NCBI GenBank assembly: GCA_021731145.1 | Contig: JAKFXX010000007.1 | Span: 72,108 to 136,107, forward strand | Source: Gammaproteobacteria bacterium | GTDB lineage: Bacteria; Pseudomonadota; Gammaproteobacteria; Ga0077554; Ga007554 | DNA length: 64,000 bases | Direction of reading: 5' to 3' | Part shown: positions 1 to 64,000 of the stretch, piece after piece | How positions within the stretch are numbered: the stretch's first letter is position 1 | Layout: every line of letters starts with the position of its first letter | Notes under the pieces: generated by a model | Database searches by the model: none | What the model saw: the letters and a program-made list of their open reading frames with translations, nothing else | Told to the model about the DNA's origin: nothing | Program-made: the position numbers and the translations under genes

Positions 1-2
1 CC

Positions 3-602
3 GGTTATAACATGGGTTTTGGGCCGGATGCGTTGCTGACGAGTTTTCTGGGTGGCACTGCATCCGCAAACTTTTCCAATCTGCGCTGGAACGTGGCAGC
101 GGTTGATTCCAGCGGCCGTGACCGCGTGCTGGTTACTTCTAGAGATGGGTTGCCCCTGCCCATTAATGCTGACTTCAGAAAATGGTCACAGAATGGTGGG
201 GACGCCTTCCTTGGCGCAGTGAATGTGTTGCCTGGGCATGTGGGTGGTGTGGGTGTAAACGGCTCAAGTATTGCCACGCTTGCGGATGGCAGCGCGCTGG
301 CCAGCAAATCTTGGGGTGATAATTTTGGTGCGCGATCGGGTGCAATGAATGTTGCCGGAAACATCGGCGAAAAACTCAATTTTTATCTGCTTGCCGAAAA
401 TGGCACGGGTACTGTTACCACAGTCTTGAATCACCAGTATGTCAATGCTGTTGATCCCACGCAGTCGGCCTTCTGGCAGTTGGGCAACGATGGCACATTG
501 ACGTATCAAGTGGCCGCCGTGCCTGAGGCGGAGACCTGGGCGATGATGGCGGCAGGCTTGCTGATGATCGGCGCGGTTGCCCGTCGCCGCATGTCGGCCT
601 GA
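3..602 (+). CDS. PEP-CTERM sorting-domain secreted protein (5' end cut by window edge)
   Basis: The reading frame is open to the window start, and the first residues do not look like a signal peptide. The C-terminus VPEAETWAMMAAGLLMIGAVARRRMSA shows a PEP motif, a hydrophobic helix and an Arg cluster. Confidence 0.8.
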   Translation, partial: GYNMGFGPDALLTSFLGGTASANFSNLRWNVAAVDSSGRDRVLVTSRDGLPLPINADFRKWSQNGGDAFLGAVNVLPGHVGGVGVNGSSIATLADGSALASKSWGDNFGARSGAMNVAGNIGEKLNFYLLAENGTGTVTTVLNHQYVNAVDPTQSAFWQLGNDGTLTYQVAAVPEAETWAMMAAGLLMIGAVARRRMSA

Positions 603-609
603 TGTATTC

Positions 610-764
610 CACTCTGGCCGCCGTATCGCAGGGGGCCAGAGTCAATGCTGTTCACTTAACACACTTCCGTTCGCCCTGAGCTTGTCGAAGGGCTCTGGGT
701 GAGTGACTGGTGGTTCGACAAGCTCACCACGAACGGTTAAGTGAACAGTATTGGGGCCAGAGTG
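610..764. repeat. Nested inverted-repeat (REP/MITE-like) element
   Basis: Outer arms ccactctggcc (610-620) and ggccagagtgg (754-764). Middle arms ctgttcacttaac / gttaagtgaacag. Inner palindrome cgttcg..gagcttgtcgaa...ttcgacaagctc..cgaacg. Confidence 0.7.
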
Positions 765-821
765 GGCTTAAATGGTTTTTGATGTTTGGTTTTTTGTTTC
801 CACATTAAGAGGAACAGAGTA

Positions 822-2348
822 ATGAAATTGAATAAGCTTAATGTTGCATGCGCCCTGGCACTGACGGGTGTTTCTGGCCAGGCGCTGGCGCTGGGTGCGT
901 ATGATGCCCAGACCATCGGTTTGGTCAATGGCAAGGATTATGTGTATCTGTCGGGTGCTTCGGCCCCGCAAAATTTCCTGGGCACACTGGCTGGCCAGCT
1001 ATTTGAGACGGGCTATATCACCTATTACGACAACAACGGCACCGCCAGTGACTTCACCGATGATGGCAAGCTGTACCGTGCCTACTTCGGTCAGGTCAAA
1101 AATGATTCCAGCATCCCCGCCGCGTTCGCTGCTTTGAAGGGCAAAACCGTGCGCTTGCTGGATCGTGCCAAGGGTGGTTCGGTATGGGGTGTGAACCCCG
1201 TGGCGCGTGCCGAGGCCGTGGCCACGCTGAAGATGGATGCCGCCAGTTGCGTGCTGAACGCCGGTATATACCGTTGCGCCGAGGCGGGTGTGGATCCGGG
1301 TACGGCGGCTGACCCCACCAATCCCTTGTCTAATGCCAGTTACAACAAGGTGCCTGACGCTGGTGTCTCTGACGTGGCTCCTAACATGTTTAAAGGCCCC
1401 TTTAACGTGGAGTTTGGTTTTTCCGAGTTAAGCAGCGGGGAGGCCGCCAAGCTCACTTCGTTCCCCGTCAACACGCTGATGATGGGCCTGGCGGTAACCA
1501 ATGCCGTGCCAAACACCACCCATCTGAGCCGCGCCGCCTATGGCGGGATGTTGTCCGGACTGGTTCAGGATTGGACGCAGGTCAAGTCCAGCCTGGCGCC
1601 TGCCGCCGGCCCCCAGGTGGTGGTGTGCCGCCGGGTGCCCGGTTCGGGCACCCAGTCCAGCTATAACTGGTTCTTTAACAACTTCCCCTGCACCACGGAA
1701 TCTAAGGCAGGCAGCGGCGATACCGCGCCGGCACGCATGAGCGACAGCGCAAGCGGTGTTGTGAGCGGTTCAGGCACGGCGGCGGATCCTTTTGTGATCG
1801 ACCCCGCTGCGGGTTATACCGTGATCGAAAACTCCACTTCCGGCAACGTGCGTGATTGCTTGCAGAAGGCAAGCATCGGTGGCGTGCATACCTTTAAGGA
1901 TGAAGAAGGCAAGTTCTATAAGGTCGATTTCGGCGCGGGCGGTTACGGTGCGGTGGGCGTGCTGTCGTTAGACAGTTTTGGCAAGGAGTCGGGCTGGAGC
2001 TTCCGCAATATGGATGGCGCGGGTGACTATAAGCTGGTGTCTGGCAGCCCTGTCGTTACCGGCACGGGTGTCGCCCCCAGCAAGGCCAACCTGGTCGAAG
2101 GCAATTATGATTTTGCGGCGGAGCTCTCCATGCAATACCGTAATGCCACCGTCAACGGGGTTCCTGCATTGTCTGGTAATGCCAAGCTCTTTATGGACCT
2201 GTTCATTCAGCGCGGCGGTCATCCTGACTTCAACACCTCGGCCTGGACGGCGGCGCTGCCACCGACCTATAACCCTGCCACCAGCCCCAATGTCAGCAAG
2301 GCGACACGCGGTGGCAATATGTGCCAACCGCTGCAGCGCTTCTTCTAA
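822..2348 (+). CDS. Secreted protein of unknown function with a periplasmic-binding-protein-like (PstS/PBP-like) region
   Basis: ATG at 822 follows an aagagga RBS. Signal peptide MKLNKLNVACALALTGVSGQALA. SGASAPQNFL and RRVPGSGTQSSYNWFF resemble PstS-type binding-protein motifs. The functional call is weak. Confidence 0.6.
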   Translation: MKLNKLNVACALALTGVSGQALALGAYDAQTIGLVNGKDYVYLSGASAPQNFLGTLAGQLFETGYITYYDNNGTASDFTDDGKLYRAYFGQVKNDSSIPAAFAALKGKTVRLLDRAKGGSVWGVNPVARAEAVATLKMDAASCVLNAGIYRCAEAGVDPGTAADPTNPLSNASYNKVPDAGVSDVAPNMFKGPFNVEFGFSELSSGEAAKLTSFPVNTLMMGLAVTNAVPNTTHLSRAAYGGMLSGLVQDWTQVKSSLAPAAGPQVVVCRRVPGSGTQSSYNWFFNNFPCTTESKAGSGDTAPARMSDSASGVVSGSGTAADPFVIDPAAGYTVIENSTSGNVRDCLQKASIGGVHTFKDEEGKFYKVDFGAGGYGAVGVLSLDSFGKESGWSFRNMDGAGDYKLVSGSPVVTGTGVAPSKANLVEGNYDFAAELSMQYRNATVNGVPALSGNAKLFMDLFIQRGGHPDFNTSAWTAALPPTYNPATSPNVSKATRGGNMCQPLQRFF

Positions 2349-2427
2349 AAACGGGTATTCAGTGCCTGCGTAGTGGTGAATGTGCTGCACTCTGACGCAA
2401 TGTCAGTGTGTTGTATGATGTAAATGG

Positions 2428-2462
2428 CCGGCTCTTTTCGCAATGAGAAGAGCCGGTTTTTA
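2428..2462 (+). terminator. Rho-independent terminator
   Basis: Stem ccggctctt (2428-2436) pairs with aagagccgg (2448-2456) and is followed by a ttttt run, 80 bp after the stop at 2348. Confidence 0.7.
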
Positions 2463-2575
2463 TTTGGGTGTAGTGCGGGCCTTTTAAGCTCAGCGCCCTT
2501 TATTTTTCCTTTTAACTCATTTGTAACATTACCGTGTGAAAATCCCACCTTTAAATAAAACCAGAATATTACTCA

Positions 2576-4186
2576 ATGAAGCGTATTTTTTGTGCGGTGT
2601 TGTACGCCAGTTTTTTTTTCTGGTTTCCGGCGATGGCGCAAGAACAGGCCCCGGCCCCGGCAGAAGAGCAGCCGGTGGTGTTCGATGTGATGGAATACCG
2701 TGTGGAGGGCAACACGGTGTTGCCTGCCATAGTGATCGAGAAGGTGCTTTATCCGCATTTGGGCACGGCAAAAAAGATCGAGGACGTGGAAAAGGCGCGC
2801 GTTGATCTGGAGAAGGCCTACCGCGATGAAGGTTATCCCACCGTGCTGGTGGATATCCCCGAGCAGGATGTGAACAACCGGATGGTGCGCTTGCGCGTGA
2901 CGGAGAGCAAGGTCGAGAAGGTGCGTGTTGTCGGCTCCCGTTACTATTCGCAGGGGCGGATCCTGGAAAAATTCCCGGCGCTGACGCAGGGCGGTGTGCT
3001 GTATCTGCCGGATGTGCAGAAAGGCTTGAGCCGAGTCAACCGCAGCGCGGACCGGCGCGTGACGCCGATACTCAGGCCGGGCAAGACGCCAGGCACCGTG
3101 GAGGTTGATTTCAAGGTTGAAGACAAGCTGCCGCTGCATGCAAGCCTGGAATTGAATGACCGTTACAGCGGCAATACCAGCCCATTGCGGATGATCGGCA
3201 TGGTGCGCTATGACAATCTGTGGCAGCGAGAGCACAGCTTGAGTGTGCAATATCAGACCGCGCCGGAAAAGACCAGCGAAGTCAGTGTATTTTCCGCGTC
3301 TTATTTGTTGCCGGTGCCGGATTCCGACAGGTTGATCGCGATGTACGCCGTGCGTTCACGCAGCGATGTGGCGGCGGTGGGGAATATATCGGTGCTGGGT
3401 CAGGGTGATATTTTCGGCGTGCGCGCCATCCTGCCGCTGCCGCAGCGTGATCGCTTTTTTCATTCCTTGTCATTGGGCTTCGATTACAAGGATTTCAAGG
3501 AAAACGTGACACTGCTTGGCGCGGATTCCATCCGTACCCCGATCAGCTATTTGCCATTTACAGTGCAGTATAACTCGACTTTGCAGGGTGATAGCGGCGT
3601 GACGCAGGCGGATGTGGGGCTGAATTTTTCTGTCCGCGGCCTCGCCGACAACAGGATTGACTGTTTCGGGCAGCACGTTAACGAATTCGAATGCAAGCGC
3701 TATAACGCCAAGCCCAGTTATCTGTATCTGAAGGCCGGTTTGCAGCGCGTGCAACAGTTGCCGCTGGGTCTGCGGCTGATCGCGAGGATCGACGGTCAAT
3801 TGACGGGCCAGCCCCTGATCAGCAATGAGCAATTCGGCGCAGGCGGTGTTGAAAGCGTGCGCGGTTATCTGGAGTATGAGCGATTGGCGGATAACGGCGT
3901 GCGTGGCAGCGTGGAATTGCGCAGCCCCTCGGTTGCCGCGAAGTTGTCAAAGAAATTCGACGACCTGTATTTTCTCGGATTTGCGGAGGGCGCAAAGCTG
4001 CGTGTTAGTGAGCCCCTGCCGGGCCAGGTGTCACGTTTCAGTTTGTCCAGCGCGGGTGTTGGCGTGCGCTTTAAAGGTTGGCGTTACTGGAATGCGTCGC
4101 TCAATGTGGCGGTGCCGTTCGAGAATGCAGCCTTCACAAAGGCCGGGGATGTACGGGTGCATTTCCGGATGGCGTATGAATTTTAG
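2576..4186 (+). CDS. TpsB transporter (ShlB/FhaC/HecB-family outer-membrane hemolysin activation/secretion protein)
   Basis: Signal peptide MKRIFCAVLYASFFFWFPAMA. POTRA-type start VFDVMEYRVEGNTVL. Size 536 aa. Beta-barrel-like C-terminus ending in YEF. Lies immediately upstream of a TPS-domain exoprotein. Confidence 0.9.
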   Translation: MKRIFCAVLYASFFFWFPAMAQEQAPAPAEEQPVVFDVMEYRVEGNTVLPAIVIEKVLYPHLGTAKKIEDVEKARVDLEKAYRDEGYPTVLVDIPEQDVNNRMVRLRVTESKVEKVRVVGSRYYSQGRILEKFPALTQGGVLYLPDVQKGLSRVNRSADRRVTPILRPGKTPGTVEVDFKVEDKLPLHASLELNDRYSGNTSPLRMIGMVRYDNLWQREHSLSVQYQTAPEKTSEVSVFSASYLLPVPDSDRLIAMYAVRSRSDVAAVGNISVLGQGDIFGVRAILPLPQRDRFFHSLSLGFDYKDFKENVTLLGADSIRTPISYLPFTVQYNSTLQGDSGVTQADVGLNFSVRGLADNRIDCFGQHVNEFECKRYNAKPSYLYLKAGLQRVQQLPLGLRLIARIDGQLTGQPLISNEQFGAGGVESVRGYLEYERLADNGVRGSVELRSPSVAAKLSKKFDDLYFLGFAEGAKLRVSEPLPGQVSRFSLSSAGVGVRFKGWRYWNASLNVAVPFENAAFTKAGDVRVHFRMAYEF

Positions 4187-4209
4187 CCAGTGCTGAATCA
4201 ATAGTGGAT

Positions 4210-4262
4210 TGTAGGGTGCGTCCTACGCACCACAATCATTGGTGCGTAGGACGCACCCTACA
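4210..4262. repeat. Perfect 22-bp-stem REP-type hairpin (tgtagggtgcg family)
   Basis: tgtagggtgcgtcctacgcacc (4210-4231), loop acaatcatt, then ggtgcgtaggacgcaccctaca (4241-4262). Each arm is itself internally palindromic. Confidence 0.85.
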
Positions 4263-4283
4263 TAGAGCTGGGTTCAGTGCCAT

Positions 4284-4315
4284 TGTTGGGTCCGCTTCGC
4301 TTGACCCAACCTACA
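4284..4315. repeat. Second REP-type hairpin (tgttgggtc...gacccaacctaca family)
   Basis: gttgggtc (4285-4292) and gacccaac (4303-4310) form a perfect 8-bp inverted repeat around cgcttcgctt. Confidence 0.6.
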
Positions 4316-4346
4316 TTTTCTACTCTATTTTTCGGGGTATCACCAC

Positions 4347-7300
4347 ATGAATGCAAACTTGTTCCGGTTGGTTTTCAGTGCGCGGCTTGGCGCGCTGGTG
4401 CCGGCGTGGGAGGGCGCGCGGGCGCGTCGTGCGGGCAAGGGTGGGCAGCGTGGCCGGGCCGGCAAGCATGCCGCGTTGTTTGCAGGGGCGGCGGGTGTTT
4501 TGTTGTGCGTATTTCCAGTCCATGCAGAGTTGCCGATGCCGTGTGGCGGTGGTGCATGCGGTACGAATCCGATCAATACCCTGCCGTTTGCGAGCAGTGG
4601 CCGCGCCGATTTTTCCAGCAACGGCGTCAGTGCGATTATCAATCAGCTTGACCAAAGAGTCGTGCTGAACTGGCAAAGTTTCAATATCGGGGCCGGTAAC
4701 AGTGTTGAATTCAGGCAGCCGGATGCCGGTTCGGCGGCGCTGAACCGTATATGGCAGGGGTCGCCGAGCGAAATTCTTGGCAACCTGAAAGCCAATGGTC
4801 AGCTTTATCTGATCAATCAGAACGGTATTATTTTCGGCAAGGATGCTCAGGTGAATGCCAGCTCGCTGGTGGCATCGGCGCTGAATATCAGCGACGATGT
4901 TTTCAAAAATGGCGGTATTTACGGCGAGTCGTCGGGCGCAAACCCTGTGTTTACCTGGGAAGATGGCAGCGGGGTGGAATATTCCGCCAGCTTCATCCGG
5001 GTGGATAACGGCGCGAAAATCGCGTCCGCGTCCGGTGGCGTGGTCATGATGCTGGCACCCAAGGTGGAAAATCATGGCAGCATCTCCGCGCCGGGAGGGC
5101 AGGCGGTGCTTGCCGCCGGCGCCAAGGTGTACCTGAGCCTGTTGTCCGACAATGAGGTCAATGGCCTCCCCGCAGGTTCATCGCTGCGTGGCTTTGCCGG
5201 GTTGCTGGTGGAGGTTGACCCGCATGCCTCGGGGCTGGGCGGTGAAGTGACCAATATTGGCCAGATTGTCGCCGAGCGCGGCAATATTACCTTGGCTGGG
5301 CTGGCGGTAAACCAGATGGGGCGGGTTACCGCCACGACGTCGCTGCGGCAAAAGGGTTCGATCATGCTGCTGGCCGCCGATACCAAGGCGGGCGGTGACA
5401 AGACAAAGATTCCTGTCGGGCAGCGCACCGGTGCATTGGTGCTGGGCAAGGACAGCGTAACCGAGGTGTTGCCGGAGACGAATGATGCCACTACCAATTT
5501 CGACGGGCAGGGATTCAGTCCGTCCACGGTGGATCTGGCGGGCAAGAGTATTGAGATGCGGGAGAACGCCGCGATTGTCGCACCGGGCGGAAAAGTCAGT
5601 CTTGTTGCCCGTGAGGATCAGCGGTTACCCGTGCCCAGTGAAAGCAAGATTTATATGGCGCCCGGCAGCCGTATTGATGTATCCGGTACGAAAGATGTCG
5701 ATGTGCCCATGGAGCGCAACTTCATTGAGGTGGAGCTGCGTGGTAACGAGCTGAAGGATTCACCGCTGCAGCGCGATGGCGCGTTGCGCGGCAAAAAAGT
5801 GTGGATTGATATTCGCAAAGGCACACCGCTTGCAGATGTCTCCGGTTATACCGCCCAGGTGGGGAGAACGGTCGCGGAGCGTACCGCGGAAGGTGGTGAG
5901 GTGTCGCTGGTGTCCGCAGGCGATATCGTGATGCGTGAAAATGCTGTGATCGATGTCTCCGCGGGCGGGTTGCGTTATCGTGATGGGCAAGGCAAAACGA
6001 CGCAGTTGGTGTCGCAGGGCAGGGTGTATGACATAGGCGATGCGCCGGCCGATGTCATTTACGATGGCATTGCCAGTTTCACCAAGGAATCAAGAAAGTG
6101 GGGGATTACATCCACCTGGAGTGCCTTTGGTGGAGATGGCTCGCTGAGCCGGTTTGAGCAGGGCTATTACGAAGGCAAGAATGCAGGGTCGGTGACGTTT
6201 CTTGCGAGTGGGCTGGCACTGGATGGCACCTTGACGGGCAAGGCAGCCGCGGGCGTGCATCAGCGCGGCAGTGGCGTGCTGCCCCTGGGCGGGAAGTTTA
6301 CGCTAGGCGATGTCAGTCAGGCCGGGGCGTCTACGCCTGATTTCAGGATTCCGGATGTGCTCTTTTCCGCACAAAAAAATCCGTTGCCTGATGATTTTAC
6401 TTTCGATGAACTCAAGGCGAAGGGTTTGCCTGAAAGTTTCAGGAATCGCGTGACACTCTCCACCGGCGTGTTGCAAGCAGGGGGATTCAACCGTATTGGC
6501 GTATACAGCAACGGGCGCATCGAGGTGCCTAAAGGCGTGTCGATCAGTCTCGCGCCCGGCAGTTGGCTCGGAAAGGACGAGGAGGGGAAGGACAAGATAT
6601 ACACCGCCTCGCTGACACTGACCGGCAGAAAGCTGGATATCCTGGGCGATATCGATGTGCCGGCGGGCAAGATTACGCTGGCGAGCAAGAGAACGCTCGG
6701 CTCCGAGCTACTACAACAGGCGGAAGATTTTCGCGTCAATGTGGGCGCGGACGCCGGCATCACTGCCCGTGGTTTGTGGGTGAATGACTCGCGCTGGGTT
6801 ACGCCGGTAACGGGTGCGGACCCGTTGCTGATCAACGGCGGGTCGATTTCAGTAAGCGCCTTTTCAGATGTCGCACTGAGTTCCGGCAGCGTGCTGGATG
6901 TTTCCGGTGGGGGATGGGTGAAGCCCAATAACCGGCTACAGGTGGGCAACGCCGGTACCCTCAGTTTGGCAAGCGGCTCTTTTGTAAATATAAATAGACC
7001 TGATCGATTTGAATCAACACTCTATCTCGATGGCGAGCTCTACGGCTACGCACTGAGCAGCGGTAACACCGTGGGTAAGGGTGGCACGCTCTCGCTCAGC
7101 ACCTCCAGCGTAAAGATTGGCGGCACGCCTTCCCCTGTCCCCGGCGTATTATCACTTGCCACTGGCGTGTTTCAATCCGGCGGTTTCAAGGACTACACCA
7201 TTACCGGCATGGAGGGCGTTACCGTGAGCCGTGGCGCGCAAGTCGCTCCGCTTGCCGAGAGCCGGGTGCTGACGCCGGATTTTGTGACACGCCGCAGCGG

Positions 7301-10300
7301 TGCGGATATTGGCGGCTTCAGCCGGCGCCAGGTGTTGCTGCCAGAGCAGCGTGCGCCCGGCACCATCACCTTTGCCGCCGGAAGTTCCTTGTGGGGAGCT
7401 ATTTCGGTTGAGGAAGGCGCGCAGGTGCGCACCGATCCAGGGGGAACGATTACGCTCAGTGCAGGCAGCCAGATCAGCCTTTTTGGCGCGCTGGAAGCGC
7501 CCGCCGGGAAGATTTTGCTGGATATAAAAGGCTATGCCGTGAACGGGACATTCGAGCCTAACCGTTTCGTTTGGCTGGGGGGCAACAGCCGCTTATTGGC
7601 GCAGGGTTTCGCCAGAACCCAGACCAATAACCAGGGGCTGCTTCAGGGCGAGGTTCTGGCTGGCGGTGAGATTAACGTCAGCGCCCCGCAAGATACATAT
7701 CTTGTCGCCGAGGCGGGTTCGGTGATGGATGTTTCAGGGGTCAGCGCCACGCTGGATATTCCTCAGCAAAACAATGCCGGCGTGAGCTATCGCCGTGACA
7801 CGATTGCCGGGGATGCGGGCGTTGTTAATCTTGCCATGTCCAACATGTTGCTTGACGGCACATTAAAGGGTGCGGCCGCCGGGGAGCATGCGCGTGGTGG
7901 TTCGCTTATTCTGTCATCCCCCGTGATGGTGGTGAAAGAGGATGGCGCGTCGTTGCCGCAGGGTTTGACGCCCGGCCAGAATATCGCTGCCAAAATGCTT
8001 GAGCCTGCGGCAAGCGCCCTCCAGGGGAAGTCTTTCGTTACGGCAAAGTCGGTGCGTGATGGCGGCTTTGATCAGATCACCTTGACGAGCCTGAACACCA
8101 TTGAATTTGATGGCGATGTCAGCCTTGCGCTGCGGCGCAGCATCACGCTCGATGCGCCAACGATTGCGGCAAAGGAGAATGCCAAGGTTGATCTCGCGGC
8201 CAGTTATGTGTCTGTGGGCAATAGCTCGATTGTGAAGTCGGCATCATCGGGTGGCGGTGGAACGTTAGACGTCGATGCGCGCCTGATTGATCTGGAAGGT
8301 AATGTTGCGCTACAGGGTTTTGGCAATGTTAATTTGGCCAGCACCGGTGATATCCGGCTCAAGGGCGTGTTGCAGGGCAGCGATTTTCTTGCACGCACGC
8401 TGGAAGGCTCGCTTGTCACCGGCGGCAACCTGACGCTACAGGCTGACCAGATTTATCCCACCACCTTGAGTCAATTCCGGCTGGCCGTTGAAAATAATCC
8501 AACGGGCAGCGTGACGATCCTCGGTGGAGGCGCGCCCAGCCCGGTGTTGTCGGCGGGCGGCAAACTTACCGTGAATGCGCCAAACATTGTGCAGCAAGGG
8601 GTACTCAAGGCGCCGCTGGGTGACATCACGCTGGCAGCGGAAGATACGCTGACCTTGGGCGATGGCAGTATCACGTCGGTTTCGGCGGAGGGGCAGATCA
8701 TTCCCTTCGGCAAGACCGATCTGAACGGCAGCGATTATCTCTACCCGCTGGCAGCCGTCGATCTTCGGCTGGATGCGCCGCCTGAAAAGCGTATCCGGTT
8801 GAATGGCAAGGCGATCACGGTTTCAGAAAATGCCGTAGTGGATATCTCCGGCGGGGGCGATCTTTACGCCTATGAATTCATTCCGGGGCCGGGTGGATCC
8901 AGGGATGTGCTTGATGCGGCGAATGCGGGTGATGTTTTCGCCATTCTGCCGGGACGTGCATCTGAATTTGCACCCTATGACAGCCATTATTATCAGGGTA
9001 ACAAGGGAATCAAGCCGGGCGATAGTGTTTATCTATCCGGCGTGGAGGGCTTGCCGGCAGGTTTTTATGCCATGATGCCTGCCCGTTATGCCTTGTTGCC
9101 CGGCGCCTTTCTGGTGAAACCGGTCTCAGGGTATCAGGATATGTCGCCTGGCCAGGCTGTGAAATTGACCGATGGCGCAACCATTGTGTCAGGCTACCAC
9201 GCGGCCGTGGGCCTGGACGGCAGCATCCTGCGTGATGCCAGAACATCGGGTTTTGCCGTGCGCCCTGGCGCATCTGCGCGCACCCAATCGGAGTATCTGG
9301 ATAGCACCGCGAGCGGATTCTTCGCCAACAGCCCGGGCACCCAGCTATCGGGCGATGCAGGCAATCTCTCCATCGCCGCTACCCAGTCCTTAACGCTGAA
9401 TGGTGTGCTGAAAGGTGATCATGCCGCTGGGCGTAACGGCTCGGAAGTGGACATTACCGCCGACCGGCTGGCCATCGTAGGCGCAGGGGCAGACACGTCT
9501 GGTCTGGAGGGCTTCATGCAGCTTGATGCCGCCAGCCTGAACAAATTCAGCGCGTCCAGCCTGTTGTTGGGCGGTACCCGCAAGCGCACTGAAAAAGGCA
9601 TGGAAATCCGCATGGATGCACGGCAGGTTGTGGTCGCCAACACGGCATCCAGCGCGCTGCGTGGCCCTGAGGTTTTATTGGCCGCCAAGGATGAGGTCAG
9701 GGTAAAGGCGGGCAGCGTAGTGGAAGGCAAGGGCGCCGCTTCCGGCAAGCCCCAGGATATTGCCATCGGGTTCACGATCAGGGATACCGACAACGACGGC
9801 GTTATCGGCAAGGCGGACACCAATCGCGGTGATGTGAATCATGATGGCGTGATTGATGGGCAGGACAATGTGGACGGCAATGGCGCGCTGTTGCGCGTGG
9901 CGTCCGGTGAAGCGGTGGCGATAACGCGCGAGAGCGTTGATCGCAGCCAGGGTGATCTGGTGGTGGAGGCCGGCGCGGTGTTGCGGGCAGACAAGTCCAT
10001 GATATTGGACGCTACGCGTGACAACCGTTCAGAGGGCACGCTTGCATTGGGCGAAGGGGGCGCTTTGAGCGTGGGCGCGCAGCGCATCAGCCTGGGCGAG
10101 GCGGGCGATGTGCGGGAAGGGTTGGTGTTTTCCAATGCGCAGCTTGCCGCGCTGAATAACCTTGGCAGCCTGACACTGCGCAGTTATAGCGCGGTGGATA
10201 TTTATGGCGGGGGCGATTTCGGCAGCAAGGCACTGAAGAACCTTTCTATCGAAGCGGCGGGTTTCGGAGGTTATCAAAACGCAGGACAAACAGCGACGCT

Positions 10301-13300
10301 GCGCGCGGAAACGGTTTCGCTGTCAAAACCGAACAACGCGGTCTCTGACGTGGCCGTGCCCGTGGGCACCGGCAAGCTGAATATCGACGCGCAACGGGTG
10401 ATGCTGGGCAAGGGCAAAACCGCACAGAGCAGTGACAACACGGAAGCGGGTTTTGCTGACGTCAAAGGTTTTACCATCAAAGGCTTTGATGGTGGCGTGA
10501 AGCTCGCTGCCGCGCAGGAGATCGTCGCCCAGGGACGCGGCAAACTCGATGTCGATGGCGATCTTGCCCTGGAGTCCTCCCGCATTACGGCGGCGGGCGG
10601 CGCCCGGCAGGCAATAACGGCCACTGGCGCAGTGAATATCACCCAACCCACGGTCGTGGCGAATCTTGGACAAGCCACCGCCCTGGCCGGGCGCCTGGAT
10701 TTCGTGGGCAAAAGCATCAATCATCAAGGCCGGATCGACCTCCCCACGGGCGTGGTGACAATGACCGCCAAGGGCGCGGATGCAACAGACAGCGTTACCC
10801 TTGCGGCAGGTTCGCAAATCAATGCGCCTGGATTCGTCAAGCGTTTCGACGACGTCGCCGCGTATGCGGCCGGGGGCAGCGTCACGCTGGTCTCGGAGCA
10901 CGGTGATGTGAATGTCAATTCAGGCGCATTGGTGGATGTGTCAGGCACGGCGCAGAGCGATGCGGGCCGTTTGACGCTCCGTGCGGCGCAAGGGCGGGCG
11001 AATATTGAAGGGAGCCTGAAGGGAGCCGCAGGCAGCACCTCACGCAAGGGTACTTTCACGCTGGATGCGGGTAAGATTTCTGACTTTAGCGCGCTGAACA
11101 ATACCCTGAACGCCGCCGAATTTGGCGAGGCGCGCAACATCCGCGTGCGCGGTGGCGACATCGCCGTGGCTGAGGGTGACACCATCAAGGCGCACCAGGT
11201 CAGCCTCGTCGCGGATGATGGCAGGATAGACGTGAAAGGCACAGTGGATGCCTCTGGCGACACCGGCGGAAGAATCGGGCTGTATGCGCAAAAAGACGTA
11301 ATGCTGCATAAAGGCGGCAGGCTTGATGCCCGCGCCATGGCTGCGGACAAAAAGGGCGGCAGTGTCACGCTGGCAACCAGCGCGGGCGAGATCGACCTGG
11401 AGTCGGGTGCGAGCATCGATGTTTCCGGCGGGGGCAAAGACAAAGGCGGCACAGTGCTGCTACGCGCGCCGCGCATCGACACTGACAATGACCAGAAAGA
11501 TGATAATGTCGCTATTAACCGCAAAGCAGGCACGGAGATCGCCATTCCCAGCGCATCCAGTGTTGTTATCGAAGGGGTTAAGGTGTACGACGCCACTACC
11601 ATTGCCGCGACAGGGGCCAAGGTGGCCACCGCTGCGGCAGCAAGCAATAAGTTGTACAGCGACACCAAGGGCTTCGCGCAGAACGCTGATGCCATCAAGG
11701 CGGGCCTCGGCAAAGGCGGTGATGCTAGCGTCCATGTGCGTGCGGGTGTGGAAATCCGCAGCCCCGGCGATTTGACCCTTGCTGCGGACTGGGATCTTTT
11801 TAATTGGCGTTTCAATGGTGAGCCTGGCGTACTTACCCTGCGCGCGCAAGGTGACCTGAAGCTTGATAAATCGATCAGTGATGGTTTTGCTTTTGCTTTT
11901 ACCAAGACGGGGGTCGATAAAGAGAAATCGCTGCTGCAAGCGGGAGACTCCTGGTCTTATCGTCTGGTGGCAGGGGCGGATCAAGGCAGTGCGGACCCCC
12001 TGGCCTTGCAGCTTCCGGGAGACGATACGGTGGGTGATGTTTTGCTTGCCGGCAAAACCATTGTTCGCACAGGCAACGGGACGATAGATATTGCCGCCGC
12101 GCGCGATGTTACCTTGGTCAGCGCGGAGTCGGTGATCTACACGGCGGGTGTGCCTGGGGGTCCTTTGAGTGATTTCACCCCTCCCCGTATGGGAGCGGAT
12201 GCTGCGGCAGTTACCGCTGCGTATCCCACGGCGGGCGGCGATATTCGCATCACCGCGCAAGGCAACATCGAGGCCAAGCAGCCGTCTCCCCAGCTCATCA
12301 CGGATTGGCTGTTCCGCCAAGGCAGCCTCAATGCCGACGGCACATTGGCGTCAAACTCATCTGTAAACGCCAATCACAAACAACCGGCCTGGCGGCCGGT
12401 GTTTAGCCAGTTCAAGCAGGGGATAGGCGCGCTGGGTGGCGGTGATATTTCCATTACAGCCGACGGTGATATTGACAACCTTTCGGCGGTCATCCCCACC
12501 AATGGCCGGCTGGGGGGAGCCAATGGCTCGATCCCCGATCCATCCAAACTGGTAGTGCAGGGTGGCGGCAATCTGAGCGTGACGGCGGGCGGCGATATTC
12601 GCAGCGGTATTTTCTATGTCGGCAAGGGCGTGGGCGACATCAAGGCCGGTGGTGCGCTGGGTTCGGCGCGTTCCGCGGATGGCAAGCCCTTATATACCTT
12701 GCTGGCGCTGGGCGAGGGCAGCTATAACGTCGCCTCTGGCGGTGAGTTGGCAGTGCAGCATGTGTTTAACCCTACCGTCGTGGCGCAAGCGGGTGGAAAT
12801 TTGAGTGGCACATCGAAGGATAAAAAATCTCAATTCTTTACCTATGACGCCGATAGCAAGGTGGCAATGACCTCGCTTTCCGGCGATGTGCGCTTTATCA
12901 ATGATTCGGCAAGCACGAAGAGTGTCTTTGGCAAAAATTCCGAGGGTATGTTTAACATCTATCCAGGCACGTTGTCCGCGTCGGCCTTGCAGGGAGGCAT
13001 TAGCTTGCATGGGCCTTTGGCGTTGTTCCCTGCGCCGCAAGGTAACTTGACCTTGCTTGCGGAAAAGTCGATCGATCTGAGCAGTAACACAGCGACGATC
13101 AATATGTCGGATGTGGCGCCTTCACGTTTGCCAAGCCCGCTTCATCCGCAGTCTGCTGACACTCTTGGGTTATATAAAGATGGGAACATCACAGCGCTGG
13201 TTTCAGCGGCGGACCTGGAAGGGCTCGATTATCACGACCCCGCCATCCTGCATCGTAACGACGCAGAGCCGGTGCGAATCTATGCGCAAACCGGGAGTAT

Positions 13301-14711
13301 CACCGGTGGCAACGCTCAGCGTTTTGCCATTCTACCCAAGCGGGCGTTACTCAGCGCCGGTGTGGACATTAAAAATGTTTCGCTCGCCGGGCAAAACCTG
13401 CGTGATACGGACGTGACCCGCCTTCAGGCCGGGCGCGATGTCATATTCCAGATCCAGCGTAATGATTCAGATGGTAAAATTATTTTTAGCCCAGGCCTCG
13501 AAGATCTCCCCATGAGCGGCCCCGGACGGGTGGAGGTGATTGCCGGGCGCGATGTGGATCTGGGCAGTTCCAGCGGCATCGTCACCAAGGGCAACCTCTA
13601 CAACCCCTTTCTCCCGGAACAGGGCGCCTCAGTGCTGGTATACGCGGGGGCGTCCGCGCCGGCGGATTACGCCGCATTCACCGCGCGCTACATCGAGCCG
13701 CGCGGCGCGGCAACAGGCGGGCGTGACTATATCCCCGAGCTTGCCAGTTACATGCGTGGCCAGAGTGGCGATTTGGGTCTCACTGAGGATGCGGCACTCG
13801 CTCAATTCAAGGCCTTGCCGCAAGAATCGCAGGCCGCGTTCATCAACCGTGTGTTCTTCGCCGAACTCAGATCCTCCGGCCGCGCCGCAGCCGATGTAAA
13901 AGGCCCGGAATACCGTAACTACAGCCATGGCAGAGCGCTCATTGCCACCCTGTTCCCAGCCGTCGAGGGTTCCGCAGGCCAGCCTGAAGGGGACATCAGG
14001 CTATATTTCAGCCAGATCAAAACCGAACAAGGCGGAGATATTGATTTGCTCGCGCCCCATGGTTTGGTCAATGCGGGGCTTGCCACTGCCAAGGGTGTAA
14101 ACAAAACAGCCGCAAACCTCGGTATCGTCAGCGTGCGTGGCGGCAATATAAACGCTTTTGTGCGCGACGATTTTCTGGTCAACCAGTCACGGGTGTTTAC
14201 CATGGCGGGTGGCGATATTCTGATCTGGTCCGACAAGGGCGATATCGACGCCGGCAAAGGCTCAAAAACCGCCAGCGCCACACCGCCGCCACGGCTGAGA
14301 TTGAACAAGGATGGTAGACTCTTTTTTGATATCACCGACTCGGTGACGGGCAGCGGCATCGGCACATTGCTCAGCAAGGAAGGCGTCAGGCCGGGCGATG
14401 TCGATTTGATAGCGCCCGCAGGCGTGGTGAACGCGGGTGATGCGGGCATCCGTGCCAAGGGTGACATCTTCATCCCTGGTTTGGTAGTGGGTGGGGATAA
14501 TATCCGGGCGGGGGGTACCATCACCGGCGTACCCGTCAGCGATAGTGGCGCATTCGCCGGTGCCCTGAGCGGCGTCAGCAACCTTGGCGCCGACACCAGC
14601 AAAATTGCCGAAAAGGCCACCCAGGATCTCTCCGCGTCGGCCGCCAATCCAGTGAAAAACACCTTCCGGCCTTCATTCCTGACGGTGGAGGTGATCGGAT
14701 TCGGTGATTGA
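4347..14711 (+). CDS. Giant TpsA exoprotein, filamentous-hemagglutinin family (3454 aa)
   Basis: ESPR-like extended signal peptide MNANLFRLVFSARLGALVPAWEGA...VFPVHA. TPS/hemagglutination-activity domain NWQSFNIGAGNSVEFRQP...LNRI...GNLKANGQLYLINQNGIIFG. Long Gly/Ala/Val/Asp-rich beta-helix-like repeats. FHA-family C-terminal region ending FLTVEVIGFGD. Paired with TpsB. Confidence 0.95.
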   Translation: MNANLFRLVFSARLGALVPAWEGARARRAGKGGQRGRAGKHAALFAGAAGVLLCVFPVHAELPMPCGGGACGTNPINTLPFASSGRADFSSNGVSAIINQLDQRVVLNWQSFNIGAGNSVEFRQPDAGSAALNRIWQGSPSEILGNLKANGQLYLINQNGIIFGKDAQVNASSLVASALNISDDVFKNGGIYGESSGANPVFTWEDGSGVEYSASFIRVDNGAKIASASGGVVMMLAPKVENHGSISAPGGQAVLAAGAKVYLSLLSDNEVNGLPAGSSLRGFAGLLVEVDPHASGLGGEVTNIGQIVAERGNITLAGLAVNQMGRVTATTSLRQKGSIMLLAADTKAGGDKTKIPVGQRTGALVLGKDSVTEVLPETNDATTNFDGQGFSPSTVDLAGKSIEMRENAAIVAPGGKVSLVAREDQRLPVPSESKIYMAPGSRIDVSGTKDVDVPMERNFIEVELRGNELKDSPLQRDGALRGKKVWIDIRKGTPLADVSGYTAQVGRTVAERTAEGGEVSLVSAGDIVMRENAVIDVSAGGLRYRDGQGKTTQLVSQGRVYDIGDAPADVIYDGIASFTKESRKWGITSTWSAFGGDGSLSRFEQGYYEGKNAGSVTFLASGLALDGTLTGKAAAGVHQRGSGVLPLGGKFTLGDVSQAGASTPDFRIPDVLFSAQKNPLPDDFTFDELKAKGLPESFRNRVTLSTGVLQAGGFNRIGVYSNGRIEVPKGVSISLAPGSWLGKDEEGKDKIYTASLTLTGRKLDILGDIDVPAGKITLASKRTLGSELLQQAEDFRVNVGADAGITARGLWVNDSRWVTPVTGADPLLINGGSISVSAFSDVALSSGSVLDVSGGGWVKPNNRLQVGNAGTLSLASGSFVNINRPDRFESTLYLDGELYGYALSSGNTVGKGGTLSLSTSSVKIGGTPSPVPGVLSLATGVFQSGGFKDYTITGMEGVTVSRGAQVAPLAESRVLTPDFVTRRSGADIGGFSRRQVLLPEQRAPGTITFAAGSSLWGAISVEEGAQVRTDPGGTITLSAGSQISLFGALEAPAGKILLDIKGYAVNGTFEPNRFVWLGGNSRLLAQGFARTQTNNQGLLQGEVLAGGEINVSAPQDTYLVAEAGSVMDVSGVSATLDIPQQNNAGVSYRRDTIAGDAGVVNLAMSNMLLDGTLKGAAAGEHARGGSLILSSPVMVVKEDGASLPQGLTPGQNIAAKMLEPAASALQGKSFVTAKSVRDGGFDQITLTSLNTIEFDGDVSLALRRSITLDAPTIAAKENAKVDLAASYVSVGNSSIVKSASSGGGGTLDVDARLIDLEGNVALQGFGNVNLASTGDIRLKGVLQGSDFLARTLEGSLVTGGNLTLQADQIYPTTLSQFRLAVENNPTGSVTILGGGAPSPVLSAGGKLTVNAPNIVQQGVLKAPLGDITLAAEDTLTLGDGSITSVSAEGQIIPFGKTDLNGSDYLYPLAAVDLRLDAPPEKRIRLNGKAITVSENAVVDISGGGDLYAYEFIPGPGGSRDVLDAANAGDVFAILPGRASEFAPYDSHYYQGNKGIKPGDSVYLSGVEGLPAGFYAMMPARYALLPGAFLVKPVSGYQDMSPGQAVKLTDGATIVSGYHAAVGLDGSILRDARTSGFAVRPGASARTQSEYLDSTASGFFANSPGTQLSGDAGNLSIAATQSLTLNGVLKGDHAAGRNGSEVDITADRLAIVGAGADTSGLEGFMQLDAASLNKFSASSLLLGGTRKRTEKGMEIRMDARQVVVANTASSALRGPEVLLAAKDEVRVKAGSVVEGKGAASGKPQDIAIGFTIRDTDNDGVIGKADTNRGDVNHDGVIDGQDNVDGNGALLRVASGEAVAITRESVDRSQGDLVVEAGAVLRADKSMILDATRDNRSEGTLALGEGGALSVGAQRISLGEAGDVREGLVFSNAQLAALNNLGSLTLRSYSAVDIYGGGDFGSKALKNLSIEAAGFGGYQNAGQTATLRAETVSLSKPNNAVSDVAVPVGTGKLNIDAQRVMLGKGKTAQSSDNTEAGFADVKGFTIKGFDGGVKLAAAQEIVAQGRGKLDVDGDLALESSRITAAGGARQAITATGAVNITQPTVVANLGQATALAGRLDFVGKSINHQGRIDLPTGVVTMTAKGADATDSVTLAAGSQINAPGFVKRFDDVAAYAAGGSVTLVSEHGDVNVNSGALVDVSGTAQSDAGRLTLRAAQGRANIEGSLKGAAGSTSRKGTFTLDAGKISDFSALNNTLNAAEFGEARNIRVRGGDIAVAEGDTIKAHQVSLVADDGRIDVKGTVDASGDTGGRIGLYAQKDVMLHKGGRLDARAMAADKKGGSVTLATSAGEIDLESGASIDVSGGGKDKGGTVLLRAPRIDTDNDQKDDNVAINRKAGTEIAIPSASSVVIEGVKVYDATTIAATGAKVATAAAASNKLYSDTKGFAQNADAIKAGLGKGGDASVHVRAGVEIRSPGDLTLAADWDLFNWRFNGEPGVLTLRAQGDLKLDKSISDGFAFAFTKTGVDKEKSLLQAGDSWSYRLVAGADQGSADPLALQLPGDDTVGDVLLAGKTIVRTGNGTIDIAAARDVTLVSAESVIYTAGVPGGPLSDFTPPRMGADAAAVTAAYPTAGGDIRITAQGNIEAKQPSPQLITDWLFRQGSLNADGTLASNSSVNANHKQPAWRPVFSQFKQGIGALGGGDISITADGDIDNLSAVIPTNGRLGGANGSIPDPSKLVVQGGGNLSVTAGGDIRSGIFYVGKGVGDIKAGGALGSARSADGKPLYTLLALGEGSYNVASGGELAVQHVFNPTVVAQAGGNLSGTSKDKKSQFFTYDADSKVAMTSLSGDVRFINDSASTKSVFGKNSEGMFNIYPGTLSASALQGGISLHGPLALFPAPQGNLTLLAEKSIDLSSNTATINMSDVAPSRLPSPLHPQSADTLGLYKDGNITALVSAADLEGLDYHDPAILHRNDAEPVRIYAQTGSITGGNAQRFAILPKRALLSAGVDIKNVSLAGQNLRDTDVTRLQAGRDVIFQIQRNDSDGKIIFSPGLEDLPMSGPGRVEVIAGRDVDLGSSSGIVTKGNLYNPFLPEQGASVLVYAGASAPADYAAFTARYIEPRGAATGGRDYIPELASYMRGQSGDLGLTEDAALAQFKALPQESQAAFINRVFFAELRSSGRAAADVKGPEYRNYSHGRALIATLFPAVEGSAGQPEGDIRLYFSQIKTEQGGDIDLLAPHGLVNAGLATAKGVNKTAANLGIVSVRGGNINAFVRDDFLVNQSRVFTMAGGDILIWSDKGDIDAGKGSKTASATPPPRLRLNKDGRLFFDITDSVTGSGIGTLLSKEGVRPGDVDLIAPAGVVNAGDAGIRAKGDIFIPGLVVGGDNIRAGGTITGVPVSDSGAFAGALSGVSNLGADTSKIAEKATQDLSASAANPVKNTFRPSFLTVEVIGFGD

Positions 14712-14949
14712 TTATCTTTGAATGTATGCGCTGTGCCCATGAAGGGGGCAATGTGCGCACCGGAGCAAGCAGCCTGGGCGACGTGGAACGGAATCCAGGC
14801 TGCGCACTTCATTTGATCAAACTGTCTGCTATTAACAATTCTGCAACATTTGGCGGGTAAAGTACCCCCTTCCTAAGCAAGCTCATCCCGTTGATGGGGT
14901 GGACGACAGCATATTCCTTCGATCAACCGGATTCACGAATAAAAACGTC

Positions 14950-16743
14950 ATGAAATTGCAATCCAACAAAAAGATATCGCGCATTTTTTTATTACTGGCG
15001 GGTTTGATGACGCTTGTCCCAGGTGTTTCCCACGCCTGGTGGAGTGACGATTGGTCGTATCGCAAAAAGATAACCCTCAATACCACGGAAAGTGGAGCAA
15101 GTATCAAGGAGAGTTTGGCGTCCGTGCCGGTCTTGGTGCGTCTGCACAGCGGCAATTTCGATTTTTTGAGCAGCAAGGAAGACGGATCGGACCTGCGTTT
15201 TGTCAGTGGCGATGACAAAACACCGCTCAAATATCACATCGAAAAATTCGATGGGCTGAATGAGCTTGCCGTGATCTGGGTACAGGTGCCGGCGCTGTCG
15301 GCACAATCCAGCGCCGACGCAATGTGGCTGTATTACGGCAATGAAAAGGCGGCCGCAGGCGATGACGCCAAAGGCACTTACGACGTTAATCAGGTGGTTG
15401 CCTATCATTTTGGCGGCCAGGGCGCACCCAAGGATCAAACCGCCTATGCCAACAGTGCAGCACAGTCCACGGCGAGCGAAGCCGCTGCATCATTGATCGG
15501 CGCAGGCGCAATATTCAATGCTACAAGCACCATAACCATACCGGCATCACCTTCACTCAACTTTACCGCAGAGAAGGGCTTCACGTTTTCCGCATGGATC
15601 AAGACTGCTGCGACGCAGGCGAATGCCGTAATTTTTTCCCAGCAGGAGGGCGCGGCGTCGCTGGTTATCGGCATGGATCAAGCGGGGGTGTATGCCCGCA
15701 TGCCCGGTGCGGAAACAAAACGTGTCGCGTTGGCGCCAGGCGCATGGCACCACGTGGCGGTAAGCGCCGGTAAGCGCCTGGTTGTTTATGTCGATGGCGT
15801 TGAGGCAGCAGCGGCGGATGCCGCCCTGCCGCCGCTGGGTGGGAATATCACGCTGGGCACCTCATTTACCGGTGAGATGGATGAGGTGCAGATATCAAAC
15901 GTTGCCCGTTCCGCGGACTGGATTAAAGCAGCGGCGCAAGGGGAAGGCGTTGATGCGAAGTTGATCGCCTACGGCGCGGATGAACAAACAGAGGGCGGCG
16001 ACTCATCTTATTTTAAGACTATCCTGCAATCCGTTACGCTCGATGGCTGGGTGGTGATCGCGATTTTGATGGTGATGGCCGTCATAAGCTGGATCGTGAT
16101 GGTGAACAAGGCTGTCGTCATCGGCAGAATGACCAGGGATAATGAAAAATTTATCACGTCTTTCCAGAAAGTCGCGGCTGATCCAGGCGTGCTGGACAGG
16201 GATGATGATCAGGATGATAACGCCAATAAAGAGACGCCTTTTGCCGCAGCATTGTTCGGGCGGCACGATCATTACCAAAGCTCGCCGATTTACCGCATCT
16301 ATCATGTTGGTGTGCAGGAAATCAAACACCGCTTTGGCAACACCGATCCCAAACTTGTAGGCAAGGCGCTCTCGCCGCAAGCCATCGGTGCGATTCGTGC
16401 CAGCCTCGATGGGGCATTGGTCAGGGAAAATCAGAAGCTCTCCAGCCAGATGGTGTTGCTCACCATCGCCATCAGTGGTGGGCCGTTCCTTGGTTTGCTC
16501 GGCACCGTGGTGGGCGTGATGATCACCTTCGCCGCGATTGCCGCCAGTGGTGACGTCAACGTCAATGCCATTGCGCCCGGTATTGCCGCAGCGCTGGTGG
16601 CTACCGTGGCGGGTCTGGCCGTGGCGATTCCAGCACTGTTTGGCTACAACTACCTGATCAGTAAAATCAAGAATATCACTGCGGATATGCATGTATTCGT
16701 CGATGAGTTTGTTCACAAGCTGGCTGAGAACTACGGAACTTAG
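14950..16743 (+). CDS. DUF2341/LamG-domain fusion to a MotA/TolQ/ExbB proton channel
   Basis: Signal peptide MKLQSNKKISRIFLLLAGLMTLVPGVSHA. WWSDDWSYRKKITLNT...VIWVQVP...WLYYGN (DUF2341-like). FTFSAWIKT...GAWHHVAVS...VVYVDG (LamG/concanavalin-like). Then three TM helices with an ExbB-type C-terminal pair (GGPFLGLLGTVVGVM / ALVATVAGLAVAIPALFGYN). Confidence 0.85.
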   Translation: MKLQSNKKISRIFLLLAGLMTLVPGVSHAWWSDDWSYRKKITLNTTESGASIKESLASVPVLVRLHSGNFDFLSSKEDGSDLRFVSGDDKTPLKYHIEKFDGLNELAVIWVQVPALSAQSSADAMWLYYGNEKAAAGDDAKGTYDVNQVVAYHFGGQGAPKDQTAYANSAAQSTASEAAASLIGAGAIFNATSTITIPASPSLNFTAEKGFTFSAWIKTAATQANAVIFSQQEGAASLVIGMDQAGVYARMPGAETKRVALAPGAWHHVAVSAGKRLVVYVDGVEAAAADAALPPLGGNITLGTSFTGEMDEVQISNVARSADWIKAAAQGEGVDAKLIAYGADEQTEGGDSSYFKTILQSVTLDGWVVIAILMVMAVISWIVMVNKAVVIGRMTRDNEKFITSFQKVAADPGVLDRDDDQDDNANKETPFAAALFGRHDHYQSSPIYRIYHVGVQEIKHRFGNTDPKLVGKALSPQAIGAIRASLDGALVRENQKLSSQMVLLTIAISGGPFLGLLGTVVGVMITFAAIAASGDVNVNAIAPGIAAALVATVAGLAVAIPALFGYNYLISKIKNITADMHVFVDEFVHKLAENYGT

Positions 16744-16783
16744 TACATGAACACATAAATTGTGCAGCGTAATGCCGCACGAT

Positions 16784-16831
16784 TGTAGGTCGGCCTTCAG
16801 GCCGACATATCCGGCTAAAGCCAGACCTACA
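16784..16831. repeat. REP-type element (tgtaggtcggccttcaggccgaca family)
   Basis: tgtaggtc...gacctaca termini with an internal ggccttcaggcc hairpin, located between the exbB-like gene and exbD. Confidence 0.6.
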
Positions 16832-16892
16832 TGGGGTTCGGATCATGTTTCGTAATTTATAATTTCATGTGCTAGGACTGGAGGATAAAACG

Positions 16893-17297
16893 ATGCAAGT
16901 GCAGTCCGAAGATAAACCGTACGATGACATCAACGTCACGCCCATGCTCGATCTGGCGTATGTGTTGCTGGTAATTTTCATCATCATGACCACCGCTTCG
17001 GTACAGGGTATCAAGGTCAATCTGCCCAAGGCCAGCGCCACACCAAGCCTGGCTAAACCGACCACCAAGGCGATTACGATCACCGATGCCGGGCAAATAT
17101 TTCTCGACACCTATCCGGTGACGATGTCGGAGCTGGAAACACAGTTGCGCAGTTACAAGGCAGCCAACCCAAGTTTTCCCGTGGTCATCAAGGGCGACGC
17201 CAAGGTTCAGTATGAAAAGGTGATTGACGTGCTGGACTTGATGGGCAAGCTCGATATTACGCAATTGGGTTTGGTTACACAGAAAATTGTCAAATAA
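16893..17297 (+). CDS. exbD: ExbD/TolR-family biopolymer transport protein
   Basis: A ggagga RBS lies 8 nt upstream of ATG 16893. N-terminus DDINVTPMLDLAYVLLVIFIIM is the typical ExbD TM segment. Size 134 aa. Confidence 0.9.
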   Translation: MQVQSEDKPYDDINVTPMLDLAYVLLVIFIIMTTASVQGIKVNLPKASATPSLAKPTTKAITITDAGQIFLDTYPVTMSELETQLRSYKAANPSFPVVIKGDAKVQYEKVIDVLDLMGKLDITQLGLVTQKIVK

Positions 17298-17336
17298 GAG
17301 CGCTATGCCAGGCTCGATTTTGTTGGGATGTAACGT

Positions 17337-18032
17337 GTGAGTGCCGACAAGCAGTTTCTGTTCCGCTGGGCGCCCAGGCTGATAGTGGTGGCGTTCCTCC
17401 TGCTGTTTCTTGTGGCGGCGGTCTATTTTCTGAGAGATATCATCTTTGCTGATGATAGCCACAAAAAAAATGTGATCCATGAGATCTCGCTGATAAAGCC
17501 GCCGCCGCCTCCCAAGCCAGAGGAAAAACCACCGGAGCCGGAGGTGAAAAAAGAAGAGGTAAAAATCCCCGAGCCGGAAACGCCGCCTCCTCCTGCTGAT
17601 CAGCCTGATAATGCCAAGCAAGACGAACCACCGCCCGCAAACGACTTGGGGCTGGATGCTGATGGTCAGGCGGGTTCTGATTCCTTTGGCTTGGGTGCCA
17701 ACAAAGGGGGAAGAAGCATCATCGGAGGGGGGGGCGGTAACGGCGGTGGTGGAAATCGCTACGGCTGGTATGCGGGAATGATTGAAAAGGGAATTCAGGA
17801 TGTTTTGGACAAGAATAAAGAGCTTGCCAAAGATAACTATAAGGTTGTCATAAAAGTCTGGGTCAACAAGGACGGGAGCGTCGAGCGCTTTGATCTTGGC
17901 GGTTCTTCCGGGAATCCAGAGACGGATAAGGCGATAAGGACGGCACTGAAAGAAATGACACGGGTGAAAGAACCGCCTCCAGACGGAATGCCGCAACCTG
18001 TAAAGCTGCGCATCACTTCGCGTTTGTTGTAA
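17337..18032 (+). CDS. tonB: TonB-family energy transducer
   Basis: GTG start. N-terminal TM LIVVAFLLLFLVAAVYFL. Pro/Glu/Lys-rich spacer KPPPPPKPEEKPPEPEVKKEEVKIPEPETPPPP. C-terminal TonB-like domain VIKVWVNKDGSVERFDL...PVKLRITSR. Confidence 0.8.
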   Translation: MSADKQFLFRWAPRLIVVAFLLLFLVAAVYFLRDIIFADDSHKKNVIHEISLIKPPPPPKPEEKPPEPEVKKEEVKIPEPETPPPPADQPDNAKQDEPPPANDLGLDADGQAGSDSFGLGANKGGRSIIGGGGGNGGGGNRYGWYAGMIEKGIQDVLDKNKELAKDNYKVVIKVWVNKDGSVERFDLGGSSGNPETDKAIRTALKEMTRVKEPPPDGMPQPVKLRITSRLL

Positions 18033-18037
18033 GTCGG

Positions 18038-18058
18038 CAGGTAATGCCGGATTACCTG
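18038..18058 (+). terminator. Small hairpin after tonB (weak terminator candidate)
   Basis: caggtaat / attacctg forms a perfect 8-bp stem with a 5-nt loop. No clean T-run follows. Confidence 0.3.
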
Positions 18059-18121
18059 ATGATTTTCATCCCTCTGGGGTGAGGATTGAGATGAAAAATT
18101 CACAGTGAGAAGAACCTGGAA

Positions 18122-19660
18122 ATGGCAATTAAGAAATTAGGTGTTACCGTCTTATCTCTCGCATTGTTCAATCCATCCGCGTGGGCTGGAGAAAAAGAAG
18201 ATCTTGAAAAACTGCGCGGAACTACCAAAGGACTGATTCAAATTCTGGTGGAGCAGGGCGCGATTACCAAGGAAAAGGCCGGGGAGTTAATACGCGAGAT
18301 CGAGAAATCTCCCACGGAAACGGAAACACCGGAAGAAGAAGTAGATAAGAAAACCGTGCGCGTGCCTTACGTGTCTGAAACGGTCAAGCAGGAAATGACG
18401 GAGCAGATCCGGATGGATGTGCTGGCACAAGCCAAGCGGGAACAGTGGGGCAAGCCCGGCGCAATCCCTGAGTGGGCACAGAAAATAAGGTGGGAAGGCG
18501 ATTTTCGCTTGCGTTCACAGAGCGATATGTTTCAGAGCGACAACTTTAACCTCCTGCCAAACTATCTGGAGATTAACCGGGTTGGCGGTCCGGCGAATAC
18601 GGATAATCCCTTTCTGAATACTACTAATGACCGGGAGCGTTTACGGTTGCGGGCAAGGCTGAGCATGCTCGCCGAAGTCACGCAAGGGGTCACGGCGGCA
18701 TTCCGTCTGGCCACCGGTAGTGCCAATGATCCTGTTTCGACCAACCAGACATTGGGCAATATGGGCAATCGTTTTAATTTTATGCTTGATCAAGCCTACA
18801 TCAAGCTGGAGCCTTATCAATGGTTGACGCTGGTGGGTGGCAAGATACCCAATCCCTGGTTTGGCACCGACCTGGTGTGGGACGAGGATCTTAACTTCGA
18901 TGGCGCCGCCGTGCAATTCAAACCGCGCATCGGCAACGAACTGGTATGGTTCTCAACGCTGGGTGCTTTTCCGTTGCAGGAAATCGAGCTGTCGAAAAAG
19001 GACAAATGGCTATACGGTGCGCAGACCGGTGTCGATTGGAATCGAAGCCAGTTCAGGGCGAGATTTGGCGTGGCTTATTATGACTACCAGAATATCACCG
19101 GGCAAAGAAAAGCGCCCAATGATCCTTCTCAGGATTTTACCGCGCCGCAGTTTATGCAGAAAGGTAATACCTTGTTTGATATTTCACAAACTCAAAACAG
19201 TGGCAGGTACGCGCTTGCATCTGAATACAAAGAATTGAACATAACCGCCAACCTCGATATATACACATTTTCCCCGGTACACATCACGCTGACAGGCGAT
19301 TATGTCAAGAATATTGGGTTTAAAAAAGAAGACATAGTGCAGCGTACCGGGAGAGATGTCGACCAGCAGAATCAGGCATATTTGGGCAGGGTTGCTGTCG
19401 GCATGCCGAGGATCAAGCATCGCCACGACTGGCAGGTGTTCGGTGGTTATAAACACCTGGAAAGCGACGCCGTATTGGATGCCTTCACAGATTCCGATTT
19501 CCATCTGGGGGGCACCAATGCCAAAGGCTGGATCGCGGGCGGTAGCTATGGTGTTGCCACCGATACCTGGCTGACACTGCGCTGGTTGAGCGCGGATCAG
19601 ATAGTTGGGCCGCCGCTTGCCATCGACGTTATGCAACTTGATTTGAACGTGAGATTTTGA
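18122..19660 (+). CDS. Putative porin-like outer-membrane beta-barrel with an N-terminal charged/coiled segment
   Basis: Signal peptide ...LFNPSAWA. About 90 aa of Glu/Lys-rich helix. Alternating beta-strand-like sequence follows. The terminal LDLNVRF carries an OMP-type C-terminal Phe. Confidence 0.65.
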   Translation: MAIKKLGVTVLSLALFNPSAWAGEKEDLEKLRGTTKGLIQILVEQGAITKEKAGELIREIEKSPTETETPEEEVDKKTVRVPYVSETVKQEMTEQIRMDVLAQAKREQWGKPGAIPEWAQKIRWEGDFRLRSQSDMFQSDNFNLLPNYLEINRVGGPANTDNPFLNTTNDRERLRLRARLSMLAEVTQGVTAAFRLATGSANDPVSTNQTLGNMGNRFNFMLDQAYIKLEPYQWLTLVGGKIPNPWFGTDLVWDEDLNFDGAAVQFKPRIGNELVWFSTLGAFPLQEIELSKKDKWLYGAQTGVDWNRSQFRARFGVAYYDYQNITGQRKAPNDPSQDFTAPQFMQKGNTLFDISQTQNSGRYALASEYKELNITANLDIYTFSPVHITLTGDYVKNIGFKKEDIVQRTGRDVDQQNQAYLGRVAVGMPRIKHRHDWQVFGGYKHLESDAVLDAFTDSDFHLGGTNAKGWIAGGSYGVATDTWLTLRWLSADQIVGPPLAIDVMQLDLNVRF

Positions 19661-19717
19661 CCTGTGTATTTTTTAGAGTCACGGAACACGGCCGGGACCA
19701 GACAGGAGGTGAATGTC

Positions 19718-20416
19718 ATGATCCGTCATAAAGGATGGCTTCTGCTTGTAATGTTCACTCTAGGGTTGGCCGGAAATGCCGCTGCGGATTCCGGTGACAA
19801 AAAAGAACGCGAGGCGCTAAGAAAAATGCGCCTCATGATACAGACGTTTGAACAGGAAAAATCGGCGCTGCAGCAGGAAAACAATAGCCTGAACGAGAAA
19901 GTGAAGGCACTGGGTAGCCAGGTCGGTGACATCAAAAGCGCTTCCACAGGCCAGATCAGGAAAAAAGATGCTCGTTTGGGCGAGGTTGAAAAGGAACTGG
20001 TTGCTGTCAAACAGGAAAATCAGTTTCTGGTAGCCAAGCTGCAAAGTACCCAGCAGAGTCTGGAAGAATTGACGCTGAAGCACAAGGAGGTTGTTCAGGC
20101 CGCGCAAAACAGTCTTCAGGACGGCGTCAAGCAAGGCGAGGAGTATAACAATAAGATAAAAGAGGCTGAAGTCAAAATTTCTCAGCAGTCTCAAGCTATT
20201 GACATGTGCGAGAAGAAGAATCTGGCGCTTTACAATCTCAATATGGAGATTCTGGAGAAATACAAGAGTAAGGGTGTTTGGGGATCATTTATTCAGGCTG
20301 AGCCCTTTACGCAAATAAAGCGCGTTGAAATTGAGAATACACTGCAAGAATATAAGGACAAGCTTGACAGCCAAAAAATGGAAAAATCTGGACCCGGCAC
20401 CGGCAAGGGAGGATAG
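19718..20416 (+). CDS. Secreted/periplasmic coiled-coil protein
   Basis: An aggagg RBS precedes ATG 19718. Signal peptide MIRHKGWLLLVMFTLGLAGNAAA. The remainder is heptad-like and rich in Glu/Lys/Gln/Leu. Confidence 0.7.
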   Translation: MIRHKGWLLLVMFTLGLAGNAAADSGDKKEREALRKMRLMIQTFEQEKSALQQENNSLNEKVKALGSQVGDIKSASTGQIRKKDARLGEVEKELVAVKQENQFLVAKLQSTQQSLEELTLKHKEVVQAAQNSLQDGVKQGEEYNNKIKEAEVKISQQSQAIDMCEKKNLALYNLNMEILEKYKSKGVWGSFIQAEPFTQIKRVEIENTLQEYKDKLDSQKMEKSGPGTGKGG

Positions 20417-20472
20417 GAAACGCTGGGGGTAAGTGGCATAATCCCTTGCCGCTACTCTAATAAAATGCATCC

Positions 20473-21162
20473 ATGAGTCCAATTTCACGCCCTGCCTTTA
20501 GCCGTATTTTCCCCTTTGCGATTTATATTGCCTTTTTGGCCATTGCCTCCGGCATGTCCACCTTGCAGGATATGGGCTATATCAAAGACTGGGATTTGCG
20601 CTGGCTCTATCCTGTCAAGGTGGGTTTGGTGTTGCTGGCGCTGCTAGGGTTATGGCGCCATTATTCTGAACTTTCCAGGCCAGCCAATGTAAAGGCGGGG
20701 GACTGGATCGTTGCCGGGATCACGGGTGTTGTGGTTTTTGTGATCTGGATTAACCTGGACCAGGCGTGGGCGACAATGGGCAGCGAGTCACGCGGCTTCA
20801 GTCCGGTATCAGAAGGGGGCGAAATTGACTGGATACTGGTGGCATTCCGTCTGATAGGCGCGGCTATGATAGTGCCTGTCATGGAGGAGTTGTTCTGGCG
20901 TTCGTTTGTGATGCGCTGGATAGATAACCCGGATTTTCTTCGCATCAATCCAGCTCAAATCAGCATTAAGTCGTTTGTTATAGCTTCGGTACTTTTTGGT
21001 ATCGAACACAATCTGTGGCTGGCGGGCATCATTGCCGGGATTGCCTATGGTTGGCTATACAAGCGCAGTGCCAATCTTTGGGTTCCTGTATTTTCACATG
21101 CCGTCACCAACGGCCTGCTTGGCATCTGGGTGATCTATTCCGGAAATTGGCAGTTCTGGTGA
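20473..21162 (+). CDS. CPBP (CAAX-type) intramembrane metalloprotease, resembling the PEP-CTERM-associated subfamily
   Basis: Multi-TM protein with the motifs EELFWRSF, FGIEH and HAVTN. Confidence 0.85.
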   Translation: MSPISRPAFSRIFPFAIYIAFLAIASGMSTLQDMGYIKDWDLRWLYPVKVGLVLLALLGLWRHYSELSRPANVKAGDWIVAGITGVVVFVIWINLDQAWATMGSESRGFSPVSEGGEIDWILVAFRLIGAAMIVPVMEELFWRSFVMRWIDNPDFLRINPAQISIKSFVIASVLFGIEHNLWLAGIIAGIAYGWLYKRSANLWVPVFSHAVTNGLLGIWVIYSGNWQFW

Positions 21163-21359
21163 AACATCCTTAGCAGTCCTTCCTCTCGGGAAAGCCGCGC
21201 CTTTTTACCCCCTCCTCCTTTGGCTGATAGCCCATAAATTATTCGGCCGCTGTACGTAATCAGATTGTCATATTGACGGACTATTATTGCCCCCAGGTTA
21301 CATAGCTTTTAACGCCAGCGCATCCTTAATAACCGGCACTGCATTCTACGGAGATTAAC

Positions 21360-22133
21360 TTGAGAAAAATATTGTGTCTCATGGCGTGCGCCATTCTTGC
21401 TGCGTGCTCGGTAAATCCGCCAGCACATACCGGCAATGAAGAAATTCTCAATAAACTTGGGGAAATGAGCAAGCAGATCACTACGCTGAGTGATGATGTC
21501 AGCGTGATCAAGAAAGCGTTGGCCGTTGCGATGGGCGGCGCACCTGAGCAGCCGAAACCACCCGTTATTACTACGATTGATCTCGATGACGCCTCCCCTG
21601 TGAGGGGTGATGAAAATGCCACGGTGGCAATTGTTGAGTTTTCAGATTACCAGTGCCCATTTTGCGGCCGCTTTCATGCGCAGGTTCTACCCAGCCTGAA
21701 GAAAGCATATATAGATGCCGGGAAAGTCCGGCATATTTTTCGTGATTTTCCGCTTGATTTTCACCCTCAAGCAAAGGATGCGAGCATTGCTGCGAACTGT
21801 GTTGGTGAGCAGAAGGCCTATTGGGAGATGCACGACAGTTTGTTTGCAAATCAAAATCGCCTTGGCGCCGCTTTATATGAAGAGCTTGCTAAAAAGATGA
21901 ATCTTGATATGGCCTCTTTTCAAGCATGCCTGAAGAATGCGAAGCAGGCGGAAAAAATTGAGAAAGACCTGTCTTATGGGCAAAGCCTTGGGATAGACGG
22001 AACCCCCAGCTTTTTCATTGGACGCATTGAAGGCAAGAAGCTTGTGGATGTTAAGCAGATAGTAGGCGCACAGCCCCCGGCAGTGTTTGCCCAGGCAATT
22101 GAGGCTGCCTTGGGGGGCGCGCCTAAAAATTGA
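21360..22133 (+). CDS. DsbA-family thiol:disulfide oxidoreductase lipoprotein
   Basis: Lipobox LAACS (TTG start 21360; alternative ATG 21381). Thioredoxin active site YQCPFCGRF. Confidence 0.85.
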   Translation: MRKILCLMACAILAACSVNPPAHTGNEEILNKLGEMSKQITTLSDDVSVIKKALAVAMGGAPEQPKPPVITTIDLDDASPVRGDENATVAIVEFSDYQCPFCGRFHAQVLPSLKKAYIDAGKVRHIFRDFPLDFHPQAKDASIAANCVGEQKAYWEMHDSLFANQNRLGAALYEELAKKMNLDMASFQACLKNAKQAEKIEKDLSYGQSLGIDGTPSFFIGRIEGKKLVDVKQIVGAQPPAVFAQAIEAALGGAPKN

Positions 22134-22185
22134 TGGCTGTTTTACTTACGAGATGAGTCCTCAGAGTAAGTGATATTTGATTTGT

Positions 22186-23382
22186 ATGCCCATTTACCAT
22201 TATAGCGCCTTGACAGAACGCGGCGTTTTGGCCGCAGGCGAGGGGGTTGCCACCTCGAGCGAAGCTTTACGCCAGGAATTGGTGGCGAAGGGTCTGCTGG
22301 TACAAGACATCCGTCAAAAAAACTCTGGATTGGGCTTGCGCCTAAAGCGCATCAAAGCGGAGGAATTTCTGCTGTTTAACCAGGAGTTTGTGGCACTCAT
22401 ACGCGCGGGTTTGACAATACCCGACGCCTTGAAAATAGCGGCGGATCGTCCTGATAGCCCGATGTTGGCCAGCCTCCTGCGGCACGTGAATGAAGAGGTG
22501 CATGGTGGTGCGTTACTTTCCGAAGCCTGCTCCAGGCACCCCGAGGTATTCGATGGTCTTTACGTCTCTGCGATAAAAACCGGCGAAAAGACCGGCGTGC
22601 TGGCGACGGTTCTGGAGAAATATCAAGCCTACCTCAAACGCCGGGTTGGTTTGCAGAAAACCATTTCACATGCGCTGACCTATCCGGTGTTTTTGTTGCT
22701 GGTGTTAGGCACGGTGCTGGGTGTGCTGTTTTTGTTTGTCATGCCGCGTTTTGTTGCGATGTATACCGATTTTGGCGCTGAACTGCCGCTACCCACACAA
22801 ATTCTCGTTACCTTGGTAAATAATTTGCCTTTTTATTTACCCGTGGTGTTATTGCTGGGCACGCTCGGATGGTTCGCCATCCAAGCCTGGGTAAAGACCG
22901 ATGCAGGGCGTCTGCGGGCAGATCATTTGAAGGGACGGCTGCCGATACTGGGGAAGGTCTATCAGGATATTGCCATCGTGCAACTGGTGCGGACGCTTGC
23001 CACCCTGCTCTCCGGTGGTACGCCCTTGGTCGAGGCCATGCGCATCACGCAGGATTCACTTACCAATCGCGCCAAGGCGCGTGCGTTGGCTCAGGCCGAA
23101 AACCTGGTGATGGGGGGGCAAAGCCTGGCGTCTGCCATGCGCAATACGCAACTCATGCCGGGAACGGCAATAAAGATGATTGAGGTGGGCGAGGCGTCGG
23201 GTGGGCTTGATGCCATGCTGGAGGAAATCGCCCAGTTCTATGAGGAAGTACTGACTAATAAACTTGCACGCATGACAGCATTGATTGAGCCTTTATTGAT
23301 GCTGATCATGGGCGTCATGATAGGCGGCACGATCATCGTGATGTATTTGCCGATCTTTCAGATTGCGGACATCGTCAAATGA
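22186..23382 (+). CDS. gspF: Type II secretion / type IV pilus platform protein (GspF/PilC family)
   Basis: About 400 aa with a duplicated T2SS-F architecture and three TM segments. Its stop overlaps the next start (ATGA). Confidence 0.9.
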   Translation: MPIYHYSALTERGVLAAGEGVATSSEALRQELVAKGLLVQDIRQKNSGLGLRLKRIKAEEFLLFNQEFVALIRAGLTIPDALKIAADRPDSPMLASLLRHVNEEVHGGALLSEACSRHPEVFDGLYVSAIKTGEKTGVLATVLEKYQAYLKRRVGLQKTISHALTYPVFLLLVLGTVLGVLFLFVMPRFVAMYTDFGAELPLPTQILVTLVNNLPFYLPVVLLLGTLGWFAIQAWVKTDAGRLRADHLKGRLPILGKVYQDIAIVQLVRTLATLLSGGTPLVEAMRITQDSLTNRAKARALAQAENLVMGGQSLASAMRNTQLMPGTAIKMIEVGEASGGLDAMLEEIAQFYEEVLTNKLARMTALIEPLLMLIMGVMIGGTIIVMYLPIFQIADIVK

Positions 23383-25097
23383 GCCATCCCTTCAGTTACC
23401 GGAGGTTAGGAGAAATCCTGCTGGGCAAGCAGTATGTCAGCCATCATCAGATAGATGCCGTCCTGACAGGCAAAAAGGGCCGGCTGGGCGAGGTGTTGCT
23501 TGATGAAGGCCGCATTACGCCAGCGCAGTTGGCCGAGGCTCTGGCAGAACAGTGCGGCTTACCCTATGTTGACCTGGAGGGATTTGTTATTTCGCCAGAG
23601 TTGTACAGCTTGATATCTGCAACGCACGCCTATCAGTATGGGGTTGTTCCCTACCAGAGAGACGGAGAAGTGTTGATCGTTGTTGTTTCTCCCCCCTGCG
23701 ATATTACTTTGGCCGACCGCCTGGAATGTTTGAGCGGTTTACAGGTGCGCCTATTTGCCAGCAGTCCACAAGCGATTGCAGCGGTGTTGAAGCGCAGCGA
23801 AGGGAATTCCGAGGTACTGAAAGGCGTCTCCGAGGATTTCAAGCTTGCCATCGTCAAGGAGAATGACGATGGCAAGGAGCAATACGTGTCATTGGATGCG
23901 GCCAATGAAGATGCCGCAAGCCCGGTTATAAAGCTCATTAACAGCATGCTGTCGGCGGCCATTCAAAAGCGTGTCAGTGACGTACATATAGAGACCTACG
24001 AAAAAGGCATCTCGGTCAATTACCGTATCGATGGTGTTTTATACCCCGCGACCGATACGCTCGACCGGCGCCATCAGAGCGCGTTGGTGTCGCGCCTCAA
24101 GGTGATGGCGGAGTTGGATATCGCCGAAAAAAGGGTACCCCAGGATGGACGATTCAAGTTGCGCTTTGGTTCGCGTGACATAGATTTCAGGGTATCCATC
24201 CTGCCCAGTGTGTTCGGTGAAGATGTGGTTATCCGGATTCTGGACAAATCATCCATCACCGATGGGATGAAGAATCTACGTCTGGAAAGCTTGGGAATGG
24301 CACCTGAAATCCTGAAAAAATTTCGCAAGAGTATCCATGAACCCTATGGCATGGTGCTGATTACCGGCCCCACGGGCAGTGGAAAAACGACCACGCTGTA
24401 TGCGGCGCTCAGCGAATTGAATACCGGTGATGAAAAGATCATTACCATCGAAGATCCGGTCGAATATCAATTGCACGGCATCGTGCAAATCGCGGTAAAC
24501 GAGAAAAAAAATCTTACCTTTGCCAAGGGGCTGCGTTCCATACTGCGGCATGATCCTGACAAGATCATGGTAGGTGAAATACGCGATGGAGAAACAGCGC
24601 AGATTGCCGTTCAATCGGCGCTGACGGGGCATCTGGTGTTCACAACGGTGCATGCTAATAGTGCTTTCGATGTGCTCGGGCGCTTCAGCCATATGGGAGT
24701 GGATACGTATAACTTTGTTTCGGCGCTCAATTGCGTCATGGCACAACGCCTGGTTCGAATCATTTGCCCGAAATGCAAGCGTCAAACCGCGGTTGATGAT
24801 GACATTCTGGAGCTGTCCGGGCTCGATCCTGCACAATATCAAGATCAAGCATGGTACGAAGGCGCCGGCTGTGATTACTGCCACGGCACGGGTTATCGCG
24901 GCCGTGCCGCCGTTACCGAGTTTCTCGCTTTGTCGCCATCCATCCGCCAGATGATCATAGAACGGCGTCCGATCAATGAGATGCAGGCGGCGGCGGTGCA
25001 GAATGGGATGGTCACATTACGTCAATCCGCACTGGCGCTGGTGCTTTCAGGCCAGGCGACGCTGAAAGAGATTAATCGTGTCACTTTCGTTGAATAA
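23379..25097 (+). CDS. gspE: Type II secretion / type IV pilus assembly ATPase (GspE/PilB family)
   Basis: N-terminal T2SS-E N-domain (LGEVLLDEGRITPAQLAEALAEQ). Walker A GPTGSGKTTT. Tetracysteine CPKC...CDYC. Confidence 0.95.
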   Translation: MSHPFSYRRLGEILLGKQYVSHHQIDAVLTGKKGRLGEVLLDEGRITPAQLAEALAEQCGLPYVDLEGFVISPELYSLISATHAYQYGVVPYQRDGEVLIVVVSPPCDITLADRLECLSGLQVRLFASSPQAIAAVLKRSEGNSEVLKGVSEDFKLAIVKENDDGKEQYVSLDAANEDAASPVIKLINSMLSAAIQKRVSDVHIETYEKGISVNYRIDGVLYPATDTLDRRHQSALVSRLKVMAELDIAEKRVPQDGRFKLRFGSRDIDFRVSILPSVFGEDVVIRILDKSSITDGMKNLRLESLGMAPEILKKFRKSIHEPYGMVLITGPTGSGKTTTLYAALSELNTGDEKIITIEDPVEYQLHGIVQIAVNEKKNLTFAKGLRSILRHDPDKIMVGEIRDGETAQIAVQSALTGHLVFTTVHANSAFDVLGRFSHMGVDTYNFVSALNCVMAQRLVRIICPKCKRQTAVDDDILELSGLDPAQYQDQAWYEGAGCDYCHGTGYRGRAAVTEFLALSPSIRQMIIERRPINEMQAAAVQNGMVTLRQSALALVLSGQATLKEINRVTFVE

Positions 25098-26034
25098 TCT
25101 GTTTGACAGTATTGCACCGCGCTCTAAAGCCGTTTTTGGAATCGGCATCGGCAGGGATCGTCTTTCTGCCGCGCATGTTGTTACTACAAAACAGGCGAGA
25201 CATATCGAACGGATCAGGCAGATAAATCTGCCTTTCACACTATTCAGTGGCACCCCTACGCCCGAGATAGGTCATGGGCTTTCATCCTTGTTGGGCGAGT
25301 TATGCGGTGAAGTCAAAAGGTCGCATATTCCCATTCAGATCGCATTGCCTGACCCGGTGGTGAGCTTGCGTGTCTTCGAGTTGGGTGCCATTCCTAAAAC
25401 CAGAAAAGAGCAACTGGCGCTTGTCCACTGGCGGTTCAACAAGGAGTTGAATTTGGGGGGGCGCGCCATTGAATGCAGTTGCCAGCCTTTGGGCGTGGAT
25501 AACGACAAACATCTCTTGTTGGCGATGGCTATCGATCAGGCTTGGTTGGATTGCCTGAAGGAGGCGTGCCGGGACGCGGGTGTGATCAGTACGGTCATCG
25601 ACATGGCGGCGTGTTATCGCTCTAACCGTTTTTACGAACGCTTCTCTTGCGATGGCGCCGATGTAGTTGTTATTTCATTGGATGACGACGCCTGGACAGT
25701 GTCCATTTCGGACGCGCAAGGCCGTTTACGCTTTGTCCGCTCGCGTTGGCGTGAAACCATGCCGGAGCGGGAGAGGGAATATCAGGAAATAGCCGCCGAG
25801 TCAGAAAAGATGGTGCGCCTCTATGCGCATGCCGCCCCTGGCCGGAGCATAAAAAACATACACGCAATAGGTGATGCCAAGGATGTCTCTGGGGTCGCGG
25901 ATTTATTGGATCAACGCATGGCGGGGAAATGTATCAGGGTGGCCGGAGGAGTCGAGTTTATATCTAAGCAAGGCGTGTCCGGAAATACTGTAGACAGTAT
26001 GGTGTCAACCCTGTCGGCAACGGTGTTGCGATGA
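25078..26034 (+). CDS. PilM/GspL-like cytoplasmic assembly protein (actin-like fold inferred)
   Basis: Position and size fit. N-terminus AVFGIGIGRDRLSAAHVV resembles the PilM phosphate-1 strand. GTG start overlaps the gspE end. Confidence 0.45.
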   Translation: MSLSLNNLFDSIAPRSKAVFGIGIGRDRLSAAHVVTTKQARHIERIRQINLPFTLFSGTPTPEIGHGLSSLLGELCGEVKRSHIPIQIALPDPVVSLRVFELGAIPKTRKEQLALVHWRFNKELNLGGRAIECSCQPLGVDNDKHLLLAMAIDQAWLDCLKEACRDAGVISTVIDMAACYRSNRFYERFSCDGADVVVISLDDDAWTVSISDAQGRLRFVRSRWRETMPEREREYQEIAAESEKMVRLYAHAAPGRSIKNIHAIGDAKDVSGVADLLDQRMAGKCIRVAGGVEFISKQGVSGNTVDSMVSTLSATVLR

Positions 26035-26573
26035 AAATCATAACGAATTTTTCGACGTCATCCGCTGGCATGGCGCCGCGGATCATGATGATATTGTGGG
26101 CAACGGCGTTGCTGGCCGCGCTGTTAGCCGCTGGGATGGCTATGCAAACATCCCAATTGAAACAGACGAAGCTGGACTTGGAGCGTCAATTGTCAAAACT
26201 CCAAAACAGGCACGTCGCTGGGATCCCGAAAGTATTTCCCCGTCATGAAGAGCTTGTCACGTTAAAGAAGCGCATAGACGCTGTTTCATCCATATCAAAT
26301 AGTGGGGAAGGGTCACTATCCGCGTTCCTGAGAAAAATAGAGCTGCTATTGCCTGACGAAGCCTATCTTGTGACACTTCACTACAAGGGAGATACCAGGG
26401 AGGCTCAGATTACGGCTGAGGCAGGCAGCGCAAAAATACTTACCGGTTTTTTGCGTGATCTTGAAAAAGAGAAAAGCTTCCTTGAAGTTTTGCTGACAAA
26501 ACAGTCGCAGCGCACATTGAACGATAAGCAGATTGTTCAGTTCGATCTGCGTATAAAGGAGCGTCTTTCATGA
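26031..26573 (+). CDS. PilN/GspL-C-like bitopic inner-membrane assembly protein
   Basis: Single TM IMMILWATALLAALLAAGMA followed by a coiled segment and a ferredoxin-like-sized periplasmic domain. 4-bp overlap with neighbours on both sides. Confidence 0.5.
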   Translation: MKIITNFSTSSAGMAPRIMMILWATALLAALLAAGMAMQTSQLKQTKLDLERQLSKLQNRHVAGIPKVFPRHEELVTLKKRIDAVSSISNSGEGSLSAFLRKIELLLPDEAYLVTLHYKGDTREAQITAEAGSAKILTGFLRDLEKEKSFLEVLLTKQSQRTLNDKQIVQFDLRIKERLS

Positions 26574-27139
26574 AGGCGACGCATCCTTTTGCGGAAAACA
26601 TATGGTATTCGCTACGCCATCCCCTGATCAAGGCGGGGATGGCGGCTAGCGGGGCCGCCATAACCCTGGCCATTGTAGTCTGTTTTGGATATTGGATGCC
26701 CGTGCGTAACGATATCAACAGCCTCTCTGAATCGGTTAATCTCGAACGTAAGCGGATTGTTGATGATACGCGTTCCGTGCAAATTTATAACGCATATTTG
26801 AGCGCTATAAAACAGCTTTCGGCCATTGATAAAAAAATTAACAGCCCTGCCGGTCATGCAGATCTTGTGAATAATATTGATAGTATCGCAATACAAAGAA
26901 AAGTAACGATTATTTCTGAATCCTACGATGAGGGTAAAGAAAGGAATGGTTACACGTCGCTGTATATGGAGTTGGCATTACAGGGAGACTATCAGGGGCT
27001 GAATGAATTTCTTGTTGATATTCGTGGCCTGCCAACCTGGACTGTTGTTGGGGAAGGGTCGATAAGCCGCTTGGCAGGACAGCAGGATTTGGTTAAGGCG
27101 CAATTGCGTTTAATAACTTATCACAAGACGGGAATATGA
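26570..27139 (+). CDS. PilO/GspM-like bitopic inner-membrane assembly protein
   Basis: Single TM AASGAAITLAIVVCFGYW, a coiled segment and a periplasmic domain. Translationally coupled to neighbours. Confidence 0.5.
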   Translation: MKATHPFAENIWYSLRHPLIKAGMAASGAAITLAIVVCFGYWMPVRNDINSLSESVNLERKRIVDDTRSVQIYNAYLSAIKQLSAIDKKINSPAGHADLVNNIDSIAIQRKVTIISESYDEGKERNGYTSLYMELALQGDYQGLNEFLVDIRGLPTWTVVGEGSISRLAGQQDLVKAQLRLITYHKTGI

Positions 27140-27768
27140 AAAGTTACAAGGAAGTAGCCATCAGACATCGCAATGCAATATTGCTGGTGATGGCTTTTGT
27201 CTTGATGGCCGCCAACGTATTGAATTGGGGCGCATGGGGTCAGGTCAATTCTCGGGAAGCGCCTGGAAGGGGATCAACGGCAGGGGGGTTCCAGGTTTCT
27301 GATTTTCAGATAAAAAATATGAATGTGCCTGAGGAGAAAGATAGCGCGATTGGCCGTGACTTGTTCTATCCTGTTTTTGAAGAATATTCAGAACCTGTTA
27401 AAGAAATAACATCCATTGCGGAGGATAATGAAAATATTAAACAAATAACTGATGCCGAGATACCTCCTCCCCTTCCGCAAAAAACTCCTGAACAACTTGA
27501 AGAGGAGATCGCACGGTCCGATGCCGCTAATTTTAAATATATTGGTACGATTTGGCGTGGAGGACAAGGCCAGGCGCTTTTGGTGAACACGGACAAGCGT
27601 TATTTCGTCTTTTCTGGAGACAAGGCAGGCAGCCGATTCGTTGTTGAAATGATAACGAACGACGCGGTCTCTCTAAGAGACCCTGTCACAAACGTGACGG
27701 CTCAAGTACTAATATCGGGAGGACCCGCATTAAAAGCGGCTCAAGAGACAAGTGACATTGAAAGATAG
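27136..27768 (+). CDS. PilP/GspC-HR-like protein
   Basis: N-terminal TM AILLVMAFVLMAANVL. C-terminal beta-sandwich-like FKYIGTIWRGGQGQALLVN...GDKAGSRFVVEMITNDAVSLRD. Lies immediately upstream of the secretin. Confidence 0.45.
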   Translation: MKSYKEVAIRHRNAILLVMAFVLMAANVLNWGAWGQVNSREAPGRGSTAGGFQVSDFQIKNMNVPEEKDSAIGRDLFYPVFEEYSEPVKEITSIAEDNENIKQITDAEIPPPLPQKTPEQLEEEIARSDAANFKYIGTIWRGGQGQALLVNTDKRYFVFSGDKAGSRFVVEMITNDAVSLRDPVTNVTAQVLISGGPALKAAQETSDIER

Positions 27769-27774
27769 CGTAAA

Positions 27775-30057
27775 ATGAAACCGATAAAAAAAATAATATG
27801 TTATTTCATGGTGGTAGTGTTGTGCCTGTTGGTTGCATCTTGTGCCGGTCCGATTCGAAAGGCGGAAAACTATGAGGATAAACAGGAATGGATAAATGCG
27901 GTAATTGAGTACCGAAAGGCCTATAACGATGAGCCAAGGAACGTGGAATATAAGTCACGTCTGAAGCATGCCGAATTCAAGGCGGCCGACTATTATTACC
28001 ATCAAGGTATGCTACTTTTGGAGCGGGAAAAAATCGATGAAGCCATAGTTCAACTCCAGCAGGGCTTGACTGCAATGCCCGGTGATGAGCGGCTAATGCA
28101 GGCGATGAACAAAGCGCTTTCAAAAAGAGAGGCCAACAATCTTTATCAAGAAGGAGTTCTGATAGAAGGCGCGGGCAATGCCGACGAAGCGAAGCGCATA
28201 TTCCAAAGGGCCGTAAATGTCTATCCTGATCACAAAGCGGCATCAGAGGCCCTTGCCAATCTTGAAAATAAAAAAATCAAGGAGCGTGATACCGAGAAAT
28301 TCTCGTTGACTTCAGCATCCCCCATTTCGCTGAATTTCCGTCAAGCCGATATGCGCTCAGTTTTTGAGTTCGTTGCCAAATCATTTGGCATAAATATCAT
28401 ATTTGATGAGGCCATCAAGACCATATCCCCCGTCACGGTATTTGCCAAGGATGTTTCCTTCGAGCAAGCTTTGGCCCTGATTAATGTGGCAACCAAAACC
28501 TTCTATAAGAAAATCAGCAAAAATACCATCATAATTGTGCCGGATTCAAAGGACAAGCGTGGTCAATATGAAGATCATATGATGCGTACCTTTTATTTGA
28601 GCACTGTCCGGGCCAAGGAGGCGGCGGATATCCTGAGAGGTGTGATGACAATAAGGAAAATGATCGTCAACGAACCGTTAAATACGCTGGTTGTCCGTGA
28701 TACCGAGGAAGTTATCAGGCAGGTGGAAAAGATTATTGATGTAAACGACAGAAAGCCCGCTGAAATAGTTCTGGAAGTTGAGATCCTGGAGATGAATCGC
28801 ACCAAGGCAGAGCGTCTTGGCCTTGATCTTGGGTCGTATCAAATCAGCGCTGCGGTTCCGTCAGCCATCGCCCTGAGTGGATCCATTAGCGGCGCGATTG
28901 AGAAGGCTTCGCTACTTACGCTTCCTTCGGCGACCTTCAGGTTTTTTAAGCAGGATGTAGATGCCAGGACGCTTGCCAATCCCAAGGTAAGGGTTGTGAA
29001 CGGAAAATCCGCAAAAATCCATATTGGCGACCGTGTGCCGTTACGTGTTTCCACGATCATCAATACGACGGGGCAGGTGAACACAACTTATGATTACAAA
29101 GACATTGGTATAAAGCTTAGCGTTGAACCAACCATAAATCTGGACAATTCATCATCAGTAAAGCTTGGTTTGGAAGTGAGCTCCCTGGGGGCTAATCTGG
29201 GAACGGCGACAGAGCCGGCATTCCTTATCGGTAGCCGAAATGCTGAAACTTTTATGCTGTTGCGTGATGGTGAAACAGCGATTCTGGGCGGTCTTATTCG
29301 TGATGAGGATCGCAAGACGGTAGTAAGGGTTCCATTACTGGGAGACATTCCTGCCGCAGGTTCTCTATTTAGTTCTTACGATATGTCGAAGGGGCGCACC
29401 GACGTGTTGTTGACCATCACGCCTCGTGTTGTGCGAGGCTGGGATCTGCCCGCCAAGGAAGTCCGCCAGTTTTATTCTGGCACCGAAGATAAATATCTTG
29501 ATCAAGCGCCCTTTCAGAGCCTCGCTTCTCCATCATCGGCTGCGGTAAAGGAGGATGCCGGGATTCAGGAGTCCCCGCAGGCACCTGTTAACGAAAGTCC
29601 GGCGGCACCCCCATTGCCAGGCCAGTCGATTGCGCCAGGTATTGGGGGGAATGTTATCCAGTCTCCCGCGCTCGGCTTTTCTAAGCCAGCTTATATGGTC
29701 ATCAATCAAGATGAGGTGGATGTTCAGATTCTTTTTGACAACCTCGCAAAAAACAGGGAGATCGCCACGGAAATACAATTCAATTCAAAGGTGCTGGAAT
29801 TTGTCGGGGGTGATGCGGGCGAATTCAAAGTTGGTTTTTTTCAGGCCGACAAAAATGAGGCAGGAGATGCTGTACGTCTAAGCGCCGGGCTTGCAAATGA
29901 TGCCGTCTCGAAAGAGAAAGGTATTCTGGCAACCCTCCGGTTCCGTGCCTTGAAGCCAGGTGTTTCTGCTCTCACGTATGGTGCCTCATCGGTCAAAAAT
30001 GCGGCGGGTGACATCATTAATCCACAGTCAAATATCTCACGTGTCATTGTACGCTAG
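27775..30057 (+). CDS. gspD: Secretin (GspD/PilQ family) lipoprotein with N-terminal TPR module and C-terminal cohesin-like domain
   Basis: Lipobox LLVASCAG. TPR-like repeats (YRKAYNDEPRN..., AKRIFQRAVNVYPDHKAA). N-domain ISLNFRQADMRSVFEFVAKSFGINIIFDE. Secretin core RVPLLGDIPAAGSLFS. Pro-rich linker. C-terminus EIQFNSKVLEFVGGDAGEF...GILATLRFRALKPGVSAL. Confidence 0.9.
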   Translation: MKPIKKIICYFMVVVLCLLVASCAGPIRKAENYEDKQEWINAVIEYRKAYNDEPRNVEYKSRLKHAEFKAADYYYHQGMLLLEREKIDEAIVQLQQGLTAMPGDERLMQAMNKALSKREANNLYQEGVLIEGAGNADEAKRIFQRAVNVYPDHKAASEALANLENKKIKERDTEKFSLTSASPISLNFRQADMRSVFEFVAKSFGINIIFDEAIKTISPVTVFAKDVSFEQALALINVATKTFYKKISKNTIIIVPDSKDKRGQYEDHMMRTFYLSTVRAKEAADILRGVMTIRKMIVNEPLNTLVVRDTEEVIRQVEKIIDVNDRKPAEIVLEVEILEMNRTKAERLGLDLGSYQISAAVPSAIALSGSISGAIEKASLLTLPSATFRFFKQDVDARTLANPKVRVVNGKSAKIHIGDRVPLRVSTIINTTGQVNTTYDYKDIGIKLSVEPTINLDNSSSVKLGLEVSSLGANLGTATEPAFLIGSRNAETFMLLRDGETAILGGLIRDEDRKTVVRVPLLGDIPAAGSLFSSYDMSKGRTDVLLTITPRVVRGWDLPAKEVRQFYSGTEDKYLDQAPFQSLASPSSAAVKEDAGIQESPQAPVNESPAAPPLPGQSIAPGIGGNVIQSPALGFSKPAYMVINQDEVDVQILFDNLAKNREIATEIQFNSKVLEFVGGDAGEFKVGFFQADKNEAGDAVRLSAGLANDAVSKEKGILATLRFRALKPGVSALTYGASSVKNAAGDIINPQSNISRVIVR

Positions 30058-30538
30058 GAAATACAAACTCCTGGGAGTCACCTTCGTCGAGTTGCTGGTG
30101 ACGCTGGTGATTCTTTCGATTCTCGCGGCGGTTGCATTGCCTTATGCAGAAATTACGGTGCGCCGCAATAAGGAGATTGAATTGCGCCAGGCACTGCGTG
30201 ATATGCGCAGTGCCATTGACCGTTTTCATCTGGACTGGGAAACGGCAAAAATATCGAAATTGGATAATGATGTTAGCGAAAATGGTTACCCAAAAAAATT
30301 GCAAGTATTGGTTGAAGGAGTGGGGTCTGCCCAGGCCAAAGGGACAAAGATTAAATACTTGCGCCGAATTCCTGCCGACCCGTTCTCCGGCCCTGACAAG
30401 CCGTCACTGGAGCACTGGGTGCTGCGCGGTTATCAGGATGCGTCCGATGCCACCTCGTGGGGAGGAACGGATGTTTACGATGTACGGTCATTAAGCCGTC
30501 GCAAGGCGATTGACGGCAGCTTCTACAAGGATTGGTGA
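30041..30538 (+). CDS. GspG-like pseudopilin 1
   Basis: Prepilin motif KLLG/VTFVELLVTLVILSILAAVALP with Glu at +5. GTG at 30041 gives a 12-aa leader; the ATG at 29960 would give an implausible 39-aa leader inside the secretin gene. GspG-like YPKKL...RRIPADPFSG. Confidence 0.7.
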   Translation: MSLYARKYKLLGVTFVELLVTLVILSILAAVALPYAEITVRRNKEIELRQALRDMRSAIDRFHLDWETAKISKLDNDVSENGYPKKLQVLVEGVGSAQAKGTKIKYLRRIPADPFSGPDKPSLEHWVLRGYQDASDATSWGGTDVYDVRSLSRRKAIDGSFYKDW

Positions 30539-30539
30539 C

Positions 30540-30917
30540 ATGCGCCGCAGTATTGTCCACAAGGCGCGCGGCTTTACCTTGGTGGAGCTGATGGTGGTGC
30601 TGGTTTTGATTGTTATACTTGCCAGTCTCGCAGCACCCTTGGTAACCAGCTCAATACAGCGCGGCCGTGAAGCTGTGCTCAAGGAAGATTTATTAGTGAT
30701 GCGTAAAGCAATTGATGATTACTATGCGGATACGGGAAATTATCCGGAGGATATCAAGCAACTGATGGAAAAACGTTATCTGAGGAAAATTCCTGTTGAT
30801 CCTTTAACTGAACGCAGTGATACGTGGCGTGAGGTTCGTGATGATGCGGGGATTGTTGATATAAAAAGTGGAGCGGATGGAAAATCCGCCAATGATGAGT
30901 CATACAGCGAATGGTAG
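30540..30917 (+). CDS. GspG-like pseudopilin 2
   Basis: Leader MRRSIVHKARG/FTLVELMVVLVLIVILASLAAP with Glu at +5. AIDDYYADTGNYPEDIKQL...RKIPVDPLT. Confidence 0.85.
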   Translation: MRRSIVHKARGFTLVELMVVLVLIVILASLAAPLVTSSIQRGREAVLKEDLLVMRKAIDDYYADTGNYPEDIKQLMEKRYLRKIPVDPLTERSDTWREVRDDAGIVDIKSGADGKSANDESYSEW

Positions 30918-30957
30918 TTTATTGTCTTAATCTTAATTTGATGTGAGAGGCTGGTCT

Positions 30958-31392
30958 ATGAAAAAGAGCATGAGATGGTCTTCGGGTTTTACCATGATGG
31001 AGTTGCTGATTGTTCTGGTTATTATCGGATTGTTAGCGGCTTTGGTGGGTCCTGCATTGTTCCAGCGCATCAATCCGGCAAAACAATCGGCGGCGCGCAG
31101 TCAGATTGAAAATTTCATGACAGCTCTCGACACCTATTTTGTAGATAACGGACACTTTCCAACGACACAACAGGGTTTTTTGGCGCTTCGTGTTAAACCG
31201 GAAGGTGATGAAAAGTGGGCGGGGCCTTATCTTAAAAAAGACGTGCCAAACGATCCATGGGGAAATCCATACCAATACCGCGCTCCTGGACACAATGGTG
31301 GCTACGATATTTTATCTCTGGGCGCGGATGGTAAAGAGGGTGGCGAAAATGAAAATATGGATATCAATAGCTGGGAGATCGACAAGAAATAA
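30958..31392 (+). CDS. gspG: Type II secretion major pseudopilin GspG
   Basis: A gagagg RBS precedes the start. MKKSMRWSSG/FTMMELLIVLVIIGLLAALVGP. Canonical GspG body ARSQIENFMTALDTYFVDNGHFPT...GPYLKK..PNDPWGNPYQYRAPGHNGGYDILSLGADGKEGG. Confidence 0.95.
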   Translation: MKKSMRWSSGFTMMELLIVLVIIGLLAALVGPALFQRINPAKQSAARSQIENFMTALDTYFVDNGHFPTTQQGFLALRVKPEGDEKWAGPYLKKDVPNDPWGNPYQYRAPGHNGGYDILSLGADGKEGGENENMDINSWEIDKK

Positions 31393-31897
31393 TCATGATG
31401 GATTTACCTATATCATGGTGCTGGTCGCGGTTGTAATAACCGGCCTGATGGCAGGTGTTGCAGCCACCATCGCATCGCGGGTTATGCAGGCCGAGAGAGA
31501 GAAGGAATTGCTTTTCCGTGGCATGGCTTATCAGAATGCGATAAAAAGCTATTATCAGGCTGGCGCGCAACTTAATACGTTTATCTTTCCGCGCTCGTTA
31601 AACGATTTGCTGAATGACCCGCGCTTTCCCGGCAAACATCATATTCGTGCTCTGTATGTGGACCCAATGGGGAAAGGACGGCGGGAGTGGCGCGTGATCC
31701 GTTCAATTGATGGCGGTATCGCCGGCGTTGTCAGCTCAAGCAAACAAAAATCTTTAAAGACCGCCAACTTCCCCGCTGGACTGGAATCTCTGGCGGGCAA
31801 GAAGTCCTATGCGGAATGGGTTTTTCAGTACAACGCTCCCGCAGCAATCCAAACTCCACGTTCCGTCATGCCACGTGTACCTGTGCAGCAGAAATAG
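31349..31897 (+). CDS. Atypical pseudopilin lacking Glu5
   Basis: Candidate leader MKIWISIAGRSTRNNHDG/FTYIMVLVAVVITGLMAGVAA has Met, not Glu, at +5. GspG-like AIKSYYQAG...LNDPRFPG. The start is uncertain and overlaps the gspG end. Confidence 0.6.
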   Translation: MKIWISIAGRSTRNNHDGFTYIMVLVAVVITGLMAGVAATIASRVMQAEREKELLFRGMAYQNAIKSYYQAGAQLNTFIFPRSLNDLLNDPRFPGKHHIRALYVDPMGKGRREWRVIRSIDGGIAGVVSSSKQKSLKTANFPAGLESLAGKKSYAEWVFQYNAPAAIQTPRSVMPRVPVQQK

Positions 31898-31899
31898 AT

Positions 31900-34236
31900 T
31901 CAAGATTCCGCCGCCTCTCCCGCCTCTCCCGCCTCTCCCGCCTCTCCCGCCTCATACGGTTCGGCATAGCCACATTCCTTTTGCGGACAGACCTTTTCCG
32001 TGCCACGACGCTTGGTGGTTTTGATGGTCATCACCGGCCATTGGCATTTTGGGCAAGGCTCGCTGAGGGGCTCATTCCACACCGCGTAGTTGCAATCCGG
32101 ATAGGTTGCACAGGAGTAGAAGATCTTGCCGTAGCGTGACTTGCGCTTGAGCAGGGTGCCCTTGTGACACTGCGGGCAGTCCACGCCGGTGTCGGCGGGC
32201 TTCTCCAGGGGTTCTATGTGTTTGCAGGCAGGGTAATTGCTGCAACCGATGAACTTGCCGTAGCGGCCCTGGCGGAAGATAAGCGGAGATTCACACTTGG
32301 GGCAGGTGCGGCCTTCCACGACTTCGGGCTCTGTCGCAGCGCCCGCTTCCTCATTGAGGTTGCGGGTGTAATCGCACTCCGGGTAGGTGGTGCAGCCGAT
32401 GAACCGTCCGCGTTTTCCGAGGCGGATCGAGAGCGGTTTGCCGCATTTGGGGCAGGCTTCGTCCAACGCCTCCTGGGTGACATCCTGGCGCTTAACGTTC
32501 TCTTCGGTAGTGTCGACCTGAGTCTTGAAGGGCGTCCAGAAATCGCGCAGGAGCGGAACCCAGTCTTTTTCACCGCGCGACACCGCATCGAGCTCGTCTT
32601 CGAGATGGGCGGTGAAGTCGTAATCCACATAACGCGTGAAATATTCGGTGAGGAACTTGTTGACAATGCGTCCCACGTCGGTGGGTTTGAAGCGCCGCTT
32701 GTCCAGCTCTACATACTCACGCTGCTGGAGCGTGGAGATGATGCTCGCATAGGTGGAGGGGCGGCCGATGCCGTGTTCTTCGAGCGCCTTGATCAGGCTG
32801 GCTTCGCCATAACGCGGGGGTGGCTCGGTGAAATGCTGTTCGGGCTGGATGCCAAGGAGGTCAATTTTTTCCCCTGCCAGCAGCACGGGCAGGCGGCGTT
32901 CATCCTCGCCTTCTTTACCTTCTTCTTTGCTGTCGTCCACGCTTTCCTGGTACACCGCCATGAAGCCGGGGTGGACTATGGTGGAGCCGTTGGCGCGGAA
33001 CAGATTGCCTTCGCCGGCGCTCATGTCGACGCTCACGGTGTCGAGGGTGGCGTGGATCATCTGGCAGGCGATGGTGCGCTTCCAGATCAGGTCATACAGC
33101 TTGTACTGGTCAGCGGTCAGACTGTCCTTGATAGACTCCGGTGCGCGTTCCGCAGCAGTGGGGCGTATCGCCTCGTGGGCCTCCTGGGCATTTTTGGATT
33201 TTGTTTTGTAAACATGCGGTTGCTCGGGCACGTTGTCGCTGCCGAAACGGGTGGCAATGAGGCTACGGATATCGTCCAGCGCCTCGTTTGCCAGGCTCAC
33301 CGAGTCGGTACGCATATAGCTGATCAAACCCACTGCGCCACCGCCGATGTCGATACCCTCATAGAGCTGCTGGGCGAGGCGCATGGTGCGCTGAGCGGTA
33401 AAGCCCAGTTTGCGCGATGCCTCCTGTTGCAGTGTCGAGGTGGTAAACGGCGGTGAAGGATTGCGTTTACGCTGCTTCTTGTCCACCTTGGCGACCACCA
33501 GGGCGCCCGCTGCGGCGCGCAGCAATTCCTCCTCGATTTTGGCGGCCTGCTCGCCATCGGTGACGCTGAACTGGCTGACTTTTTCACCTTGATACTGGAT
33601 GAGTTTGGCGCTGAAGCGGTCGCCTTTTTTGGCGAGGTTGGAGAGTATCGTCCAGTATTCGCGCGTTACGAATTTTTCGATCTCTTCCTCGCGCTCGACG
33701 ATCATGCGCAGCGCCGGGCTTTGCACGCGCCCGGCGGAGAGGCCACGGCGGATTTTTTTCCACAGCAGCGGGGAGAGGTTGAAGCCCACCAGGTAATCCA
33801 GCGCGCGGCGCGCCTGCTGGGCGTTGACCAGCTCCATGGATACCTCGCGCGGATTCGCCACGGCCTCGTTCACGGCGCGTTTGGTGATCTCGTAGAACAC
33901 CACGCGATGCACGGGCTTGTCCTTGAGGAGCTTCTTTTCCTTGAGTATTTCCAGGAGATGCCAGGAGATGGCCTCGCCTTCACGGTCCGGATCGGTTGCC
34001 AGATAGAGCACATCGGCCTTTTTCATGGCGCTGACGATGGCGTCGACGTGCTTTTCATTCCTTTCAATAGTCTGGTACTTCATGGCGAAGCTGTGCTCTG
34101 TATCGACAGCGCCCTCTTTGGGCAGCAGGTCACGCACATGGCCGTAGGAGGCGAGGATGTCGAAGTCCTTGCCCAGGTATTTTTTCAAGGTCTTGGCCTT
34201 GGCGGGCGATTCAACGATAAGGAGATTTTTGGTCAC
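31900..34236 (-). CDS. topA: DNA topoisomerase I
   Basis: Toprim start LLIVESPAKAKTLKKYLG. Active-site region ISYMRTDS. Four C-terminal CxxC zinc-ribbon repeats. Size 778 aa. Confidence 0.97.
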   Translation of the reverse strand: MTKNLLIVESPAKAKTLKKYLGKDFDILASYGHVRDLLPKEGAVDTEHSFAMKYQTIERNEKHVDAIVSAMKKADVLYLATDPDREGEAISWHLLEILKEKKLLKDKPVHRVVFYEITKRAVNEAVANPREVSMELVNAQQARRALDYLVGFNLSPLLWKKIRRGLSAGRVQSPALRMIVEREEEIEKFVTREYWTILSNLAKKGDRFSAKLIQYQGEKVSQFSVTDGEQAAKIEEELLRAAAGALVVAKVDKKQRKRNPSPPFTTSTLQQEASRKLGFTAQRTMRLAQQLYEGIDIGGGAVGLISYMRTDSVSLANEALDDIRSLIATRFGSDNVPEQPHVYKTKSKNAQEAHEAIRPTAAERAPESIKDSLTADQYKLYDLIWKRTIACQMIHATLDTVSVDMSAGEGNLFRANGSTIVHPGFMAVYQESVDDSKEEGKEGEDERRLPVLLAGEKIDLLGIQPEQHFTEPPPRYGEASLIKALEEHGIGRPSTYASIISTLQQREYVELDKRRFKPTDVGRIVNKFLTEYFTRYVDYDFTAHLEDELDAVSRGEKDWVPLLRDFWTPFKTQVDTTEENVKRQDVTQEALDEACPKCGKPLSIRLGKRGRFIGCTTYPECDYTRNLNEEAGAATEPEVVEGRTCPKCESPLIFRQGRYGKFIGCSNYPACKHIEPLEKPADTGVDCPQCHKGTLLKRKSRYGKIFYSCATYPDCNYAVWNEPLSEPCPKCQWPVMTIKTTKRRGTEKVCPQKECGYAEPYEAGEAGEAGEAGEAAES
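31909..31953. repeat. 9-bp tandem repeat (cgcctctcc, about 4.5 copies) inside the 3' end of topA
   Basis: Read directly from the sequence. On the minus strand it encodes the C-terminal EAGEAGEAGEAGEA tail of TopA. Confidence 0.9.
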
Positions 34237-34341
34237 TTGTGCCCTTCAGGGTATAAGTTATGTAGCTATAGAAAACAGCCGCAAAAAGCCACAGGCAGCA
34301 AGCGATGGCCGAAAGCCGCACTTGCTGCCTGCAACGCGCTA

Positions 34342-34821
34342 TTAATGTAAATTGTTGGGCATCTCGTCGAACACGAGGTCTTCCATCCAGGCGAAAGCCG
34401 CTTCCTGGCCGGGCTGATTGAACAGCACCATGAGGATCACCCACTTGAGCTGGGCGAGATCAATTTCCTCGCTCTCCAGGGCCATGATGCGGTCGATCAC
34501 GAGTTCGCGGTTGGCCGGATCAAGCACGCCGAGCTGTTCCAGGAACATCAGAAAGCCGCGGCACTCCAGATCGAGCCGGTTCGTCTCCTGATGGGTGAAG
34601 ACACGAATCGAGTGGCTGGTGGTGAGCATGATCGGCGCGGCGTTTTCCCGCATCTGCGCCATGCCTTCCAGCCAGGTGAAGGCCTTGTCGATCTCGCCGT
34701 AGTGAAAGCCGGCCTCAATGAGTTCTTTCCTCAGCGCCTCCTGGTCAGGGGTAGTTTCCAGCTCGCCGTCGAGGTAGTTCTCGAACAGGTACATCAGGAC
34801 ATCCAACACATTTTCTTTCAT
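34342..34821 (-). CDS. smg: Smg (DUF494) protein
   Basis: MKENVLDVLMYLFENYLD... is the typical Smg N-terminus. Conserved position between dprA and topA. Confidence 0.9.
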   Translation of the reverse strand: MKENVLDVLMYLFENYLDGELETTPDQEALRKELIEAGFHYGEIDKAFTWLEGMAQMRENAAPIMLTTSHSIRVFTHQETNRLDLECRGFLMFLEQLGVLDPANRELVIDRIMALESEEIDLAQLKWVILMVLFNQPGQEAAFAWMEDLVFDEMPNNLH

Positions 34822-34838
34822 TTCAGGACCTCCTGCGC

Positions 34839-35993
34839 TTAGCCTTTAACCCGGCGGGTATAGCATCCGCCCGATGCCGATTCAACTATATTATGCAATT
34901 CCAATACCAAAAGCATGGAGGAAACCTGCTCCGGCGTCAATCCACTGCGTTCCACCAATGTGTCTATGGAAGTGGGGGAGAAGTCGACGCAATCAAGCAA
35001 TTTCAATGAGTTATCGTCAAGATTAAGTCCAATGCCAGAGTTTTCACCGGAACATAATACAGTGTTATACGCCACGTCCGATACCATTGGGCCGAGTTCT
35101 TCAAGGATATCCTGGACATTTTCGACCAGTTTTGCCCCTAGTCGAATCAGGGAATGACAGCCGCGCGCCAGGGGATTATGGATGGAGCCGGGAATGGCGA
35201 AGACCTCGCGGCCTTGCTCCGCCGCCAGACGTGCGGTGATCAGTGAGCCGCTGGCGAGTGCGGCCTCCACTACCAGCGTACCCAGGCTCAGGCCGCTGAT
35301 AATTCGATTGCGGCGCGGGAAGTGTTCGGCCAGCGGCGGGGTGCCGGGCACAAATTCAGAGACCAGTGCGCCGCGTTGGGCAATGCGGTGCGCCAAATCA
35401 CGGTGCCGGGCTGGATAGACGCGGTCCAGGCCAGTGCCCGTGACGGCGATGGTGAGACCCTCTCCATCAAGCGCCCCCTGGTGGCTGGCGGCGTCGACGC
35501 CCAGCGCCAGACCACTGGTGACGGTTAATCCCGCGCCGCACAGATGTCTTGCAAAGTCGTGAGCGGTCTCCCGTCCGGCGGCAGAGGGGTTGCGGCTGCC
35601 CACCAGCGCCAATTGCGGGGTTGCCAACACAGCCGGGTTGCCATGTACGAACAGGAGCGGCGGCGGATCAGCGATTTCGCGCAGTTGTGCCGGGTAGGCA
35701 GGATCATGGAGCGCGAGTATGTGGTTGCCGGGCAGCGCCCCCCAGGCAAGGTCTTTTTCCACGGCGGCCCAATCGGGTTTGCGCAGATAAGCGGCGAGCG
35801 CCGCCGCACCGCGCATGCCGGATGATGCCACTTGCTCCGGGGTGGCCTCGAAAATGGCGCGGGGCGTCGCATAATGATCGAGCAACGCCATGAATGTGAC
35901 GGGGCCTACGCCCGGCGCCCTCAGCAGGGCCAGCCAATAGCCTAGATCGTTTTTGTCGCTGGGATAAGTCATTGGCTGGTAGTCACTTGTCAT
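34839..35993 (-). CDS. dprA: DNA-processing protein DprA (Smf)
   Basis: Rossmann-like core ALVGSRNPSAAG...TVTSGLALGVDAASHQGAL...AVTGTGLDRVYP...FPRRNRIISGLS...VVEAALASGSLITA. Confidence 0.95.
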   Translation of the reverse strand: MTSDYQPMTYPSDKNDLGYWLALLRAPGVGPVTFMALLDHYATPRAIFEATPEQVASSGMRGAAALAAYLRKPDWAAVEKDLAWGALPGNHILALHDPAYPAQLREIADPPPLLFVHGNPAVLATPQLALVGSRNPSAAGRETAHDFARHLCGAGLTVTSGLALGVDAASHQGALDGEGLTIAVTGTGLDRVYPARHRDLAHRIAQRGALVSEFVPGTPPLAEHFPRRNRIISGLSLGTLVVEAALASGSLITARLAAEQGREVFAIPGSIHNPLARGCHSLIRLGAKLVENVQDILEELGPMVSDVAYNTVLCSGENSGIGLNLDDNSLKLLDCVDFSPTSIDTLVERSGLTPEQVSSMLLVLELHNIVESASGGCYTRRVKG

Positions 35994-36036
35994 TTGTTGC
36001 CAGGGTCAGAGCAAGTCCACCATCACCGGGTTATGG

Positions 36037-37107
36037 CTACGGATTTTTCACCATATCATACAGCCGGATATCCCGTTCCGCCTGCATGACCAGTGCATAG
36101 CTCACGCGCTCGAAGGTGCGAAACACCATGAGCAGACCGGCGCGCTCATCAGGCAGCTTTACCATATTGTTCGCGCCAGGATTGATCGTGTCGCGCACGG
36201 TGGTGCCGGACTGAAGGACGGCCAGCACATGGCCCGGCTCCATGCCATTCTGCGTGCCCAGGTTGAGCGCTACCACCTGATTCCGGCCGATTTTGGAGAC
36301 GCCGTCGGCTACCGCAATGATATTGCCAGAGGTTGCCTTTTCCGGTGCATGAGGGAAAAAATCCCGGCTGGCATCCTTTTCCTCTTGCGGGAACAGGTTA
36401 TCGCCAATCAAGGTCTCACGATAGGCGTTGGTGATGCGTAATGTTGTGGGATCGCCCGCGCGCTCCACGCTGGCATCGGCGACCTGGATGGTCTCATAGC
36501 CCAGGATGTCTTCTTTTTTGGCGCCGGGGTTGCGGTACGCCTTGCCGCGGTGAAATACGCCAAAGCGGGGGGTAATCGCGTCCGCCATCTTGCGCGCATA
36601 TATCTTGCTCCCGGTGCCGACTGCCTGGCGGCCTTCCTCAAATGCAACGACATAAGGCGCATTTTCGATCTCGCTCGCACTGACCACGCGTGCGCGCAAC
36701 AGGAAGGGTTCGATGGCATCCATGGCGATGGCGGGGATGGCACTGTTCAGGCCGGAAACGCGGATCTGGGGAGACAGCTTTACCGTCGGCAGGTTTGATG
36801 TGGACTGCGCGGTGCGTTCGATTTGCAGTACCGGCTTGCCGTCCTGCACACCCAGCACAATCACATCGCCCGGATAGATCAGGTGCGGGTTTTTGATCTC
36901 TGGGTTGATATGCCATACATCCGGCCAGCGCCAGGGGTCACGCAGGAAGCGCGCGGAGATGTCCCACAGCGTGTCGCCCTTGACCACCTTGTGGCGGTTG
37001 GGATGATCAGGGTTGAGTGCTACGGTATCCGCCAGCGCGGCTGACACGGTGGCGGCGCTGGCCAGAAGCGCGAAACACAGGCCCACCAAGGTCTTTTTGG
37101 TCAACAT
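36037..37107 (-). CDS. LysM-domain peptidoglycan-binding protein
   Basis: Signal peptide, then LysM HKVVKGDTLWDISARFLRDPWRWPDVWHINPEIKNPHLIYPGDVI. Conserved neighbour of dprA/def. Confidence 0.85.
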   Translation of the reverse strand: MLTKKTLVGLCFALLASAATVSAALADTVALNPDHPNRHKVVKGDTLWDISARFLRDPWRWPDVWHINPEIKNPHLIYPGDVIVLGVQDGKPVLQIERTAQSTSNLPTVKLSPQIRVSGLNSAIPAIAMDAIEPFLLRARVVSASEIENAPYVVAFEEGRQAVGTGSKIYARKMADAITPRFGVFHRGKAYRNPGAKKEDILGYETIQVADASVERAGDPTTLRITNAYRETLIGDNLFPQEEKDASRDFFPHAPEKATSGNIIAVADGVSKIGRNQVVALNLGTQNGMEPGHVLAVLQSGTTVRDTINPGANNMVKLPDERAGLLMVFRTFERVSYALVMQAERDIRLYDMVKNP

Positions 37108-37200
37108 AATCGTCCTTATTGCATGTGGCGCCGGGAGCGCCTATCTATTATGATCATTCCTTATATCGGACTCACATCGCATTAAGTTAACGGTTATCTG

Positions 37201-37704
37201 ATGGCTATTCTTCCAATTTTGCATTATCCCGACCCGCGGTTGCGCAACAAGGCTGCTCCAGTCGCCAAGGTTGATGGTAAACTCCGCGCCCTGATCGACG
37301 ATATGTTCGAGACCATGTATCAGGCGCCGGGCATCGGCCTGGCGGCGCCCCAGGTTGATGTTGCCCTGCGTGTGCTCGTTATTGATATCTCGGAGCAGCG
37401 CAATGCGCCATTATGCCTGATTAATCCGGAAATCCTGCACATGGAAGGCGTAGAGCAGATGGAGGAAGGCTGTCTCTCGGTGCCGGGAATTTACGAGCCG
37501 GTGCAGCGTGCCAAGTATATCAAGGTGCGTGCGCTGGACCGCAATGGCGCATCATTTGATCTGGATGCCGACGATCTGCTGGCCGTGTGCATCCAGCACG
37601 AGATGGATCACCTGGACGGCAAGTTGTTTGTCGATTATTTGTCTGAATTAAAACGGCAGCGCCTCCGCAAAAAGCTGGAAAAAGTGCGCCGCCAGACCTT
37701 ATAA
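37201..37704 (+). CDS. def: Peptide deformylase
   Basis: Motifs [17 protein letters not shown] and QHEMDHLDG. Confidence 0.97.
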
Positions 37705-37721
37705 ATAAAAAGTAGAAAATC

Positions 37722-38711
37722 TTGAAATCCAGTCTCAATATCATCTTTGCCGGCACACCCGAATTCGCCGTCGCGCCGCTGCGGGCATTGCTCGCGACGG
37801 AACATACCGTGTGCGCGGTCTATACCCAGCCGGATCGCCCGGCAGGCAGGGGCCGCAAGCTCACTGCCAGCCCGGTCAAGTGTGTGGCGCTTGAACACGG
37901 CATCCCGGTGTATCAGCCGGTCAGTCTCAAGTCCGCGGAAGAGCAGGCGCGGCTACAGGCATTGCAGGCTGATCTGATGGTGGTGGTTGCCTATGGCCTG
38001 ATACTGCCGTCCCCGGTGCTGGAGGCGCCGCGCCTGGGCTGCGTGAATATTCACGCCTCGCTGCTGCCGCGCTGGCGCGGCGCCGCGCCGCTCCAGCGCG
38101 CCATCCTGGCGGGTGATACCGAGACAGGTATTACCATCATGCAAATGGATGTGGGTCTGGATACCGGCGCCATGCTGGTGCGTGCATCCTGCCCCATCCT
38201 GCCGGATGACACCACGCAAACCCTGCACGACCGGCTGGCGGCGCTGGGCGCGCAAACGCTGCTGCCAGTGCTGGAACAGCTTGACAATGGCACGGCGCAC
38301 GCCACCCCGCAGGATGACAGCCTGGCTTGTTACGCCGCCAAGATTGACAAGACTGAGGCGGTGATAGATTGGTCACGGCCTGCCGTGGAGCTGGAACGCA
38401 AGGTGCGCGCATTCAATCCCTGGCCGGTGGCGCGTACACTTTTGGGTGAGACACCGCTGCATGTCTGGGGGGCACAGGTGGTGGCAGGCGATGCGGGCCA
38501 GCCGCCGGGGACCATCCTGTCTGCCGGAAAGGAAGGCATTGATGTCGCCACAGGCAGCGGCATTCTGCGCCTGCTGCAACTCCAGGTGCCGGGCGGCCGT
38601 CCCATGTCGACCGCCGATTTTTTGAACGCCCATCGTAATTTGGTGACTATAGGCATCACGCTTACCCTGAAGGACAGCGCGCAGCCTCCCCTCCGGGGGA
38701 CAAGCAAATGA
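37722..38711 (+). CDS. fmt: Methionyl-tRNA formyltransferase
   Basis: TTG start. IIFAGTPEFA, NIHASLLPRWRGAAPLQRAI. Follows def. Confidence 0.95.
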   Translation: MKSSLNIIFAGTPEFAVAPLRALLATEHTVCAVYTQPDRPAGRGRKLTASPVKCVALEHGIPVYQPVSLKSAEEQARLQALQADLMVVVAYGLILPSPVLEAPRLGCVNIHASLLPRWRGAAPLQRAILAGDTETGITIMQMDVGLDTGAMLVRASCPILPDDTTQTLHDRLAALGAQTLLPVLEQLDNGTAHATPQDDSLACYAAKIDKTEAVIDWSRPAVELERKVRAFNPWPVARTLLGETPLHVWGAQVVAGDAGQPPGTILSAGKEGIDVATGSGILRLLQLQVPGGRPMSTADFLNAHRNLVTIGITLTLKDSAQPPLRGTSK

Positions 38712-40147
38712 AATCAAGAACCGCCGCCGCGAAGGTATTGGCTCAGGTAGTGGGCAAAGGGCGTTCGCTGGGCGGGATTCTTGCGCCCACGCTTGCTCAG
38801 TTGCGTAAGGACGGGGATCGGGCATTGGCGCAGGAGTTGTGTTACGGCGTGCTGCGCTGGTATCCACGGTTGGCCGCGCTATTGGAGCGGTTGTTGAGCA
38901 AACCGCTGAAAGAGCGCGATGAGGATGTGCGCGGCCTGTTGCTGCTGGGCTTGTATCAAATTATCTACATGCGCGTGCCGGATCATGCCGCAGTGGGCGA
39001 GACGGTGGCAGCGGCCAGGGACTTGGGTAAGCCGTGGGCGGGTGGGCTGGTGAATGCCGTTTTGCGCAATTATTTGCGCGATAGCGCCCATTTGCTGGAA
39101 GAGGTGGATCAAAACGAGGCGGCGGCGCTGGCCCATCCCGCATGGTTGCTGGAATTGCTCAAGAACGCCTGGCCGGGTGACTGGCAGGCTATCGTCACGG
39201 CCAATAACCAGCGCCCGCCGATGGCGCTGCGCGTCAACGCCCGGCATATGGAGCGCGACGCCTATCTGCGCATGCTGGTAGGTGACGGGATCGCCGCGCA
39301 TCCGGCGCCGCATACCACGCACGGGGTCATTCTGGAACAGCCCACCGATGTTGAACGCCTGCCCGGATTCAACGAGGGGTGGGTGTCGGTGCAGGATAGC
39401 GCGGCCCAGCTCGCGGCAACGTTGCTCGATGTCCAGCCCGGCCAGCGCGTGCTCGACGCCTGCGCGGCACCCGGCGGCAAGGCGGCGCATATCCTGGAGT
39501 CACAGCCCGGCGTTGATCTGACGGCGCTGGATAACGATGCCGCACGCCTGAAGCGTGTGGACGGGAATTTGCGGCGCTTGCGACCGCCAGGGATGGCGGC
39601 CGTTCCTGCGCATCCGGCAACTGCTCCCCGCGTTGCTCTACCTCCGGCATCCATGCCGTCGCCTGCGCCCACGGCACTTGTGCATCCCTGCACGGCGGAA
39701 GTACTGGAAAGGCAGGAGCAGTTTCCAGTGCAGGTTCGCCTGATCGAGGGTGATGCCGCCCAGCCTGCCGCGTGGTGGGATGGCGTCATGTACGATCGCA
39801 TCCTGCTTGATGCGCCGTGCTCGGCGACCGGTGTGATACGCCGCCACCCCGATATCAAAATCCTGCGCAGGCCAGGCGATATTGCCGCGCTGGCGGAGCT
39901 GCAAGGGCGTATGCTGCAGGCGCTATGGCCCTTGCTGAAGCCGGGGGGGGTGTTTTTGTACGCCACCTGCTCCATACTGCCACAGGAAAATGAGCAGCAG
40001 GTAACGCGCTTTCTGGCGGCGCAAACGGACGCCTGCGAAAAGGTTATCGATGCTTCATGGGGAAATCCAAGGGAGGCGGGGCGGCAGATCCTGCCTGGCG
40101 AGAACGGCATGGACGGGTTTTATTATGCGTGTTTGCAAAAAACATAG
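38708..40147 (+). CDS. rsmB: 16S rRNA (cytosine967-C5)-methyltransferase RsmB, carrying an internal Pro/Ala-rich insertion
   Basis: NusB-like N-domain. SAM motif VLDACAAPGGKAAHI. Catalytic DAPCSATGVIRRHPDIK and YATCSILPQENE. Confidence 0.93.
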   Translation: MKSRTAAAKVLAQVVGKGRSLGGILAPTLAQLRKDGDRALAQELCYGVLRWYPRLAALLERLLSKPLKERDEDVRGLLLLGLYQIIYMRVPDHAAVGETVAAARDLGKPWAGGLVNAVLRNYLRDSAHLLEEVDQNEAAALAHPAWLLELLKNAWPGDWQAIVTANNQRPPMALRVNARHMERDAYLRMLVGDGIAAHPAPHTTHGVILEQPTDVERLPGFNEGWVSVQDSAAQLAATLLDVQPGQRVLDACAAPGGKAAHILESQPGVDLTALDNDAARLKRVDGNLRRLRPPGMAAVPAHPATAPRVALPPASMPSPAPTALVHPCTAEVLERQEQFPVQVRLIEGDAAQPAAWWDGVMYDRILLDAPCSATGVIRRHPDIKILRRPGDIAALAELQGRMLQALWPLLKPGGVFLYATCSILPQENEQQVTRFLAAQTDACEKVIDASWGNPREAGRQILPGENGMDGFYYACLQKT

Positions 40148-40168
40148 GGCTTCGTTGCTAAAAGCCTT

Positions 40169-40753
40169 ATGAGAAACCGGAACGGCAACGCGTTCTTATC
40201 AACACTGGCCATGTTCATGGCCGGCCTGATGTGTTTCGGCACTGCCTGGGGTGAAAACTCAAATGGCGAATTTACCGTGCGCGGCGTGGAGACAGAGCTG
40301 GTCGACAAGGTGTACCGGCTTGACGCGCGCATCGACTATCAGCTCAGCGACCGGATGCTGGATGCGTTGCATAAAGGCATACCGCTGACCATCGCGATGG
40401 ACATCGAGGTGTGGCGCAAGCGGCAATATCTCTGGAACGAGCAACTCGCCGCAGTAACGCAACGCTATCAGCTTTCCTATCACGCGCTGACGCGTCAATA
40501 CCAGATCAAAAACCTCAATACCGGCATACAAAATGGTTTTCCAACGCTGCATGCGGCCTTGGAGATGCTGGGCACGGTTGATGATTTTCCGATGCTGGAC
40601 CAGCAATTGCTGCGGGCGGGTGAAACATACGAGGCGCGCTTGCGTACTCGTCTGGATATCGAGGCGCTGCCGGTGCCGATCCGTTTGTTGGCCTATATCT
40701 ACGCCGGATGGCGCGTAAGCAGCGAGTGGCATACATGGTCATTGCGGCTCTAA
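40169..40753 (+). CDS. DUF4390-domain periplasmic protein
   Basis: Signal peptide. Conserved position between rsmB and ntrY. The family assignment is from recall of this synteny. Confidence 0.6.
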   Translation: MRNRNGNAFLSTLAMFMAGLMCFGTAWGENSNGEFTVRGVETELVDKVYRLDARIDYQLSDRMLDALHKGIPLTIAMDIEVWRKRQYLWNEQLAAVTQRYQLSYHALTRQYQIKNLNTGIQNGFPTLHAALEMLGTVDDFPMLDQQLLRAGETYEARLRTRLDIEALPVPIRLLAYIYAGWRVSSEWHTWSLRL

Positions 40754-42924
40754 AACGCACCGGCTCGGGCATTGCGCCGGTGGTAGTGCTGTTTGTGCTG
40801 CTGCTGGCGTCGCTCTACATGATGAGCAGCGCGACGCAAAATTCAGCGGAGTTTGGCCGCCTCTATTCTGTCCTGCTGGTGGTCAACATCCTGGAGCTGG
40901 TGCTTCTGGTGGGCCTGATTACCGCCAATCTTTATCGCCTGGTGCGCCAGTACCGGGCCGGCGTGGTGGGGTCACGGCTCACCGCGCGGCTGGTGGTCAT
41001 ATTCGTGATCCTCTCAGTGGTGCCGGTATCGCTGGTGTATTATTTCTCGCTGGATTTTTTGCGGCGCGGGATTGATAGCTGGTTTGACGTGCGCATCGAA
41101 AAGGCGCTGGGTGACGCGCTGGAATTGAGCCGCACCGCACTTGATGCGCGCATGCGCGACCTGCTGCGGCAAACCGAGTTGATGGCGCGGGAGATGGAAG
41201 ACATCCCCAATGGCCAGGTCATCTTTGATATGGACAAATTGCGCCAGCGTAGCGGGGCCTCTGATCTTACCTTGCTGACCCCGCAAGGCCACATTCTCGC
41301 CATTAGCAGCGATGACCCCACCATGGCCTCCCCTACCCAGCCCAGTGAGGCGATATTGCAACGGGTGCGGCAGGGGATCACCTATGTCGGGCTTGATCCG
41401 ATCCGCGACACAGGCCTCTATGTGCGGACGGTGGTCACAGTGCCTGGCCTCGATCCCGGCAGTCCGCCGCGCCTGCTGCAGGGGCTGTTCCCGGTCGCGG
41501 GGCGCATGAGTGAGCTGGCCGAGGGGGTGCAATCCGTTTATGCCCGGTACCAGGAGTTGGGCTATATGCGCGAGCCGCTCAAGCTCAGTTTTACCCTGAC
41601 CTTGTCGCTGGTGTTGTGGCTCAGCGTGCTGATGGCGGTATGGGCCGCGTTTTTTTCGGCGCGGCGTTTGACGGAGCCGGTGCGGGTGCTGGCGCTGGGT
41701 ACGCGTGCGGTGGCGGCAGGCGACTATGACCAGCGGCTGCCGTTGCTGCCCAGCCATGACGAGCTGGGCTTTCTGGTACAGTCATTCAACGATATGACGC
41801 GCAAGATATCGCTCGCCCGCGACGAGGCCCAACGCAGCCATCAACAGGCCGAAACTCAGCGCGCCTATCTGGAAGCGGTGCTGGACCGGCTGTCTTCCGG
41901 TGTACTGACATTGGATGGGCAACACATTCCGCGCACGGCAAACATCGCCGCAAGCCAGATTCTTGGCGCGGATCTCGATAATAATATTATTGGCGAACCT
42001 CTCGATCAGCTTGGCGGCGTCTATCCTCATCTTAGCGGTTTTGCCAAGGCTCTTGCGCCGCATTTGACGGGCGCGCCGCGGGAATGGCGCGAGGAAGTGG
42101 TTTTGTTTGGCGCGGGCGGACGGCAGGTATTGATGTGCCGTGGTGCACCGCTGTCCGACACGGCAGGCGAGACGGGAGGACATGTGGTCGTGTTCGATGA
42201 CATCACAAACCTGATCCAGGCGCAGCGTGATGCGGCGTGGGGCGAGGTGGCCCGGCGTCTGGCGCACGAGATCAAGAACCCGCTCACACCTATCCAGCTT
42301 TCCGCCGAGCGTCTGCGGCATAAATACCTCAAAACCATGAACGCAGAGGACGCGGACGTACTGGACCGCTCCACCCATACCATCATCCAGCAGGTGCAGA
42401 CCATGCAGGAAATGGTCAAGGCCTTTTCCGATTATGCGCGCGCGCCGAAGCTGATGCTGCATCCGCTGGATCTGAATCGCCTGATCAACGAGGTGCTGGA
42501 TCTCTATCGCGGAGATGCAAGGGTGCGGACCAAGGCGCGCCTCGATCCGCAACTGCCGCGCATCGAGGCCGATGCAGGGCGCTTCCGGCAATTGCTGCAC
42601 AACCTCATCAAAAACGCCCTTGATGCCATTGGTGAAAACGCCGGGTGTTGCGTTACCATCACCACACAATGGCTACACGAACCGGATTTTCAGAGCATCG
42701 AACTGCGCGTGCAGGACAATGGCCCAGGCATCACGCCGGAGATTCTTGCCCGCCTTTTTGAGCCCGGCGTCAGCAGCAAAGCCAAGGGCGGCGGGCTGGG
42801 GCTGGCGATTGTGAAAAAGATCGTTGAAGAACACGGCGGCGTGGTGTGGGCGGAAAATGTCCCCGGCGACGGCGCCTGTATCGTGGTGCGTCTCCCGCTG
42901 CAAAGCGCTGGAGCAGCCGCGTGA
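40735..42924 (+). CDS. ntrY: NtrY-like PAS/HAMP sensor histidine kinase
   Basis: N-terminal TM bundle. HAMP LTEPVRVLALGTRAVAAGDY. H-box LAHEIKNPLTPIQLSAERL. N/G boxes LHNLIKNALDA, GGGLGLAIVKKIVEEHGG. The alternative ATG at 40708 has no RBS. Confidence 0.85.
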   Translation: MVIAALKRTGSGIAPVVVLFVLLLASLYMMSSATQNSAEFGRLYSVLLVVNILELVLLVGLITANLYRLVRQYRAGVVGSRLTARLVVIFVILSVVPVSLVYYFSLDFLRRGIDSWFDVRIEKALGDALELSRTALDARMRDLLRQTELMAREMEDIPNGQVIFDMDKLRQRSGASDLTLLTPQGHILAISSDDPTMASPTQPSEAILQRVRQGITYVGLDPIRDTGLYVRTVVTVPGLDPGSPPRLLQGLFPVAGRMSELAEGVQSVYARYQELGYMREPLKLSFTLTLSLVLWLSVLMAVWAAFFSARRLTEPVRVLALGTRAVAAGDYDQRLPLLPSHDELGFLVQSFNDMTRKISLARDEAQRSHQQAETQRAYLEAVLDRLSSGVLTLDGQHIPRTANIAASQILGADLDNNIIGEPLDQLGGVYPHLSGFAKALAPHLTGAPREWREEVVLFGAGGRQVLMCRGAPLSDTAGETGGHVVVFDDITNLIQAQRDAAWGEVARRLAHEIKNPLTPIQLSAERLRHKYLKTMNAEDADVLDRSTHTIIQQVQTMQEMVKAFSDYARAPKLMLHPLDLNRLINEVLDLYRGDARVRTKARLDPQLPRIEADAGRFRQLLHNLIKNALDAIGENAGCCVTITTQWLHEPDFQSIELRVQDNGPGITPEILARLFEPGVSSKAKGGGLGLAIVKKIVEEHGGVVWAENVPGDGACIVVRLPLQSAGAAA

Positions 42925-42962
42925 GCGCATCCATCGGACATTTGTACAAAGGATAACAGCGC

Positions 42963-44333
42963 ATGAGCATGGCCTATATTCTGGTGGTGGACGACGAGCG
43001 CGACATCCGCGAACTGGTCAAGGAAATCCTGGTTGACGAGGGATACGAGGTCGCTATCGCGGAGAACGGTGAGGCGGCGCAGCGCGCGCGGCGCGAACGC
43101 CGTCCTGATCTGGTGCTGCTGGATATCTGGATGCCGGACATCGACGGTATCTCGCTGCTCAAGGAGTGGGGGGCCGAAGAGGGCGATGCGTTGCCGCCGG
43201 TCATCATGATGTCCGGACACGGCACTGTGGAAACTGCGGTGGAGGCCACCCGTTTAGGCGCCTACGACTTTCTGGAAAAACCCTTGTCCATGGCCAAGCT
43301 GCTGTTGACCATCAAACGCGCGCTGGAGGCCGACCGGCTGCGCCGGGAAAACCTCGGGTTGCGGCGCCACGATCAGACGGTAACGGAACCCGTGGGCCAC
43401 GGCACGGTAATGCACCATCTGCGCGAACAGGCCAGGCGCATCGCCCAGCACGACGCCTGGGTTCTGATCACTGGCGAGCCGGGCAGCGGCAAGGAGTTGT
43501 TTGCCCGTTATCTGCACGCCAACAGTGCGCGTCGCAATGGTCCGTTTATTGATGCCGGTATTCCGCAGGGCAATCCGGCTATCGAATTGTTTGGCAGTGA
43601 AGAAAGCGGAAAGATTCATTACGGGCGCTTTGAGCAAGCCAACGGCGGCACCCTGTTCCTGGATGAGATCGGCGATATGGATGCCGCGTTGCAGGCGCGC
43701 CTGCTACGCGCCCTGCAAAGCCGCTCCTTCACGAGGGTGGGCGGCAGCGAGCCGGTGAAGCTCGACGCGCGCGTTCTCGCAGCCACGCATCACGATCTGG
43801 CGCAGGATGTCCAGGCCAAGCGCTTCCGTGAAGACCTTTATTATCAGTTAAACGTAGTGCCGCTACGCGTACCCCCGTTACGCGAACATTGCGAAGACGT
43901 TCCCGAATTGCTCAACTATTACATGAACGTTTTCGTCAATCAGGACAACATGCCCTACCGCCGCTTCAGCATGGCGGCGCAAAACCGCCTGCGCAATTAT
44001 CCATGGCCGGGCAACGTCCGCGAATTGAAAAACCTGGTGCAGCGCCTGCTGATTCTCGGGACAGGCGCCGAAATCGGCGTCGATGAAGTGGAGGCCGCGT
44101 TGGGCGAGGCGCCCGCCAGCGTAACTGCGACATCAACACTGGGCTTTGATTTACCCTTGCGCGAGGCGCGCGACCGTTTTGAAAAGGCCTATCTGGAATA
44201 TCAATTGCGCGAGACGGGCGGCAACATTACCAAGGTGGCCAAGCTGGCGGGCATGGAACGCACCCATTTGTACCGCAAAATGCGGGCTTTGGGCATAAGC
44301 ATCGGCGATGTACAAGAAACAGCGGATCAGTGA
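42963..44333 (+). CDS. ntrX: NtrX-like response regulator (receiver + AAA+ + Fis HTH) lacking the GAFTGA loop
   Basis: Receiver ILVVDDE...DLVLLDIWMPD. Walker A GEPGSGKE. C-terminal HTH NITKVAKLAGMERTHLYRKM. ELFGSEESGKIHYGRFE sits where GAFTGA is expected. Confidence 0.85.
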   Translation: MSMAYILVVDDERDIRELVKEILVDEGYEVAIAENGEAAQRARRERRPDLVLLDIWMPDIDGISLLKEWGAEEGDALPPVIMMSGHGTVETAVEATRLGAYDFLEKPLSMAKLLLTIKRALEADRLRRENLGLRRHDQTVTEPVGHGTVMHHLREQARRIAQHDAWVLITGEPGSGKELFARYLHANSARRNGPFIDAGIPQGNPAIELFGSEESGKIHYGRFEQANGGTLFLDEIGDMDAALQARLLRALQSRSFTRVGGSEPVKLDARVLAATHHDLAQDVQAKRFREDLYYQLNVVPLRVPPLREHCEDVPELLNYYMNVFVNQDNMPYRRFSMAAQNRLRNYPWPGNVRELKNLVQRLLILGTGAEIGVDEVEAALGEAPASVTATSTLGFDLPLREARDRFEKAYLEYQLRETGGNITKVAKLAGMERTHLYRKMRALGISIGDVQETADQ

Positions 44334-44369
44334 TAAGATTGCCGCCCTTGTTTTGGATTGTGAACTGAC

Positions 44370-45743
44370 ATGAAGATCATCATCCTCGGCGCAGGCCAGG
44401 TAGGTTCGTCGGTAGCCGCCAATCTGGTCAGCGAGGCCAACGATATCACGGTGGTGGATACCAACCAGGATCTCCTGCAAAATCTCCAGGACCGTTTCGA
44501 CCTGCGCACCGTGTGCGGCGAGGCCTCCCATCCCGAGGTGCTGCGGCGCGCCGGAGCAGAGGATGCGGACATGATCCTCGCCGTCACCAACAGTGATGAA
44601 ACCAACATGGTAGCGTGCCAGGTAGCGTACACGCTGTTTCACACCCCCACCAAAATCGCGCGCGTGCGTTCCAACGAATATCTTAGCCATCCCCAGCTAT
44701 TCACCAATGATGCGCTCCCTGTCGATTTTCTGATCAGTCCCGATCAGGCAGTGACAGATTATATCCAGCGCCTTATAGAATACCCCGGCGCGCTCCAGGT
44801 GCTCGATTTTGCTCATGGCAAGGTGCGGCTGGTGGCGGTGCGTGCCTATCATGACGGACCACTGGTAGGGCGTGAACTGCGCGCCCTGCGCGAGCACATG
44901 CCGGGTGTTCAGACGCGCGTTGCCGCCATCTTCCGCCGTGATGCGCCTATCGTTCCCGAGGGCAATACCGTCATCGAAGTGGATGACGAAGTATTTTTCA
45001 TTGCCGCCAGCAAAGACATCCGCGCGGTGATGGGAGAGCTGAGGCGGCTGGACAGCCCCATCAAGCGCGTGATGATCGCGGGCGGCGGCAACATCGGAAA
45101 ACGTCTGGCCAAGGCGCTGGAAAATGACTACCAGATCAAGGTTATCGAACACAACCAGAAGCGTGCGCGCGCCCTGTCGGAAGAGCTGAAAAAGGCCATC
45201 GTCCTGCTGGGCGATGCCACCGATGAAGATCTATTGCGCGAAGAAAATATCGAGGCCACTGATATATTCTGCGCGCTGACCAATGACGACGAAGATAATA
45301 TCCTCTCCGCGATGCTTGCCAAGCGCCTTGGCGCACGCAAGGTGATGGCGTTGATCAATCGCTCTGCCTATGTCGATCTGGTGGAGAGCGGCACGATAGA
45401 CATCGCAATATCCCCCCACCAGGCGATGATCGGCAGCCTGTTGGCTCATGTGCGGCGTGGTGATGTTGCGGCAGTTCACTCGTTGCGGCGCGGCGCAGCG
45501 GAAGCACTGGAGGCGGTGGCGCACGGCGACCGCAAATCATCAAAAGTGGTGGGGCGCGCCATCCAGGACATCAAACTGCCGCCGGGCGCCAGCATTGGCG
45601 CCATGTTGCGTGGCGATGAGGTCATAATCGCCCATCACGATACCGTGATCGAAGCGGAGGATCACGTCATCCTGTTTCTGGTCGACAAAACCCGTATCCG
45701 CGACGTGGAACGCCTGTTTCAGGTGAGCGCGACGTTTCTTTAA
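44370..45743 (+). CDS. trkA: Trk potassium uptake protein TrkA
   Basis: Two Rossmann folds: [16 protein letters not shown] and [14 protein letters not shown]. Size 457 aa. Confidence 0.95.
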
Positions 45744-45827
45744 AAGTAACAATAATCAAAAATGAAGAGGCATGGTATGGCGTTCCACCGGTTTTCTGAC
45801 TTACTGCTCGTTTCCTGCTGCTGAAAA

Positions 45828-47279
45828 ATGCAACTCTCCGCCATACAACGCATACTCGGTCTTCTGTTGATGCTGTTCAGTATCACCATGCTGCCGCCGG
45901 TAGCGGTGTCCTTTTGGTACGACGACCACACCGCACAATCCTTTCTTCTGGGCTTTGTGTTGACGCTGTTGGCAGGTTTTCTGTGTTGGCTGCCGGTGCG
46001 CGCGTATCGCAAGGAGTTACGCCTGCGCGACGGCTTTCTGATCGTGGTGATTTTCTGGACCGCGTTGAGTATGGTCAGCGCTCTGCCGTTCATGCTCGCC
46101 GAGCATCCGCACATGTCGTTCACAGACTCGGTTTTTGAGTCGGTGTCGGGCTTCACCACCACCGGCGCAACGGTGATGGTCGGCCTCGATCACATGCCGC
46201 AATCCATCCTCTACTACCGGCAGCAACTGCAATTCCTCGGTGGCATGGGAATCGTGGTTCTGGCGGTGGCCATTTTCCCCATGCTCGGCATCGGCGGTAT
46301 GCAGCTCTATCGTGCCGAGACGCCGGGGCCGATGAAAGACAACAAACTTACCCCCCGCATTACCGAAACAGCGCGGGCCTTGTGGTACATCTACCTGGGT
46401 TTGACGGTGGCCTGCGCGCTGGCCTACTGGCTGGCCGGGATGAGCCTGTTCGACGCCATCGGTCACAGCTTTTCCACCATCTCCACCGGCGGTTTTTCCA
46501 CGCATGACGCCAGCCTTGGTCACTTCAACAGCGCACTCATCGACGCTATTGCTACCGTGTTCATGCTGCTTGGCGGGTTCAGCTTCGCGGTGCATTTCAT
46601 GGCATGGCGGGAGAGGGACATCCGCCACTATTGGCGCGACGCGGAGGCGCTCGCCTTCATCGGTATCGTCGCCGCGATAATAGCGATTGTCGTCGTGGTG
46701 CTGATGGTCACGCAAAAGTATCCGGACTTTTGGAGCGCATTGCGCTATGGCTCTCTCCAGGTAGTCACCATGATTACCAGTACCGGTTTCCTGACGGCGG
46801 ACTTCGCATCCTGGCCGCTGTTCCTGCCCGCATTGCTGATTGCCATCGGCTTCATCGGCGGCTGCGCCGGTTCAACTGCAGGCGGCATGAAAGTAGTGCG
46901 TATCCTGCTACTCTACAAGCAGGGCACCCGCGAGATCATGCGCCTGATCCATCCCAGCGCCATTATTCCCGTCAAAATCGGCGAGCGTTCGCTGCCGGAC
47001 CGTATCGTTGAAGCCGTGTGGGGATTCTCCGTCCTTTACATCACCAGCTTTGTTGTTCTGTCGCTGGCTTTGATGGGCACCGGGTTGGACATAGTCACCG
47101 CCTTCTCCGGCGTCGCCACCTGCCTCAACCTCGGTGGCCCTGGCCTCGGTGCAGTGACGATGAATTTTACCATCGTCAATGATGTTGGCATCTGGATACT
47201 GAGCTTCGCCATGCTCCTGGGGCGCCTTGAGGTGTTCACGCTACTGGTGCTGCTGACCCCGGCGTTTTGGCGGAAGTAA
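45828..47279 (+). CDS. trkH: TrkH-family potassium transporter
   Basis: Polytopic membrane protein with SGFTTTGATV, STGGFSTHD, TSTGFLTAD and GCAGSTAGGMKV selectivity-filter-like repeats. Confidence 0.95.
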   Translation: MQLSAIQRILGLLLMLFSITMLPPVAVSFWYDDHTAQSFLLGFVLTLLAGFLCWLPVRAYRKELRLRDGFLIVVIFWTALSMVSALPFMLAEHPHMSFTDSVFESVSGFTTTGATVMVGLDHMPQSILYYRQQLQFLGGMGIVVLAVAIFPMLGIGGMQLYRAETPGPMKDNKLTPRITETARALWYIYLGLTVACALAYWLAGMSLFDAIGHSFSTISTGGFSTHDASLGHFNSALIDAIATVFMLLGGFSFAVHFMAWRERDIRHYWRDAEALAFIGIVAAIIAIVVVVLMVTQKYPDFWSALRYGSLQVVTMITSTGFLTADFASWPLFLPALLIAIGFIGGCAGSTAGGMKVVRILLLYKQGTREIMRLIHPSAIIPVKIGERSLPDRIVEAVWGFSVLYITSFVVLSLALMGTGLDIVTAFSGVATCLNLGGPGLGAVTMNFTIVNDVGIWILSFAMLLGRLEVFTLLVLLTPAFWRK

Positions 47280-47450
47280 TGGCGTTGGTGAGTTGGGATT
47301 TGCTCTGATGTGAATTATCCCGAGTACTTTCGGGAGTGGAAGATGAATATTCTTGCAGGTTAATGCACAAGATATGGTGTTTTTGGCTGGCGTAGCCAAG
47401 CGAGTGCATCTTGCTGAATATTAATGCGTTTTCTAGTGTCAACCATTTTT

Positions 47451-47467
47451 AATGATATTATATCATT
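47451..47467. promoter_or_regulatory. 17-bp perfect AT-rich palindrome upstream of the nrdJ promoter
   Basis: aatgatat-t-atatcatt, read directly from the sequence. Function unknown. Confidence 0.3.
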
Positions 47468-47514
47468 GTTTTTTATACATTAAAAAATATAACCCCATGC
47501 ATGCCCCATGCCTG

Positions 47515-47543
47515 TTGACACAGGCTGGGGTGGGCGTTAATCT
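47515..47543 (+). promoter_or_regulatory. Sigma70-type promoter of nrdJ
   Basis: TTGACA (47515-47520), 17-bp spacer, TAATCT (47538-47543). Confidence 0.5.
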
Positions 47544-47554
47544 TCCCATCACAG

Positions 47555-47568
47555 CACAATATATTGTG
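47555..47568. promoter_or_regulatory. NrdR box
   Basis: Perfect palindrome cacaatatattgtg matches the NrdR operator core (acaCwAtATaTwGtgt). It lies just downstream of the -10 and about 100 bp upstream of the nrdJ ATG. Confidence 0.7.
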
Positions 47569-47668
47569 TTTGTCCGAATTCAACCAAACAAGCCATAGTC
47601 AAACAACCCCATGCGCAATGTGGTTGCCGTGACGTGCGAAAAACAAACGACAAAGGGAGCATGCGTCC

Positions 47669-49822
47669 ATGAAGGTTACCCATCTCAAGGCTGTCTCGAA
47701 TGCCGATACCATCATCGAGCTTCAGCCCGCATCTTTTGACATCTGGGATAAAAAGTACCGCCTGAAGAAGAAAGACGGCACCGTCATCGACGAAACCCTC
47801 GATCACACCTACCGGCGCGTCGCCCGTGCCGTGGCCGATGTGGAAGATACCGAAGAGAAGCGCGCCGAGTGGTATGACAAGTTTCTGTGGGCGCTGCGCC
47901 GTGGCGCGATTCCTGCCGGCCGTATCGTTTCCAACGCCGGTGCCCAGGCCTACAAGCCCGCAACCTCCACGATCAACTGCACGGTGTCCGGCACCATTCA
48001 AGACTCCATGGACAACATCCTGGGGAAGGTGCACGAGGCGGGTCTTACCCTGAAGGCTGGTTGCGGTATTGGTTATGAATTTTCCACCCTGCGCCCCAGG
48101 GGCGCGTTCGTCGCCGGTGCTGGTGCGTACACCTCCGGTCCGCTGTCGTTCATGGATATCTACGACAAGATGTGTTTCACCGTCTCCTCCGCTGGTGGTC
48201 GTCGCGGCGCGCAGATGGCGACTTTTGACGTAAGCCACCCGGACGTGCTCGATTTCATCCGCGCCAAGCGCGAAAACGGACGCCTGCGTCAGTTCAATCT
48301 GTCGCTGCTGGTGACGCGGGAATACATGGAGGCCGTCAAGAATGACACGGACTGGCCGCTGGTGTTCCCGCTCGACGCCAAGGAAGTCGAGAGCGACGGC
48401 ATCGACGTCAACGACCCCAAGCAGGTAGTTTGGCGCGAATGGCCCACCAAGGATAAATACCTGTCCAACGACCAGGGCCTGGTCGCATGCAAGATCTATC
48501 GCACCATCCGCGCGCGCCGCTTGTGGGACGCGATCATGACCTCCACCTATGACTTCGCCGAGCCGGGCTTCATCCTGATCGACAACGTCAACGAGATGAA
48601 CAATAACTGGTTCTGCGAAAGCATCCGCGCTACCAATCCCTGTGGTGAGCAGCCACTTCCCCCCTACGGCGCCTGTCTGCTGGGCTCGATCAACCTGACC
48701 AATTTCGTGCGCAATGCGTTCACGTCCAAGGCCAGCTTTGATTGGGACGAATACCGTCGCGCCGTGGCGATCTTCACCCGTATGCTGGATAACGTGGTGG
48801 AGATCAGCGGCCTGCCCCTGGAGCAGCAGCGCGAAGAGATCAAGAGCAAGCGCCGTCACGGCATGGGTTATCTGGGCTTGGGCTCCGCCATAACCATGCA
48901 GTGCATGCGTTACGGCTCGAAAGAGTCGCTGGAATTCACCGAACAGGTCACCCGCGAAATGGCGCTGGTGGGCTGGCAGGTGGGCGCCGAACTGGCCCAG
49001 GAAAAAGGCGCGGCCCCGGTGTTGAATCAGGAGTTCACGGTAACGGGCGAGATGCTGCGCAAGCGGCCGGAAATGGCGAAAGACGGCTTCAAGATAGGCG
49101 ATAAGGTGCCGGGCAAGGTGCTGCTGGCCAAATACAGCCACTACATGCAGCGCATAGCCGGGATTGCCCCCGAACTGGTGGACGCCATCGCCGAACACGG
49201 CGCGCGCTTCACCCATCACAGCTCCATCGCCCCCACCGGAACCATCTCGTTGTCGTTGGCCAATAACGCCAGTAACGGTATCGAGCCCAGCTTCGCGCAC
49301 CACTATGCGCGTAACGTGATCCGTGAAGGCAAGAAGTCCAAAGAGAAGGTCGACGTTTATTCCTATGAACTGCTGGCCTACCGCTCCTTGATCAACGACA
49401 AGGCCATGCCTTACTCCGACAAGGAAGACGAGCAACTGCCGGAGTATTTTATCACCGCCGATGACGTTACGCCGAAAGAACATGTAGACGTGCAGGCCGC
49501 CGCGCAGAAATGGATCGACTCGTCCATCTCCAAAACCGCCAACGTGCCGACGGATTATCCCTACGACGATTTCAAGGGCATCTACCTCTACGCCTACGAG
49601 CAAGGCCTGAAGGGTTGCACCACCTTCCGTTTCAATCCCGAAGCGTTCCAGGGCGTGCTGGTGAAAGAGAGTGATCTGGAGAGCACCACCTACCGCTTCA
49701 CCCTGGAAGACGGCACCGTGCTGGAGGTCAAGGGTAACGAGGAGATTGAATACGACGGAGAAATCCACACCGCCGCCAACCTGTTCGATGCCCTGAAAGA
49801 AGGCTACTACGGCAAGTTCTAA
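47669..49822 (+). CDS. nrdJ: Class II (adenosylcobalamin-dependent) ribonucleotide reductase, large N-terminal part (NrdJa)
   Basis: NCTVSG, ATNPCGEQPLPPYGACLLGSINL, SIAPTGTISL, SISKTANVP. Confidence 0.93.
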   Translation: MKVTHLKAVSNADTIIELQPASFDIWDKKYRLKKKDGTVIDETLDHTYRRVARAVADVEDTEEKRAEWYDKFLWALRRGAIPAGRIVSNAGAQAYKPATSTINCTVSGTIQDSMDNILGKVHEAGLTLKAGCGIGYEFSTLRPRGAFVAGAGAYTSGPLSFMDIYDKMCFTVSSAGGRRGAQMATFDVSHPDVLDFIRAKRENGRLRQFNLSLLVTREYMEAVKNDTDWPLVFPLDAKEVESDGIDVNDPKQVVWREWPTKDKYLSNDQGLVACKIYRTIRARRLWDAIMTSTYDFAEPGFILIDNVNEMNNNWFCESIRATNPCGEQPLPPYGACLLGSINLTNFVRNAFTSKASFDWDEYRRAVAIFTRMLDNVVEISGLPLEQQREEIKSKRRHGMGYLGLGSAITMQCMRYGSKESLEFTEQVTREMALVGWQVGAELAQEKGAAPVLNQEFTVTGEMLRKRPEMAKDGFKIGDKVPGKVLLAKYSHYMQRIAGIAPELVDAIAEHGARFTHHSSIAPTGTISLSLANNASNGIEPSFAHHYARNVIREGKKSKEKVDVYSYELLAYRSLINDKAMPYSDKEDEQLPEYFITADDVTPKEHVDVQAAAQKWIDSSISKTANVPTDYPYDDFKGIYLYAYEQGLKGCTTFRFNPEAFQGVLVKESDLESTTYRFTLEDGTVLEVKGNEEIEYDGEIHTAANLFDALKEGYYGKF

Positions 49823-49879
49823 ACTATATTACGGGACGGGTGCAGCCCGCTGGGGTATCCCCGTCACTGGAGAAACAAC

Positions 49880-50572
49880 ATGGCTATCAAGATAGAAAAG
49901 AAGATTGTGAAGTACAGCGTGGTCAAGGATGAGGAGAAGGCTGCTGCCGCCCCTGCCGAGGAATCCACCGTTGCCAAGGTAGTGCAGATGCACGAAAAGC
50001 TTGAGCGGCCCGAGGTGCTGATCGGCTCCACCTACAAGATCAAAACCCCGCTCACCGAGCATGCCCTGTATGTCACCGTCAATGATGTCGTGCTCAACCC
50101 CGGCACCGACGACGAGTTGCGCCGCCCCTTCGAAGTCTTCATTAACTCGAAGAACATGGACCACTTCCAGTGGATCGTCGCCCTCACCCGCATCATCTCC
50201 GCCGTGTTCCGCAAGGGTGGTGATGTCACCTTCCTGGTGGAAGAGCTGCGTTCCGTGTTCGACCCGCGCGGCGGCTACTTCAAGAAGGGTGGCAAATACA
50301 TGCCTTCACTGGTCGCCGAGATCGGTGACGTGATCGAGCGCCATATGCGCATGATAGGCCTGCTGAAAGACGACACCCTCGACGAGCACCAGAAAAAACT
50401 GATCAACGAAAAACGCGCCGAGTTCGAATCCATGCTGCACAGGGCCGAAGATAGCGAAAGCGGCAGCTTCCCCACCGGCGCCCAGCTCTGTGCCAAATGC
50501 AACACCAAGGCCATGATCAAAATGGATAATTGCATGACTTGCTTGAATTGTGGCGATTCAAAGTGTGGCTAA
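49880..50572 (+). CDS. Class II ribonucleotide reductase C-terminal part (NrdJb)
   Basis: Follows nrdJa after 57 bp. Contains GSTYKIKTP...LYVTVND...PFEVFINSKN and the C-terminal Cys cluster CAKCNTKAMIKMDNCMTCLNCGDSKCG. The same split is known in Pseudomonas aeruginosa. Confidence 0.8.
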   Translation: MAIKIEKKIVKYSVVKDEEKAAAAPAEESTVAKVVQMHEKLERPEVLIGSTYKIKTPLTEHALYVTVNDVVLNPGTDDELRRPFEVFINSKNMDHFQWIVALTRIISAVFRKGGDVTFLVEELRSVFDPRGGYFKKGGKYMPSLVAEIGDVIERHMRMIGLLKDDTLDEHQKKLINEKRAEFESMLHRAEDSESGSFPTGAQLCAKCNTKAMIKMDNCMTCLNCGDSKCG

Positions 50573-50777
50573 AGGGCGTGTGACGCCTTCCCCGCCGGGT
50601 AGAGGGGAAGCGCGAACGCAGTGAGAAGTAGGGTTCTGGCGCAGTGATGATTTAACGTTGGACTTGACTGGAAGTGCGTAGCGCCGTCCAGGCGGACGAA
50701 TCGCTTGCTTTGCATGGCGAGTTCCAAGCCCATCACCGGCAATCATCAACCCACCACACTGGAATCCTCAAGTCCAA

Positions 50778-50877
50778 TGTAGGGTGGACACGCTTTTTGT
50801 GTCCACCAGGCGTTGCGCAGCAACACAATGCCCAATTCCATTCGGCGCAATGCGCTGTCGCTTATTGGCGCCCTACA
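50778..50877. repeat. Composite REP element (tgtagggtggacac...ccaccaggcgttgcgcagcaacacaat...ggcgccctaca)
   Basis: Internal hairpin ggtggacacgctttttgtgtccacc. Shares the ccaccaRgcgttgcgYagcaacacaat core with 56191-56246. Confidence 0.65.
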
Positions 50878-51117
50878 TAGTGCGCGTTACCGCGTTGATG
50901 GGTATCAGACAGGAAGCAGTCGTAGAATTTGAATCAAAGCTATCGGCTTATCAGGCAGCAGTCTGCCACGATCTTCTAGTCGCGCCGCACCTTTGGTTTT
51001 TCCAATAGCGGTCGCTCTGGCAGAAAAATCATAGATTGATCTTGCGCGTGCCAAGTCAGTTATTCATCCTTCGGTTTATCATAACGCCAAATAGAGATTT
51101 CGTTAGAAAGCGCTATA

Positions 51118-51494
51118 TGAAAATAATATCACTGCAATTGTCTAACATTCTGAGCTTCAGATACTTCGACAACGTTGGAAATGCCGAGAGCATCAGTTTT
51201 GATGATGATCTCAATATCATTATCGGGGAAAACGGATCAGGTAAATCAACGGCTCTGGAGGTCGTAAACTTCCTGTTCAGGCGCGTACTCTATAAACAGT
51301 ACAACCTCAATCAAGACCTATACACTCAGCGGAACAGTATCAACACTGATCAGCGCAAACAAATTCTCCTACCTGAGCATGTCGGCTGGCGGGTTTCATC
51401 AGAACATGCAAACCAGCAGTGGCAGGTAAGGCATCGCATATCGAGAAAAAAGCAATGTCAGAGCATGTGCGCGTGTCATGGGGCGGCTATTTAA
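51118..51494 (+). pseudogene. Truncated N-terminal fragment of an SMC/OLD/ABC-like P-loop ATPase
   Basis: MKIISLQLSNILSFRYF...LNIIIGENGSGKSTALEVVNF (Walker A). Recognisable sequence stops after about 90 aa near 51380. The rest of the ORF is unrelated read-through and collides with a convergent gene. Confidence 0.55.
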
Positions 51495-52503
51495 CAGCTA
51501 AAGCACGAACTATCATTTGCTGTACTTCTGTTGTGGCGTGAAGTGGGTTCAATTCAACCTCTGGGTGCGATGAAGCGAACACCCTAAAAATTTCGTCAGC
51601 AAAAGCTTGGCCGATTTCTTCCACTCCAGTGAAATCCAGAACTACAGTCTTGAATTTCTCAAAGCGAGATACCAGACGCTTTGCCTGTGAGCGTGAAACA
51701 AGCTTCTCACCTTCATGGCGAGCCAATCGAACCGGAACAATAGTTTTGCTGAAAGTAAATTCGTCTGGTTCAGAAAACTGTGCGTAGACCGAATTAAGCG
51801 TACGCTGGCTATCGTTATCCAGCTTCAATAACACGCGCGTCCCCGGAATATCCCTGTCGCCATCTATTAGCCAGTCACCCTGCTCTGCCATGTGCGAGAA
51901 ATTAAGCGTACGCGACATAATTACGAATGAATCAAAAGCCCGAGAGGTAAAAAATATACCCTCACCAGAATGGTTGGCTGGATCTGTTGTGAACTTTCCT
52001 TTTGCCAGTTCCAGGATCGCCTCTCTAGCATCGTAAAGTTTTGCTAGCCGTTGAATACGATAAAAAATGCCTTCCCCGTCATCGTTAATCCAAATCTCTA
52101 CATCGAGCGCGGTGCGTTCGAAGTGAACCGTAAGCATAGTCCCTTCGGAATGATCTATGGCATTATTGATCATCTCCGTGACGCCGTAATGCCACATATT
52201 GCGCACATTTTCTGGCAGGTCGGCCAGGAGTGGCGCCAGCTTTTCAAGCCAAACTATATCCTCCCTCAAGCCAGCCAAGGGGAATTCCCAAGATTTCTCA
52301 ATTAATGGGATAAGCCATGAAGCCTTTATGTTTCCTTTGCCAGAAGAACTAATCAACTTTTCGCTCTCAAGAGCGTGAAGATGACGGCTTGCGGCTTGCT
52401 TTGAAATGCCAAAATGCCGTGCTGTTTCAGAAGCAACATTGCGCGCCTTGTTTCGGCACATTTTCAGCATGAATTGTCTAATTTCGGATGTTTTCGTTCT
52501 CAT
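51487..52503 (-). CDS. wHTH + GHKL (SpoIIAB-like) ATPase + STAS-like DUF4325 fusion protein
   Basis: N-terminal HTH ARHFGISKQAASRHLHALESEKLI. N-box EMINNAIDHSEG. G-box-like HSGEGIFF. C-terminus VVLDFTGVEEIGQAFADEIFRVF is typical of DUF4325. Confidence 0.7.
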   Translation of the reverse strand: MRTKTSEIRQFMLKMCRNKARNVASETARHFGISKQAASRHLHALESEKLISSSGKGNIKASWLIPLIEKSWEFPLAGLREDIVWLEKLAPLLADLPENVRNMWHYGVTEMINNAIDHSEGTMLTVHFERTALDVEIWINDDGEGIFYRIQRLAKLYDAREAILELAKGKFTTDPANHSGEGIFFTSRAFDSFVIMSRTLNFSHMAEQGDWLIDGDRDIPGTRVLLKLDNDSQRTLNSVYAQFSEPDEFTFSKTIVPVRLARHEGEKLVSRSQAKRLVSRFEKFKTVVLDFTGVEEIGQAFADEIFRVFASSHPEVELNPLHATTEVQQMIVRALAVK

Positions 52504-52563
52504 GGCTCGTCAACAAGATATGTATCCTCCGGCAAAGCCGGGAGGCTCCGCAAATGAACACTA

Positions 52564-52616
52564 TCGACAACAATTTTACACTATATCGACAACATTAGAA
52601 GAATTTTTCGACAACA
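52564..52616. promoter_or_regulatory. Three direct repeats of tcgacaaca at exact 22-bp spacing
   Basis: Copies at 52564-52572, 52586-52594 and 52608-52616, lying 60-115 bp upstream of the minus-strand start at 52503. Confidence 0.5.
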
Positions 52617-52717
52617 TTTGAAGTCCCGTAGAAATTTGGCGTCAAACCGCCCAATCTCTTGGTAAAGCTGTTCTCTGAAATAAAGCTGGATCTTCTATTG
52701 TGAGAATGTAACGCCAG

Positions 52718-53485
52718 TCATGATTTTCCGCCAAAATAACCCAACCGTGCGGAGAGCCGCTTTCCGGCGGTAATCGTCACTGCTATCCATTCGTCGCTGC
52801 GCCGCGCGATGGGTGCGGAGACCGATAGGCCTGCGACCATTTTGCCGCTGGCGTCCAGCACCGGAACGCCGATACAGCCGACGCCGGTTTCGGCTTCTTC
52901 GTTATCCAGCGCGTAGCCTTGTTCCAATGAGTGTTTTGCTTCATTCCATAGCTGCTCGGGCTGGGTGAGGGTGGTGGGGGTGTAGGCGGGCAGGCGGGTG
53001 CGCCGGGCATAGGCAAGGCAGTCTGTTTTTCCGTCAAATGCAAGAAACAGCTTGCCCACCGCCGTGACGTGCAGCGGGGCATGGCCGCCGATGACTTGTT
53101 CGACCCGGATCATCTTGTGGCTGGAGACCCGTTCCACGTAGACCACCTCATCGCCGTCGCGCACGGTGAGGTTCACTGTTTCACCCAGTTCGCTGCGCAG
53201 CCATTCCATAATCGGTAATGCCTCGCGTTTGAGATCCACCCGCTGCTCCACCCGGCTGGCAAGGCCGAGCAATTTGATGCCCAACCGGTAATGGCCGGCC
53301 TCGGTGCGCTCCACCAGTCCATGCTCGCCTAATGCCGCCAGTATGCGGTGCGCTGTGGAGGGGTGCAGACCGGTCTCGGCGGAGAGAATCTTCAGACTGA
53401 CGGGGCCGTGGCCTTGGGCGATGGCGTCCAGTAGCTGGGCCATGCGGTCTATGACTTGAATGGAGCTGGTAGTTTTTTCTTTCAT
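52718..53485 (-). CDS. IclR-family transcriptional regulator
   Basis: N-terminal wHTH IQVIDRMAQLLDAIA...LKILSAETGLHPSTAHRILAAL. C-terminal IclR effector domain. Size 255 aa. Confidence 0.92.
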   Translation of the reverse strand: MKEKTTSSIQVIDRMAQLLDAIAQGHGPVSLKILSAETGLHPSTAHRILAALGEHGLVERTEAGHYRLGIKLLGLASRVEQRVDLKREALPIMEWLRSELGETVNLTVRDGDEVVYVERVSSHKMIRVEQVIGGHAPLHVTAVGKLFLAFDGKTDCLAYARRTRLPAYTPTTLTQPEQLWNEAKHSLEQGYALDNEEAETGVGCIGVPVLDASGKMVAGLSVSAPIARRSDEWIAVTITAGKRLSARLGYFGGKS

Positions 53486-53507
53486 TTCACATTATGAAAA
53501 CTATTAC

Positions 53508-53550
53508 ATATTGCGAAATAATATACAGAAGGATAATATCTTTGCAATAT
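53508..53550. promoter_or_regulatory. Imperfect inverted repeat in the divergent IclR/transketolase-like promoter region (candidate IclR operator)
   Basis: atattgc (53508-53514) and gcaatat (53544-53550), with partially symmetric AT-rich flanks. Confidence 0.3.
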
Positions 53551-53577
53551 TCTTTTGTATAACTTAGGAGCGTCGCC

Positions 53578-55785
53578 ATGGATATCCCAACCGCAACCAG
53601 CACCCCGGCTTTCTGTGAAGGCATTCAATATTTCGCGGAAGCCCTGCCCGGTTCCGATGAATATGCCACACAGCCAGCCATCGCCGCAGGACAGAACGCC
53701 GTGGCTGATCCCAGTGATTCGCGCGCGGTATTCCAAACCCTGCTGGGGGCGGATGCGTTGCGCTACCTCACCCTGCAAATGACGGGCGCCAAGGCCTCCG
53801 GCCATCCGGGCGGGTTTGCCAGCAGCGCCGAGGCCTACGCCTCGCTGGTGATGCTGGGACACACCAACATCGTCACCGAAGTGGGACACCATGCCCCCGG
53901 TTTTTACAGCGCCATGTTCATGGATTCCTCGCTGGAGGAGATGGGCATCAACACGGTGCAAGACCTGCGTGCGCGCTTCCGTGAGAAGCACGGTTTGCTG
54001 GGCCACCTCTCTGGCGCCATCCCCGGCATTCTCGCTCCTGCGGGGCCGCTGGGGCAGGGCCAGCATTTCGCCATGGCGGGTGCGATGCTGCACCCCGGCA
54101 CGTTGTTCCCCTTCACGCTCGGTGATGGCGGCATGGGCGAGCCGTATATCCTGAATGCCATGATGCACTTCCATGTTGCTTTTCCCACCATCACCAACTT
54201 CCTGCCGGTGCTGATCTGGAATGGCTATAGCCAGGAACATCACGCAATGGTCTCTTTGTTCACCGACGAGGAGATGATTGCTTACTGGAAGGGACACGGC
54301 TTTGAATCCGTATATCTGGTGGACGCCAAGAATTTTGATGACGCGGGCCAGAGTGGTGCGTTTGTGGACAGCACCCGTTTCTCGATGGGTAATCGTCTGG
54401 CCTTCACGCGCGCCATGCTGGAAACCATGAACGAGGCGGCGCAGTCCGCGCTGGGCGGCAAGCTCACAGCCTTTATAGTCAAGCAGCTCAAGGGTTCGGG
54501 TGTGCATGCGCTGGGTGCGAAATCACACAATCTTTATCCCCAGCACACTCTTGAAAACGTCGATGTTGTGGAAGGCCTCAAGCGCCGCGCGCTCGCCCCG
54601 CAGGCGTGGCAGATTGTGCGTGACAACTTCAGCCGCGCCGGTGGTGGCCCTGCCGCGCGCACCGTAGTGACAGAATCGGTGTTGGCGCTGACGCCTATTA
54701 CCAATCTGCCTGTGCAGGAGTTTGCGCTGGGTGAGAACAAGCCGCCGACCACGGCGATGGGTGCGATGGTGGGTGCGGTGGGCAAGCAGGACGCGCGCTT
54801 TCTGGTGACCAACGCCGATGGCAACGAGGCCTCCGGCATCGGCAACATCAATGAGGCGCTGAAGATTCGTCACCCCACGGAAGATGCGCTGTATCACCAG
54901 ACGCCTAACGGTCAGGTATACGAGCCGCTCAATGAAGACGCCTGTGCAGGTCTGGCGGTGGGGTTGGCGCTGTTCGGCAGCCGCAGCCTGTGGTGCTCGT
55001 ATGAGAGTTTTGCCATCAACGGCCTGCCGATTCTTCAGACCGTGACCCAGGCCATGGCCGAACTGCGCCGCAAGACGCCCAGCGTTGTCACGCTGTTCAC
55101 CGCCGGCGCGCTGGAGCAGGGCCGTAACGGCTGGACGCATCAGCGTCCGGAGATCGAGGCCTATTTCGCCGCCATGATGCGCAACGGCAACCTGTTCCCG
55201 GTGTTTCCGGTGGACGCCAACATGATCCAGGCCGCCTACGCCTGGGCGCTGGACAGCTATAACAAGGGCATCATCATCACTGCGTCGAAGAGTCCGTTGC
55301 CGATCCGCACCACGCTGGAACAAAGTCGCCGTGCATTGGCGGACGGTGCCATTACTCTGTTTGATCACCCTGGCGCGAAGACCGTGGTGTTCGCGGTGGT
55401 GGGCGACATGATCCTGCTGCCTGTGTTCGAGGCGGCGGAAAAATTGAAGGCTGCGGGCTTTGGCGTGAAGATCGTCGCCGTGGTCAACCCGCGCCGCCTC
55501 TATCGCCCCACCGATGTGGCCTGGGACACCTGCTCGGAGCCGGACAATCTGTTCCTTGACGACGATCATTTCAACGCACTGTTCGATGGCGATGTGCTGT
55601 TGGGCGTGAGCGGCGGACCCAGTGGCACGCTGGAGCCTGTCATGCTGCGCACCCGTGCGCCGAAGCGCGATGTGTTCGCCTGGAAGCGCGGCGAGACTAC
55701 TGCCTCGCCCGCCGAGATTATGAGCTTTAACGGTCTGTCGGGCGATAATCTGGCGCAACGGGCGCGGGAGTTGGCAGGGGTTTGA
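53578..55785 (+). CDS. Divergent thiamine-diphosphate enzyme of the transketolase superfamily (735 aa)
   Basis: ASGHPGGFASSAE, GPLGQGQHFAMAGA and GDGGMGEP align by eye with transketolase SGHPG / GPLGQG / GDG(x)MxEG motifs. It does not show the phosphoketolase or canonical TktA sequence elsewhere. Confidence 0.6.
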   Translation: MDIPTATSTPAFCEGIQYFAEALPGSDEYATQPAIAAGQNAVADPSDSRAVFQTLLGADALRYLTLQMTGAKASGHPGGFASSAEAYASLVMLGHTNIVTEVGHHAPGFYSAMFMDSSLEEMGINTVQDLRARFREKHGLLGHLSGAIPGILAPAGPLGQGQHFAMAGAMLHPGTLFPFTLGDGGMGEPYILNAMMHFHVAFPTITNFLPVLIWNGYSQEHHAMVSLFTDEEMIAYWKGHGFESVYLVDAKNFDDAGQSGAFVDSTRFSMGNRLAFTRAMLETMNEAAQSALGGKLTAFIVKQLKGSGVHALGAKSHNLYPQHTLENVDVVEGLKRRALAPQAWQIVRDNFSRAGGGPAARTVVTESVLALTPITNLPVQEFALGENKPPTTAMGAMVGAVGKQDARFLVTNADGNEASGIGNINEALKIRHPTEDALYHQTPNGQVYEPLNEDACAGLAVGLALFGSRSLWCSYESFAINGLPILQTVTQAMAELRRKTPSVVTLFTAGALEQGRNGWTHQRPEIEAYFAAMMRNGNLFPVFPVDANMIQAAYAWALDSYNKGIIITASKSPLPIRTTLEQSRRALADGAITLFDHPGAKTVVFAVVGDMILLPVFEAAEKLKAAGFGVKIVAVVNPRRLYRPTDVAWDTCSEPDNLFLDDDHFNALFDGDVLLGVSGGPSGTLEPVMLRTRAPKRDVFAWKRGETTASPAEIMSFNGLSGDNLAQRARELAGV

Positions 55786-55832
55786 TGTAGGGTATAAAGT
55801 ATCAGGCGCAGGCTCCGTGCGCTGCGCCTGAT
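55786..55832. repeat. REP-like hairpin after the transketolase-like gene
   Basis: tgtagggt head, then stem atcaggcgcag (55801-55811) pairing with ctgcgcctgat (55822-55832). No T-run follows. Confidence 0.5.
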
Positions 55833-55867
55833 ATATCACTCCATCAACGTCTACGAAAGGAAATCAA

Positions 55868-56167
55868 ATGAAAAAATTATTTTCCGCACTCGTGTTCTCT
55901 GCGCTGGCCGTCCTCAGCGTTAATGTTTCTTTTGCCGCTGATGCGGCCAAGCCCGCTTCCGTCCAGGCAACCACCACGGAAAAGCTCGACATCAACACGG
56001 CCACCGAACAGCAGTTGACTACCTTGTCCGGCGTAGGTGAAGCCAGGGCCAAGGACATTATTAAGGGGCGCCCTTACAAGGCCAAGGATGATCTGGTGAA
56101 AAACAAAATCATTCCCCAATCAGTCTATGACAAGATCAAAGAAAAAATTATCGCCAAGCAGAAATGA
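55868..56167 (+). CDS. ComEA-like periplasmic helix-hairpin-helix DNA-binding protein
   Basis: Signal peptide. LDINTATEQQLTTLSGVGEARAKDIIKGRPYKAKDDL. Confidence 0.85.
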   Translation: MKKLFSALVFSALAVLSVNVSFAADAAKPASVQATTTEKLDINTATEQQLTTLSGVGEARAKDIIKGRPYKAKDDLVKNKIIPQSVYDKIKEKIIAKQK

Positions 56168-56190
56168 TTCGGCAATAAAGCAGCCAAATG

Positions 56191-56246
56191 TGGTGGTTTC
56201 GCGCTTTTTGCGCAACCCACCAAGCGTTGCGTAGCAACACAATAGC
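56191..56246. repeat. REP element, same family as 50778-50877
   Basis: tggtggtttcgcgctttttgcgcaacccaccaagcgttgcgtagcaacacaat. Confidence 0.6.
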
Positions 56247-56268
56247 TTGAGTTTCCAAAGGCCGCGCA

Positions 56269-57576
56269 ATGACCACAACCAAAATCATCGTCCTTGACGA
56301 CGACCCCACCGGTTCACAGACAGTTCACGGTTGCCTGTTGCTTACGCGTTGGGATGTCGATGCCCTCAAAGAGGCGCTGGCCGATGCCGCGCCGCTGTTC
56401 TTCGTGCTTACCAACACGCGAGGCATGAGTGCCGAGCGTGCTGCGCAAGTGACGCGTGATGTGTGCCGCAATCTGAAAATAGCGTTGGATGGAACGGGTA
56501 TCAACCCGGTGCTGGTGAGCCGCTCCGATTCAACGCTGCGCGGACACTACCCGGTCGAAACCGATGTGATCGCCGCAGAACTCGGGCCATTCGACGCGCA
56601 TTTTCTTGTGCCTGCTTTCTTTGAGGGCGGGCGCGTTACCCGCGACAGCATTCATTACCTCAAAGTGAATGGCGTGGATGTCCCCGTGCATGAAACCGAG
56701 TTTGCACGCGACTCGGTGTTCGGCTACCGCCACAGCTACCTGCCCGATTATGTGGAAGAGAAGACGGGCGGCCGTATTTTCGCAGGCGAAGTTGAGCGTT
56801 TTCTGCTGGCGGATATCCGTCATGGCGTACTTGACAGGTTGCTGGCCCTGGAAGGCAATCGTTGTGGCGTGGTGGATGCCGAGAATTACGACGACCTGGC
56901 GCGCTTCACGGCGGATGTGCGCGTGGCGGCAGGTCAGGGCAAGCGATTCCTGTTCCGTAGCGCGGCGAGTCTGGTGAAGGCGCTGGCTGATTTGCCGCCC
57001 CAGCCTGTGGCTGCCGAGGCGATGAGCCGTTTCACGCGCAACCATCGTCCTGGTGCCGTGATTGTTGGCTCACACGTAGACAAGAGCAGCCGCCAGTTGG
57101 CACGGCTGTTGGAAGAGACCGGCGTGAGAGGTGTTGAGGTCGATGTGCGCCGCATTCCCCATGAGAGCGCGGCAGTACTGCAAGATGCGCTGCGTGAGGC
57201 CGAGGCCGCCTTCGTTACCGGTAAGACAGCGGTGATTTACACCCGTCGCGGCGAGGTGCAATTCCCCGGTCAGGCCGCGCGCCTGGCCTTCGGCGAGGCC
57301 GTATCAGCGCTGTTAATGGACGTGATACGCAACCTGCCACAAGATCTGGGTTTCCTGATCGGCAAGGGCGGCATCACCTCCAACGACATGCTGAGCACCG
57401 GCCTCGCATTACGCGCTGCTCGCGTGCTCGGCCAGGTCGCGCCCGGTGTTTCGGTGGTGCGCTGCCCTGCCGATCATCCACGTTTTCCGGATATGCCGGT
57501 GGTGATTTTTCCGGGGAATGTGGGGGATGACGATACGCTGGCGCTGGTGTGTCGGCGGTTTATGTTGCCCGGCTAA
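56269..57576 (+). CDS. Four-carbon acid sugar kinase family protein (DUF1537)
   Basis: N-terminal IIVLDDDPTGSQTVHG (DD-x-TG motif). About 430 aa. C-terminal nucleotide-binding-like LIGKGGITSND. Confidence 0.65.
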   Translation: MTTTKIIVLDDDPTGSQTVHGCLLLTRWDVDALKEALADAAPLFFVLTNTRGMSAERAAQVTRDVCRNLKIALDGTGINPVLVSRSDSTLRGHYPVETDVIAAELGPFDAHFLVPAFFEGGRVTRDSIHYLKVNGVDVPVHETEFARDSVFGYRHSYLPDYVEEKTGGRIFAGEVERFLLADIRHGVLDRLLALEGNRCGVVDAENYDDLARFTADVRVAAGQGKRFLFRSAASLVKALADLPPQPVAAEAMSRFTRNHRPGAVIVGSHVDKSSRQLARLLEETGVRGVEVDVRRIPHESAAVLQDALREAEAAFVTGKTAVIYTRRGEVQFPGQAARLAFGEAVSALLMDVIRNLPQDLGFLIGKGGITSNDMLSTGLALRAARVLGQVAPGVSVVRCPADHPRFPDMPVVIFPGNVGDDDTLALVCRRFMLPG

Positions 57577-59045
57577 TGAAAACATTGGCGTCAGATACTC
57601 AGGCATTAATCACTGCCTTGCACCGCATCCTGCCTTCCAGTGCCGTTTTGTCCGACGCGGAAGATCTGCGCCCTTACGAATGTGACGGTCTATCCGCTTA
57701 CCGTGAACTGCCGCTGGCGGTGTGCCTGCCGGAGACGGTGGAGCAGGTGCGCGCGGTGTTGCGTGTATGCCATGACATGAACGTGCCTGTGGTGGCGCGC
57801 GGTGCGGGCACGGGTTTGTCGGGCGGGGCGCTGCCGCTGGCCAATGGCGTGGTGTTGAGCCTGGCTAAATTCATGCGCATTCTTGAAGTTGACCCTGCAA
57901 ACCGCATTGCCCGCGTACAGCCGGGAGTGAGGAATCTCGCCATCTCGCAAGCCGCCGCGCCCTATGGATTGTATTACGCACCCGACCCTTCCTCGCAAAT
58001 CGCCTGCACCATTGGTGGCAATGTGGCGGAAAATTCCGGCGGGGTGCATTGCCTGAAATACGGCCTCACAGTGCATAACGTGCTGGGGTTGAAGGTGCTG
58101 ACCATGGACGGCGAGTTGCTGGAAATCGGCGGTGCCGCACTGGATGCCCCAGGCTACGATCTGCTTGCGCTGATGACCGGTTCAGAAGGGCTGTTGGGGG
58201 TGATCGTGGAAGTCACCGTGAAGTTGTTGCCCAAGCCCGAGCGTGCCCAGGTGGTGCTGGCGGCCTTCGACGATGTGGTGAAGGCGGGCGAGGCGGTGGG
58301 CAGCATCATTGGTGCGGGCATCGTCCCTGGCGGCCTGGAGATGATGGACAATCTGGCGATCCGTGCCGCTGAAGACTTCATTCACGCAGGCTATCCGGTG
58401 GACGCCGCCGCGATTCTGTTGTGCGAGGTGGACGGCGCGAACGAAGAAGTGTCCGATCAGATACTCAAGGTGCGCGAGATATTGAAGCAGGCGGGCGCGA
58501 CCGAGGTGCGTACTGCGCGCGGTGAGGCCGAGCGCCTCAAGTTCTGGGCGGGGCGCAAGGCCGCGTTTCCGGCAGTGGGGCGCATCTCGCCTGATTATTA
58601 CTGCATGGATGGCACTATCCCGCGCAAGCGTCTTTCCGAGGTGCTCTCGCGTATCGCCGAACTCTCGAAAGAATACGGCCTGCCGGTTGCCAATGTCTTT
58701 CACGCCGGAGACGGCAATTTGCACCCATTGATCCTGTATGACGCCAACAAGCCCGGCGAGCTGGAGCGCACCGAAGAATTCGGCGGCAAGATCCTCGACC
58801 TGTGCGTTGCAGTGGGCGGCACCATTACCGGCGAGCATGGCGTGGGCATGGAGAAGATCGGCCAGATGTGCCATCAATTCGCGCCCGCCGAGCTAACCCA
58901 GTTTCACGCAGTCAAACATGCGTTTGATCCGCAAGGTTTGCTCAACCCAGGCAAGGCTGTGCCCACCCTGCACCGCTGTGCCGAGTTCGGTGCCATGCAC
59001 GTGCATGGCGGCAAATTGTCTCATCCTGAATTGGAGCGGTTTTGA
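57576..59045 (+). CDS. glcD: Glycolate oxidase FAD-linked subunit GlcD
   Basis: The ATG overlaps the preceding TAA (TAATG). FAD-binding VVARGAGTGLSGGA. C-terminal GTITGEHGVG. Confidence 0.9.
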   Translation: MKTLASDTQALITALHRILPSSAVLSDAEDLRPYECDGLSAYRELPLAVCLPETVEQVRAVLRVCHDMNVPVVARGAGTGLSGGALPLANGVVLSLAKFMRILEVDPANRIARVQPGVRNLAISQAAAPYGLYYAPDPSSQIACTIGGNVAENSGGVHCLKYGLTVHNVLGLKVLTMDGELLEIGGAALDAPGYDLLALMTGSEGLLGVIVEVTVKLLPKPERAQVVLAAFDDVVKAGEAVGSIIGAGIVPGGLEMMDNLAIRAAEDFIHAGYPVDAAAILLCEVDGANEEVSDQILKVREILKQAGATEVRTARGEAERLKFWAGRKAAFPAVGRISPDYYCMDGTIPRKRLSEVLSRIAELSKEYGLPVANVFHAGDGNLHPLILYDANKPGELERTEEFGGKILDLCVAVGGTITGEHGVGMEKIGQMCHQFAPAELTQFHAVKHAFDPQGLLNPGKAVPTLHRCAEFGAMHVHGGKLSHPELERF

Positions 59046-59046
59046 C

Positions 59047-60114
59047 ATGACGCCTGATACCGACATCAGTGCCGCGCTCCAGGCCAATCTGCTGGAGGCC
59101 ATTGCACAAGGCAGCCCCGTGCAGATTGTGAGCGGCGGCAGCAAGACCTTTTATGGCCGCGCGCCACAGGGTGAACCTCTGTCCGTGACAGGGCACCGAG
59201 GCGTGATCAGCTATGAGCCGACCGAGTTGGTCATCACCGCCCGTGCGGGCACCCGGCTCGCCGATGTCGAGGCCTTGCTCGCCGAGCACAACCAGATGCT
59301 GCCTTTCGAGCCGCCCCATTTCACAGGTAACGCTACTTTGGGTGGCGCCATTGCCACCGGCCTGTCCGGCCCACGTCGGCCCTATGCAGGCAGTGCGCGC
59401 GATTTCGTGTTGGGTATCAAGGTGCTGACCGGCAAGGGCGAGATCCTGAGTTTCGGTGGACAAGTGATGAAAAATGTCGCGGGTTTTGATGTGTCGCGCT
59501 TCATGGCGGGTAGCCTGGGCACACTGGGCATTTTGCTGGAGATTTCTCTTAAAGTCCTGCCGCGTCCTGAGTCTGAACAGACCCTGCTATTCGAATGCTC
59601 AGCCCTTGAGGCTATCCAGCGCATGAACGCCTGGGCAGGCCAGCCGCTGCCTCTCTCCGGCGCGGTGTTTGATGGCGGGAGGCTGTATTTGCGCCTTTCA
59701 GGAAGCACGGCGGCGCTGAATGCCGCGCGTGAAAAGCTGGGGGGGGAATTATTTGCCGATGGTCCTGCCTTTTGGCGTGATGCGCGAGATCACACATGCA
59801 CCTTCTTTCAGGGCGATGCCCCGTTGTGGCGAGTATCGGTGCCCGCCGCAACACCGCCGCTCGACCTGCCTGGAGAATGGCTGATAGACTGGGGTGGCGC
59901 TCAGCGCTGGCTCAAGACAAGCTGCGCACCCGCGACGATCCGTGAGCTCACCGCCAAGGCAGGCGGCCATGCCACGCTGTTTCGTGGTGGCGACCGCCAG
60001 GGGGCAGTGTTTCACCCCTTGCCCCCGGCTTTAATGGCCCTGCACCGGCGGCTCAAGGCGGCGTTCGATCCTCACGGGATTCTCAACTTGGGTAGGATGT
60101 ATTCGGATTTGTGA
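59047..60114 (+). CDS. glcE: Glycolate oxidase FAD-binding subunit GlcE
   Basis: ATG lies 1 bp after the glcD stop. VSGGSKTFYG, GNATLGGAIATGLSGPRRP, VKNVAGFDVSR. Confidence 0.88.
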   Translation: MTPDTDISAALQANLLEAIAQGSPVQIVSGGSKTFYGRAPQGEPLSVTGHRGVISYEPTELVITARAGTRLADVEALLAEHNQMLPFEPPHFTGNATLGGAIATGLSGPRRPYAGSARDFVLGIKVLTGKGEILSFGGQVMKNVAGFDVSRFMAGSLGTLGILLEISLKVLPRPESEQTLLFECSALEAIQRMNAWAGQPLPLSGAVFDGGRLYLRLSGSTAALNAAREKLGGELFADGPAFWRDARDHTCTFFQGDAPLWRVSVPAATPPLDLPGEWLIDWGGAQRWLKTSCAPATIRELTAKAGGHATLFRGGDRQGAVFHPLPPALMALHRRLKAAFDPHGILNLGRMYSDL

Positions 60115-60147
60115 TCCAGTCATCAACGGTAAGCAAGGAGGTTGTGT

Positions 60148-60801
60148 ATGAGTGAACTGACTCTTGTTATCGGCAACAAAAACTATTCGTCCTGGTCACT
60201 GCGTCCCTGGTTGCTGTTGAGTCACGCCGGCATTCCTTTTAAGGAAATAAGAATCCCTTTGTATGTCGGGGACTGGCAGGCGGAAATGCTCAAATATTCG
60301 CCATCGGGCAAGGTGCCCGCCTTGCGGGATGGTGGCCTGACAGTATGGGATTCGCTGGCGATCTGTGAATACATTGCAGAGCAGCTTCCCGAACACCTGC
60401 TTTGGCCAAAGGACAAGGAAGCGCGCGCGGTGGCACGTTCGGTGAGTGCGGAGATGCACTCCGGCTTTGCCAACCTGCGCCAGAATATGACCATGAATTG
60501 CCGGAAACACTATCCTGGAAAGGGCCGTGCGCCCGGCGTGCAGGAGGACATCGACCGCATTACGGCCATTTGGAATGACTGCCGCGCCCGTTTCGGCACT
60601 GGCGGGGATTTTCTGTTCGGTCAATTCAGTATCGCCGACGCCATGTTCGCGCCGGTGACCACGCGCTTTATTACCTACGACGTGCCGCTCGATCCGGTAA
60701 GCGCCGCGTATGTCAAAGCGGTGCAGGCCTTGCCCGCCATGCAGGAGTGGTATGCCGCAGCACGCGATGAAACTGAAGTGATTGAGCAATACGAGCACTA
60801 A
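60148..60801 (+). CDS. Glutathione S-transferase family protein
   Basis: LVIGNKNYSSWSLRPWLLL...GKVPAL...VWDSLAICEYI (GST N-domain) plus a helical C-domain. Confidence 0.85.
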   Translation: MSELTLVIGNKNYSSWSLRPWLLLSHAGIPFKEIRIPLYVGDWQAEMLKYSPSGKVPALRDGGLTVWDSLAICEYIAEQLPEHLLWPKDKEARAVARSVSAEMHSGFANLRQNMTMNCRKHYPGKGRAPGVQEDIDRITAIWNDCRARFGTGGDFLFGQFSIADAMFAPVTTRFITYDVPLDPVSAAYVKAVQALPAMQEWYAAARDETEVIEQYEH

Positions 60802-60836
60802 ATTAGTAGATCGCAAGCAGGCAAATAAAATACCCC

Positions 60837-60893
60837 GTAGGGTGCGCCGTGCGCACCAATCTGCAAATACTGGTGCGCACGGCGCACCCTACA
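60837..60893. repeat. REP-type hairpin of the tgtagggtgcg family
   Basis: gtagggtgcgccgtgcgcacca ... tggtgcgcacggcgcaccctac. Related to 4210-4262. Confidence 0.8.
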
Positions 60894-60948
60894 TCTGACC
60901 CTCGCCCCTCTTGAGCAAAGAGGGGCATACGATTTTTGTGAACCATTC

Positions 60949-62172
60949 ATGCAAACCCAGCTTAGCGATTCCATCAAAAATACCCCACAAGGCCAGGAGG
61001 CCGACAGCATTCTGCGCGCCTGCGTGCATTGCGGTTTCTGCACGGCCACTTGTCCCACGTACCAATTGCTGGGCGATGAGCTGGATGGCCCGCGCGGCCG
61101 CATCTATCTCATCAAGGGGATGCTGGAAGGCGAGACGGTCAGCCGCAAGACCCAGCTCCATCTTGACCGCTGCCTGACCTGCCGCGCCTGCGAGACCACA
61201 TGTCCCTCGGGTGTGCAGTATGGCCGGTTGGTGGATATAGGGCGGGCCGTGGCAGAAGAGCGCGTGGCTCGCCCATGGCGGGAGCGCGTCACGCGCCGTT
61301 TGCTGCGTGCGGTGATTCCTTATTCCAGCCGTTTCGCTCCGCTTTTGAGGTTGGGTCAGGTGGTGCGGCCGTTGTTGCCGACAGCTATGCGCGCTTCCAT
61401 ACCGTCGCGTCAGCCCTCTACCCTCTGGCCCGCGCCTCGCCACACCCGGAAAATGATGGTGCTGGATGGCTGTGCGCAACCTGCCATCGCTCCCAACATC
61501 AACGCCGCCGCAGCGCGCGTGCTGGATCGTCTGGGCATCTCACTGCTACGCGCCGATAGGGCAGTCTGCTGTGGAGCGGTGAGTCATCATCTCAATGCTC
61601 ACGAAGAAGGCATGGATTTCATGCGCCGCAACATCGACGCCTGGTGGCCGCATGTCGAAGCGGGCGCGGAGGCCATAGTCATGACTGCCAGCGGCTGTGG
61701 CGCCCTGGTAAAGGAATACGGCCACATCCTGCGCCATGATCCGGCCTATGCCGAAAAAGCCGCGCGTGTTTCTACGCTTACCCGGGATATTTCCGAGATA
61801 CTGCTGGCTGAAAAGGACAGCCTGGCAAAACACTTCAGCAACTCTAAGAGCCAGAGGCTCGCTTTTCATTCGCCCTGCACCTTGCAGCATGGCCAAAAAC
61901 TGCCCGGCGTTGTGGAGGATATCCTGCAAACCTGTGGCTACCAGCTCACCCCCGTGCCTGACGCGCATCTGTGCTGCGGTTCGGCGGGCACCTATTCCAT
62001 CTTGCAAAAAGAGCTTTCCCAGCAACTGCTGCAAAATAAACTCACCGCGTTGCAGTCCGGCGCGCCCGCAGTCATCACCACTGCCAACATCGGTTGCCTG
62101 ACCCATTTGCAAAGCCGGTCGGATGTGCCGGTCAGGCATTGGGTTGAGTTATTGGACACTGGCGCAGAATAA
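60949..62172 (+). CDS. glcF: Glycolate oxidase iron-sulfur subunit GlcF
   Basis: Two ferredoxin clusters, CVHCGFCTATCP and CLTCRACETTCP, plus two CCG-type Cys-rich domains. Confidence 0.92.
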   Translation: MQTQLSDSIKNTPQGQEADSILRACVHCGFCTATCPTYQLLGDELDGPRGRIYLIKGMLEGETVSRKTQLHLDRCLTCRACETTCPSGVQYGRLVDIGRAVAEERVARPWRERVTRRLLRAVIPYSSRFAPLLRLGQVVRPLLPTAMRASIPSRQPSTLWPAPRHTRKMMVLDGCAQPAIAPNINAAAARVLDRLGISLLRADRAVCCGAVSHHLNAHEEGMDFMRRNIDAWWPHVEAGAEAIVMTASGCGALVKEYGHILRHDPAYAEKAARVSTLTRDISEILLAEKDSLAKHFSNSKSQRLAFHSPCTLQHGQKLPGVVEDILQTCGYQLTPVPDAHLCCGSAGTYSILQKELSQQLLQNKLTALQSGAPAVITTANIGCLTHLQSRSDVPVRHWVELLDTGAE

Positions 62173-62195
62173 CGATATTTCTTTTTGAGGCGTTT

Positions 62196-62238
62196 CCCAT
62201 TCAGCTTCGGTTCAGCTTGACCGAGGTAATCTGTACCC
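62196..62238 (+). promoter_or_regulatory. Shared promoter motif copy A (TTCAGC-N5-TTCAGC + TAATCT)
   Basis: cccATTCAGCttcgGTTCAGCttgaccgaggTAATCTgta. TTCAGC at 62200 and 62211. Lies about 120-160 bp upstream of the cytochrome c ATG. Confidence 0.5.
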
Positions 62239-62357
62239 AAGCTGGAAGAAAATCCAGCCAAGCTGAAGGAGCAATGAGCGTAGGCCAGCTCTCTATACGG
62301 TCGGTGAATACGTTGGGTCACCGGTATGTTACTCGGTAATTTGATTAGGAGAAGATA

Positions 62358-62690
62358 ATGAAAGTTCAAGCGCTTGTTCTGGGTGCCGCTCTGTCGGTTG
62401 CTGCGTTGCCGTCTTTTGCTGCTGAAGGCCTGGATCTGGCCAAGGCCAGTGGTTGCCTGGCGTGCCACAGCGTAGAGAAGAAAGTTGTTGGTCCTGCCTG
62501 GCAGGATGTTGCCAACAAGTACAAAGGTGATGCAGGCGCCAAGGCTGCCCTGATCGCCAAGGTTAAGGCTGGCGGCAAGGGCAACTGGACTGCCGTAACT
62601 GGCGGTGTACCAATGCCTCCCTACTCCCCTCGCGTTGCCGATGCGGATATCGAGAAGCTGGTAACCTTCGTGTTGGGTCTGGCCAAGTAA
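62358..62690 (+). CDS. Class I c-type cytochrome (c-551/c-552 family)
   Basis: Signal peptide. Heme site CLACH. GPAWQDVANKY...GNWTAVTGGVPMPP with Met as the sixth ligand. Confidence 0.93.
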   Translation: MKVQALVLGAALSVAALPSFAAEGLDLAKASGCLACHSVEKKVVGPAWQDVANKYKGDAGAKAALIAKVKAGGKGNWTAVTGGVPMPPYSPRVADADIEKLVTFVLGLAK

Positions 62691-62706
62691 TAGCCGGATA
62701 ACACCG

Positions 62707-62756
62707 CCTCCCTCGCGTAGCGCCTTTTCGGGCGCTGCGCGAGGGAGGTTTTTTTA
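62707..62756 (+). terminator. Rho-independent terminator
   Basis: Long GC stem cctccctcgcgtagcgcc / ggcgctgcgcgagggagg followed by ttttttta. Confidence 0.85.
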
Positions 62757-62825
62757 TGGCTGATGAAAAGGCCGACTGTTTATTATTTTCAATATCTTAC
62801 GATCAATTCACGGCTCCTTTTTGGC

Positions 62826-62868
62826 CCCATTCAGCCTCTGTTCAGCCTCGATGAGATAGCCTGTAATC
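62826..62868 (+). promoter_or_regulatory. Shared promoter motif copy B (TTCAGC-N5-TTCAGC + TAGCCT)
   Basis: cccATTCAGCctctGTTCAGCctcgatgagaTAGCCTgta. TTCAGC at 62830 and 62841. Lies about 45-85 bp upstream of the ATG at 62911. Confidence 0.5.
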
Positions 62869-62910
62869 GCCTGCAATAATCAGGCGTGCCAACTACCGGA
62901 GGAGATAACA

Positions 62911-63519
62911 ATGAAGCCCTCAATGCTTGTTCTAGGTCTGGCCTTATCATCCCTTGCCGTTTCGTCTAATGCCGTCGCCGGCGATGATAATGACCGCTAT
63001 GATCGTTCCTATGGCAGGGGCTATCATAATGGCGATTATGGGCGCCATGAGCGTCACGGCCATCATGGTCGTCGCTCTGATGATTTTGCCAGAGTGATTG
63101 ATGTCGATCCCATCATCGAAATTTCGCGCACGCCGTACAATCGGCAGCAATGTTGGGATGAGCAGGTAACTTATTCCGGACGCAGCCGCCATGATGCTGC
63201 GGGTGCGATGATTCTTGGCGGCATAGTGGGTGGCGTGGTTGGCAATCAGGTGGGCGAAGGGCGTGGCAGGGATGTCGCCACATTGCTTGGGACGCTGGTG
63301 GGCGCCTCCATCGGCCATGACATGAGCGGGAGAAACGCGCCCCCCACTCCCGTAGTGAACCAGCGCTGCCGCAACATCACCCAGTATGATGAAAGCGAGC
63401 GTGTTGCTGGTTACCGCGTGACGTACTCTTATAGGGGGCAAACCTATGTAACGCGCACCGACAGTCATCCCGGCTCGATGATCAGAGTCAGTTCGGCGGT
63501 TACGTCGTATGACGATTGA
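62911..63519 (+). CDS. Glycine-zipper (17-kDa-antigen/YMGG-like) secreted protein with a His/Arg/Asp-rich N-terminal region
   Basis: Signal peptide. GDDNDRYDRSYGRGYHNGDYGRHERHGHHGRRSDD. Glycine zipper GAMILGGIVGGVVGNQVGEG...LLGTLVGASIG. Confidence 0.8.
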   Translation: MKPSMLVLGLALSSLAVSSNAVAGDDNDRYDRSYGRGYHNGDYGRHERHGHHGRRSDDFARVIDVDPIIEISRTPYNRQQCWDEQVTYSGRSRHDAAGAMILGGIVGGVVGNQVGEGRGRDVATLLGTLVGASIGHDMSGRNAPPTPVVNQRCRNITQYDESERVAGYRVTYSYRGQTYVTRTDSHPGSMIRVSSAVTSYDD

Positions 63520-63808
63520 GATTTCGAGGTGGATTGCCCGTATATTACAAGGTGGTGTGCTGGCAGCACTATTGGTAGTGTGGGTAATGCCCGCCCACGC
63601 CGCCCTCCGGGTCGCGGATCATCAACGGCGGCAATTGACGCTCGATGATGCCGTCGCCGAGGTGCGTCAGGCAACGGCGGGGCGGGTGGTGTCGGCGGAT
63701 GCGGCGGAGATACAGGGACGAGCGATGTTTCGTATCAAGGTGCTCACCACCTCCGGGCAGGTGCGTATCTTCATGGTCGAGCCGGAGGGCGGTAAACGGT
63801 TTGAATAA
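63509..63808 (+). CDS. PepSY-domain protein
   Basis: The start overlaps the upstream stop. Signal/TM GVLAALLVVWVMPAHA. LDDAVAEVRQATAGRVVSADAAEIQGRAMFRIKVLTTSGQVRIFMV. Confidence 0.75.
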   Translation: MTIEISRWIARILQGGVLAALLVVWVMPAHAALRVADHQRRQLTLDDAVAEVRQATAGRVVSADAAEIQGRAMFRIKVLTTSGQVRIFMVEPEGGKRFE

Positions 63809-63828
63809 ACCTAAAAACCTCAGATGTA

Positions 63829-63960
63829 AGCCACAGAGTTCACAGAGAACACAGAGGTGATACGGGTTCTGCGTGTTTATTCTGATCACCGGGCGGGTGA
63901 GGAAAAAATCCACCGTAACTCATGAGTTTTTCTTCTGTGAACTCTGTGTTCTCTGTGGCT
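63829..63960. repeat. MITE/REP-like element with cacagag-module inverted termini
   Basis: Left agccacagag-ttcacagag-aacacagag (63829-63857). Right ttctgtgaa-ctctgtgtt-ctctgtggct (63933-63960). About 75-bp core. Confidence 0.65.
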
Positions 63961-64000
63961 AACCGCTTTTTTTAGAATAACGAGCGAAGGGTGGGCGATG

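Follow-up and report, generated by a model that had tools for sequence, protein, structure and literature searches.

A TolQ/ExbB-family stator subunit with a predicted lectin-like periplasmic extension, encoded in a conserved two-partner secretion and Porin_5 module

In the window, i.e. the whole stretch of 64,000 nucleotides analyzed here, the open reading frame 14950..16743 on the forward strand yields a stop-free translation of 597 aa, termed here ExbB*, in which a signal peptide is followed by DUF2341, a Laminin_G_3/ConA-like domain, and a three-helix MotA/TolQ/ExbB core. ExbB* represents a distinct family of motors whose lectin-like "crown", predicted to be folded, is co-inherited with one class of giant TpsA proteins and with a Porin_5 protein across several phyla. 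We consider it likely that a dedicated Ton/Tol-like motor of this kind serves a Pdt-type two-partner secretion (TPS) and Porin_5 surface system, with the periplasmic crown as a binding adaptor. In the textbook view TPS is self-sufficient and energy-independent, running without an inner-membrane energy source, while Ton/Tol motors are importers or envelope stabilizers; the module described below hints that this supposedly energy-free secretion route may include a step coupled to an energy source.

Domain architecture of ExbB*

The first-pass annotation had described this frame as an ExbB channel with a periplasmic extension of roughly 360 aa, and every motif it quoted is present in the translation. 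The features of the gene are as follows:

14950..16743, + strand: ExbB*, TolQ/ExbB-family stator subunit with an N-terminal DUF2341 and LamG periplasmic extension, ExbB2/PA0693 family (translation, Pfam)
14950..15033, + strand: predicted Sec signal peptide, residues 1-28 (MKLQSNKK...VPGVSHA, with probable cleavage before WW; hydropathy, AXA-like SHA site)
15037..15405, + strand: predicted first beta-sandwich, residues ~30-152, holding DUF2341 (78-145) (Pfam, AlphaFold2 model)
15523..15927, + strand: Laminin_G_3/concanavalin-A-like lectin domain, Pfam residues 192-326, fold reaching ~345 (Pfam)
16048..16104, + strand: TM1, residues 367-385 (hydropathy 2.83)
16378..16689, + strand: MotA_ExbB channel core, TM2-TM3, residues 477-580 (Pfam, alignment to E. 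coli TolQ)

The three domains proposed from the sequence were recovered by Pfam matches far above threshold: DUF2341 (residues 78-145, E 2.4e-18, 66.8 bits, cut-off 23.4), Laminin_G_3 (residues 192-326, E 3.1e-17, 63.6 bits, cut-off 27.6), and MotA_ExbB (PF01618; residues 477-580, E 1.1e-27, 96.8 bits, cut-off 22.9), the last of which identifies ExbB* at the sequence level as a member of the MotA/TolQ/ExbB proton-channel superfamily. At the N-terminus the hydropathy peaks at residues 9-27, and the AlphaFold2 model has a helix at residues 4-22. The stretch ahead of TM1 comprises ~365 residues in the precursor and ~337 in the mature protein, close to the length originally estimated. TM1 is preceded by a conserved juxtamembrane segment, SYF.TIL.SVTLDGW, with columns V362, T363, D365, G366 and W367 invariant in the family alignment, and hydropathy puts TM2/TM3 at about residues 505-563, leaving a long loop, predicted to be cytoplasmic, between TM1 and the TM2-TM3 hairpin. 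The proposed periplasmic location of the extension agrees with the signal peptide and with the homology of the core, since TolQ and ExbB have their N-termini on the periplasmic side.

A first AlphaFold2 run on the single sequence was unusable (mean pLDDT 41.9), and a model built with a 45-sequence alignment was used instead. In this model residues 30-340 are all beta, with block-mean pLDDT values of ~75-96, mostly >85; averaged over blocks of 10 residues, the first beta-sandwich scores ~84-92 in residues 31-130 and ~75-77 in residues 131-150. Residues 349-360 are a low-confidence linker, after which comes the helical core, with helices at 354-410, 476-533 and 538-595. The extension is thus modeled as two folded beta-sandwiches. 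The second of these combines the profile match with a predicted jelly-roll that superposes on known ConA-like/LamG members, and many of its best fold matches are carbohydrate-binding modules, which bears out the lectin-like fold suggested at the outset. Fold matches of the complete ExbB* are dominated by its LamG and TolQ parts, and a PDB sequence search with the extension returned nothing meaningful.

Mean pairwise identity reaches 86% in the core and 61% in the first beta-sandwich (among 45 homologues), while the extension as a whole shows 51-61% mean identity and many invariant residues; judging from this conservation, it is under purifying selection. That the fusion is an artefact of annotation or assembly, or a decaying gene devoid of a functional extension, is extremely improbable: the poor Shine-Dalgarno region ahead of the ATG at 14950 is the sole weak point, whereas the reading frame is intact, the extension is both selected and confidently folded in the prediction, and the three-domain protein recurs in thousands of database clusters (one has 904 member sequences, the named ones being from P. 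aeruginosa). A chance or assembly artefact is further excluded because the same three domains are found in all of the best 120 homologues and full-length relatives are encoded at 80 genomic loci. By the same token the DUF2341-LamG-ExbB architecture, regarded as unusual in the first-pass annotation, is not new, but typifies a large family, already annotated in thousands of database proteins and including the P. aeruginosa protein identified below as ExbB2.

The channel core and the neighboring genes

The core of ExbB* matches E. coli TolQ with an E-value of 3.7e-17 and ExbB with one of 1.6e-10, and the Thr residues of its GLLGTVVG and ALVATVAG motifs align with those of the matching TolQ motifs. 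Scores in the equivalog families are 134.5 for tolQ (TIGR02796; cut-off 221), 69 for exbB (TIGR02797; cut-off 206.2), and 57.9 for the exbB2-type family TIGR02805 (cut-off 135.35). We therefore rejected the assignment of ExbB* as a canonical ExbB or TolQ, the cut-offs of both equivalogs being missed; of the initial label "ExbB channel", the MotA/TolQ/ExbB core stands, but by its scores that core is more TolQ-like than ExbB-like. The genes surrounding exbB* encode the following proteins and conserved elements:

2576..4186, + strand: TpsB, Omp85-family TPS transporter (Pfam POTRA_2 and ShlB)
4347..14711, + strand: giant TpsA, 3454 aa, with ESPR signal, TPS domain (91-262) and DUF3739 (3288-3397) (Pfam, NCBIfam adhes_NPXG)
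nt 14208-14537, + strand: DUF3739 of TpsA, residues 3288-3397 (Pfam)
nt 14676-14705, + strand: conserved TpsA tail motif FLTVEVIGFG (C-terminal conservation in 55 linked TpsAs)
16869..17297, + strand: ExbD/TolR-like partner with a conserved transmembrane Asp (…INVTPMLDLAYVLL…) (Pfam ExbD E 6.4e-28; start possibly ATG 16890)
17337..18032, + strand: TonB/TolA-like energy transducer (Pfam TonB_2 E 6.7e-10; NCBIfam tonB_Cterm)
18122..19660, + strand: Porin_5 outer-membrane protein, PA0696 family (Pfam PF16930 E 7.6e-175)
19664..20416, + strand: secreted coiled-coil protein in the PA0697 position (start probably the internal ATG ~19718, MIRHKGW…)

In the alignment of the ExbD-like protein to E. coli ExbD, the Asp of …TPMLDLAY… lies opposite that of …TPFIDVML…, and a periplasmic domain of its own is retained. 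The TonB/TolA-like protein consists of an N-terminal TM helix, a Pro/Glu/Lys-rich linker, and the TonB_2 C-terminal domain. TpsB has only ~12 mature residues ahead of POTRA1, its alignment to CdiB (6WIM) begins at CdiB residue 52, and it seems to lack the usual plug helix. The conservation profile of Porin_5 reveals an N-terminal periplasmic helix and a VRVPYxP strand motif, both found also in P. aeruginosa; a PDB sequence search with this protein gave nothing meaningful and no solved relative. For the coiled-coil protein the Pfam search returned no family, and there are weak SMC-like coiled-coil matches. Scanning the surroundings of the operon for promoters and terminators gave nothing above chance and revealed no terminator separating tpsA from exbB*. 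The window also carries a PEP-CTERM-type CAAX protease, a DsbA-like protein and a T2SS/T4P-like cluster, and a weakly PstS-like binding protein (PBP_like_2, E 1.7e-4, below threshold) is encoded upstream of tpsB.

A conserved module

Analysis of the loci encoding relatives of ExbB* reveals a recurrent module of TpsB, a giant TpsA with a DUF3739 C-terminus, ExbB*, ExbD, a TonB/TolA-like protein, Porin_5, and the coiled-coil protein. Among the 80 loci the exbD gene follows exbB* in 75 of 75, a TonB-like gene is present in all 69 with enough downstream DNA, Porin_5 in 60 of 62, and the coiled-coil gene downstream in 55 of 56. Where enough DNA precedes exbB*, TPS genes are found upstream in 62 of 65 loci, so that the connection to the neighboring TpsA suggested in the first-pass annotation has gained strong comparative support across phyla. 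The three exceptions (L006, L012, L070) have no TPS gene directly upstream. The loci span Gamma-, Beta- and Alphaproteobacteria as well as Verrucomicrobia and exhibit several gene orders: in some TpsB is adjacent with TpsA elsewhere (L031, L039, L047, L078, L086), in others Porin_5 and the coiled-coil gene are upstream (L055, L063), and the co-occurrence survives these rearrangements. The TPS-linked neighborhood is found also in Pseudomonas, Achromobacter, Alloalcanivorax and Sideroxydans (in the last of these a T2SS-like cluster follows the module too), and the carriers include P. aeruginosa, Achromobacter, Bordetella, Burkholderia and Klebsiella plasmids. A plasmid copy in Methylomagnum comprises just ExbB*-ExbD-TonB-hypothetical and adjoins PhoX and alkaline phosphatase genes.

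Several other neighbors were considered as core components and rejected: the PEP-CTERM CAAX protease occurs in just 4 of the 80 loci, DsbA and GspE/F among these loci only in the two closest relatives, and the PstS-like protein, apart from the window, only in L024. A plug-type TonB-dependent receptor is absent from the conserved set in the window, P. aeruginosa, Achromobacter, Alloalcanivorax and Sideroxydans, which leaves Porin_5, TpsB and TpsA as the only outer-membrane candidates. In a mirror-tree analysis of 47 loci, the partial correlations with the crown were 0.63 for the coiled-coil protein, 0.58 for the TonB C-terminal domain, and 0.27 for the TpsA C-terminus, an order that differed in a rank-based multiple regression, so that no single partner emerges from the two methods.

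The Pseudomonas aeruginosa counterpart

ExbB* aligns over residues 14-596 with a P. aeruginosa protein (P0154) at 40% identity (BLASTP, E 2e-138). The locus of the latter reads TPS+DUF3739 / TpsB / ExbB* / ExbD / TonB_2 / Porin_5 / hypothetical / YbjN / rotamase / LysR; as it matches the published PA0690-PA0701 map, we identify the protein from its gene neighborhood as the probable ExbB2 (PA0693). The two loci share the three-domain ExbB architecture with its signal peptide and full-length homology, TpsA (TPS and DUF3739), TpsB, ExbD, TonB_2, Porin_5, and a helical protein, ~220 aa long in P. aeruginosa and ~220-280 aa in modules of this type. The conserved DUF3739 and tail of TpsA (present in the protein identified as PdtA), the N-terminal motifs of Porin_5, and the short N-terminus of TpsB are likewise kept across this 40% identity. 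They differ in gene order (tpsB-tpsA-exbB* in the window, pdtA-phdA-pdtB-exbB2 in P. aeruginosa), in an extra Ala/Glu-rich loop of ~27 aa in the P. aeruginosa LamG domain, and in the YbjN, PpiC-type rotamase and LysR genes, which follow the module in Pseudomonas, Achromobacter and Klebsiella and are missing from the window.

The P. aeruginosa module pdtA/pdtB-exbB2-exbD2-tonB4-PA0696-PA0697 is induced by phosphate starvation and belongs to the VreI/PhoB regulon; PdtA, PA0696 and PA0698 are co-induced as proteins under phosphate limitation (PMC9769906). Mutants in tonB4 and PA0696 show wild-type virulence in zebrafish, with virulence as the readout, and the motor has been described as a putative TonB system that still awaits characterization. 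Our literature search, including the terms DUF3739, PdtA, TonB4 and PA0693/0695/0696/0697, found no functional study of the motor. Among the window ORFs scanned (25-50 kb, up to 50.6 kb) there is no ECF sigma factor, FecR or STN protein of the vreAIR type, and a Pho-box pattern search in the window gave 4 matches against 4.2 expected. The YbjN/rotamase/LysR genes and VreAIR/PhoB control are marks of a Pseudomonas/Achromobacter subgroup and not of the whole ExbB2-type family.

These data bear on an alternative that we regard as unlikely, namely that the motor serves uptake and not secretion, driving through Porin_5 the import of some nutrient in short supply, of which a polymer or compound containing phosphorus is the most plausible, with TpsA as an extracellular capture device in the manner of HxuA/HxuB/HxuC and the crown taking over the substrate as it arrives in the periplasm. 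In P. aeruginosa the module is among the most strongly phosphate-starvation-induced sets and adjoins the Hxc secretion system and alkaline phosphatases, the Methylomagnum copy has PhoX and alkaline phosphatase genes beside it, both the window and L024 encode the below-threshold PstS-like protein upstream of tpsB, the lectin-like domain has many carbohydrate-binding modules among its best fold matches, and the combination of TPS with TonB-dependent uptake has a precedent (PMC5422565). However, Porin_5 has no recognizable plug domain or canonical TonB box, no Pho box exceeds chance in the window, conservation of the module does not extend to the PstS-like gene, and the conserved set has neither a periplasmic binding protein nor an ABC importer.

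Proposed mechanism

In the reading that we favor, a motor serving the TPS and Porin_5 system, ExbB* would supply the A subunit to a dedicated motor of the Ton/Tol type driven by proton-motive force, pairing with the ExbD-like protein, which keeps the essential membrane Asp, and with the TonB/TolA-like protein. By analogy with the solved ExbB/TolQ complexes, five copies of ExbB* would surround an ExbD dimer, and with this stoichiometry five lectin-like arms would crown the motor on its periplasmic side, along the rim to which the TonB/TolA helix would dock. The motor would pass proton-motive force to the outer-membrane part, i.e. Porin_5 and/or TpsB-TpsA, for an energy-requiring step in how the giant TpsA is exported, kept at the surface, released or used. 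The crown would act as a module-specific adaptor holding a periplasmic partner. The first-pass annotation had suggested that the motor may be tethered to a ligand, with peptidoglycan, exopolysaccharide or TpsA as candidates. In our reading the candidate ligands of the crown are TpsA, the TonB-like protein, the coiled-coil protein or a glycan; our order of preference would place the cognate TonB-like or coiled-coil protein first, the periplasmic C-terminal DUF3739 end of TpsA second, and a glycan last. The modeled fold by itself cannot distinguish between the binding of sugar and protein. Support for the favored reading comes from the synteny of the module and its persistence through rearrangement, from the co-induction of PdtA, PA0696 and PA0698, from the use of the DUF2341+LamG cassette in adhesin-type giant proteins, and from the contact of a periplasmic ExbB extension with a TonB paralogue in S. 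marcescens; against it stand the wild-type virulence of the tonB4 and PA0696 mutants, the loci L006, L012 and L070, the reduced Methylomagnum copy, and the energy independence ascribed to TPS.

If the glycan were peptidoglycan or another envelope polymer, the crown might only position or activate the stator beneath the wall, like the peptidoglycan-binding domains of MotB, TolR and ExbD, and make no direct contact with the TPS proteins. This we find rather improbable, even though the lectin-like fold has close structural matches among carbohydrate-binding modules, the extension leaves the motor on its periplasmic side, and the B subunits of such non-flagellar motors have only compact wall-binding folds (mBio 2025 survey). 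A wall-fixed ExbB ring would conflict with the rotation of ExbB round a wall-anchored ExbD (extrapolated from rotary models, PMC9008036), the ExbD-like protein has a periplasmic domain of its own, and the restriction of the extension to the family linked to TPS and Porin_5 is left unexplained.

A more far-reaching version of the proposed motor is an energy-coupled type Vb machine, in which ExbB*-ExbD, via the crown and the TonB/TolA-like arm, would grip the DUF3739/VEVLGFG end of TpsA and/or gate TpsB and Porin_5, powering export, anchoring or release. We regard it as doubtful; if true, the export, anchoring or release of an exoprotein of 3,000-4,000 aa would be powered from the inner membrane, which would overturn the view of type V secretion as always energy-independent. 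More generally, if the motor acts on the TPS cargo or transporter, proton-motive force would gain a new role at the outer membrane, and this would also account for a P. aeruginosa locus that is expressed in infection and strongly induced by phosphate starvation, and whose motor genes have been uncharacterized since 2009. Since exbB2 (PA0693) is a tractable homologue, the question of the motor is directly testable.

Comparison with known systems

The best solved match of the ExbB* core is E. coli TolQ (E 3.7e-17, as above; Foldseek TM ~0.76), with which it agrees in fold and channel motifs, whereas the acidic residue of the TolQ "APGIAEAL" is replaced by Ala (APGIAAAL) in a column that is invariant across the ExbB* family. 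The succession of A subunit, B subunit and transducer, after which come outer-membrane-associated proteins and coiled-coil periplasmic ones, is reminiscent of tolQRA-tolB-pal-cpoB. Unlike E. coli Tol-Pal and Ton, ExbB* bears a large crown in the periplasm and has Porin_5 and TPS proteins for partners instead of TolB-Pal or plug-type receptors.

The "long" ExbB of the Serratia marcescens Has/HasB system similarly has a signal peptide and a periplasmic N-terminal extension, which touches the C-terminal domain of a dedicated TonB paralogue, HasB (PMC9008036). That extension is, however, ~50 aa long (from a few to 150 in the family), Ala/Pro-rich and predicted to be disordered, compared to ~337 aa and two predicted beta-sandwich domains in ExbB*, and the window has no hasB or heme context; on length and disorder we ruled out a "long ExbB" of the Serratia type (family definition in PMC9008036). 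In Haemophilus influenzae HxuA/HxuB/HxuC a TpsA/TpsB pair cooperates with a TonB-energized outer-membrane component of the same operon (PMC5422565). In contrast to the window module, HxuC is a canonical plug-containing receptor on the general TonB system of the cell, and the Hxu system has no dedicated motor, ExbB extension, Porin_5 or TpsA of the DUF3739 type.

Outside the motors, the DUF2341+LamG cassette is a repeated module of giant adhesin-type proteins, such as exoproteins of Patescibacteria and large proteins associated with archaeal type IV pili, where it is matched over the full 320 aa with ~30% identity in up to 25 copies per protein, and which are read in the literature as adhesion or host-interaction modules. 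No membrane motor is part of these proteins, which are extracellular or associated with pili, whereas ExbB* carries a single cassette at the periplasmic end of an inner-membrane channel subunit.

Domain architecture and family of the extended ExbB protein

The reading frame at 14950-16743 (+) begins with ATG, is open throughout and encodes 597 aa. The first-pass annotation had described its product as an ExbB channel with a DUF2341 and LamG-like extension; all the peptides it quoted were found in the translation, and Pfam assigned DUF2341, Laminin_G_3 and MotA_ExbB domains far over the curated cut-offs. The features along the protein are:

N-terminus, signal-peptide-like: MKLQSNKK, a hydrophobic core, then VSHA and WW (hydropathy)
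Residues 78-145: DUF2341 (Pfam, E 2.4e-18)
Residues 192-326: Laminin_G_3 (Pfam, E 3.1e-17)
Residues 367-385: TM1 (strong hydropathy peak)
Residues 477-580: MotA_ExbB (Pfam, E 1.1e-27)
Residues about 505-563: TM2/TM3 hairpin (hydropathy)

The signal peptide is predicted to be cleaved between VSHA and WW, and from its presence, together with the N-out topology of solved TolQ/ExbB structures, we infer by analogy that the extension is periplasmic. In an alignment-based AlphaFold2 model (mean pLDDT 77.9) residues 30-340 form two beta-sandwich domains (10-residue block means about 75-96, mostly >85), followed by a low-confidence linker (349-360) and long helices. Foldseek superposes these helices on TolQ of E. 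coli and Acinetobacter (TM about 0.76), and in sequence the core matches TolQ better (E 3.7e-17) than ExbB (1.6e-10), the protein scoring under the curated equivalog cut-offs of both. At residue 547 (window 16588-16590) Ala (APGIAAAL) replaces the acidic residue of the TolQ TM3 motif APGIAEAL; this column is invariant in 45 aligned family members, and the two channel Thr residues are retained.

The three-domain architecture is common to all 120 best database matches (120/120), and the idea that the fusion is an artefact is refuted. The protein belongs to a large family that already has names, its members being annotated as "DUF2341 domain-containing protein", "MotA/TolQ/ExbB proton channel family protein" or "biopolymer transport protein ExbB". 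According to a 2025 survey of proteins related to MotAB, non-flagellar A subunits can bear N-terminal appendages of unknown function, DUF2341 being one of them (PMC12505986).

A search with the extension only (321 aa) against 1.84 billion representatives (E <= 1e-10) yielded 8,695 proteins of two kinds. One consists of ExbB-type proteins some 600 aa long with 40-55% identity, the other of giant proteins of 1.5-7.8 kaa (including our matches P0241-P0390) with as many as 25 copies of the entire DUF2341+LamG cassette, about 30% identical. The giant repeat proteins have been read in the literature as adhesion or pilus-tip modules. Because the cassette recurs in them at such identity to the ExbB extension, it is probably a mobile adhesin-type unit captured by an ExbB/TolQ gene. 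Within the ExbB family the mean pairwise identity is 51-61% for the extension vs. 86% for the channel, and the extension has many invariant residues in the family alignment.

Genomic neighborhood

The gene surroundings, more than the architecture of the protein, are the real finding. The module comprises, besides the extended ExbB:

Upstream, 2576-4186 (+): TpsB
Upstream: TpsA, 3,454 aa, with ESPR signal, TPS domain and C-terminal DUF3739
Downstream, same strand: ExbD/TolR-like gene, membrane Asp retained
Downstream, same strand: TonB_2-type energy transducer
Downstream, same strand: Porin_5 protein (E 7.6e-175)
Downstream, same strand: secreted coiled-coil protein

We compared 80 related loci from species-representative genomes, using phmmer matches of the window proteins to stop-to-stop frames and counting only loci with enough flanking DNA. 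ExbD (75/75) and the TonB-like gene (69/69) are always present, Porin_5 accompanies them in 60 of 62 loci and the coiled-coil protein in 55 of 56, while TpsA or TpsB lies upstream on the same strand in 62 of 65 (including L005, which the script, giving 61, left out for overlapping frames alone). Five Pfam-annotated loci are consistent with these counts, and precomputed Pfam tables reveal the module also in Achromobacter, Sideroxydans and Alloalcanivorax, in the last accompanied by vreAIR-like STN, ECF sigma and FecR genes. The carriers are Gammaproteobacteria (Methylococcaceae, Thiohalobacterales, Steroidobacteraceae), Betaproteobacteria (Thiobacillus, Rhodoferax), Alphaproteobacteria and six Verrucomicrobia genomes, many loci being from metagenome-assembled genomes whose taxon labels may be imperfect. 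The conserved set contains no plug-type TonB-dependent receptor. The extended ExbB is a TolQ/ExbB-type A subunit with its own B subunit and TonB/TolA-type transducer; a TPS pair of the Pdt type, Porin_5 and the coiled-coil protein are inherited together with it. In some loci TpsB is adjacent with TpsA elsewhere, and in L055 and L063 Porin_5 and the coiled-coil gene lie upstream of the motor; since the set persists across these changed gene orders, its togetherness argues for a functional tie rather than operon inheritance alone.

An exception to the module rule is a 51%-identical copy on a Methylomagnum ishizawai plasmid (L082, NZ_AP019784.1, 11602-15341), which consists of ExbB-ExbD-TonB-hypothetical only, with neither TPS nor Porin_5 genes close by. 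Genes for alkaline phosphatase and PhoX lie a few genes (about 2.5 kb) away, which hints at a phosphorus connection.

Other neighbors in the window are:

12-602 (+): PEP-CTERM sorting-signal protein, at the window start
786-2348 (+): 520-aa secreted protein just upstream of tpsB
20473-21162 (+): PEP-CTERM-associated CAAX-type protease (TIGR03008, 241 bits), immediately after the module
22177-30538 (+): type II secretion/type IV pilus-like cluster directly after the module, comprising GspF, GspE, a possible PilM-position gene (no Pfam family found), PilN, PilO, a 210-aa protein, a TPR-bearing secretin and a pseudopilin

The PEP-CTERM protein and the CAAX-type protease together imply a putative exosortase system in this organism; the protease gene adjoins the module in only 4/80 related loci. 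The 520-aa protein, which has a homolog in the same position in L024, gives a weak, sub-threshold match to PstS-type PBP_like_2 (E 1.7e-4), and a phosphate link is possible. The adjacency of the module to the secretion cluster recurs in L001, L002 and Sideroxydans (L087), and in P. aeruginosa the Hxc T2SS adjoins pdt.

The module-linked TpsAs have in common DUF3739 and a terminal [FL][IL][ST]V[EQ]V[LI]G[FYH]G motif. In the window this C-terminus (14208-14705, +) ends in the beta-strand-like FLTVEVIGFG, the motif being kept by 55 linked TpsAs and by the protein identified as P. aeruginosa PdtA (SVITVQVLGFG). Loosely similar to a TonB-box-type strand, the motif could serve a periplasmic partner as a handle. 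In TpsB only about 12 mature residues separate the predicted cleavage site from POTRA1 (likewise in L083:8343-9977), compared with about 51 before the aligned position in CdiB (6WIM). As this stretch is so short, the TpsB class, including the protein identified as P. aeruginosa PdtB, may have neither the H1 plug helix nor the linker found at the N-terminus of FhaC and CdiB. The Porin_5 proteins of module loci share a periplasmic N-terminal extension (window 18188-18430, +) with a helix (L..LV.QG.I..E.A) and a VRVPYxP strand, near-invariant as VRVPY[VI]P, both also found in P. aeruginosa PA0696; the C-terminal domain of the TonB-like protein might dock here. No solved structure exists for the Porin_5 family.

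Counterparts in Klebsiella and Pseudomonas aeruginosa

A copy 38% identical to the window protein is located on an IncFIB/IncHI1B plasmid of Klebsiella pneumoniae (L081, NZ_CP065459.1, 95-5250), and therefore the module is also mobile on clinical plasmids. Upstream are fragments of TpsA (DUF3739) and TpsB, and downstream ExbD, TonB, a "putative porin", a hypothetical protein, YbjN, a parvulin-type isomerase and LysR; the apparently split TPS genes may be pseudogenes, while the ExbB-to-LysR segment is intact.

Searching with the Klebsiella protein retrieved a 615-aa protein (P0154) from a cluster of 904 member sequences named from P. aeruginosa. Its locus encodes a 4,180-aa TPS+DUF3739 protein, a DUF772 protein, TpsB, DUF2341-LamG-ExbB, ExbD, TonB_2, Porin_5, a 220-aa protein, YbjN, rotamase, a 141-aa protein, LysR and AraC. 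The published PA0690-PA0701a map reads pdtA, phdA, pdtB, exbB2, exbD2, tonB4, PA0696 (a "putative outer membrane porin"), PA0697 and onward (PMC7035377; PMC2729926), and by this neighborhood match, rather than by accession or locus tag, P0154 was identified as ExbB2 (PA0693). Identity between it and the window protein is 40% across the full length, extension included. Llamas et al. 2009 had noted that homologs of TPS, exbBD and PA0696 co-travel in other bacteria (PMC2729926); we found no paper discussing the ExbB2 extension or testing the role of ExbB2.

The pdt locus belongs to the VreI/PhoB regulon and is expressed in infection, with PdtA, PA0696 and PA0698 ranking among the P. aeruginosa proteins most enriched under phosphate limitation (PMC9769906). 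This regulation, like the phosphatase neighbors on the Methylomagnum plasmid, would suit a motor that drives uptake of phosphorus compounds via Porin_5; however, we found no plug in Porin_5, no binding-protein/ABC importer in the conserved set and no Pho box above chance in the window, and consider such a role unlikely.

Proposed mechanism

We somewhat favor a dedicated motor for the module's outer-membrane parts, in which the folded, lectin-like, adhesin-type cassette, predicted to be periplasmic, would be a module-specific adaptor. By analogy with solved 5:2 complexes, which we take as the guide to oligomeric state and geometry, five cassettes would form a crown on the pentamer rim, where the TM1 N-terminus exits and the TolA/TonB helices dock, and the motor would supply the outer-membrane components of its own module with proton-motive force. 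That the crown is a simple wall anchor seems distinctly improbable. Given the rim geometry and the Serratia precedent, in which an ExbB extension binds HasB (PMC9008036), the TonB-like or the coiled-coil protein is the favored partner of the crown; the conserved TpsA C-terminus is another candidate, the more exciting one, and a glycan a third. The expected ExbD-core signal emerged from a distance-matrix test of co-evolution, in which the ranking of partners varied with the method. A two-partner secretion or retention machine energised from the inner membrane is a doubtful reading of the module, though one accessible to standard genetics in P. aeruginosa.

Comparison with known systems

The features tested place the window protein in both the MotA/TolQ/ExbB superfamily and the ExbB2 (PA0693)-type family. 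As a canonical ExbB or TolQ it fails the equivalog criteria, and it likewise falls outside the Serratia "long ExbB" class by the criteria of that class. In the Pseudomonas subgroup YbjN, rotamase, LysR and vreAIR accompany the module, whereas the window lacks the first three and gave no vreAIR-like gene among its ORFs scanned at 25-50 kb. From these comparisons the protein is best regarded as a rather distant member of the already known ExbB2 (PA0693)-type family.

What the first reader, a model, noticed from the sequence alone, without database searches (positions are those of the whole stretch)
18122..31897. Apparent compositional mosaic inside the supercluster
**Seen by eye only, not computed.** tpsA (4.3-14.7 kb) is strongly GC-rich with GC-ending codons. 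By contrast, the porin-like and coiled-coil genes (18.1-20.4 kb) and much of the T2SS-like module (about 25-31.4 kb) contain long AT-rich runs, for example atgaaaccgataaaaaaaataatatgttatttcatgg at the secretin start.

**Inference.** The block may have been assembled from parts with different evolutionary histories, or the differences reflect amino-acid composition (Lys/Glu/Asn-rich against Gly/Ala-rich proteins).
Basis: seen in the sequence. Interest (0 to 1): 0.3.

Follow-up and report, generated by a model that had tools for sequence, protein, structure and literature searches.

The report
AT-shifted accessory secretion-gene block beside topA
A 15-kb run of secretion genes really is much more AT-rich than the rest of this bacterial chromosome, mostly because it is an old, relocatable accessory gene block built from separate modules and only partly because of its protein composition, which is a common pattern in bacterial genomes.

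Summary
Segmentation puts breakpoints at about 16.6 kb and 31.76 kb (GC 0.579 | 0.498 | 0.581; block-shuffle p<=5e-5). The right edge is the 2-bp gap between the last cassette gene and topA. Third-position GC falls in tiers: 0.66 (tpsB/tpsA/exbB/exbD), 0.58 (tonB to pilM-like), 0.49 (pilN to end), against 0.73 in core genes.

The same 11-gene T2SS/T4P-like cassette in three distant hosts matches its flanks, so the shift is lineage-specific and not intrinsic.

The block joins separately distributed modules: TpsA-ExbB(LamG)-ExbD-TonB-Porin_5-cc occurs without the cassette (L093), and the cassette occurs alone (L086, L090, L091). Four clade relatives that show DNA beyond the cassette, at 86-93% nucleotide identity, have four different right flanks. 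One of them keeps an internally deleted topA scar.

The block is old. Its synonymous divergence equals the core's, and polarised substitutions show it sitting at its own lower GC equilibrium and not ameliorating. There is no tRNA, integrase or flanking repeat. Verdict: an ordinary but well-documented accessory-island mosaic; ancient horizontal origin is inferred, not proven.

The parts
16630..31897 (+). AT-shifted compositional domain (GC 0.498, flanks 0.58)
   Evidence: Segmentation, block-shuffle null, per-gene residuals
2576..4186 (+). tpsB (POTRA_2 + ShlB); near-core composition (GC3 0.70)
   Evidence: Pfam; composition
4347..14711 (+). tpsA, 3454 aa (ESPR, TPS, DUF3739); GC 0.592, GC3 0.659; Gly/Ala-rich (GARP 0.34)
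   Evidence: Pfam; composition
14899..16743 (+). ExbB/TolQ-type channel with N-terminal DUF2341 + LamG; GC 0.544, GC3 0.63 (upper tier)
16869..17297 (+). exbD; GC3 0.67 but low GC12 (0.43)
17337..18032 (+). TonB_2-type protein; first gene of the GC3 0.58 tier (GC3 breakpoint at 17,426)
18122..19660 (+). Porin_5 outer-membrane protein (E = 8e-175)
19664..20416 (+).
20473..21162 (+). CPBP/CAAX intramembrane protease, TIGR03008 pepcterm_CAAX (241 bits, cutoff 81); deleted with different end points in L088 and L089
21360..22133 (+). DsbA-like thioredoxin; also precedes the cassette in outgroup L092
22177..23382 (+). GspF/PilC-type platform protein; first gene of the conserved 11-gene cassette
23379..25097 (+). 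GspE/PilB-type ATPase with MshEN (c-di-GMP-type) N-domain
25078..27768 (+). Four assembly-platform genes: 318-aa unknown (PilM/GspL position), PilN-like, PilO-like, 210-aa unknown (PilP position). The lowest GC3 tier (0.49) starts at about 26,230
27775..30057 (+). Secretin with N-terminal TPR region; GC 0.481, GC3 0.50
29960..31897 (+). Two prepilin-type (N_methyl) proteins, a GspG-type major pseudopilin (30,943-31,392) and a last unknown ORF ending with TAG at 31,895-31,897. These are maximal ORF extents; relatives call shorter starts
31898..31899 (.). Right boundary: a 2-bp spacer between convergent stop codons. Homology to L081, L084 and L089 ends at 31,897-31,899 and to L088 at 31,917
31900..34236 (-). 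topA, first gene of the conserved core block topA-smg-dprA-lysM / def-fmt-rsmB...; GC3 0.745. An internally deleted copy sits beside the cassette in L088

Best explanation
The stretch from about 16.6 to 31.9 kb is a genuine AT-shifted domain. It belongs to an accessory secretion-gene block that lies against the conserved topA core block.

The block is a composite of separately distributed modules. Module 1 is TpsA with an ExbB(DUF2341/LamG)-ExbD-TonB energizer, a Porin_5 protein and a 250-aa protein of unknown family. Module 2 is DsbA plus an 11-gene T2SS/type-IV-filament-like cassette with a TPR-secretin. A dispensable CPBP protease sits between them.

Shown: the composite existed before the species of this clade diverged, it has since been inherited as one unit, and its right-hand junction has been rearranged repeatedly. 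In one relative it carries a topA scar, which is best read as the block having been moved or transferred together with its topA neighbour.

About one third of its GC deficit relative to core genes comes from Lys/Asn/Ile/Phe-richer proteins. About two thirds comes from AT-ending synonymous codons.

The deficit is not a fading donor signature. Third positions in the block sit at their own lower equilibrium, because AT-to-GC changes fix less often there than in core genes.

Inferred, not shown: the block entered an ancestor of the clade from a lower-GC gene pool. It stays AT-rich because the GC-favouring force acting on core genes (codon selection or biased gene conversion) is weak on this accessory, probably poorly expressed and faster-evolving block.
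For: Reality and boundaries.

Not amino-acid composition alone: with each gene's amino acids fixed and core codon usage applied, 17 of the 18 genes from 14.9 to 31.9 kb are 0.035-0.107 below expected GC, z = -5 to -13 (exbD -0.021, z = -1.6). The decomposition is 31%/69% for the cassette and 43%/57% for exbB..dsbA. Codon-usage distance B to the core is graded: 0.16-0.31 (tpsA), 0.28-0.42 (tonB..pilM) and 0.44-0.58 (pilN..end), against 0.14-0.21 core-to-core.

Not intrinsic to the genes: the orthologous cassette matches its flanks in L086 (GC 0.592 vs 0.600; GC3 0.750 vs 0.738), L090 (0.530 vs 0.538; 0.581 vs 0.571) and L091 (0.583 vs 0.590; 0.665 vs 0.730). It is 0.11-0.13 GC and 0.17-0.20 GC3 below flanks in clade members L081, L084 and L088, and 0.057/0.118 below in the 68% outgroup L092.

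Modularity: the cassette stands alone in L086, L090 and L091. TpsA-ExbB-ExbD-TonB-porin-cc occurs without the cassette, next to T6SS genes, in L093. DsbA plus cassette occur in L092. The CAAX gene is deleted with different end points in L088 and L089.

Synteny break: the core order ntrY..def / lysM-dprA-smg-topA is conserved in many of 80 genomes, and none has this block after topA.

Different right flanks in close relatives: topA (window), T1RH fragment + iclR-xfp (L081), h124-VIT1-TerC-hrpA (L084), topA scar + h124 inverted + DUF3240 + S8 peptidase (L088).

topA scar in L088: the last ~9 codons fused to codons 7-48 (blastn 115 nt, 88.7%, E = 1e-37; tblastn E = 2e-13).

Age: four-fold-site divergence between window and L081 is 0.242 for the block and 0.222 for the core. 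Identity to L094 is a flat 85-95% from tpsA to pilN.

Own equilibrium: on the window and L081 branches, position-3 AT-to-GC rate per AT site is 0.18 in the block and 0.28 in the core; GC-to-AT is 0.17 in both. Implied GC3* is 0.49-0.52 against a current ~0.53-0.545 in the block, and 0.62 in the core (Fisher p = 1e-11). The five-taxon singleton count shows no AT-to-GC excess (632 vs 891).

Not an assembly artefact: four further assemblies (L081, L084, L088, L094) show the low-GC block in continuity with higher-GC DNA: right flanks in L081, L084 and L088, tpsA in L094.
Against: There are no classical island hallmarks: no tRNA, no integrase or transposase among the tightly packed ORFs, and no flanking direct repeats.

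GC-normalised signatures differ only modestly from the core: delta* 85 vs 64, permutation p = 0.024, and tetranucleotide z-score correlation 0.52-0.64 vs 0.63-0.71.

No donor lineage was identified.

The absence of an amelioration signal fits equally well with a native block under weak codon selection.

The core control for the substitution test is small (4.9 kb, three genes) and uses a more distant outgroup (78% identity) than the block test. The expected mis-polarisation bias, however, works against the reported contrast.

The comparison genomes are MAGs or metagenome contigs, and host taxonomy and expression are unknown.
Confidence: 0.72

Rival explanations
1. Native genes, no foreign origin. 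The block has always belonged to this lineage and is AT-richer only because it is weakly expressed and rarely recombined. Selection or biased gene conversion toward GC-ending codons is therefore weak, and mutation bias pulls both codons and amino acids toward AT.
For: The block sits at its own lower GC3 equilibrium with a reduced AT-to-GC fixation rate. Synonymous divergence equals the core's. There are no mobility genes, tRNA or repeats. GC-normalised signatures are close to the core. Proteins evolve about twice as fast as core proteins.
Against: The same cassette shows no offset in three other hosts of similar GC. The boundary coincides exactly with a deep synteny break. Right flanks differ in each of the four clade relatives where flank DNA was available, and a topA scar shows relocation or transfer. 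Modules are distributed separately. The GC3 gap of about 0.2-0.24 is large for an expression effect (my own judgement).
Confidence: 0.2
2. Amino-acid composition alone. Lys/Glu/Asn-rich membrane and secreted proteins versus a Gly/Ala-rich TpsA, with no difference in synonymous usage.
For: GARP/FYMINK fractions differ: tpsA 0.34/0.20, block 0.26-0.27/0.25-0.27, core 0.31/0.20. This accounts for 50-68% of the tpsA-to-block contrast. In L093 tpsA and the exb-porin genes differ by 0.066 GC with nearly equal GC3.
Against: Residuals after the amino-acid correction are z = -5 to -13 for 17 of 18 genes. GC3 is 0.49-0.58 against 0.73. Orthologous proteins in other hosts are not AT-shifted.
Confidence: 0.03
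3. A recent horizontal acquisition by this genome that is now ameliorating toward host composition.
For: Strong GC and GC3 offset with a sharp right boundary at a synteny break.
Against: The block is present with the same offset in at least five clade assemblies at 86-93% nucleotide identity. K4 equals the core's. There is no AT-to-GC excess.
Confidence: 0.04
4. Assembly or binning chimera joining DNA of two organisms.
For: The window may come from a metagenome-derived assembly. This was not established; the window's exact secretin sequence is simply not on record in the collection.
Against: The low-GC block adjoins higher-GC DNA in independent assemblies from NCBI, JGI, ENA and Logan. The tpsA-to-cassette continuity is reproduced in L094.
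Confidence: 0.01

Closest known systems
Genomic islands and the AT-richer accessory genome (the Lawrence-Ochman amelioration framework; core versus accessory GC differences described across bacteria).
   Same: A contiguous block of secretion and adhesion genes with lower GC, lower GC3 and atypical codon usage. It ends exactly at a core synteny boundary, sits in variable contexts among close relatives, and has gene remnants at its junctions.
   Different: No tRNA, integrase or direct repeats. The block is old and co-diverging with the core. There is no amelioration signal; it sits at a lower equilibrium of its own.
Type II secretion systems and the type IV filament superfamily (T2SS, T4aP, MSHA)
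   Same: GspF, a GspE with MshEN domain, PilN- and PilO-like proteins, a secretin, prepilin-type proteins and a GspG-type major pseudopilin in one operon.
   Different: No GspC, GspL or GspM families were detected. The secretin carries an N-terminal TPR region. The four proteins scanned against NCBIfam (secretin, ATPase, one prepilin-type protein and the unknown 318-aa protein) score below every equivalog cutoff or get no hit. The gene order F-E-M?-N-O-P?-D-pp-pp-G-x is conserved across many uncultured Gammaproteobacteria and Betaproteobacteria. No characterised member was found in the papers searched.
Two-partner secretion (TpsB/TpsA, FHA-like)
   Same: TpsB with POTRA_2/ShlB, and TpsA with ESPR, TPS and DUF3739 domains.
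   Different: It is linked, here and in L093, to an ExbB(DUF2341+LamG)-ExbD-TonB_2 set, a Porin_5 protein and a ~220-250-aa protein of unknown family. PMC12505986 lists DUF2341-bearing ExbB homologues as uncharacterised.
C-terminal sorting systems that use a T2SS (MYXO-CTERM/myxosortase; PMC11980579)
   Same: A CPBP-family intramembrane protease (TIGR03008, the PEP-CTERM-associated type) lies next to a T2SS-like cassette. A PEP-CTERM protein is encoded at 12-602. L092's cassette abuts EPS export genes.
   Different: No exosortase is present in the window. The CAAX gene is dispensable in relatives. Cassette neighbours in L086, L090 and L091 show no PEP-CTERM motif. The functional link is untested.

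Membership tests
Classical integrative genomic island | Atypical base composition and codon usage relative to the host | tested here: met
Classical integrative genomic island | Insertion next to a tRNA or tmRNA gene | tested here: not met
   ARAGORN finds no tRNA in the 64 kb
Classical integrative genomic island | Integrase, transposase or other mobility gene inside or at the edge | tested here: not met
   All large ORFs from 14.9 to 31.9 kb were scanned and none is a mobility gene (three have no family hit); intergenic gaps are at most about 200 bp
Classical integrative genomic island | Flanking direct repeats (att-like) | tested here: not met
   No repeat pair brackets the block
Classical integrative genomic island | Different genomic context or absence in related genomes; boundary at a synteny break | tested here: met
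Canonical T2SS (Gsp) | GspD secretin, GspE ATPase, GspF platform and GspG major pseudopilin | tested here: met
   Pfam Secretin, T2SSE, T2SSF and T2SSG. The NCBIfam equivalog cutoffs are not reached: gspD 163 vs 351, gspE 540 vs 630
Canonical T2SS (Gsp) | GspC, GspL and GspM assembly platform | tested here: not met
   No such families were hit. PilN and PilO (the latter just below the Pfam cutoff) are found instead, and two proteins have no match
Canonical T2SS (Gsp) | Minor pseudopilins GspH, I, J and K | tested here: inconclusive
   Two N_methyl proteins and one unknown ORF; no specific family assignment
MSHA-type pilus | MshE-type ATPase with MshEN domain, and an MshL secretin | tested here: inconclusive
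   MshEN is present (58 bits). MshL scores 82.8 against a cutoff of 250
Two-partner secretion | TpsB Omp85-type transporter with POTRA domains, adjacent to an exoprotein carrying an N-terminal TPS domain | tested here: met
PEP-CTERM-associated CAAX/CPBP protease (TIGR03008) | Score above the NCBIfam equivalog cutoff | tested here: met
   241 bits against a cutoff of 81
PEP-CTERM/exosortase system | An exosortase (EpsH/XrtA) gene in the locus | tested here: not met
   No gene scanned in the block (2.6-31.9 kb) is an exosortase; the window's core genes were not all scanned. The only related item is a PEP-CTERM-tagged protein at 12-602

The most novel reading that the evidence does not exclude
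The low GC of this block is actively maintained and is not a relic. On this reading, a bacterial chromosome keeps a stable compositional domain (GC3 equilibrium about 0.50 against at least 0.62 in the core) over a functionally integrated, laterally relocatable secretion supercluster. The cause would be selection for AT-richness, for example regulation by a xenogeneic silencer, or exclusion from biased gene conversion. In the supercluster, a TonB-type energizer with a LamG-bearing ExbB, a dedicated porin and a TPR-secretin T2SS-like machine would together serve a giant TpsA adhesin and/or PEP-CTERM-type surface proteins.
Probability: 0.12. Interest if true: 0.6.

Novelty: new member of a known kind. 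Interest (0 to 1): 0.28.

Why it matters
For annotation, it marks 16.6-31.9 kb, and more loosely the whole 2.6-31.9 kb supercluster, as accessory DNA with its own history. Its codon usage should therefore not be used to model the host. The block's presence next to topA is a lineage-specific accident and not conserved synteny.

It also shows that the supercluster is a composite of two portable modules. That guides any functional hypothesis: the T2SS-like cassette works without TpsA or Exb in other hosts, and the TpsA-Exb-porin unit works without the cassette.

The one mildly unusual result is that an old AT-shifted block shows no amelioration. This is relevant to the debate on why accessory genes stay AT-rich, but it rests on a small control.

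Tried and rejected
- Exact look-up of the window's secretin: not on record.
- TopA scans of species-representative genomes and of metagenomes: no clade-level relatives (best 72% and 76%). So there was no empty-site comparison and no multi-genome core control.
- tRNA search: none.
- Repeat search for att-like flanks: only chance-level short matches, plus a 9-nt tandem repeat inside topA.
- L033 (Methylococcus) has gspE/F/G after topA, but at 34-51% identity and in E-F-G order, so it is not this cassette.
- PEP-CTERM or other sorting tags in cassette neighbours of L086, L090 and L091: none found.
- PADLOC on the unknown cassette proteins: nothing.
- The five-taxon singleton test read alone suggested AT-ward drift. 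I rejected that reading after the core control showed an even stronger GC-to-AT excess.
- The last look-up (P0242) was meant to hit L089's genome but returned a different clade genome (L175). It was used as an outgroup only.
- No structure prediction was run on the unknown cassette proteins, because it does not bear on the compositional question.

Full report
WHAT IS THERE. The window carries a 29-kb run of co-oriented secretion genes:
- tpsB (2,576-4,186) and a 3,454-aa tpsA (4,347-14,711; ESPR, TPS, DUF3739).
- A CPBP/CAAX protease that passes the TIGR03008 (PEP-CTERM-associated) cutoff, and a DsbA-like thioredoxin.
- An 11-gene T2SS/type-IV-filament-like cassette (22,177-31,897): GspF, GspE with an MshEN domain, an unknown 318-aa protein, PilN-like, PilO-like, an unknown 210-aa protein, a TPR-secretin, two prepilin-type proteins, a GspG-type pseudopilin and a last unknown ORF.

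The last stop codon (31,895-31,897) is 2 bp from the stop of convergent topA (31,900-34,236, minus strand). topA opens the core block topA-smg-dprA-lysM / def-fmt-rsmB-DUF4390-ntrYX-trkAH-nrd.

CHECK OF THE OBSERVATION. The GC drop is real and large.
- One-kb GC is 0.45-0.53 between 16 and 32 kb and 0.54-0.65 elsewhere, apart from a short second dip at 51-53 kb.
- Entropic segmentation finds two breakpoints, 16,630 and 31,760, giving GC 0.579 | 0.498 | 0.581.
- The lowest 15-kb mean (0.500, starting at 16,501) lies about ten standard deviations below block-shuffled expectation (0.545 +/- 0.005; 0 of 20,000 shuffles).
- The right coordinate of the finding is exact. The left edge is about 1.5 kb further left than stated.

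I held each gene's amino-acid sequence fixed and drew codons from core usage.
- Seventeen of the 18 genes from 14.9 to 31.9 kb then have 0.035-0.107 less GC than expected, z = -5 to -13; exbD is the exception at -0.021, z = -1.6. The Mann-Whitney test against core genes gives p = 2e-7.
- Third-position GC falls in tiers: 0.661 (start to exbD), 0.580 (tonB to about 26.2 kb), 0.490 (pilN to 31,897), then 0.729 in the core.
- Karlin's codon-usage distance to the core is graded in the same way: tpsA 0.16-0.31, tonB..pilM 0.28-0.42, pilN..end 0.44-0.58, against 0.14-0.21 among core thirds. The shift runs from C/G-ending to T/A-ending codons, and ATA rises from 0.11 to 0.28 of Ile codons.
- Aggregated, amino-acid composition explains 31% of the cassette's 0.099 GC gap to the core and 43% of the 0.084 gap for exbB..dsbA.
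- It explains 68% and 50% of the contrast between Gly/Ala-rich TpsA and those two sets.
- GC-normalised signatures differ only modestly: dinucleotide delta* core-to-block 85 against core-to-core 64 (exact permutation p = 0.024), with tpsA indistinguishable from the core. Tetranucleotide z-score correlations are 0.52-0.64 against 0.63-0.71.

IS THE SHIFT INTRINSIC TO THESE GENES? No.
- The TPR-secretin has over 1,200 relatives, and the 11-gene cassette is conserved in order in every context examined.
- In three distant hosts (52-57% secretin identity) the cassette has the composition of its flanks. L086: GC 0.592 vs 0.600 and GC3 0.750 vs 0.738. L090: 0.530 vs 0.538 and 0.581 vs 0.571. L091: 0.583 vs 0.590 and 0.665 vs 0.730.
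- In the window's own clade (secretin 87-93% identical) it is 0.11-0.13 GC and 0.17-0.20 GC3 below flanks in every assembly (L081, L084, L088).
- In the nearest outgroup, L092 (68%), the offset is about half as large.
- The shift is therefore lineage-specific. Its reproduction in independent assemblies also excludes a chimeric assembly.

MOSAIC STRUCTURE. The supercluster is built of parts that occur separately.
- In L086, L090 and L091 the cassette stands alone between unrelated housekeeping or other genes.
- In L092 it is preceded by a DsbA-like gene and followed by EPS export genes.
- In L093 a TpsA-ExbB(LamG)-ExbD-TonB-Porin_5-cc unit occurs without CAAX, DsbA or the cassette, next to T6SS genes.
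- Inside the clade the full arrangement is conserved (L094) and diverges evenly, at 85-95% identity per kb from tpsA to pilN.
- The CAAX gene has been deleted with different end points in L088 (window 20,537-21,202 missing, so 64 nt of the ORF remain) and in L089 (20,434-21,170 missing).

BOUNDARY AND MOBILITY.
- The core order from ntrY to topA is conserved in many of 80 gammaproteobacterial and betaproteobacterial genomes, but none has this block beyond topA.
- Homology between the window and four clade relatives stops at 31,897-31,917.
- Beyond that point each relative differs. L081 has a restriction-enzyme fragment and then iclR-xfp, which lie 20.8 kb further on in the window (91.8% nucleotide identity). 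L084 has a 124-aa gene, VIT1, TerC and hrpA. L088 has the same 124-aa gene inverted, then DUF3240 and an S8 peptidase.
- Most telling, L088 carries an internally deleted topA immediately after the cassette stop. Its last ~9 codons are fused to codons 7-48 (115 nt, 88.7% identical to window 34,104-34,218, E = 1e-37; tblastn E = 2e-13), with no further synteny.
- topA is generally essential (my own knowledge), so that genome presumably has an intact copy elsewhere. The simplest reading is that the block was relocated or transferred together with its topA neighbour and the redundant copy decayed. This is inference from one contig.
- There is no tRNA, integrase or bracketing repeat, so this is not a classical integrative island.

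AGE AND DIRECTION OF CHANGE.
- Between the window and L081, four-fold-site divergence is 0.242 in the block and 0.222 in the core (p4 0.206 +/- 0.011 against 0.192 +/- 0.011). Block proteins differ twice as much, 8.9% against 4.5%. The block was therefore present before these species split.
- Polarising substitutions on the window and L081 branches gives a position-3 GC-to-AT rate of 0.17 per site in both compartments.
- The AT-to-GC rate is 0.18 in the block and 0.28 in the core. The implied equilibrium GC3 is 0.49-0.52 in the block (current ~0.53-0.545) and 0.62 in the core. Totals are 400:443 against 66:205, Fisher p = 1e-11.
- The block is thus not ameliorating; it sits near a lower equilibrium of its own.
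- Caveats: the core sample is 4.9 kb, and its outgroup (L175, 78% identity) is more distant. The expected mis-polarisation bias would understate the core's AT-to-GC rate, so it works against the contrast found.

INTERPRETATION. The best-supported account is an old accessory block, assembled from portable modules. It is compositionally distinct mainly through synonymous usage and secondarily through amino-acid content, has an unstable right junction, and is held at low GC by a weaker GC-favouring force than acts on core genes. An ancient horizontal origin from a lower-GC gene pool is the likeliest source of the offset. That rests on the lineage-specific shift, the synteny break, the variable contexts and the topA scar, but it is inferred and no donor was found. 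The main rival is a native block under weak codon selection. It explains the equilibrium result and the absence of mobility genes, but not the lack of any offset in other hosts or the relocation evidence.

COMPARISON WITH WHAT IS KNOWN AND SCORE. AT-rich accessory islands at core synteny breaks are commonplace (my own knowledge: the amelioration literature and core-versus-accessory GC surveys). The gene content is less ordinary. ExbB homologues carrying DUF2341 are explicitly listed as uncharacterised (PMC12505986). I found no described member of this TPR-secretin cassette. CPBP-type sortases working with a T2SS have precedent only in the MYXO-CTERM system (PMC11980579). These functional points lie outside the compositional finding and remain untested. 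As a compositional observation the finding is correct, well bounded and largely explained, so interest is low to moderate.

Noticed in passing
window 50,900-52,700: A second low-GC islet (GC 0.44-0.47, GC3 0.45-0.52). It holds only the N-terminal ~150 aa of an AAA_15 ATPase (AriA/PtuA/GajA-like) and a convergent HTH-HATPase-DUF4325 protein. It sits just left of iclR, where L081 instead has a type I restriction-enzyme fragment and L175 has carbonic anhydrase and FKBP genes. It looks like a decayed defence islet at another variable junction.
   Followed up: partly
window 31,911-31,955 (topA 3' end, minus strand): A 9-nt tandem repeat, CCGCCTCTC x4, encodes a (GEA)n tail at the extreme C-terminus of TopA (...PYEAGEAGEAGEAGEAAES*). 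The topA scar in L088 has a single unit.
   Followed up: partly
window 4,347-20,416; L093 1-15,460: TpsA (DUF3739) is followed by ExbB(DUF2341+LamG)-ExbD-TonB_2-Porin_5 and a ~220-250-aa protein of unknown family, as a conserved unit both here and in L093 (exbB 76% identical). This suggests a TonB-type energizer and a dedicated porin coupled to a two-partner-secretion adhesin. No characterised example was found (PMC12505986 lists DUF2341-ExbB as uncharacterised).
   Followed up: partly
window 20,473-21,162; L088 ~3,400; L089 ~3,395: The TIGR03008 (PEP-CTERM-associated) CPBP protease gene has been deleted with different end points in L088 and L089. L088 keeps 64 nt of its 5' end. L081's contig begins only 161 nt upstream of the same break point as L089.
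   Followed up: yes
window 12-602; L092 11,181-15,437: A PEP-CTERM-tagged protein is encoded at the window's left edge. In L092 the cassette lies directly upstream of an EpsD-like PPIase and Wza, Wzz and BcsQ-like EPS export genes. Together with the CPBP protease this hints at a link between the cassette and PEP-CTERM/EPS systems. Cassette neighbours in L086, L090 and L091 carry no such tag.
   Followed up: partly
L090 16,608-22,337; L091 15,277-22,382: In two distant hosts the cassette is followed by very large secreted-type proteins: a beta-helix/TIG protein of 1,220 aa plus a protein of more than 2,000 aa, and an RHS/PKD protein of more than 2,000 aa. This parallels the giant TpsA near the cassette here, so these may be cargo.
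   Followed up: no
L084 14,139-14,513 (-) and L088 14,333-14,707 (+): A 124-aa gene with no family assignment lies just past the cassette in both relatives. It is 82% identical at the nucleotide level but in opposite orientation. It is absent from the window.
   Followed up: partly
L033 14,500-17,900: A Methylococcus MAG has gspE-gspF-gspG (34-51% identical to the window's proteins, in a different order) downstream of topA. This is probably an unrelated T2SS locus at the same synteny break.
   Followed up: no
window 59,300-63,519: GC3 drops to 0.655 over the last core genes. The signal-peptide protein at 62,911-63,519 has GC3 0.58 and a residual of z = -4.6, so 'core' composition is not fully uniform.
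   Followed up: no
window 16,738-16,872: The exbB-exbD intergenic spacer (~130 bp) is the only stretch between tpsA and pilN that does not align with L094.
   Followed up: no

What the first reader, a model, noticed from the sequence alone, without database searches (positions are those of the whole stretch)
22186..31897. Hybrid T2SS/T4P-like machine: GspF-GspE-PilMNOP-like-secretin-GspG paralogues, without GspC/K/I/J or a prepilin peptidase
**Seen in sequence.**
- The order is F, E, four small assembly genes with PilM/N/O/P-like architectures, the secretin, then four pseudopilin genes. One of these is an unmistakable GspG.
- Consecutive genes overlap by 4 bp (23379, 26031, 26570, 27136) or by 20 bp (25078), indicating translational coupling.
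- I recognised no GspC with a PDZ domain, no GspK/I/J tip complex, no retraction ATPase (PilT) and no prepilin peptidase in the window.

**Inference.** This is a dedicated pseudopilus-type exporter or short-fibre machine borrowing the T4P alignment complex. Its substrates could be the neighbouring PEP-CTERM or PBP-like proteins, or components of the fibre system. The region also looks more AT-rich than tpsA by eye.
Basis: partly seen in the sequence, partly recalled or inferred. Interest (0 to 1): 0.55.

Follow-up and report, generated by a model that had tools for sequence, protein, structure and literature searches.

The report
Atypical PilMNOP-type type II secretion cassette
This is a real, tightly packed 11-gene operon for a variant type II secretion machine that uses pilus-type assembly proteins. 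It belongs to a widespread but barely studied class already noticed in Geobacter and Ralstonia, so it is a new member of a known kind, not a new kind of system.

Summary
Window 22186-31897 (+) encodes, in order:
- GspF/PilC platform protein
- GspE/PilB-family ATPase
- PilM-, PilN-, PilO- and PilP-like proteins
- a lipoprotein secretin
- four pseudopilins, one of which is a bona fide GspG

The 4-nt and 20-nt gene overlaps are as stated. The window contains no GspC/H/I/J/K/L/M, PilT or prepilin peptidase.

The same 11-gene order recurs in about 30 loci from Gamma-, Beta- and Alphaproteobacteria, Spirochaetia and FCPU426. In these, the "missing" parts are absent from the cassette and its sampled flanks, not just out of view. 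Rhodobacterales versions do carry a prepilin peptidase gene next to the platform gene.

It is not a new kind of system:
- Geobacter and Pelobacter "Pul" clusters have the same order (pulF-E-M-N-O-P-Q-G-oxpG).
- The Ralstonia "unorthodox T2SS" shares seven homologous genes.

Added features:
- a predicted c-di-GMP-binding MshEN N-terminus on the ATPase
- a TPR lipoprotein module and a C-terminal cohesin-like domain on the secretin
- a fourth pseudopilin that always lacks Glu5

Instead, 12 of 28 analysed loci have a giant SpvB/RHS (Tc-toxin-like) gene right after the cassette. The window's own lineage has none, so its cargo is unknown.

The parts
22186..23382 (+). Inner-membrane platform protein (GspF/PilC family). 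The ORF opens at TTG 22177; the ATG is at 22186.
   Evidence: Pfam T2SSF scores 179.6 bits. NCBIfam GspF scores 295 bits (cutoff 424) and PilC 275 bits (cutoff 700), both below cutoff. Homologues are 32-97% identical and syntenic in the related loci.
23379..25097 (+). Assembly ATPase of the GspE/PilB family, with an N-terminal MshEN domain carrying two RLGxxLLxxG...Q motifs (predicted c-di-GMP receptor).
   Evidence: T2SSE scores 434.6 bits and MshEN 58.3 bits. PilB scores 559 bits and GspE 540 bits, both below cutoff. The c-di-GMP motif model NF053729 scores 43-46.5 bits against a cutoff of 38. Over the core alone, GspE scores 520 bits and PilB 496. Full-length alignment is found only to PilB/PilF structures. 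The start overlaps the platform gene by 4 nt.
25078..26034 (+). PilM-like cytoplasmic actin-fold protein, 318 aa, no transmembrane segment.
   Evidence: No Pfam or NCBIfam hit. A profile of 14 syntenic homologues hits PilM structures 2ych, 3jc8 and 5eox at E 1e-5 to 7e-5. It overlaps the ATPase gene by 20 nt, and a similar overlap is seen in other loci.
26031..26573 (+). PilN-like bitopic membrane protein, 180 aa, with a conserved N-terminal MK(I/V)xTNF motif.
   Evidence: Pfam PilN scores 33.1 bits against a gathering score of 22.8. The N-terminal motif is conserved in 10 of 12 homologues. ATGA overlap with the preceding gene.
26570..27139 (+). PilO/GspM-like bitopic membrane protein, 189 aa.
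   Evidence: Pfam PilO scores 21.6 bits (gathering score 22). GspM scores 16 bits, a weak hit. Size and position are conserved. ATGA overlap.
27136..27768 (+). PilP/GspC-HR-like protein, 210 aa: N-terminal transmembrane helix, Pro-rich linker, C-terminal beta domain. No PDZ domain and no lipobox.
   Evidence: A profile of 11 homologues hits PilP structures 2ivw and 4av2 at E 4e-5 to 7e-5. ATGA overlap.
27775..30057 (+). Outer-membrane secretin lipoprotein, 760 aa. Domains in order: lipobox (Cys23), TPR module (about residues 35-170), N0, one N1, secretin core, Pro-rich linker, C-terminal cohesin-like beta-sandwich (about 630-760).
   Evidence: Secretin scores 126.8 bits, with Secretin_N, N0 and TPR hits. 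GspD 163, PilQ 151 and MshL 83 bits are all below cutoff. Cys23 is invariant. The C-terminus hits Pfam Cohesin at 25.9 bits (gathering score 24.1), and 7 of 8 homologues also hit. In the AF2 model the TPR module (pLDDT 80-92) and the C-terminal sandwich (70-87) are confident; the rest is poor.
30041..30538 (+). Pseudopilin G1. Mature protein is 153 aa, cleaved at G|VTFVE, with Glu5. A highly conserved GspG-like paralogue. An alternative start is ATG 29999.
   Evidence: N_methyl and weak GspG (29.7 bits) hits. The mature length is 153 aa in nearly all homologues. About 600 clusters at 50% identity match at E<=1e-10.
30540..30917 (+). Pseudopilin G2. Mature protein is 114 aa, cleaved at G|FTLVE.
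   Evidence: N_methyl scores 32.5 bits and GspG 57.5 bits, below the 88.85 cutoff. The Glu5 motif is conserved. PGAP names the Aliiroseovarius homologue 'GspH family'.
30958..31392 (+). Major pseudopilin GspG (G3). Mature protein is 134 aa, cleaved at G|FTMME.
   Evidence: TIGR01710 scores 164.8 bits against a cutoff of 88.85. Pfam T2SSG scores 132.9 bits. It is 44% identical to E. coli GspG.
31349..31897 (+). Pseudopilin G4. Mature protein is about 164 aa, cleaved at G|FTYIM, with no Glu5. It overlaps the end of G3 by 44 nt.

Best explanation
This is a self-contained, translationally coupled operon for an atypical type II secretion machine.

**Proposed mechanism (inferred)**
- Cargo exported by Sec into the periplasm is pushed through the secretin by a short pseudopilus.
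- The pseudopilus is built mainly of GspG (G3), with G1 and G2 as minor subunits. G4 has no Glu5 and is the likely capping or priming subunit.
- Assembly is driven by a GspE/PilB-family ATPase on the GspF platform.
- Instead of GspL/M/C, the platform is linked to the secretin by an unfused PilM-PilN-PilO set and a membrane-anchored PilP-like protein.
- The ATPase N-terminus is an MshEN domain, so activity is probably gated by c-di-GMP.
- The secretin is a lipoprotein with a fused TPR module. This is possibly a built-in pilotin.
- The secretin's C-terminal cohesin-like domain could dock a partner or cargo.
- Prepilin processing is done by a peptidase encoded elsewhere in the genome.

**What is shown and what is inferred**
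- Shown: gene content, homologies, synteny, motifs and the island-like setting.
- Inferred: secretion activity, c-di-GMP control, the self-piloting role, the role of G4 and the identity of the cargo.
For: - **Core parts identified:** all core components were found and the observed features check out.
- **No pilus-specific parts:** there is no T4a-type pilin and no PilT.
- **Conserved unit:** the 11 genes keep their order in about 30 loci across five phylum/class-level lineages. Cultured Aliiroseovarius crassostreae carries the cassette on plasmids, where a prepilin peptidase gene heads it.
- **Experimental precedent:** Geobacteraceae 'Pul' clusters have the same order. According to PMC3543383, the Pul system is required for secretion of the multicopper oxidase OmpB.
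- **Secretion-type neighbours:** in 12 of 28 analysed loci, and also in L056, a giant signal-peptide-bearing SpvB/FG-GAP/TcdB/RHS protein follows the cassette on the same strand. The Ralstonia homologue also sits next to an rhs gene.
- **c-di-GMP motif:** the motif model is above its cutoff.
Against: - No cargo gene is identifiable in the window or in its close relatives L001, L002, L003 and L013.
- Orthology with the experimentally studied Geobacter system could not be tested by sequence.
- The PilMNOP platform and PilB-like N-terminus are features of fibre-forming T4aP and MSHA machines.
- The TPR module shows no specific similarity to pilotins, only generic TPR hits.
- The secretin model is low-confidence outside two domains.
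- No function was tested experimentally here.
Confidence: 0.6

Rival explanations
1. It builds a non-retractile, c-di-GMP-controlled surface fibre for adhesion, analogous to the MSHA pilus, and does not secrete proteins.
For: - It has a PilM/N/O/P platform.
- The ATPase aligns full-length only with PilB/PilF structures and carries the MshE-type c-di-GMP motif.
- No cargo is visible in the window.
Against: - The major subunit is an above-cutoff GspG, and all four pilin-like proteins are short and GspG-like.
- MshL scores 82.8 bits against a cutoff of 250.
- No PilY1-type adhesin and no T4a pilin is present.
- Neighbours in other genomes are giant secreted proteins.
Confidence: 0.2
2. It is the outer-membrane export route for PEP-CTERM/exosortase proteins or for an exopolysaccharide.
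For: - A pepcterm_CAAX protease gene (TIGR03008, 241 bits, cutoff 81) lies about 1 kb upstream.
- A PEP-CTERM-like ORF is at 3/12-602.
- Secretins and pseudopilins have been linked to slime export in other bacteria (PMC12475490).
Against: - The CAAX gene is precisely deleted in L001, while the cassette there is intact.
- No PEP-CTERM tails were found in the flanks of 57 related loci.
- No exosortase was found among the scanned window ORFs, and none ranked among the commonest families in the large flanking ORFs sampled from related loci. The trehalose-synthesis glycosyltransferases upstream in L054 are an unrelated cluster on the opposite strand.
Confidence: 0.07
3. It is a DNA-uptake (competence) pseudopilus.
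For: - The cassette abuts topA-smg-dprA.
- PMC3543383 remarks that pul clusters lie near DNA uptake and metabolism genes.
Against: - The adjacency is not conserved even among 87-92% identical relatives. L013 joins the cassette to window 52.7 kb, and L001 and L002 have other right-hand flanks.
- topA-smg-dprA-def-fmt looks like a housekeeping gene block.
- No ComEA/ComEC homologue appeared in the Pfam scans of the window ORFs. The flanks of related loci were only partly scanned and were not searched for these genes.
Confidence: 0.04

Closest known systems
Geobacteraceae/Pelobacter 'Pul' atypical type II secretion system (pulF-E-M-N-O-P-Q-G-oxpG; Mehta et al. 2006, as cited in PMC3543383)
   Same: - The gene order is identical: platform, ATPase, four small M/N/O/P genes, a secretin annotated as a lipoprotein, then pseudopilins.
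- No GspC/H/I/J/K/L is listed in either cluster.
- The Pul system is reported as needed for secretion of a specific protein, OmpB.
   Different: - Two adjacent pseudopilins (PulG, OxpG) plus a distant TklG there, against four adjacent ones here.
- It is not known whether Pul proteins have the TPR, cohesin or MshEN features.
- Sequence orthology was not tested. Geobacter proteins did not appear among the best 120 hits of two secretin searches.
Ralstonia solanacearum 'unorthodox' T2SS on the megaplasmid (PMC6428702)
   Same: - It has homologues of the secretin (33% identity), G1 (37%), G2 (40%), G4 (34%), GspG (54%), the platform (28%) and the ATPase (44%).
- It also has PilO-like and PilP-like genes.
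- It lies next to an RHS-repeat gene.
   Different: - The gene order is rearranged: D-O-P-G1-G2-G4-G3-F-E-two small genes.
- The secretin match starts at query residue 132, so most of the TPR module is not matched.
- Its function is also untested.
Canonical T2SS (Gsp/Pul/Eps/Xcp)
   Same: - It shares the GspD/E/F/G core, a GspG major pseudopilin with the usual processing motif, and the absence of a retraction ATPase.
   Different: - There is no GspC, L or M as such. Unfused PilM, PilN and PilO and a PDZ-less PilP-like protein take their place.
- There is no GspH/I/J/K.
- The secretin has one N1 domain plus TPR and cohesin-like modules.
- The D, E and F proteins score below the equivalog cutoffs.
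Type IVa pilus machine (PilBCMNOPQ, PilF/W pilotin)
   Same: - It has the PilM/N/O/P alignment subcomplex.
- The ATPase N-terminus is PilB-like.
- TPR lipoprotein and secretin functions are both present, here on one chain.
   Different: - There is no T4a pilin, PilT or PilY1/minor-pilin set, and no AMIN domain was detected in the secretin.
- PilB, PilC and PilQ all score below cutoff.
MSHA pilus (MshE/G/L/I/J/K/N)
   Same: - The ATPase N-terminus has the MshEN c-di-GMP motif.
- A TPR component is present (MshN there, a fused module here).
- PilMNOP-type accessory genes are present.
   Different: - MshL scores 82.8 bits against a cutoff of 250.
- There is no MshA-type pilin and no MshM ATPase.
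- The gene order differs.

Membership tests
Canonical T2SS | GspG major pseudopilin | tested here: met
   TIGR01710 scores 164.8 bits against a cutoff of 88.85. Pfam T2SSG scores 132.9 bits.
Canonical T2SS | GspE, GspF and GspD at equivalog level | tested here: not met
   GspE scores 540.5 bits (cutoff 630), GspF 295.3 (cutoff 424) and GspD 163.2 (cutoff 351). The Pfam superfamily domains are present.
Canonical T2SS | GspC (HR plus PDZ), GspL and GspM | tested here: not met
   There is no tblastn hit with the E. coli proteins in the window or in 52 loci. PilM/N/O/P-like proteins occupy that place.
Canonical T2SS | Minor pseudopilins GspH/I/J/K | tested here: not met
Canonical T2SS | Prepilin peptidase GspO | tested here: not met
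   It is absent from the window. It is present next to the cassette in Rhodobacterales loci and on Aliiroseovarius plasmids. Whole-genome presence cannot be tested here.
Type IVa pilus | PilM, PilN, PilO and PilP alignment proteins | tested here: met
   PilN is above the Pfam gathering score and PilO is 0.4 bits below it. PilM and PilP are supported by profile hits to solved structures at E about 1e-5.
Type IVa pilus | PilB, PilC and PilQ at equivalog level, a T4a major pilin, and PilT | tested here: not met
   PilB scores 559 bits (cutoff 676), PilC 275 (cutoff 700) and PilQ 151 (cutoff 284). No T4a pilin was found. There is no second ATPase.
MSHA pilus | MshL secretin and MshE ATPase with a c-di-GMP-binding N-terminus | tested here: inconclusive
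   The c-di-GMP motif model scores 43-46.5 bits against a cutoff of 38, so that part is met. MshL scores 82.8 bits against a cutoff of 250, so that part is not met.
Geobacter/Pelobacter Pul atypical T2SS | Gene order F-E-M-N-O-P-secretin lipoprotein-pseudopilins | tested here: met
   The window order was compared with Table S4 of PMC3543383. The lipobox Cys23 is invariant.
Geobacter/Pelobacter Pul atypical T2SS | Sequence orthology of the components, and secretion of a defined substrate | not testable with these tools
   No Geobacter sequences could be retrieved. No experiment was possible.
Ralstonia unorthodox T2SS | Seven core genes (D, E, F, GspG and three further pseudopilins) | tested here: met
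   All seven have tblastn homologues at 28-54% identity in CP047137. The gene order differs.

The most novel reading that the evidence does not exclude
This cassette family may be a dedicated outer-membrane export route for giant, signal-peptide-bearing Tc-toxin-like/Rhs 'cocoon' proteins (SpvB, FG-GAP, TcdB_midN and RHS domains; more than 2400-3400 aa). That would be a T2SS-type pathway for polymorphic toxins, which are otherwise known to leave cells by type VI secretion, lysis cassettes or Gram-positive routes. The secretin's cohesin-like domain or the cargo's conserved N-terminal region might mediate recognition. In the window's own lineage the cargo gene would lie elsewhere in the genome or would have been replaced.
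Probability: 0.3. Interest if true: 0.75.

Novelty: new member of a known kind. Interest (0 to 1): 0.4.

Why it matters
- **An under-annotated family.** It is widespread: about 600 clusters of the signature pseudopilin G1 at 50% identity. Even so, PGAP labels six of the twelve genes 'hypothetical protein' on the Aliiroseovarius plasmid. A clear part list helps annotate many genomes of sulfur- and iron-oxidising Proteobacteria, Rhodobacterales, Ralstonia and others. That list is the PilMNOP-type platform, the TPR/cohesin lipoprotein secretin, four GspG-like pseudopilins (one without Glu5) and the MshEN ATPase.
- **Evolution of the T2SS.** It shows a T2SS-type machine working with an unfused T4aP-type platform. 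This bears on how GspL/M/C arose.
- **A testable cargo hypothesis.** The repeated adjacency to giant Rhs/Tc-like proteins gives a concrete hypothesis for how such proteins cross the outer membrane. It can be tested in cultured carriers.

Tried and rejected
- **Geobacter orthology.** Two secretin searches, one with the window protein and one with a profile of the most distant members, returned only family members from MAGs. No Geobacter PulQ appeared among the best 120 hits, so orthology stays untested.
- **Cohesin-like C-terminus against solved structures.** A sequence-profile search found nothing. Only Pfam supports the assignment.
- **TPR module against pilotins.** PilF appears at E=0.008 among generic TPR hits. 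This is not specific, so 'fused pilotin' is inference only.
- **G1 and G4 profiles against PDB.** Only the N-terminal helix matches pilins.
- **AF2 model of the whole secretin.** Mean pLDDT is 54, so it was used only for the TPR and C-terminal domains.
- **Promoter and terminator scan.** Promoter-like sites were no more frequent than in shuffled sequence. Terminator-like sites were about two SD above it, but none marks an operon boundary.
- **No tRNA in the window** to mark an integration site.
- **First PEP-CTERM regex missed the ORF at 12-602**. It was found later by NCBIfam.
- **Minus-strand ORFs 53482-55839.** They were first taken as genes without hits. They are shadows of a plus-strand phosphoketolase-family gene.
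- **TpsA as cargo.** I considered it and rejected it. It has its own TpsB partner, and it shows no similarity to the giant neighbours seen elsewhere.

Full report
**Observation**

Window 22177-31897 holds eleven co-directional genes.
- Pfam and NCBIfam identify a T2SSF platform protein (179.6 bits).
- They also identify a T2SSE ATPase with an MshEN domain, a PilN-domain protein (33.1 bits, gathering score 22.8) and a weak PilO match (21.6 bits, gathering score 22).
- Next comes a secretin with TPR, N0 and Secretin_N, then pilin-like proteins with N-methylation motifs. One of these passes the GspG equivalog model (164.8 bits, cutoff 88.85).
- The 318-aa and 210-aa proteins have no direct family hit. 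Profiles built from syntenic homologues hit solved PilM structures (2ych, 3jc8, 5eox; E about 1e-5) and PilP structures (2ivw, 4av2; E about 4e-5).

The stated overlaps are exact:
- ATGA overlaps at 23379, 26031, 26570 and 27136
- a 20-nt overlap at 25078

Other checks also hold.
- The cassette's GC is 0.499, against 0.58 on either side.
- tblastn with E. coli K-12 GspC, H, I, J, K, L, M and O finds nothing in the window.
- There is no second secretion ATPase.
- The remaining large ORFs are housekeeping genes: topA, smg, dprA, def, fmt, rsmB, ntrYX, trkAH, a class II ribonucleotide reductase and glcDEF.

**Anatomy in more detail**

*ATPase*
- It reaches neither equivalog cutoff: PilB 559 bits (cutoff 676) and GspE 540 bits (cutoff 630).
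- Split in two, the core (residues 180-572) leans slightly towards GspE (520 bits against 496 for PilB).
- The N-terminal 179 residues are PilB/MshEN-like and pass the c-di-GMP motif model NF053729 (46.5 bits, cutoff 38).
- Two RLGxxLLxxG...Q motifs are visible in the sequence.
- Only PilB/PilF structures align along the full length. GspE aligns over the core only.

*Platform proteins*
- The PilN-like proteins share an N-terminal MK(I/V)xTNF motif. From my own knowledge, this recalls the PilM-binding N-terminus of PilN.
- The PilP-like protein has a transmembrane helix in place of a lipobox, and no PDZ domain. It therefore looks like a GspC homology region without the PDZ domain.

*Secretin*
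- It has an invariant lipobox cysteine, Cys23.
- Its TPR module is confidently predicted (pLDDT 80-92).
- Its C-terminal beta-sandwich (pLDDT 70-87) hits Pfam Cohesin above the gathering score (25.9 bits against 24.1). Seven of eight homologues also hit.

*Pseudopilins*
- G1 (mature 153 aa), G2 (114 aa) and G3 (GspG, 134 aa) have Glu5.
- G4 (about 164 aa) has G|FTYIM. It lacks Glu5 in every homologue in which the cleavage motif was found.

**Comparative evidence**

*Synteny*
- A scan of one genome per species with a secretin profile gave 52 loci.
- tblastn of all window proteins shows the same 11-gene order in about 30 long loci. These come from:
  - Gammaproteobacteria (Acidiferrobacterales, Sulfurifustaceae, Thiohalomonadaceae, Microbulbifer)
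  - Betaproteobacteria (Gallionellaceae, Thiobacillus)
  - Alphaproteobacteria (Rhodobacterales, including Yoonia sediminilitoris DSM 29955)
  - Spirochaetia
  - FCPU426
- Four small genes of conserved size always sit between the ATPase and the secretin.
- The absent Gsp components are therefore truly absent from the unit.

*Prepilin peptidase*
- In Rhodobacterales loci a GspO homologue lies just upstream of the platform gene.
- On Aliiroseovarius crassostreae plasmids an A24 peptidase gene heads the cassette.
- This indicates that the pseudopilins do need a prepilin peptidase. The window's organism must supply it from elsewhere.

*Family size*
- The signature pseudopilin G1 matches about 600 clusters at 50% identity at E<=1e-10.
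- The secretin has more than 1200 homologues at E<=1e-10. The 120 best are nearly all full-length.

**Setting in the window**

The AT-rich stretch spans about 14.9-31.9 kb. It also contains:
- an ExbB-like protein with DUF2341 and LamG domains
- ExbD
- a TonB-like protein
- a Porin_5 protein
- a coiled-coil protein
- a PEP-CTERM-associated CAAX protease (TIGR03008, 241 bits)
- a DsbA-like lipoprotein

These neighbours occur only in close relatives.

Nucleotide comparison with relatives that are 87-92% identical shows that similarity stops at, or within about 20 nt of, the end of G4, at 31897-31917.
- L013 continues into the homologue of window 52713-60335.
- L001 and L002 continue into unrelated DNA.
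- L001 lacks the CAAX gene precisely.

This breakpoint pattern and the GC offset are both confined to this lineage. Together they suggest a horizontally acquired or frequently rearranged island. One MAG carries two diverged copies of the cassette, L013 and L003.

**Cargo**

- A PEP-CTERM-like ORF exists at 3/12-602, with the tail VPEAETWA, a hydrophobic stretch and RRR. It lies about 21 kb away.
- No such tails occur in the flanks of 57 related loci.

What does recur is a giant gene directly after G4 on the same strand.
- In 12 of 28 analysed loci it encodes SpvB, FG-GAP, TcdB_toxin_midN and RHS repeats.
- L056 has a 3435-aa example.
- These proteins begin with signal-peptide-like segments. 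Several share a conserved region just after that segment.
- Other loci carry large Ig-like, beta-helix or transglutaminase proteins instead.
- The Ralstonia homologue also has an RHS-repeat gene next to its secretin. [quoted passage not shown]
- Nothing similar is present in the window or its close relatives. The large TpsA upstream has its own TpsB.

The cargo of this particular locus is therefore unknown.

**Comparison with known systems**
- Table S4 of the Pelobacter carbinolicus genome paper lists two 'Pul' clusters: pulF, pulE, pulM, pulN, pulO, pulP, pulQ (secretin lipoprotein), pulG and oxpG. This is the same order as here.
[quoted passage not shown] - The Ralstonia megaplasmid 'unorthodox T2SS' shares seven homologous genes (28-54% identity) and has PilO-like and PilP-like genes, in a different order.
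- The window cassette is therefore a further member of an already noticed, poorly characterised class. It is not a new kind.
- I could not retrieve Geobacter sequences, so that relationship rests on architecture only.

**Verdict**
- The finding is real and correctly read as a T2SS/T4P hybrid architecture.
- The most likely function is protein export by a short GspG pseudopilus on a PilMNOP-type platform, probably under c-di-GMP control (confidence about 0.6).
- A non-retractile fibre is the main rival (about 0.2).
- Novelty is modest. The more interesting lead lies outside this window: the family's repeated linkage to giant Rhs/Tc-like proteins.

Noticed in passing
window 14899-20416: A co-directional, AT-rich cluster lies upstream of the cassette. 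It comprises an ExbB/TolQ-like protein with N-terminal DUF2341 and LamG domains, ExbD, a TonB-like protein, a Porin_5 protein (582.9 bits) and a coiled-coil protein of 250 aa. Apart from the ExbB-like gene, which lies beyond the flank retrieved for those loci, the cluster is seen only in the close relatives L001 and L002. Its function and any link to the secretion cassette are unknown.
   Followed up: partly
window 20473-21162, compared with L001: This gene encodes a PEP-CTERM-associated CAAX protease (TIGR03008, 241 bits). It is present in the window and in L002. It is precisely missing in L001, where the alignment jumps from window 20536 to 21203. It is therefore dispensable for the cassette.
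   Followed up: yes
window 21360-22133: A DsbA-like thioredoxin lipoprotein gene ends 44 nt before the platform gene, on the same strand. It is conserved in L001, L002 and L013. It may be co-transcribed and may help fold exported proteins.
   Followed up: no
window 3-602: This ORF has a PEP-CTERM-type tail (VPEAETWA, then a hydrophobic stretch, then RRR). It is probably cut by the start of the window. It implies that the genome has an exosortase system.
   Followed up: partly
window 2576-14711: A two-partner secretion pair. The TpsB has POTRA_2 and ShlB domains. The TpsA is 3454 aa, with ESPR, TPS and DUF3739 domains. Its GC is about 0.58-0.60.
   Followed up: partly
window 31897-31902 and 52713: There is a synteny breakpoint at the cassette's 3' end. 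In L013 (90-92% nucleotide identity) the cassette is followed directly by the homologue of window 52713-60335, which skips the 20.8 kb from topA to the DUF4325 gene. L001 and L002 have different right-hand flanks again.
   Followed up: partly
window 31900-31950: The stop codons of G4 and the convergent topA gene are 2 nt apart. The 3' end of topA carries a 9-bp tandem repeat of four copies, encoding (GEA)n at the TopA C-terminus.
   Followed up: no
window 51036-52503: A second low-GC patch (0.505-0.538 over 50-54 kb). It holds a 152-aa fragment resembling the N-terminus of defence ATPases (AriA, PtuA, GajA; E 1e-9 to 1e-10). It also holds a 338-aa protein with an HTH and a DUF4325/STAS-like domain. 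This may be the remnant of a defence locus.
   Followed up: partly
window 53482-55839: The two minus-strand ORFs (341 and 438 aa, no family hits) are probably shadows. The plus-strand ORF 53578-55785 (735 aa) matches phosphoketolase/transketolase structures (E 3e-22).
   Followed up: yes
L003 and L013 (both from MAG JACPOZ01): One groundwater gammaproteobacterial MAG carries two diverged copies of the whole cassette. Their secretins are 91% and 67% identical to the window's.
   Followed up: no
L012 14453-, L022 12979-, L041 11638-, L032 20011-, L025 14772-: The giant SpvB/RHS proteins downstream of the cassette share a conserved stretch just after the signal-peptide-like segment (SLPPEVQALE...FDRDT.T.YTAFG). 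It is a candidate recognition region.
   Followed up: no
L057 (Aliiroseovarius crassostreae plasmid NZ_CP080773, 75410-85196): The cassette is plasmid-borne in a cultured oyster pathogen. PGAP calls six of its twelve genes, including the secretin, 'hypothetical protein'.
   Followed up: partly
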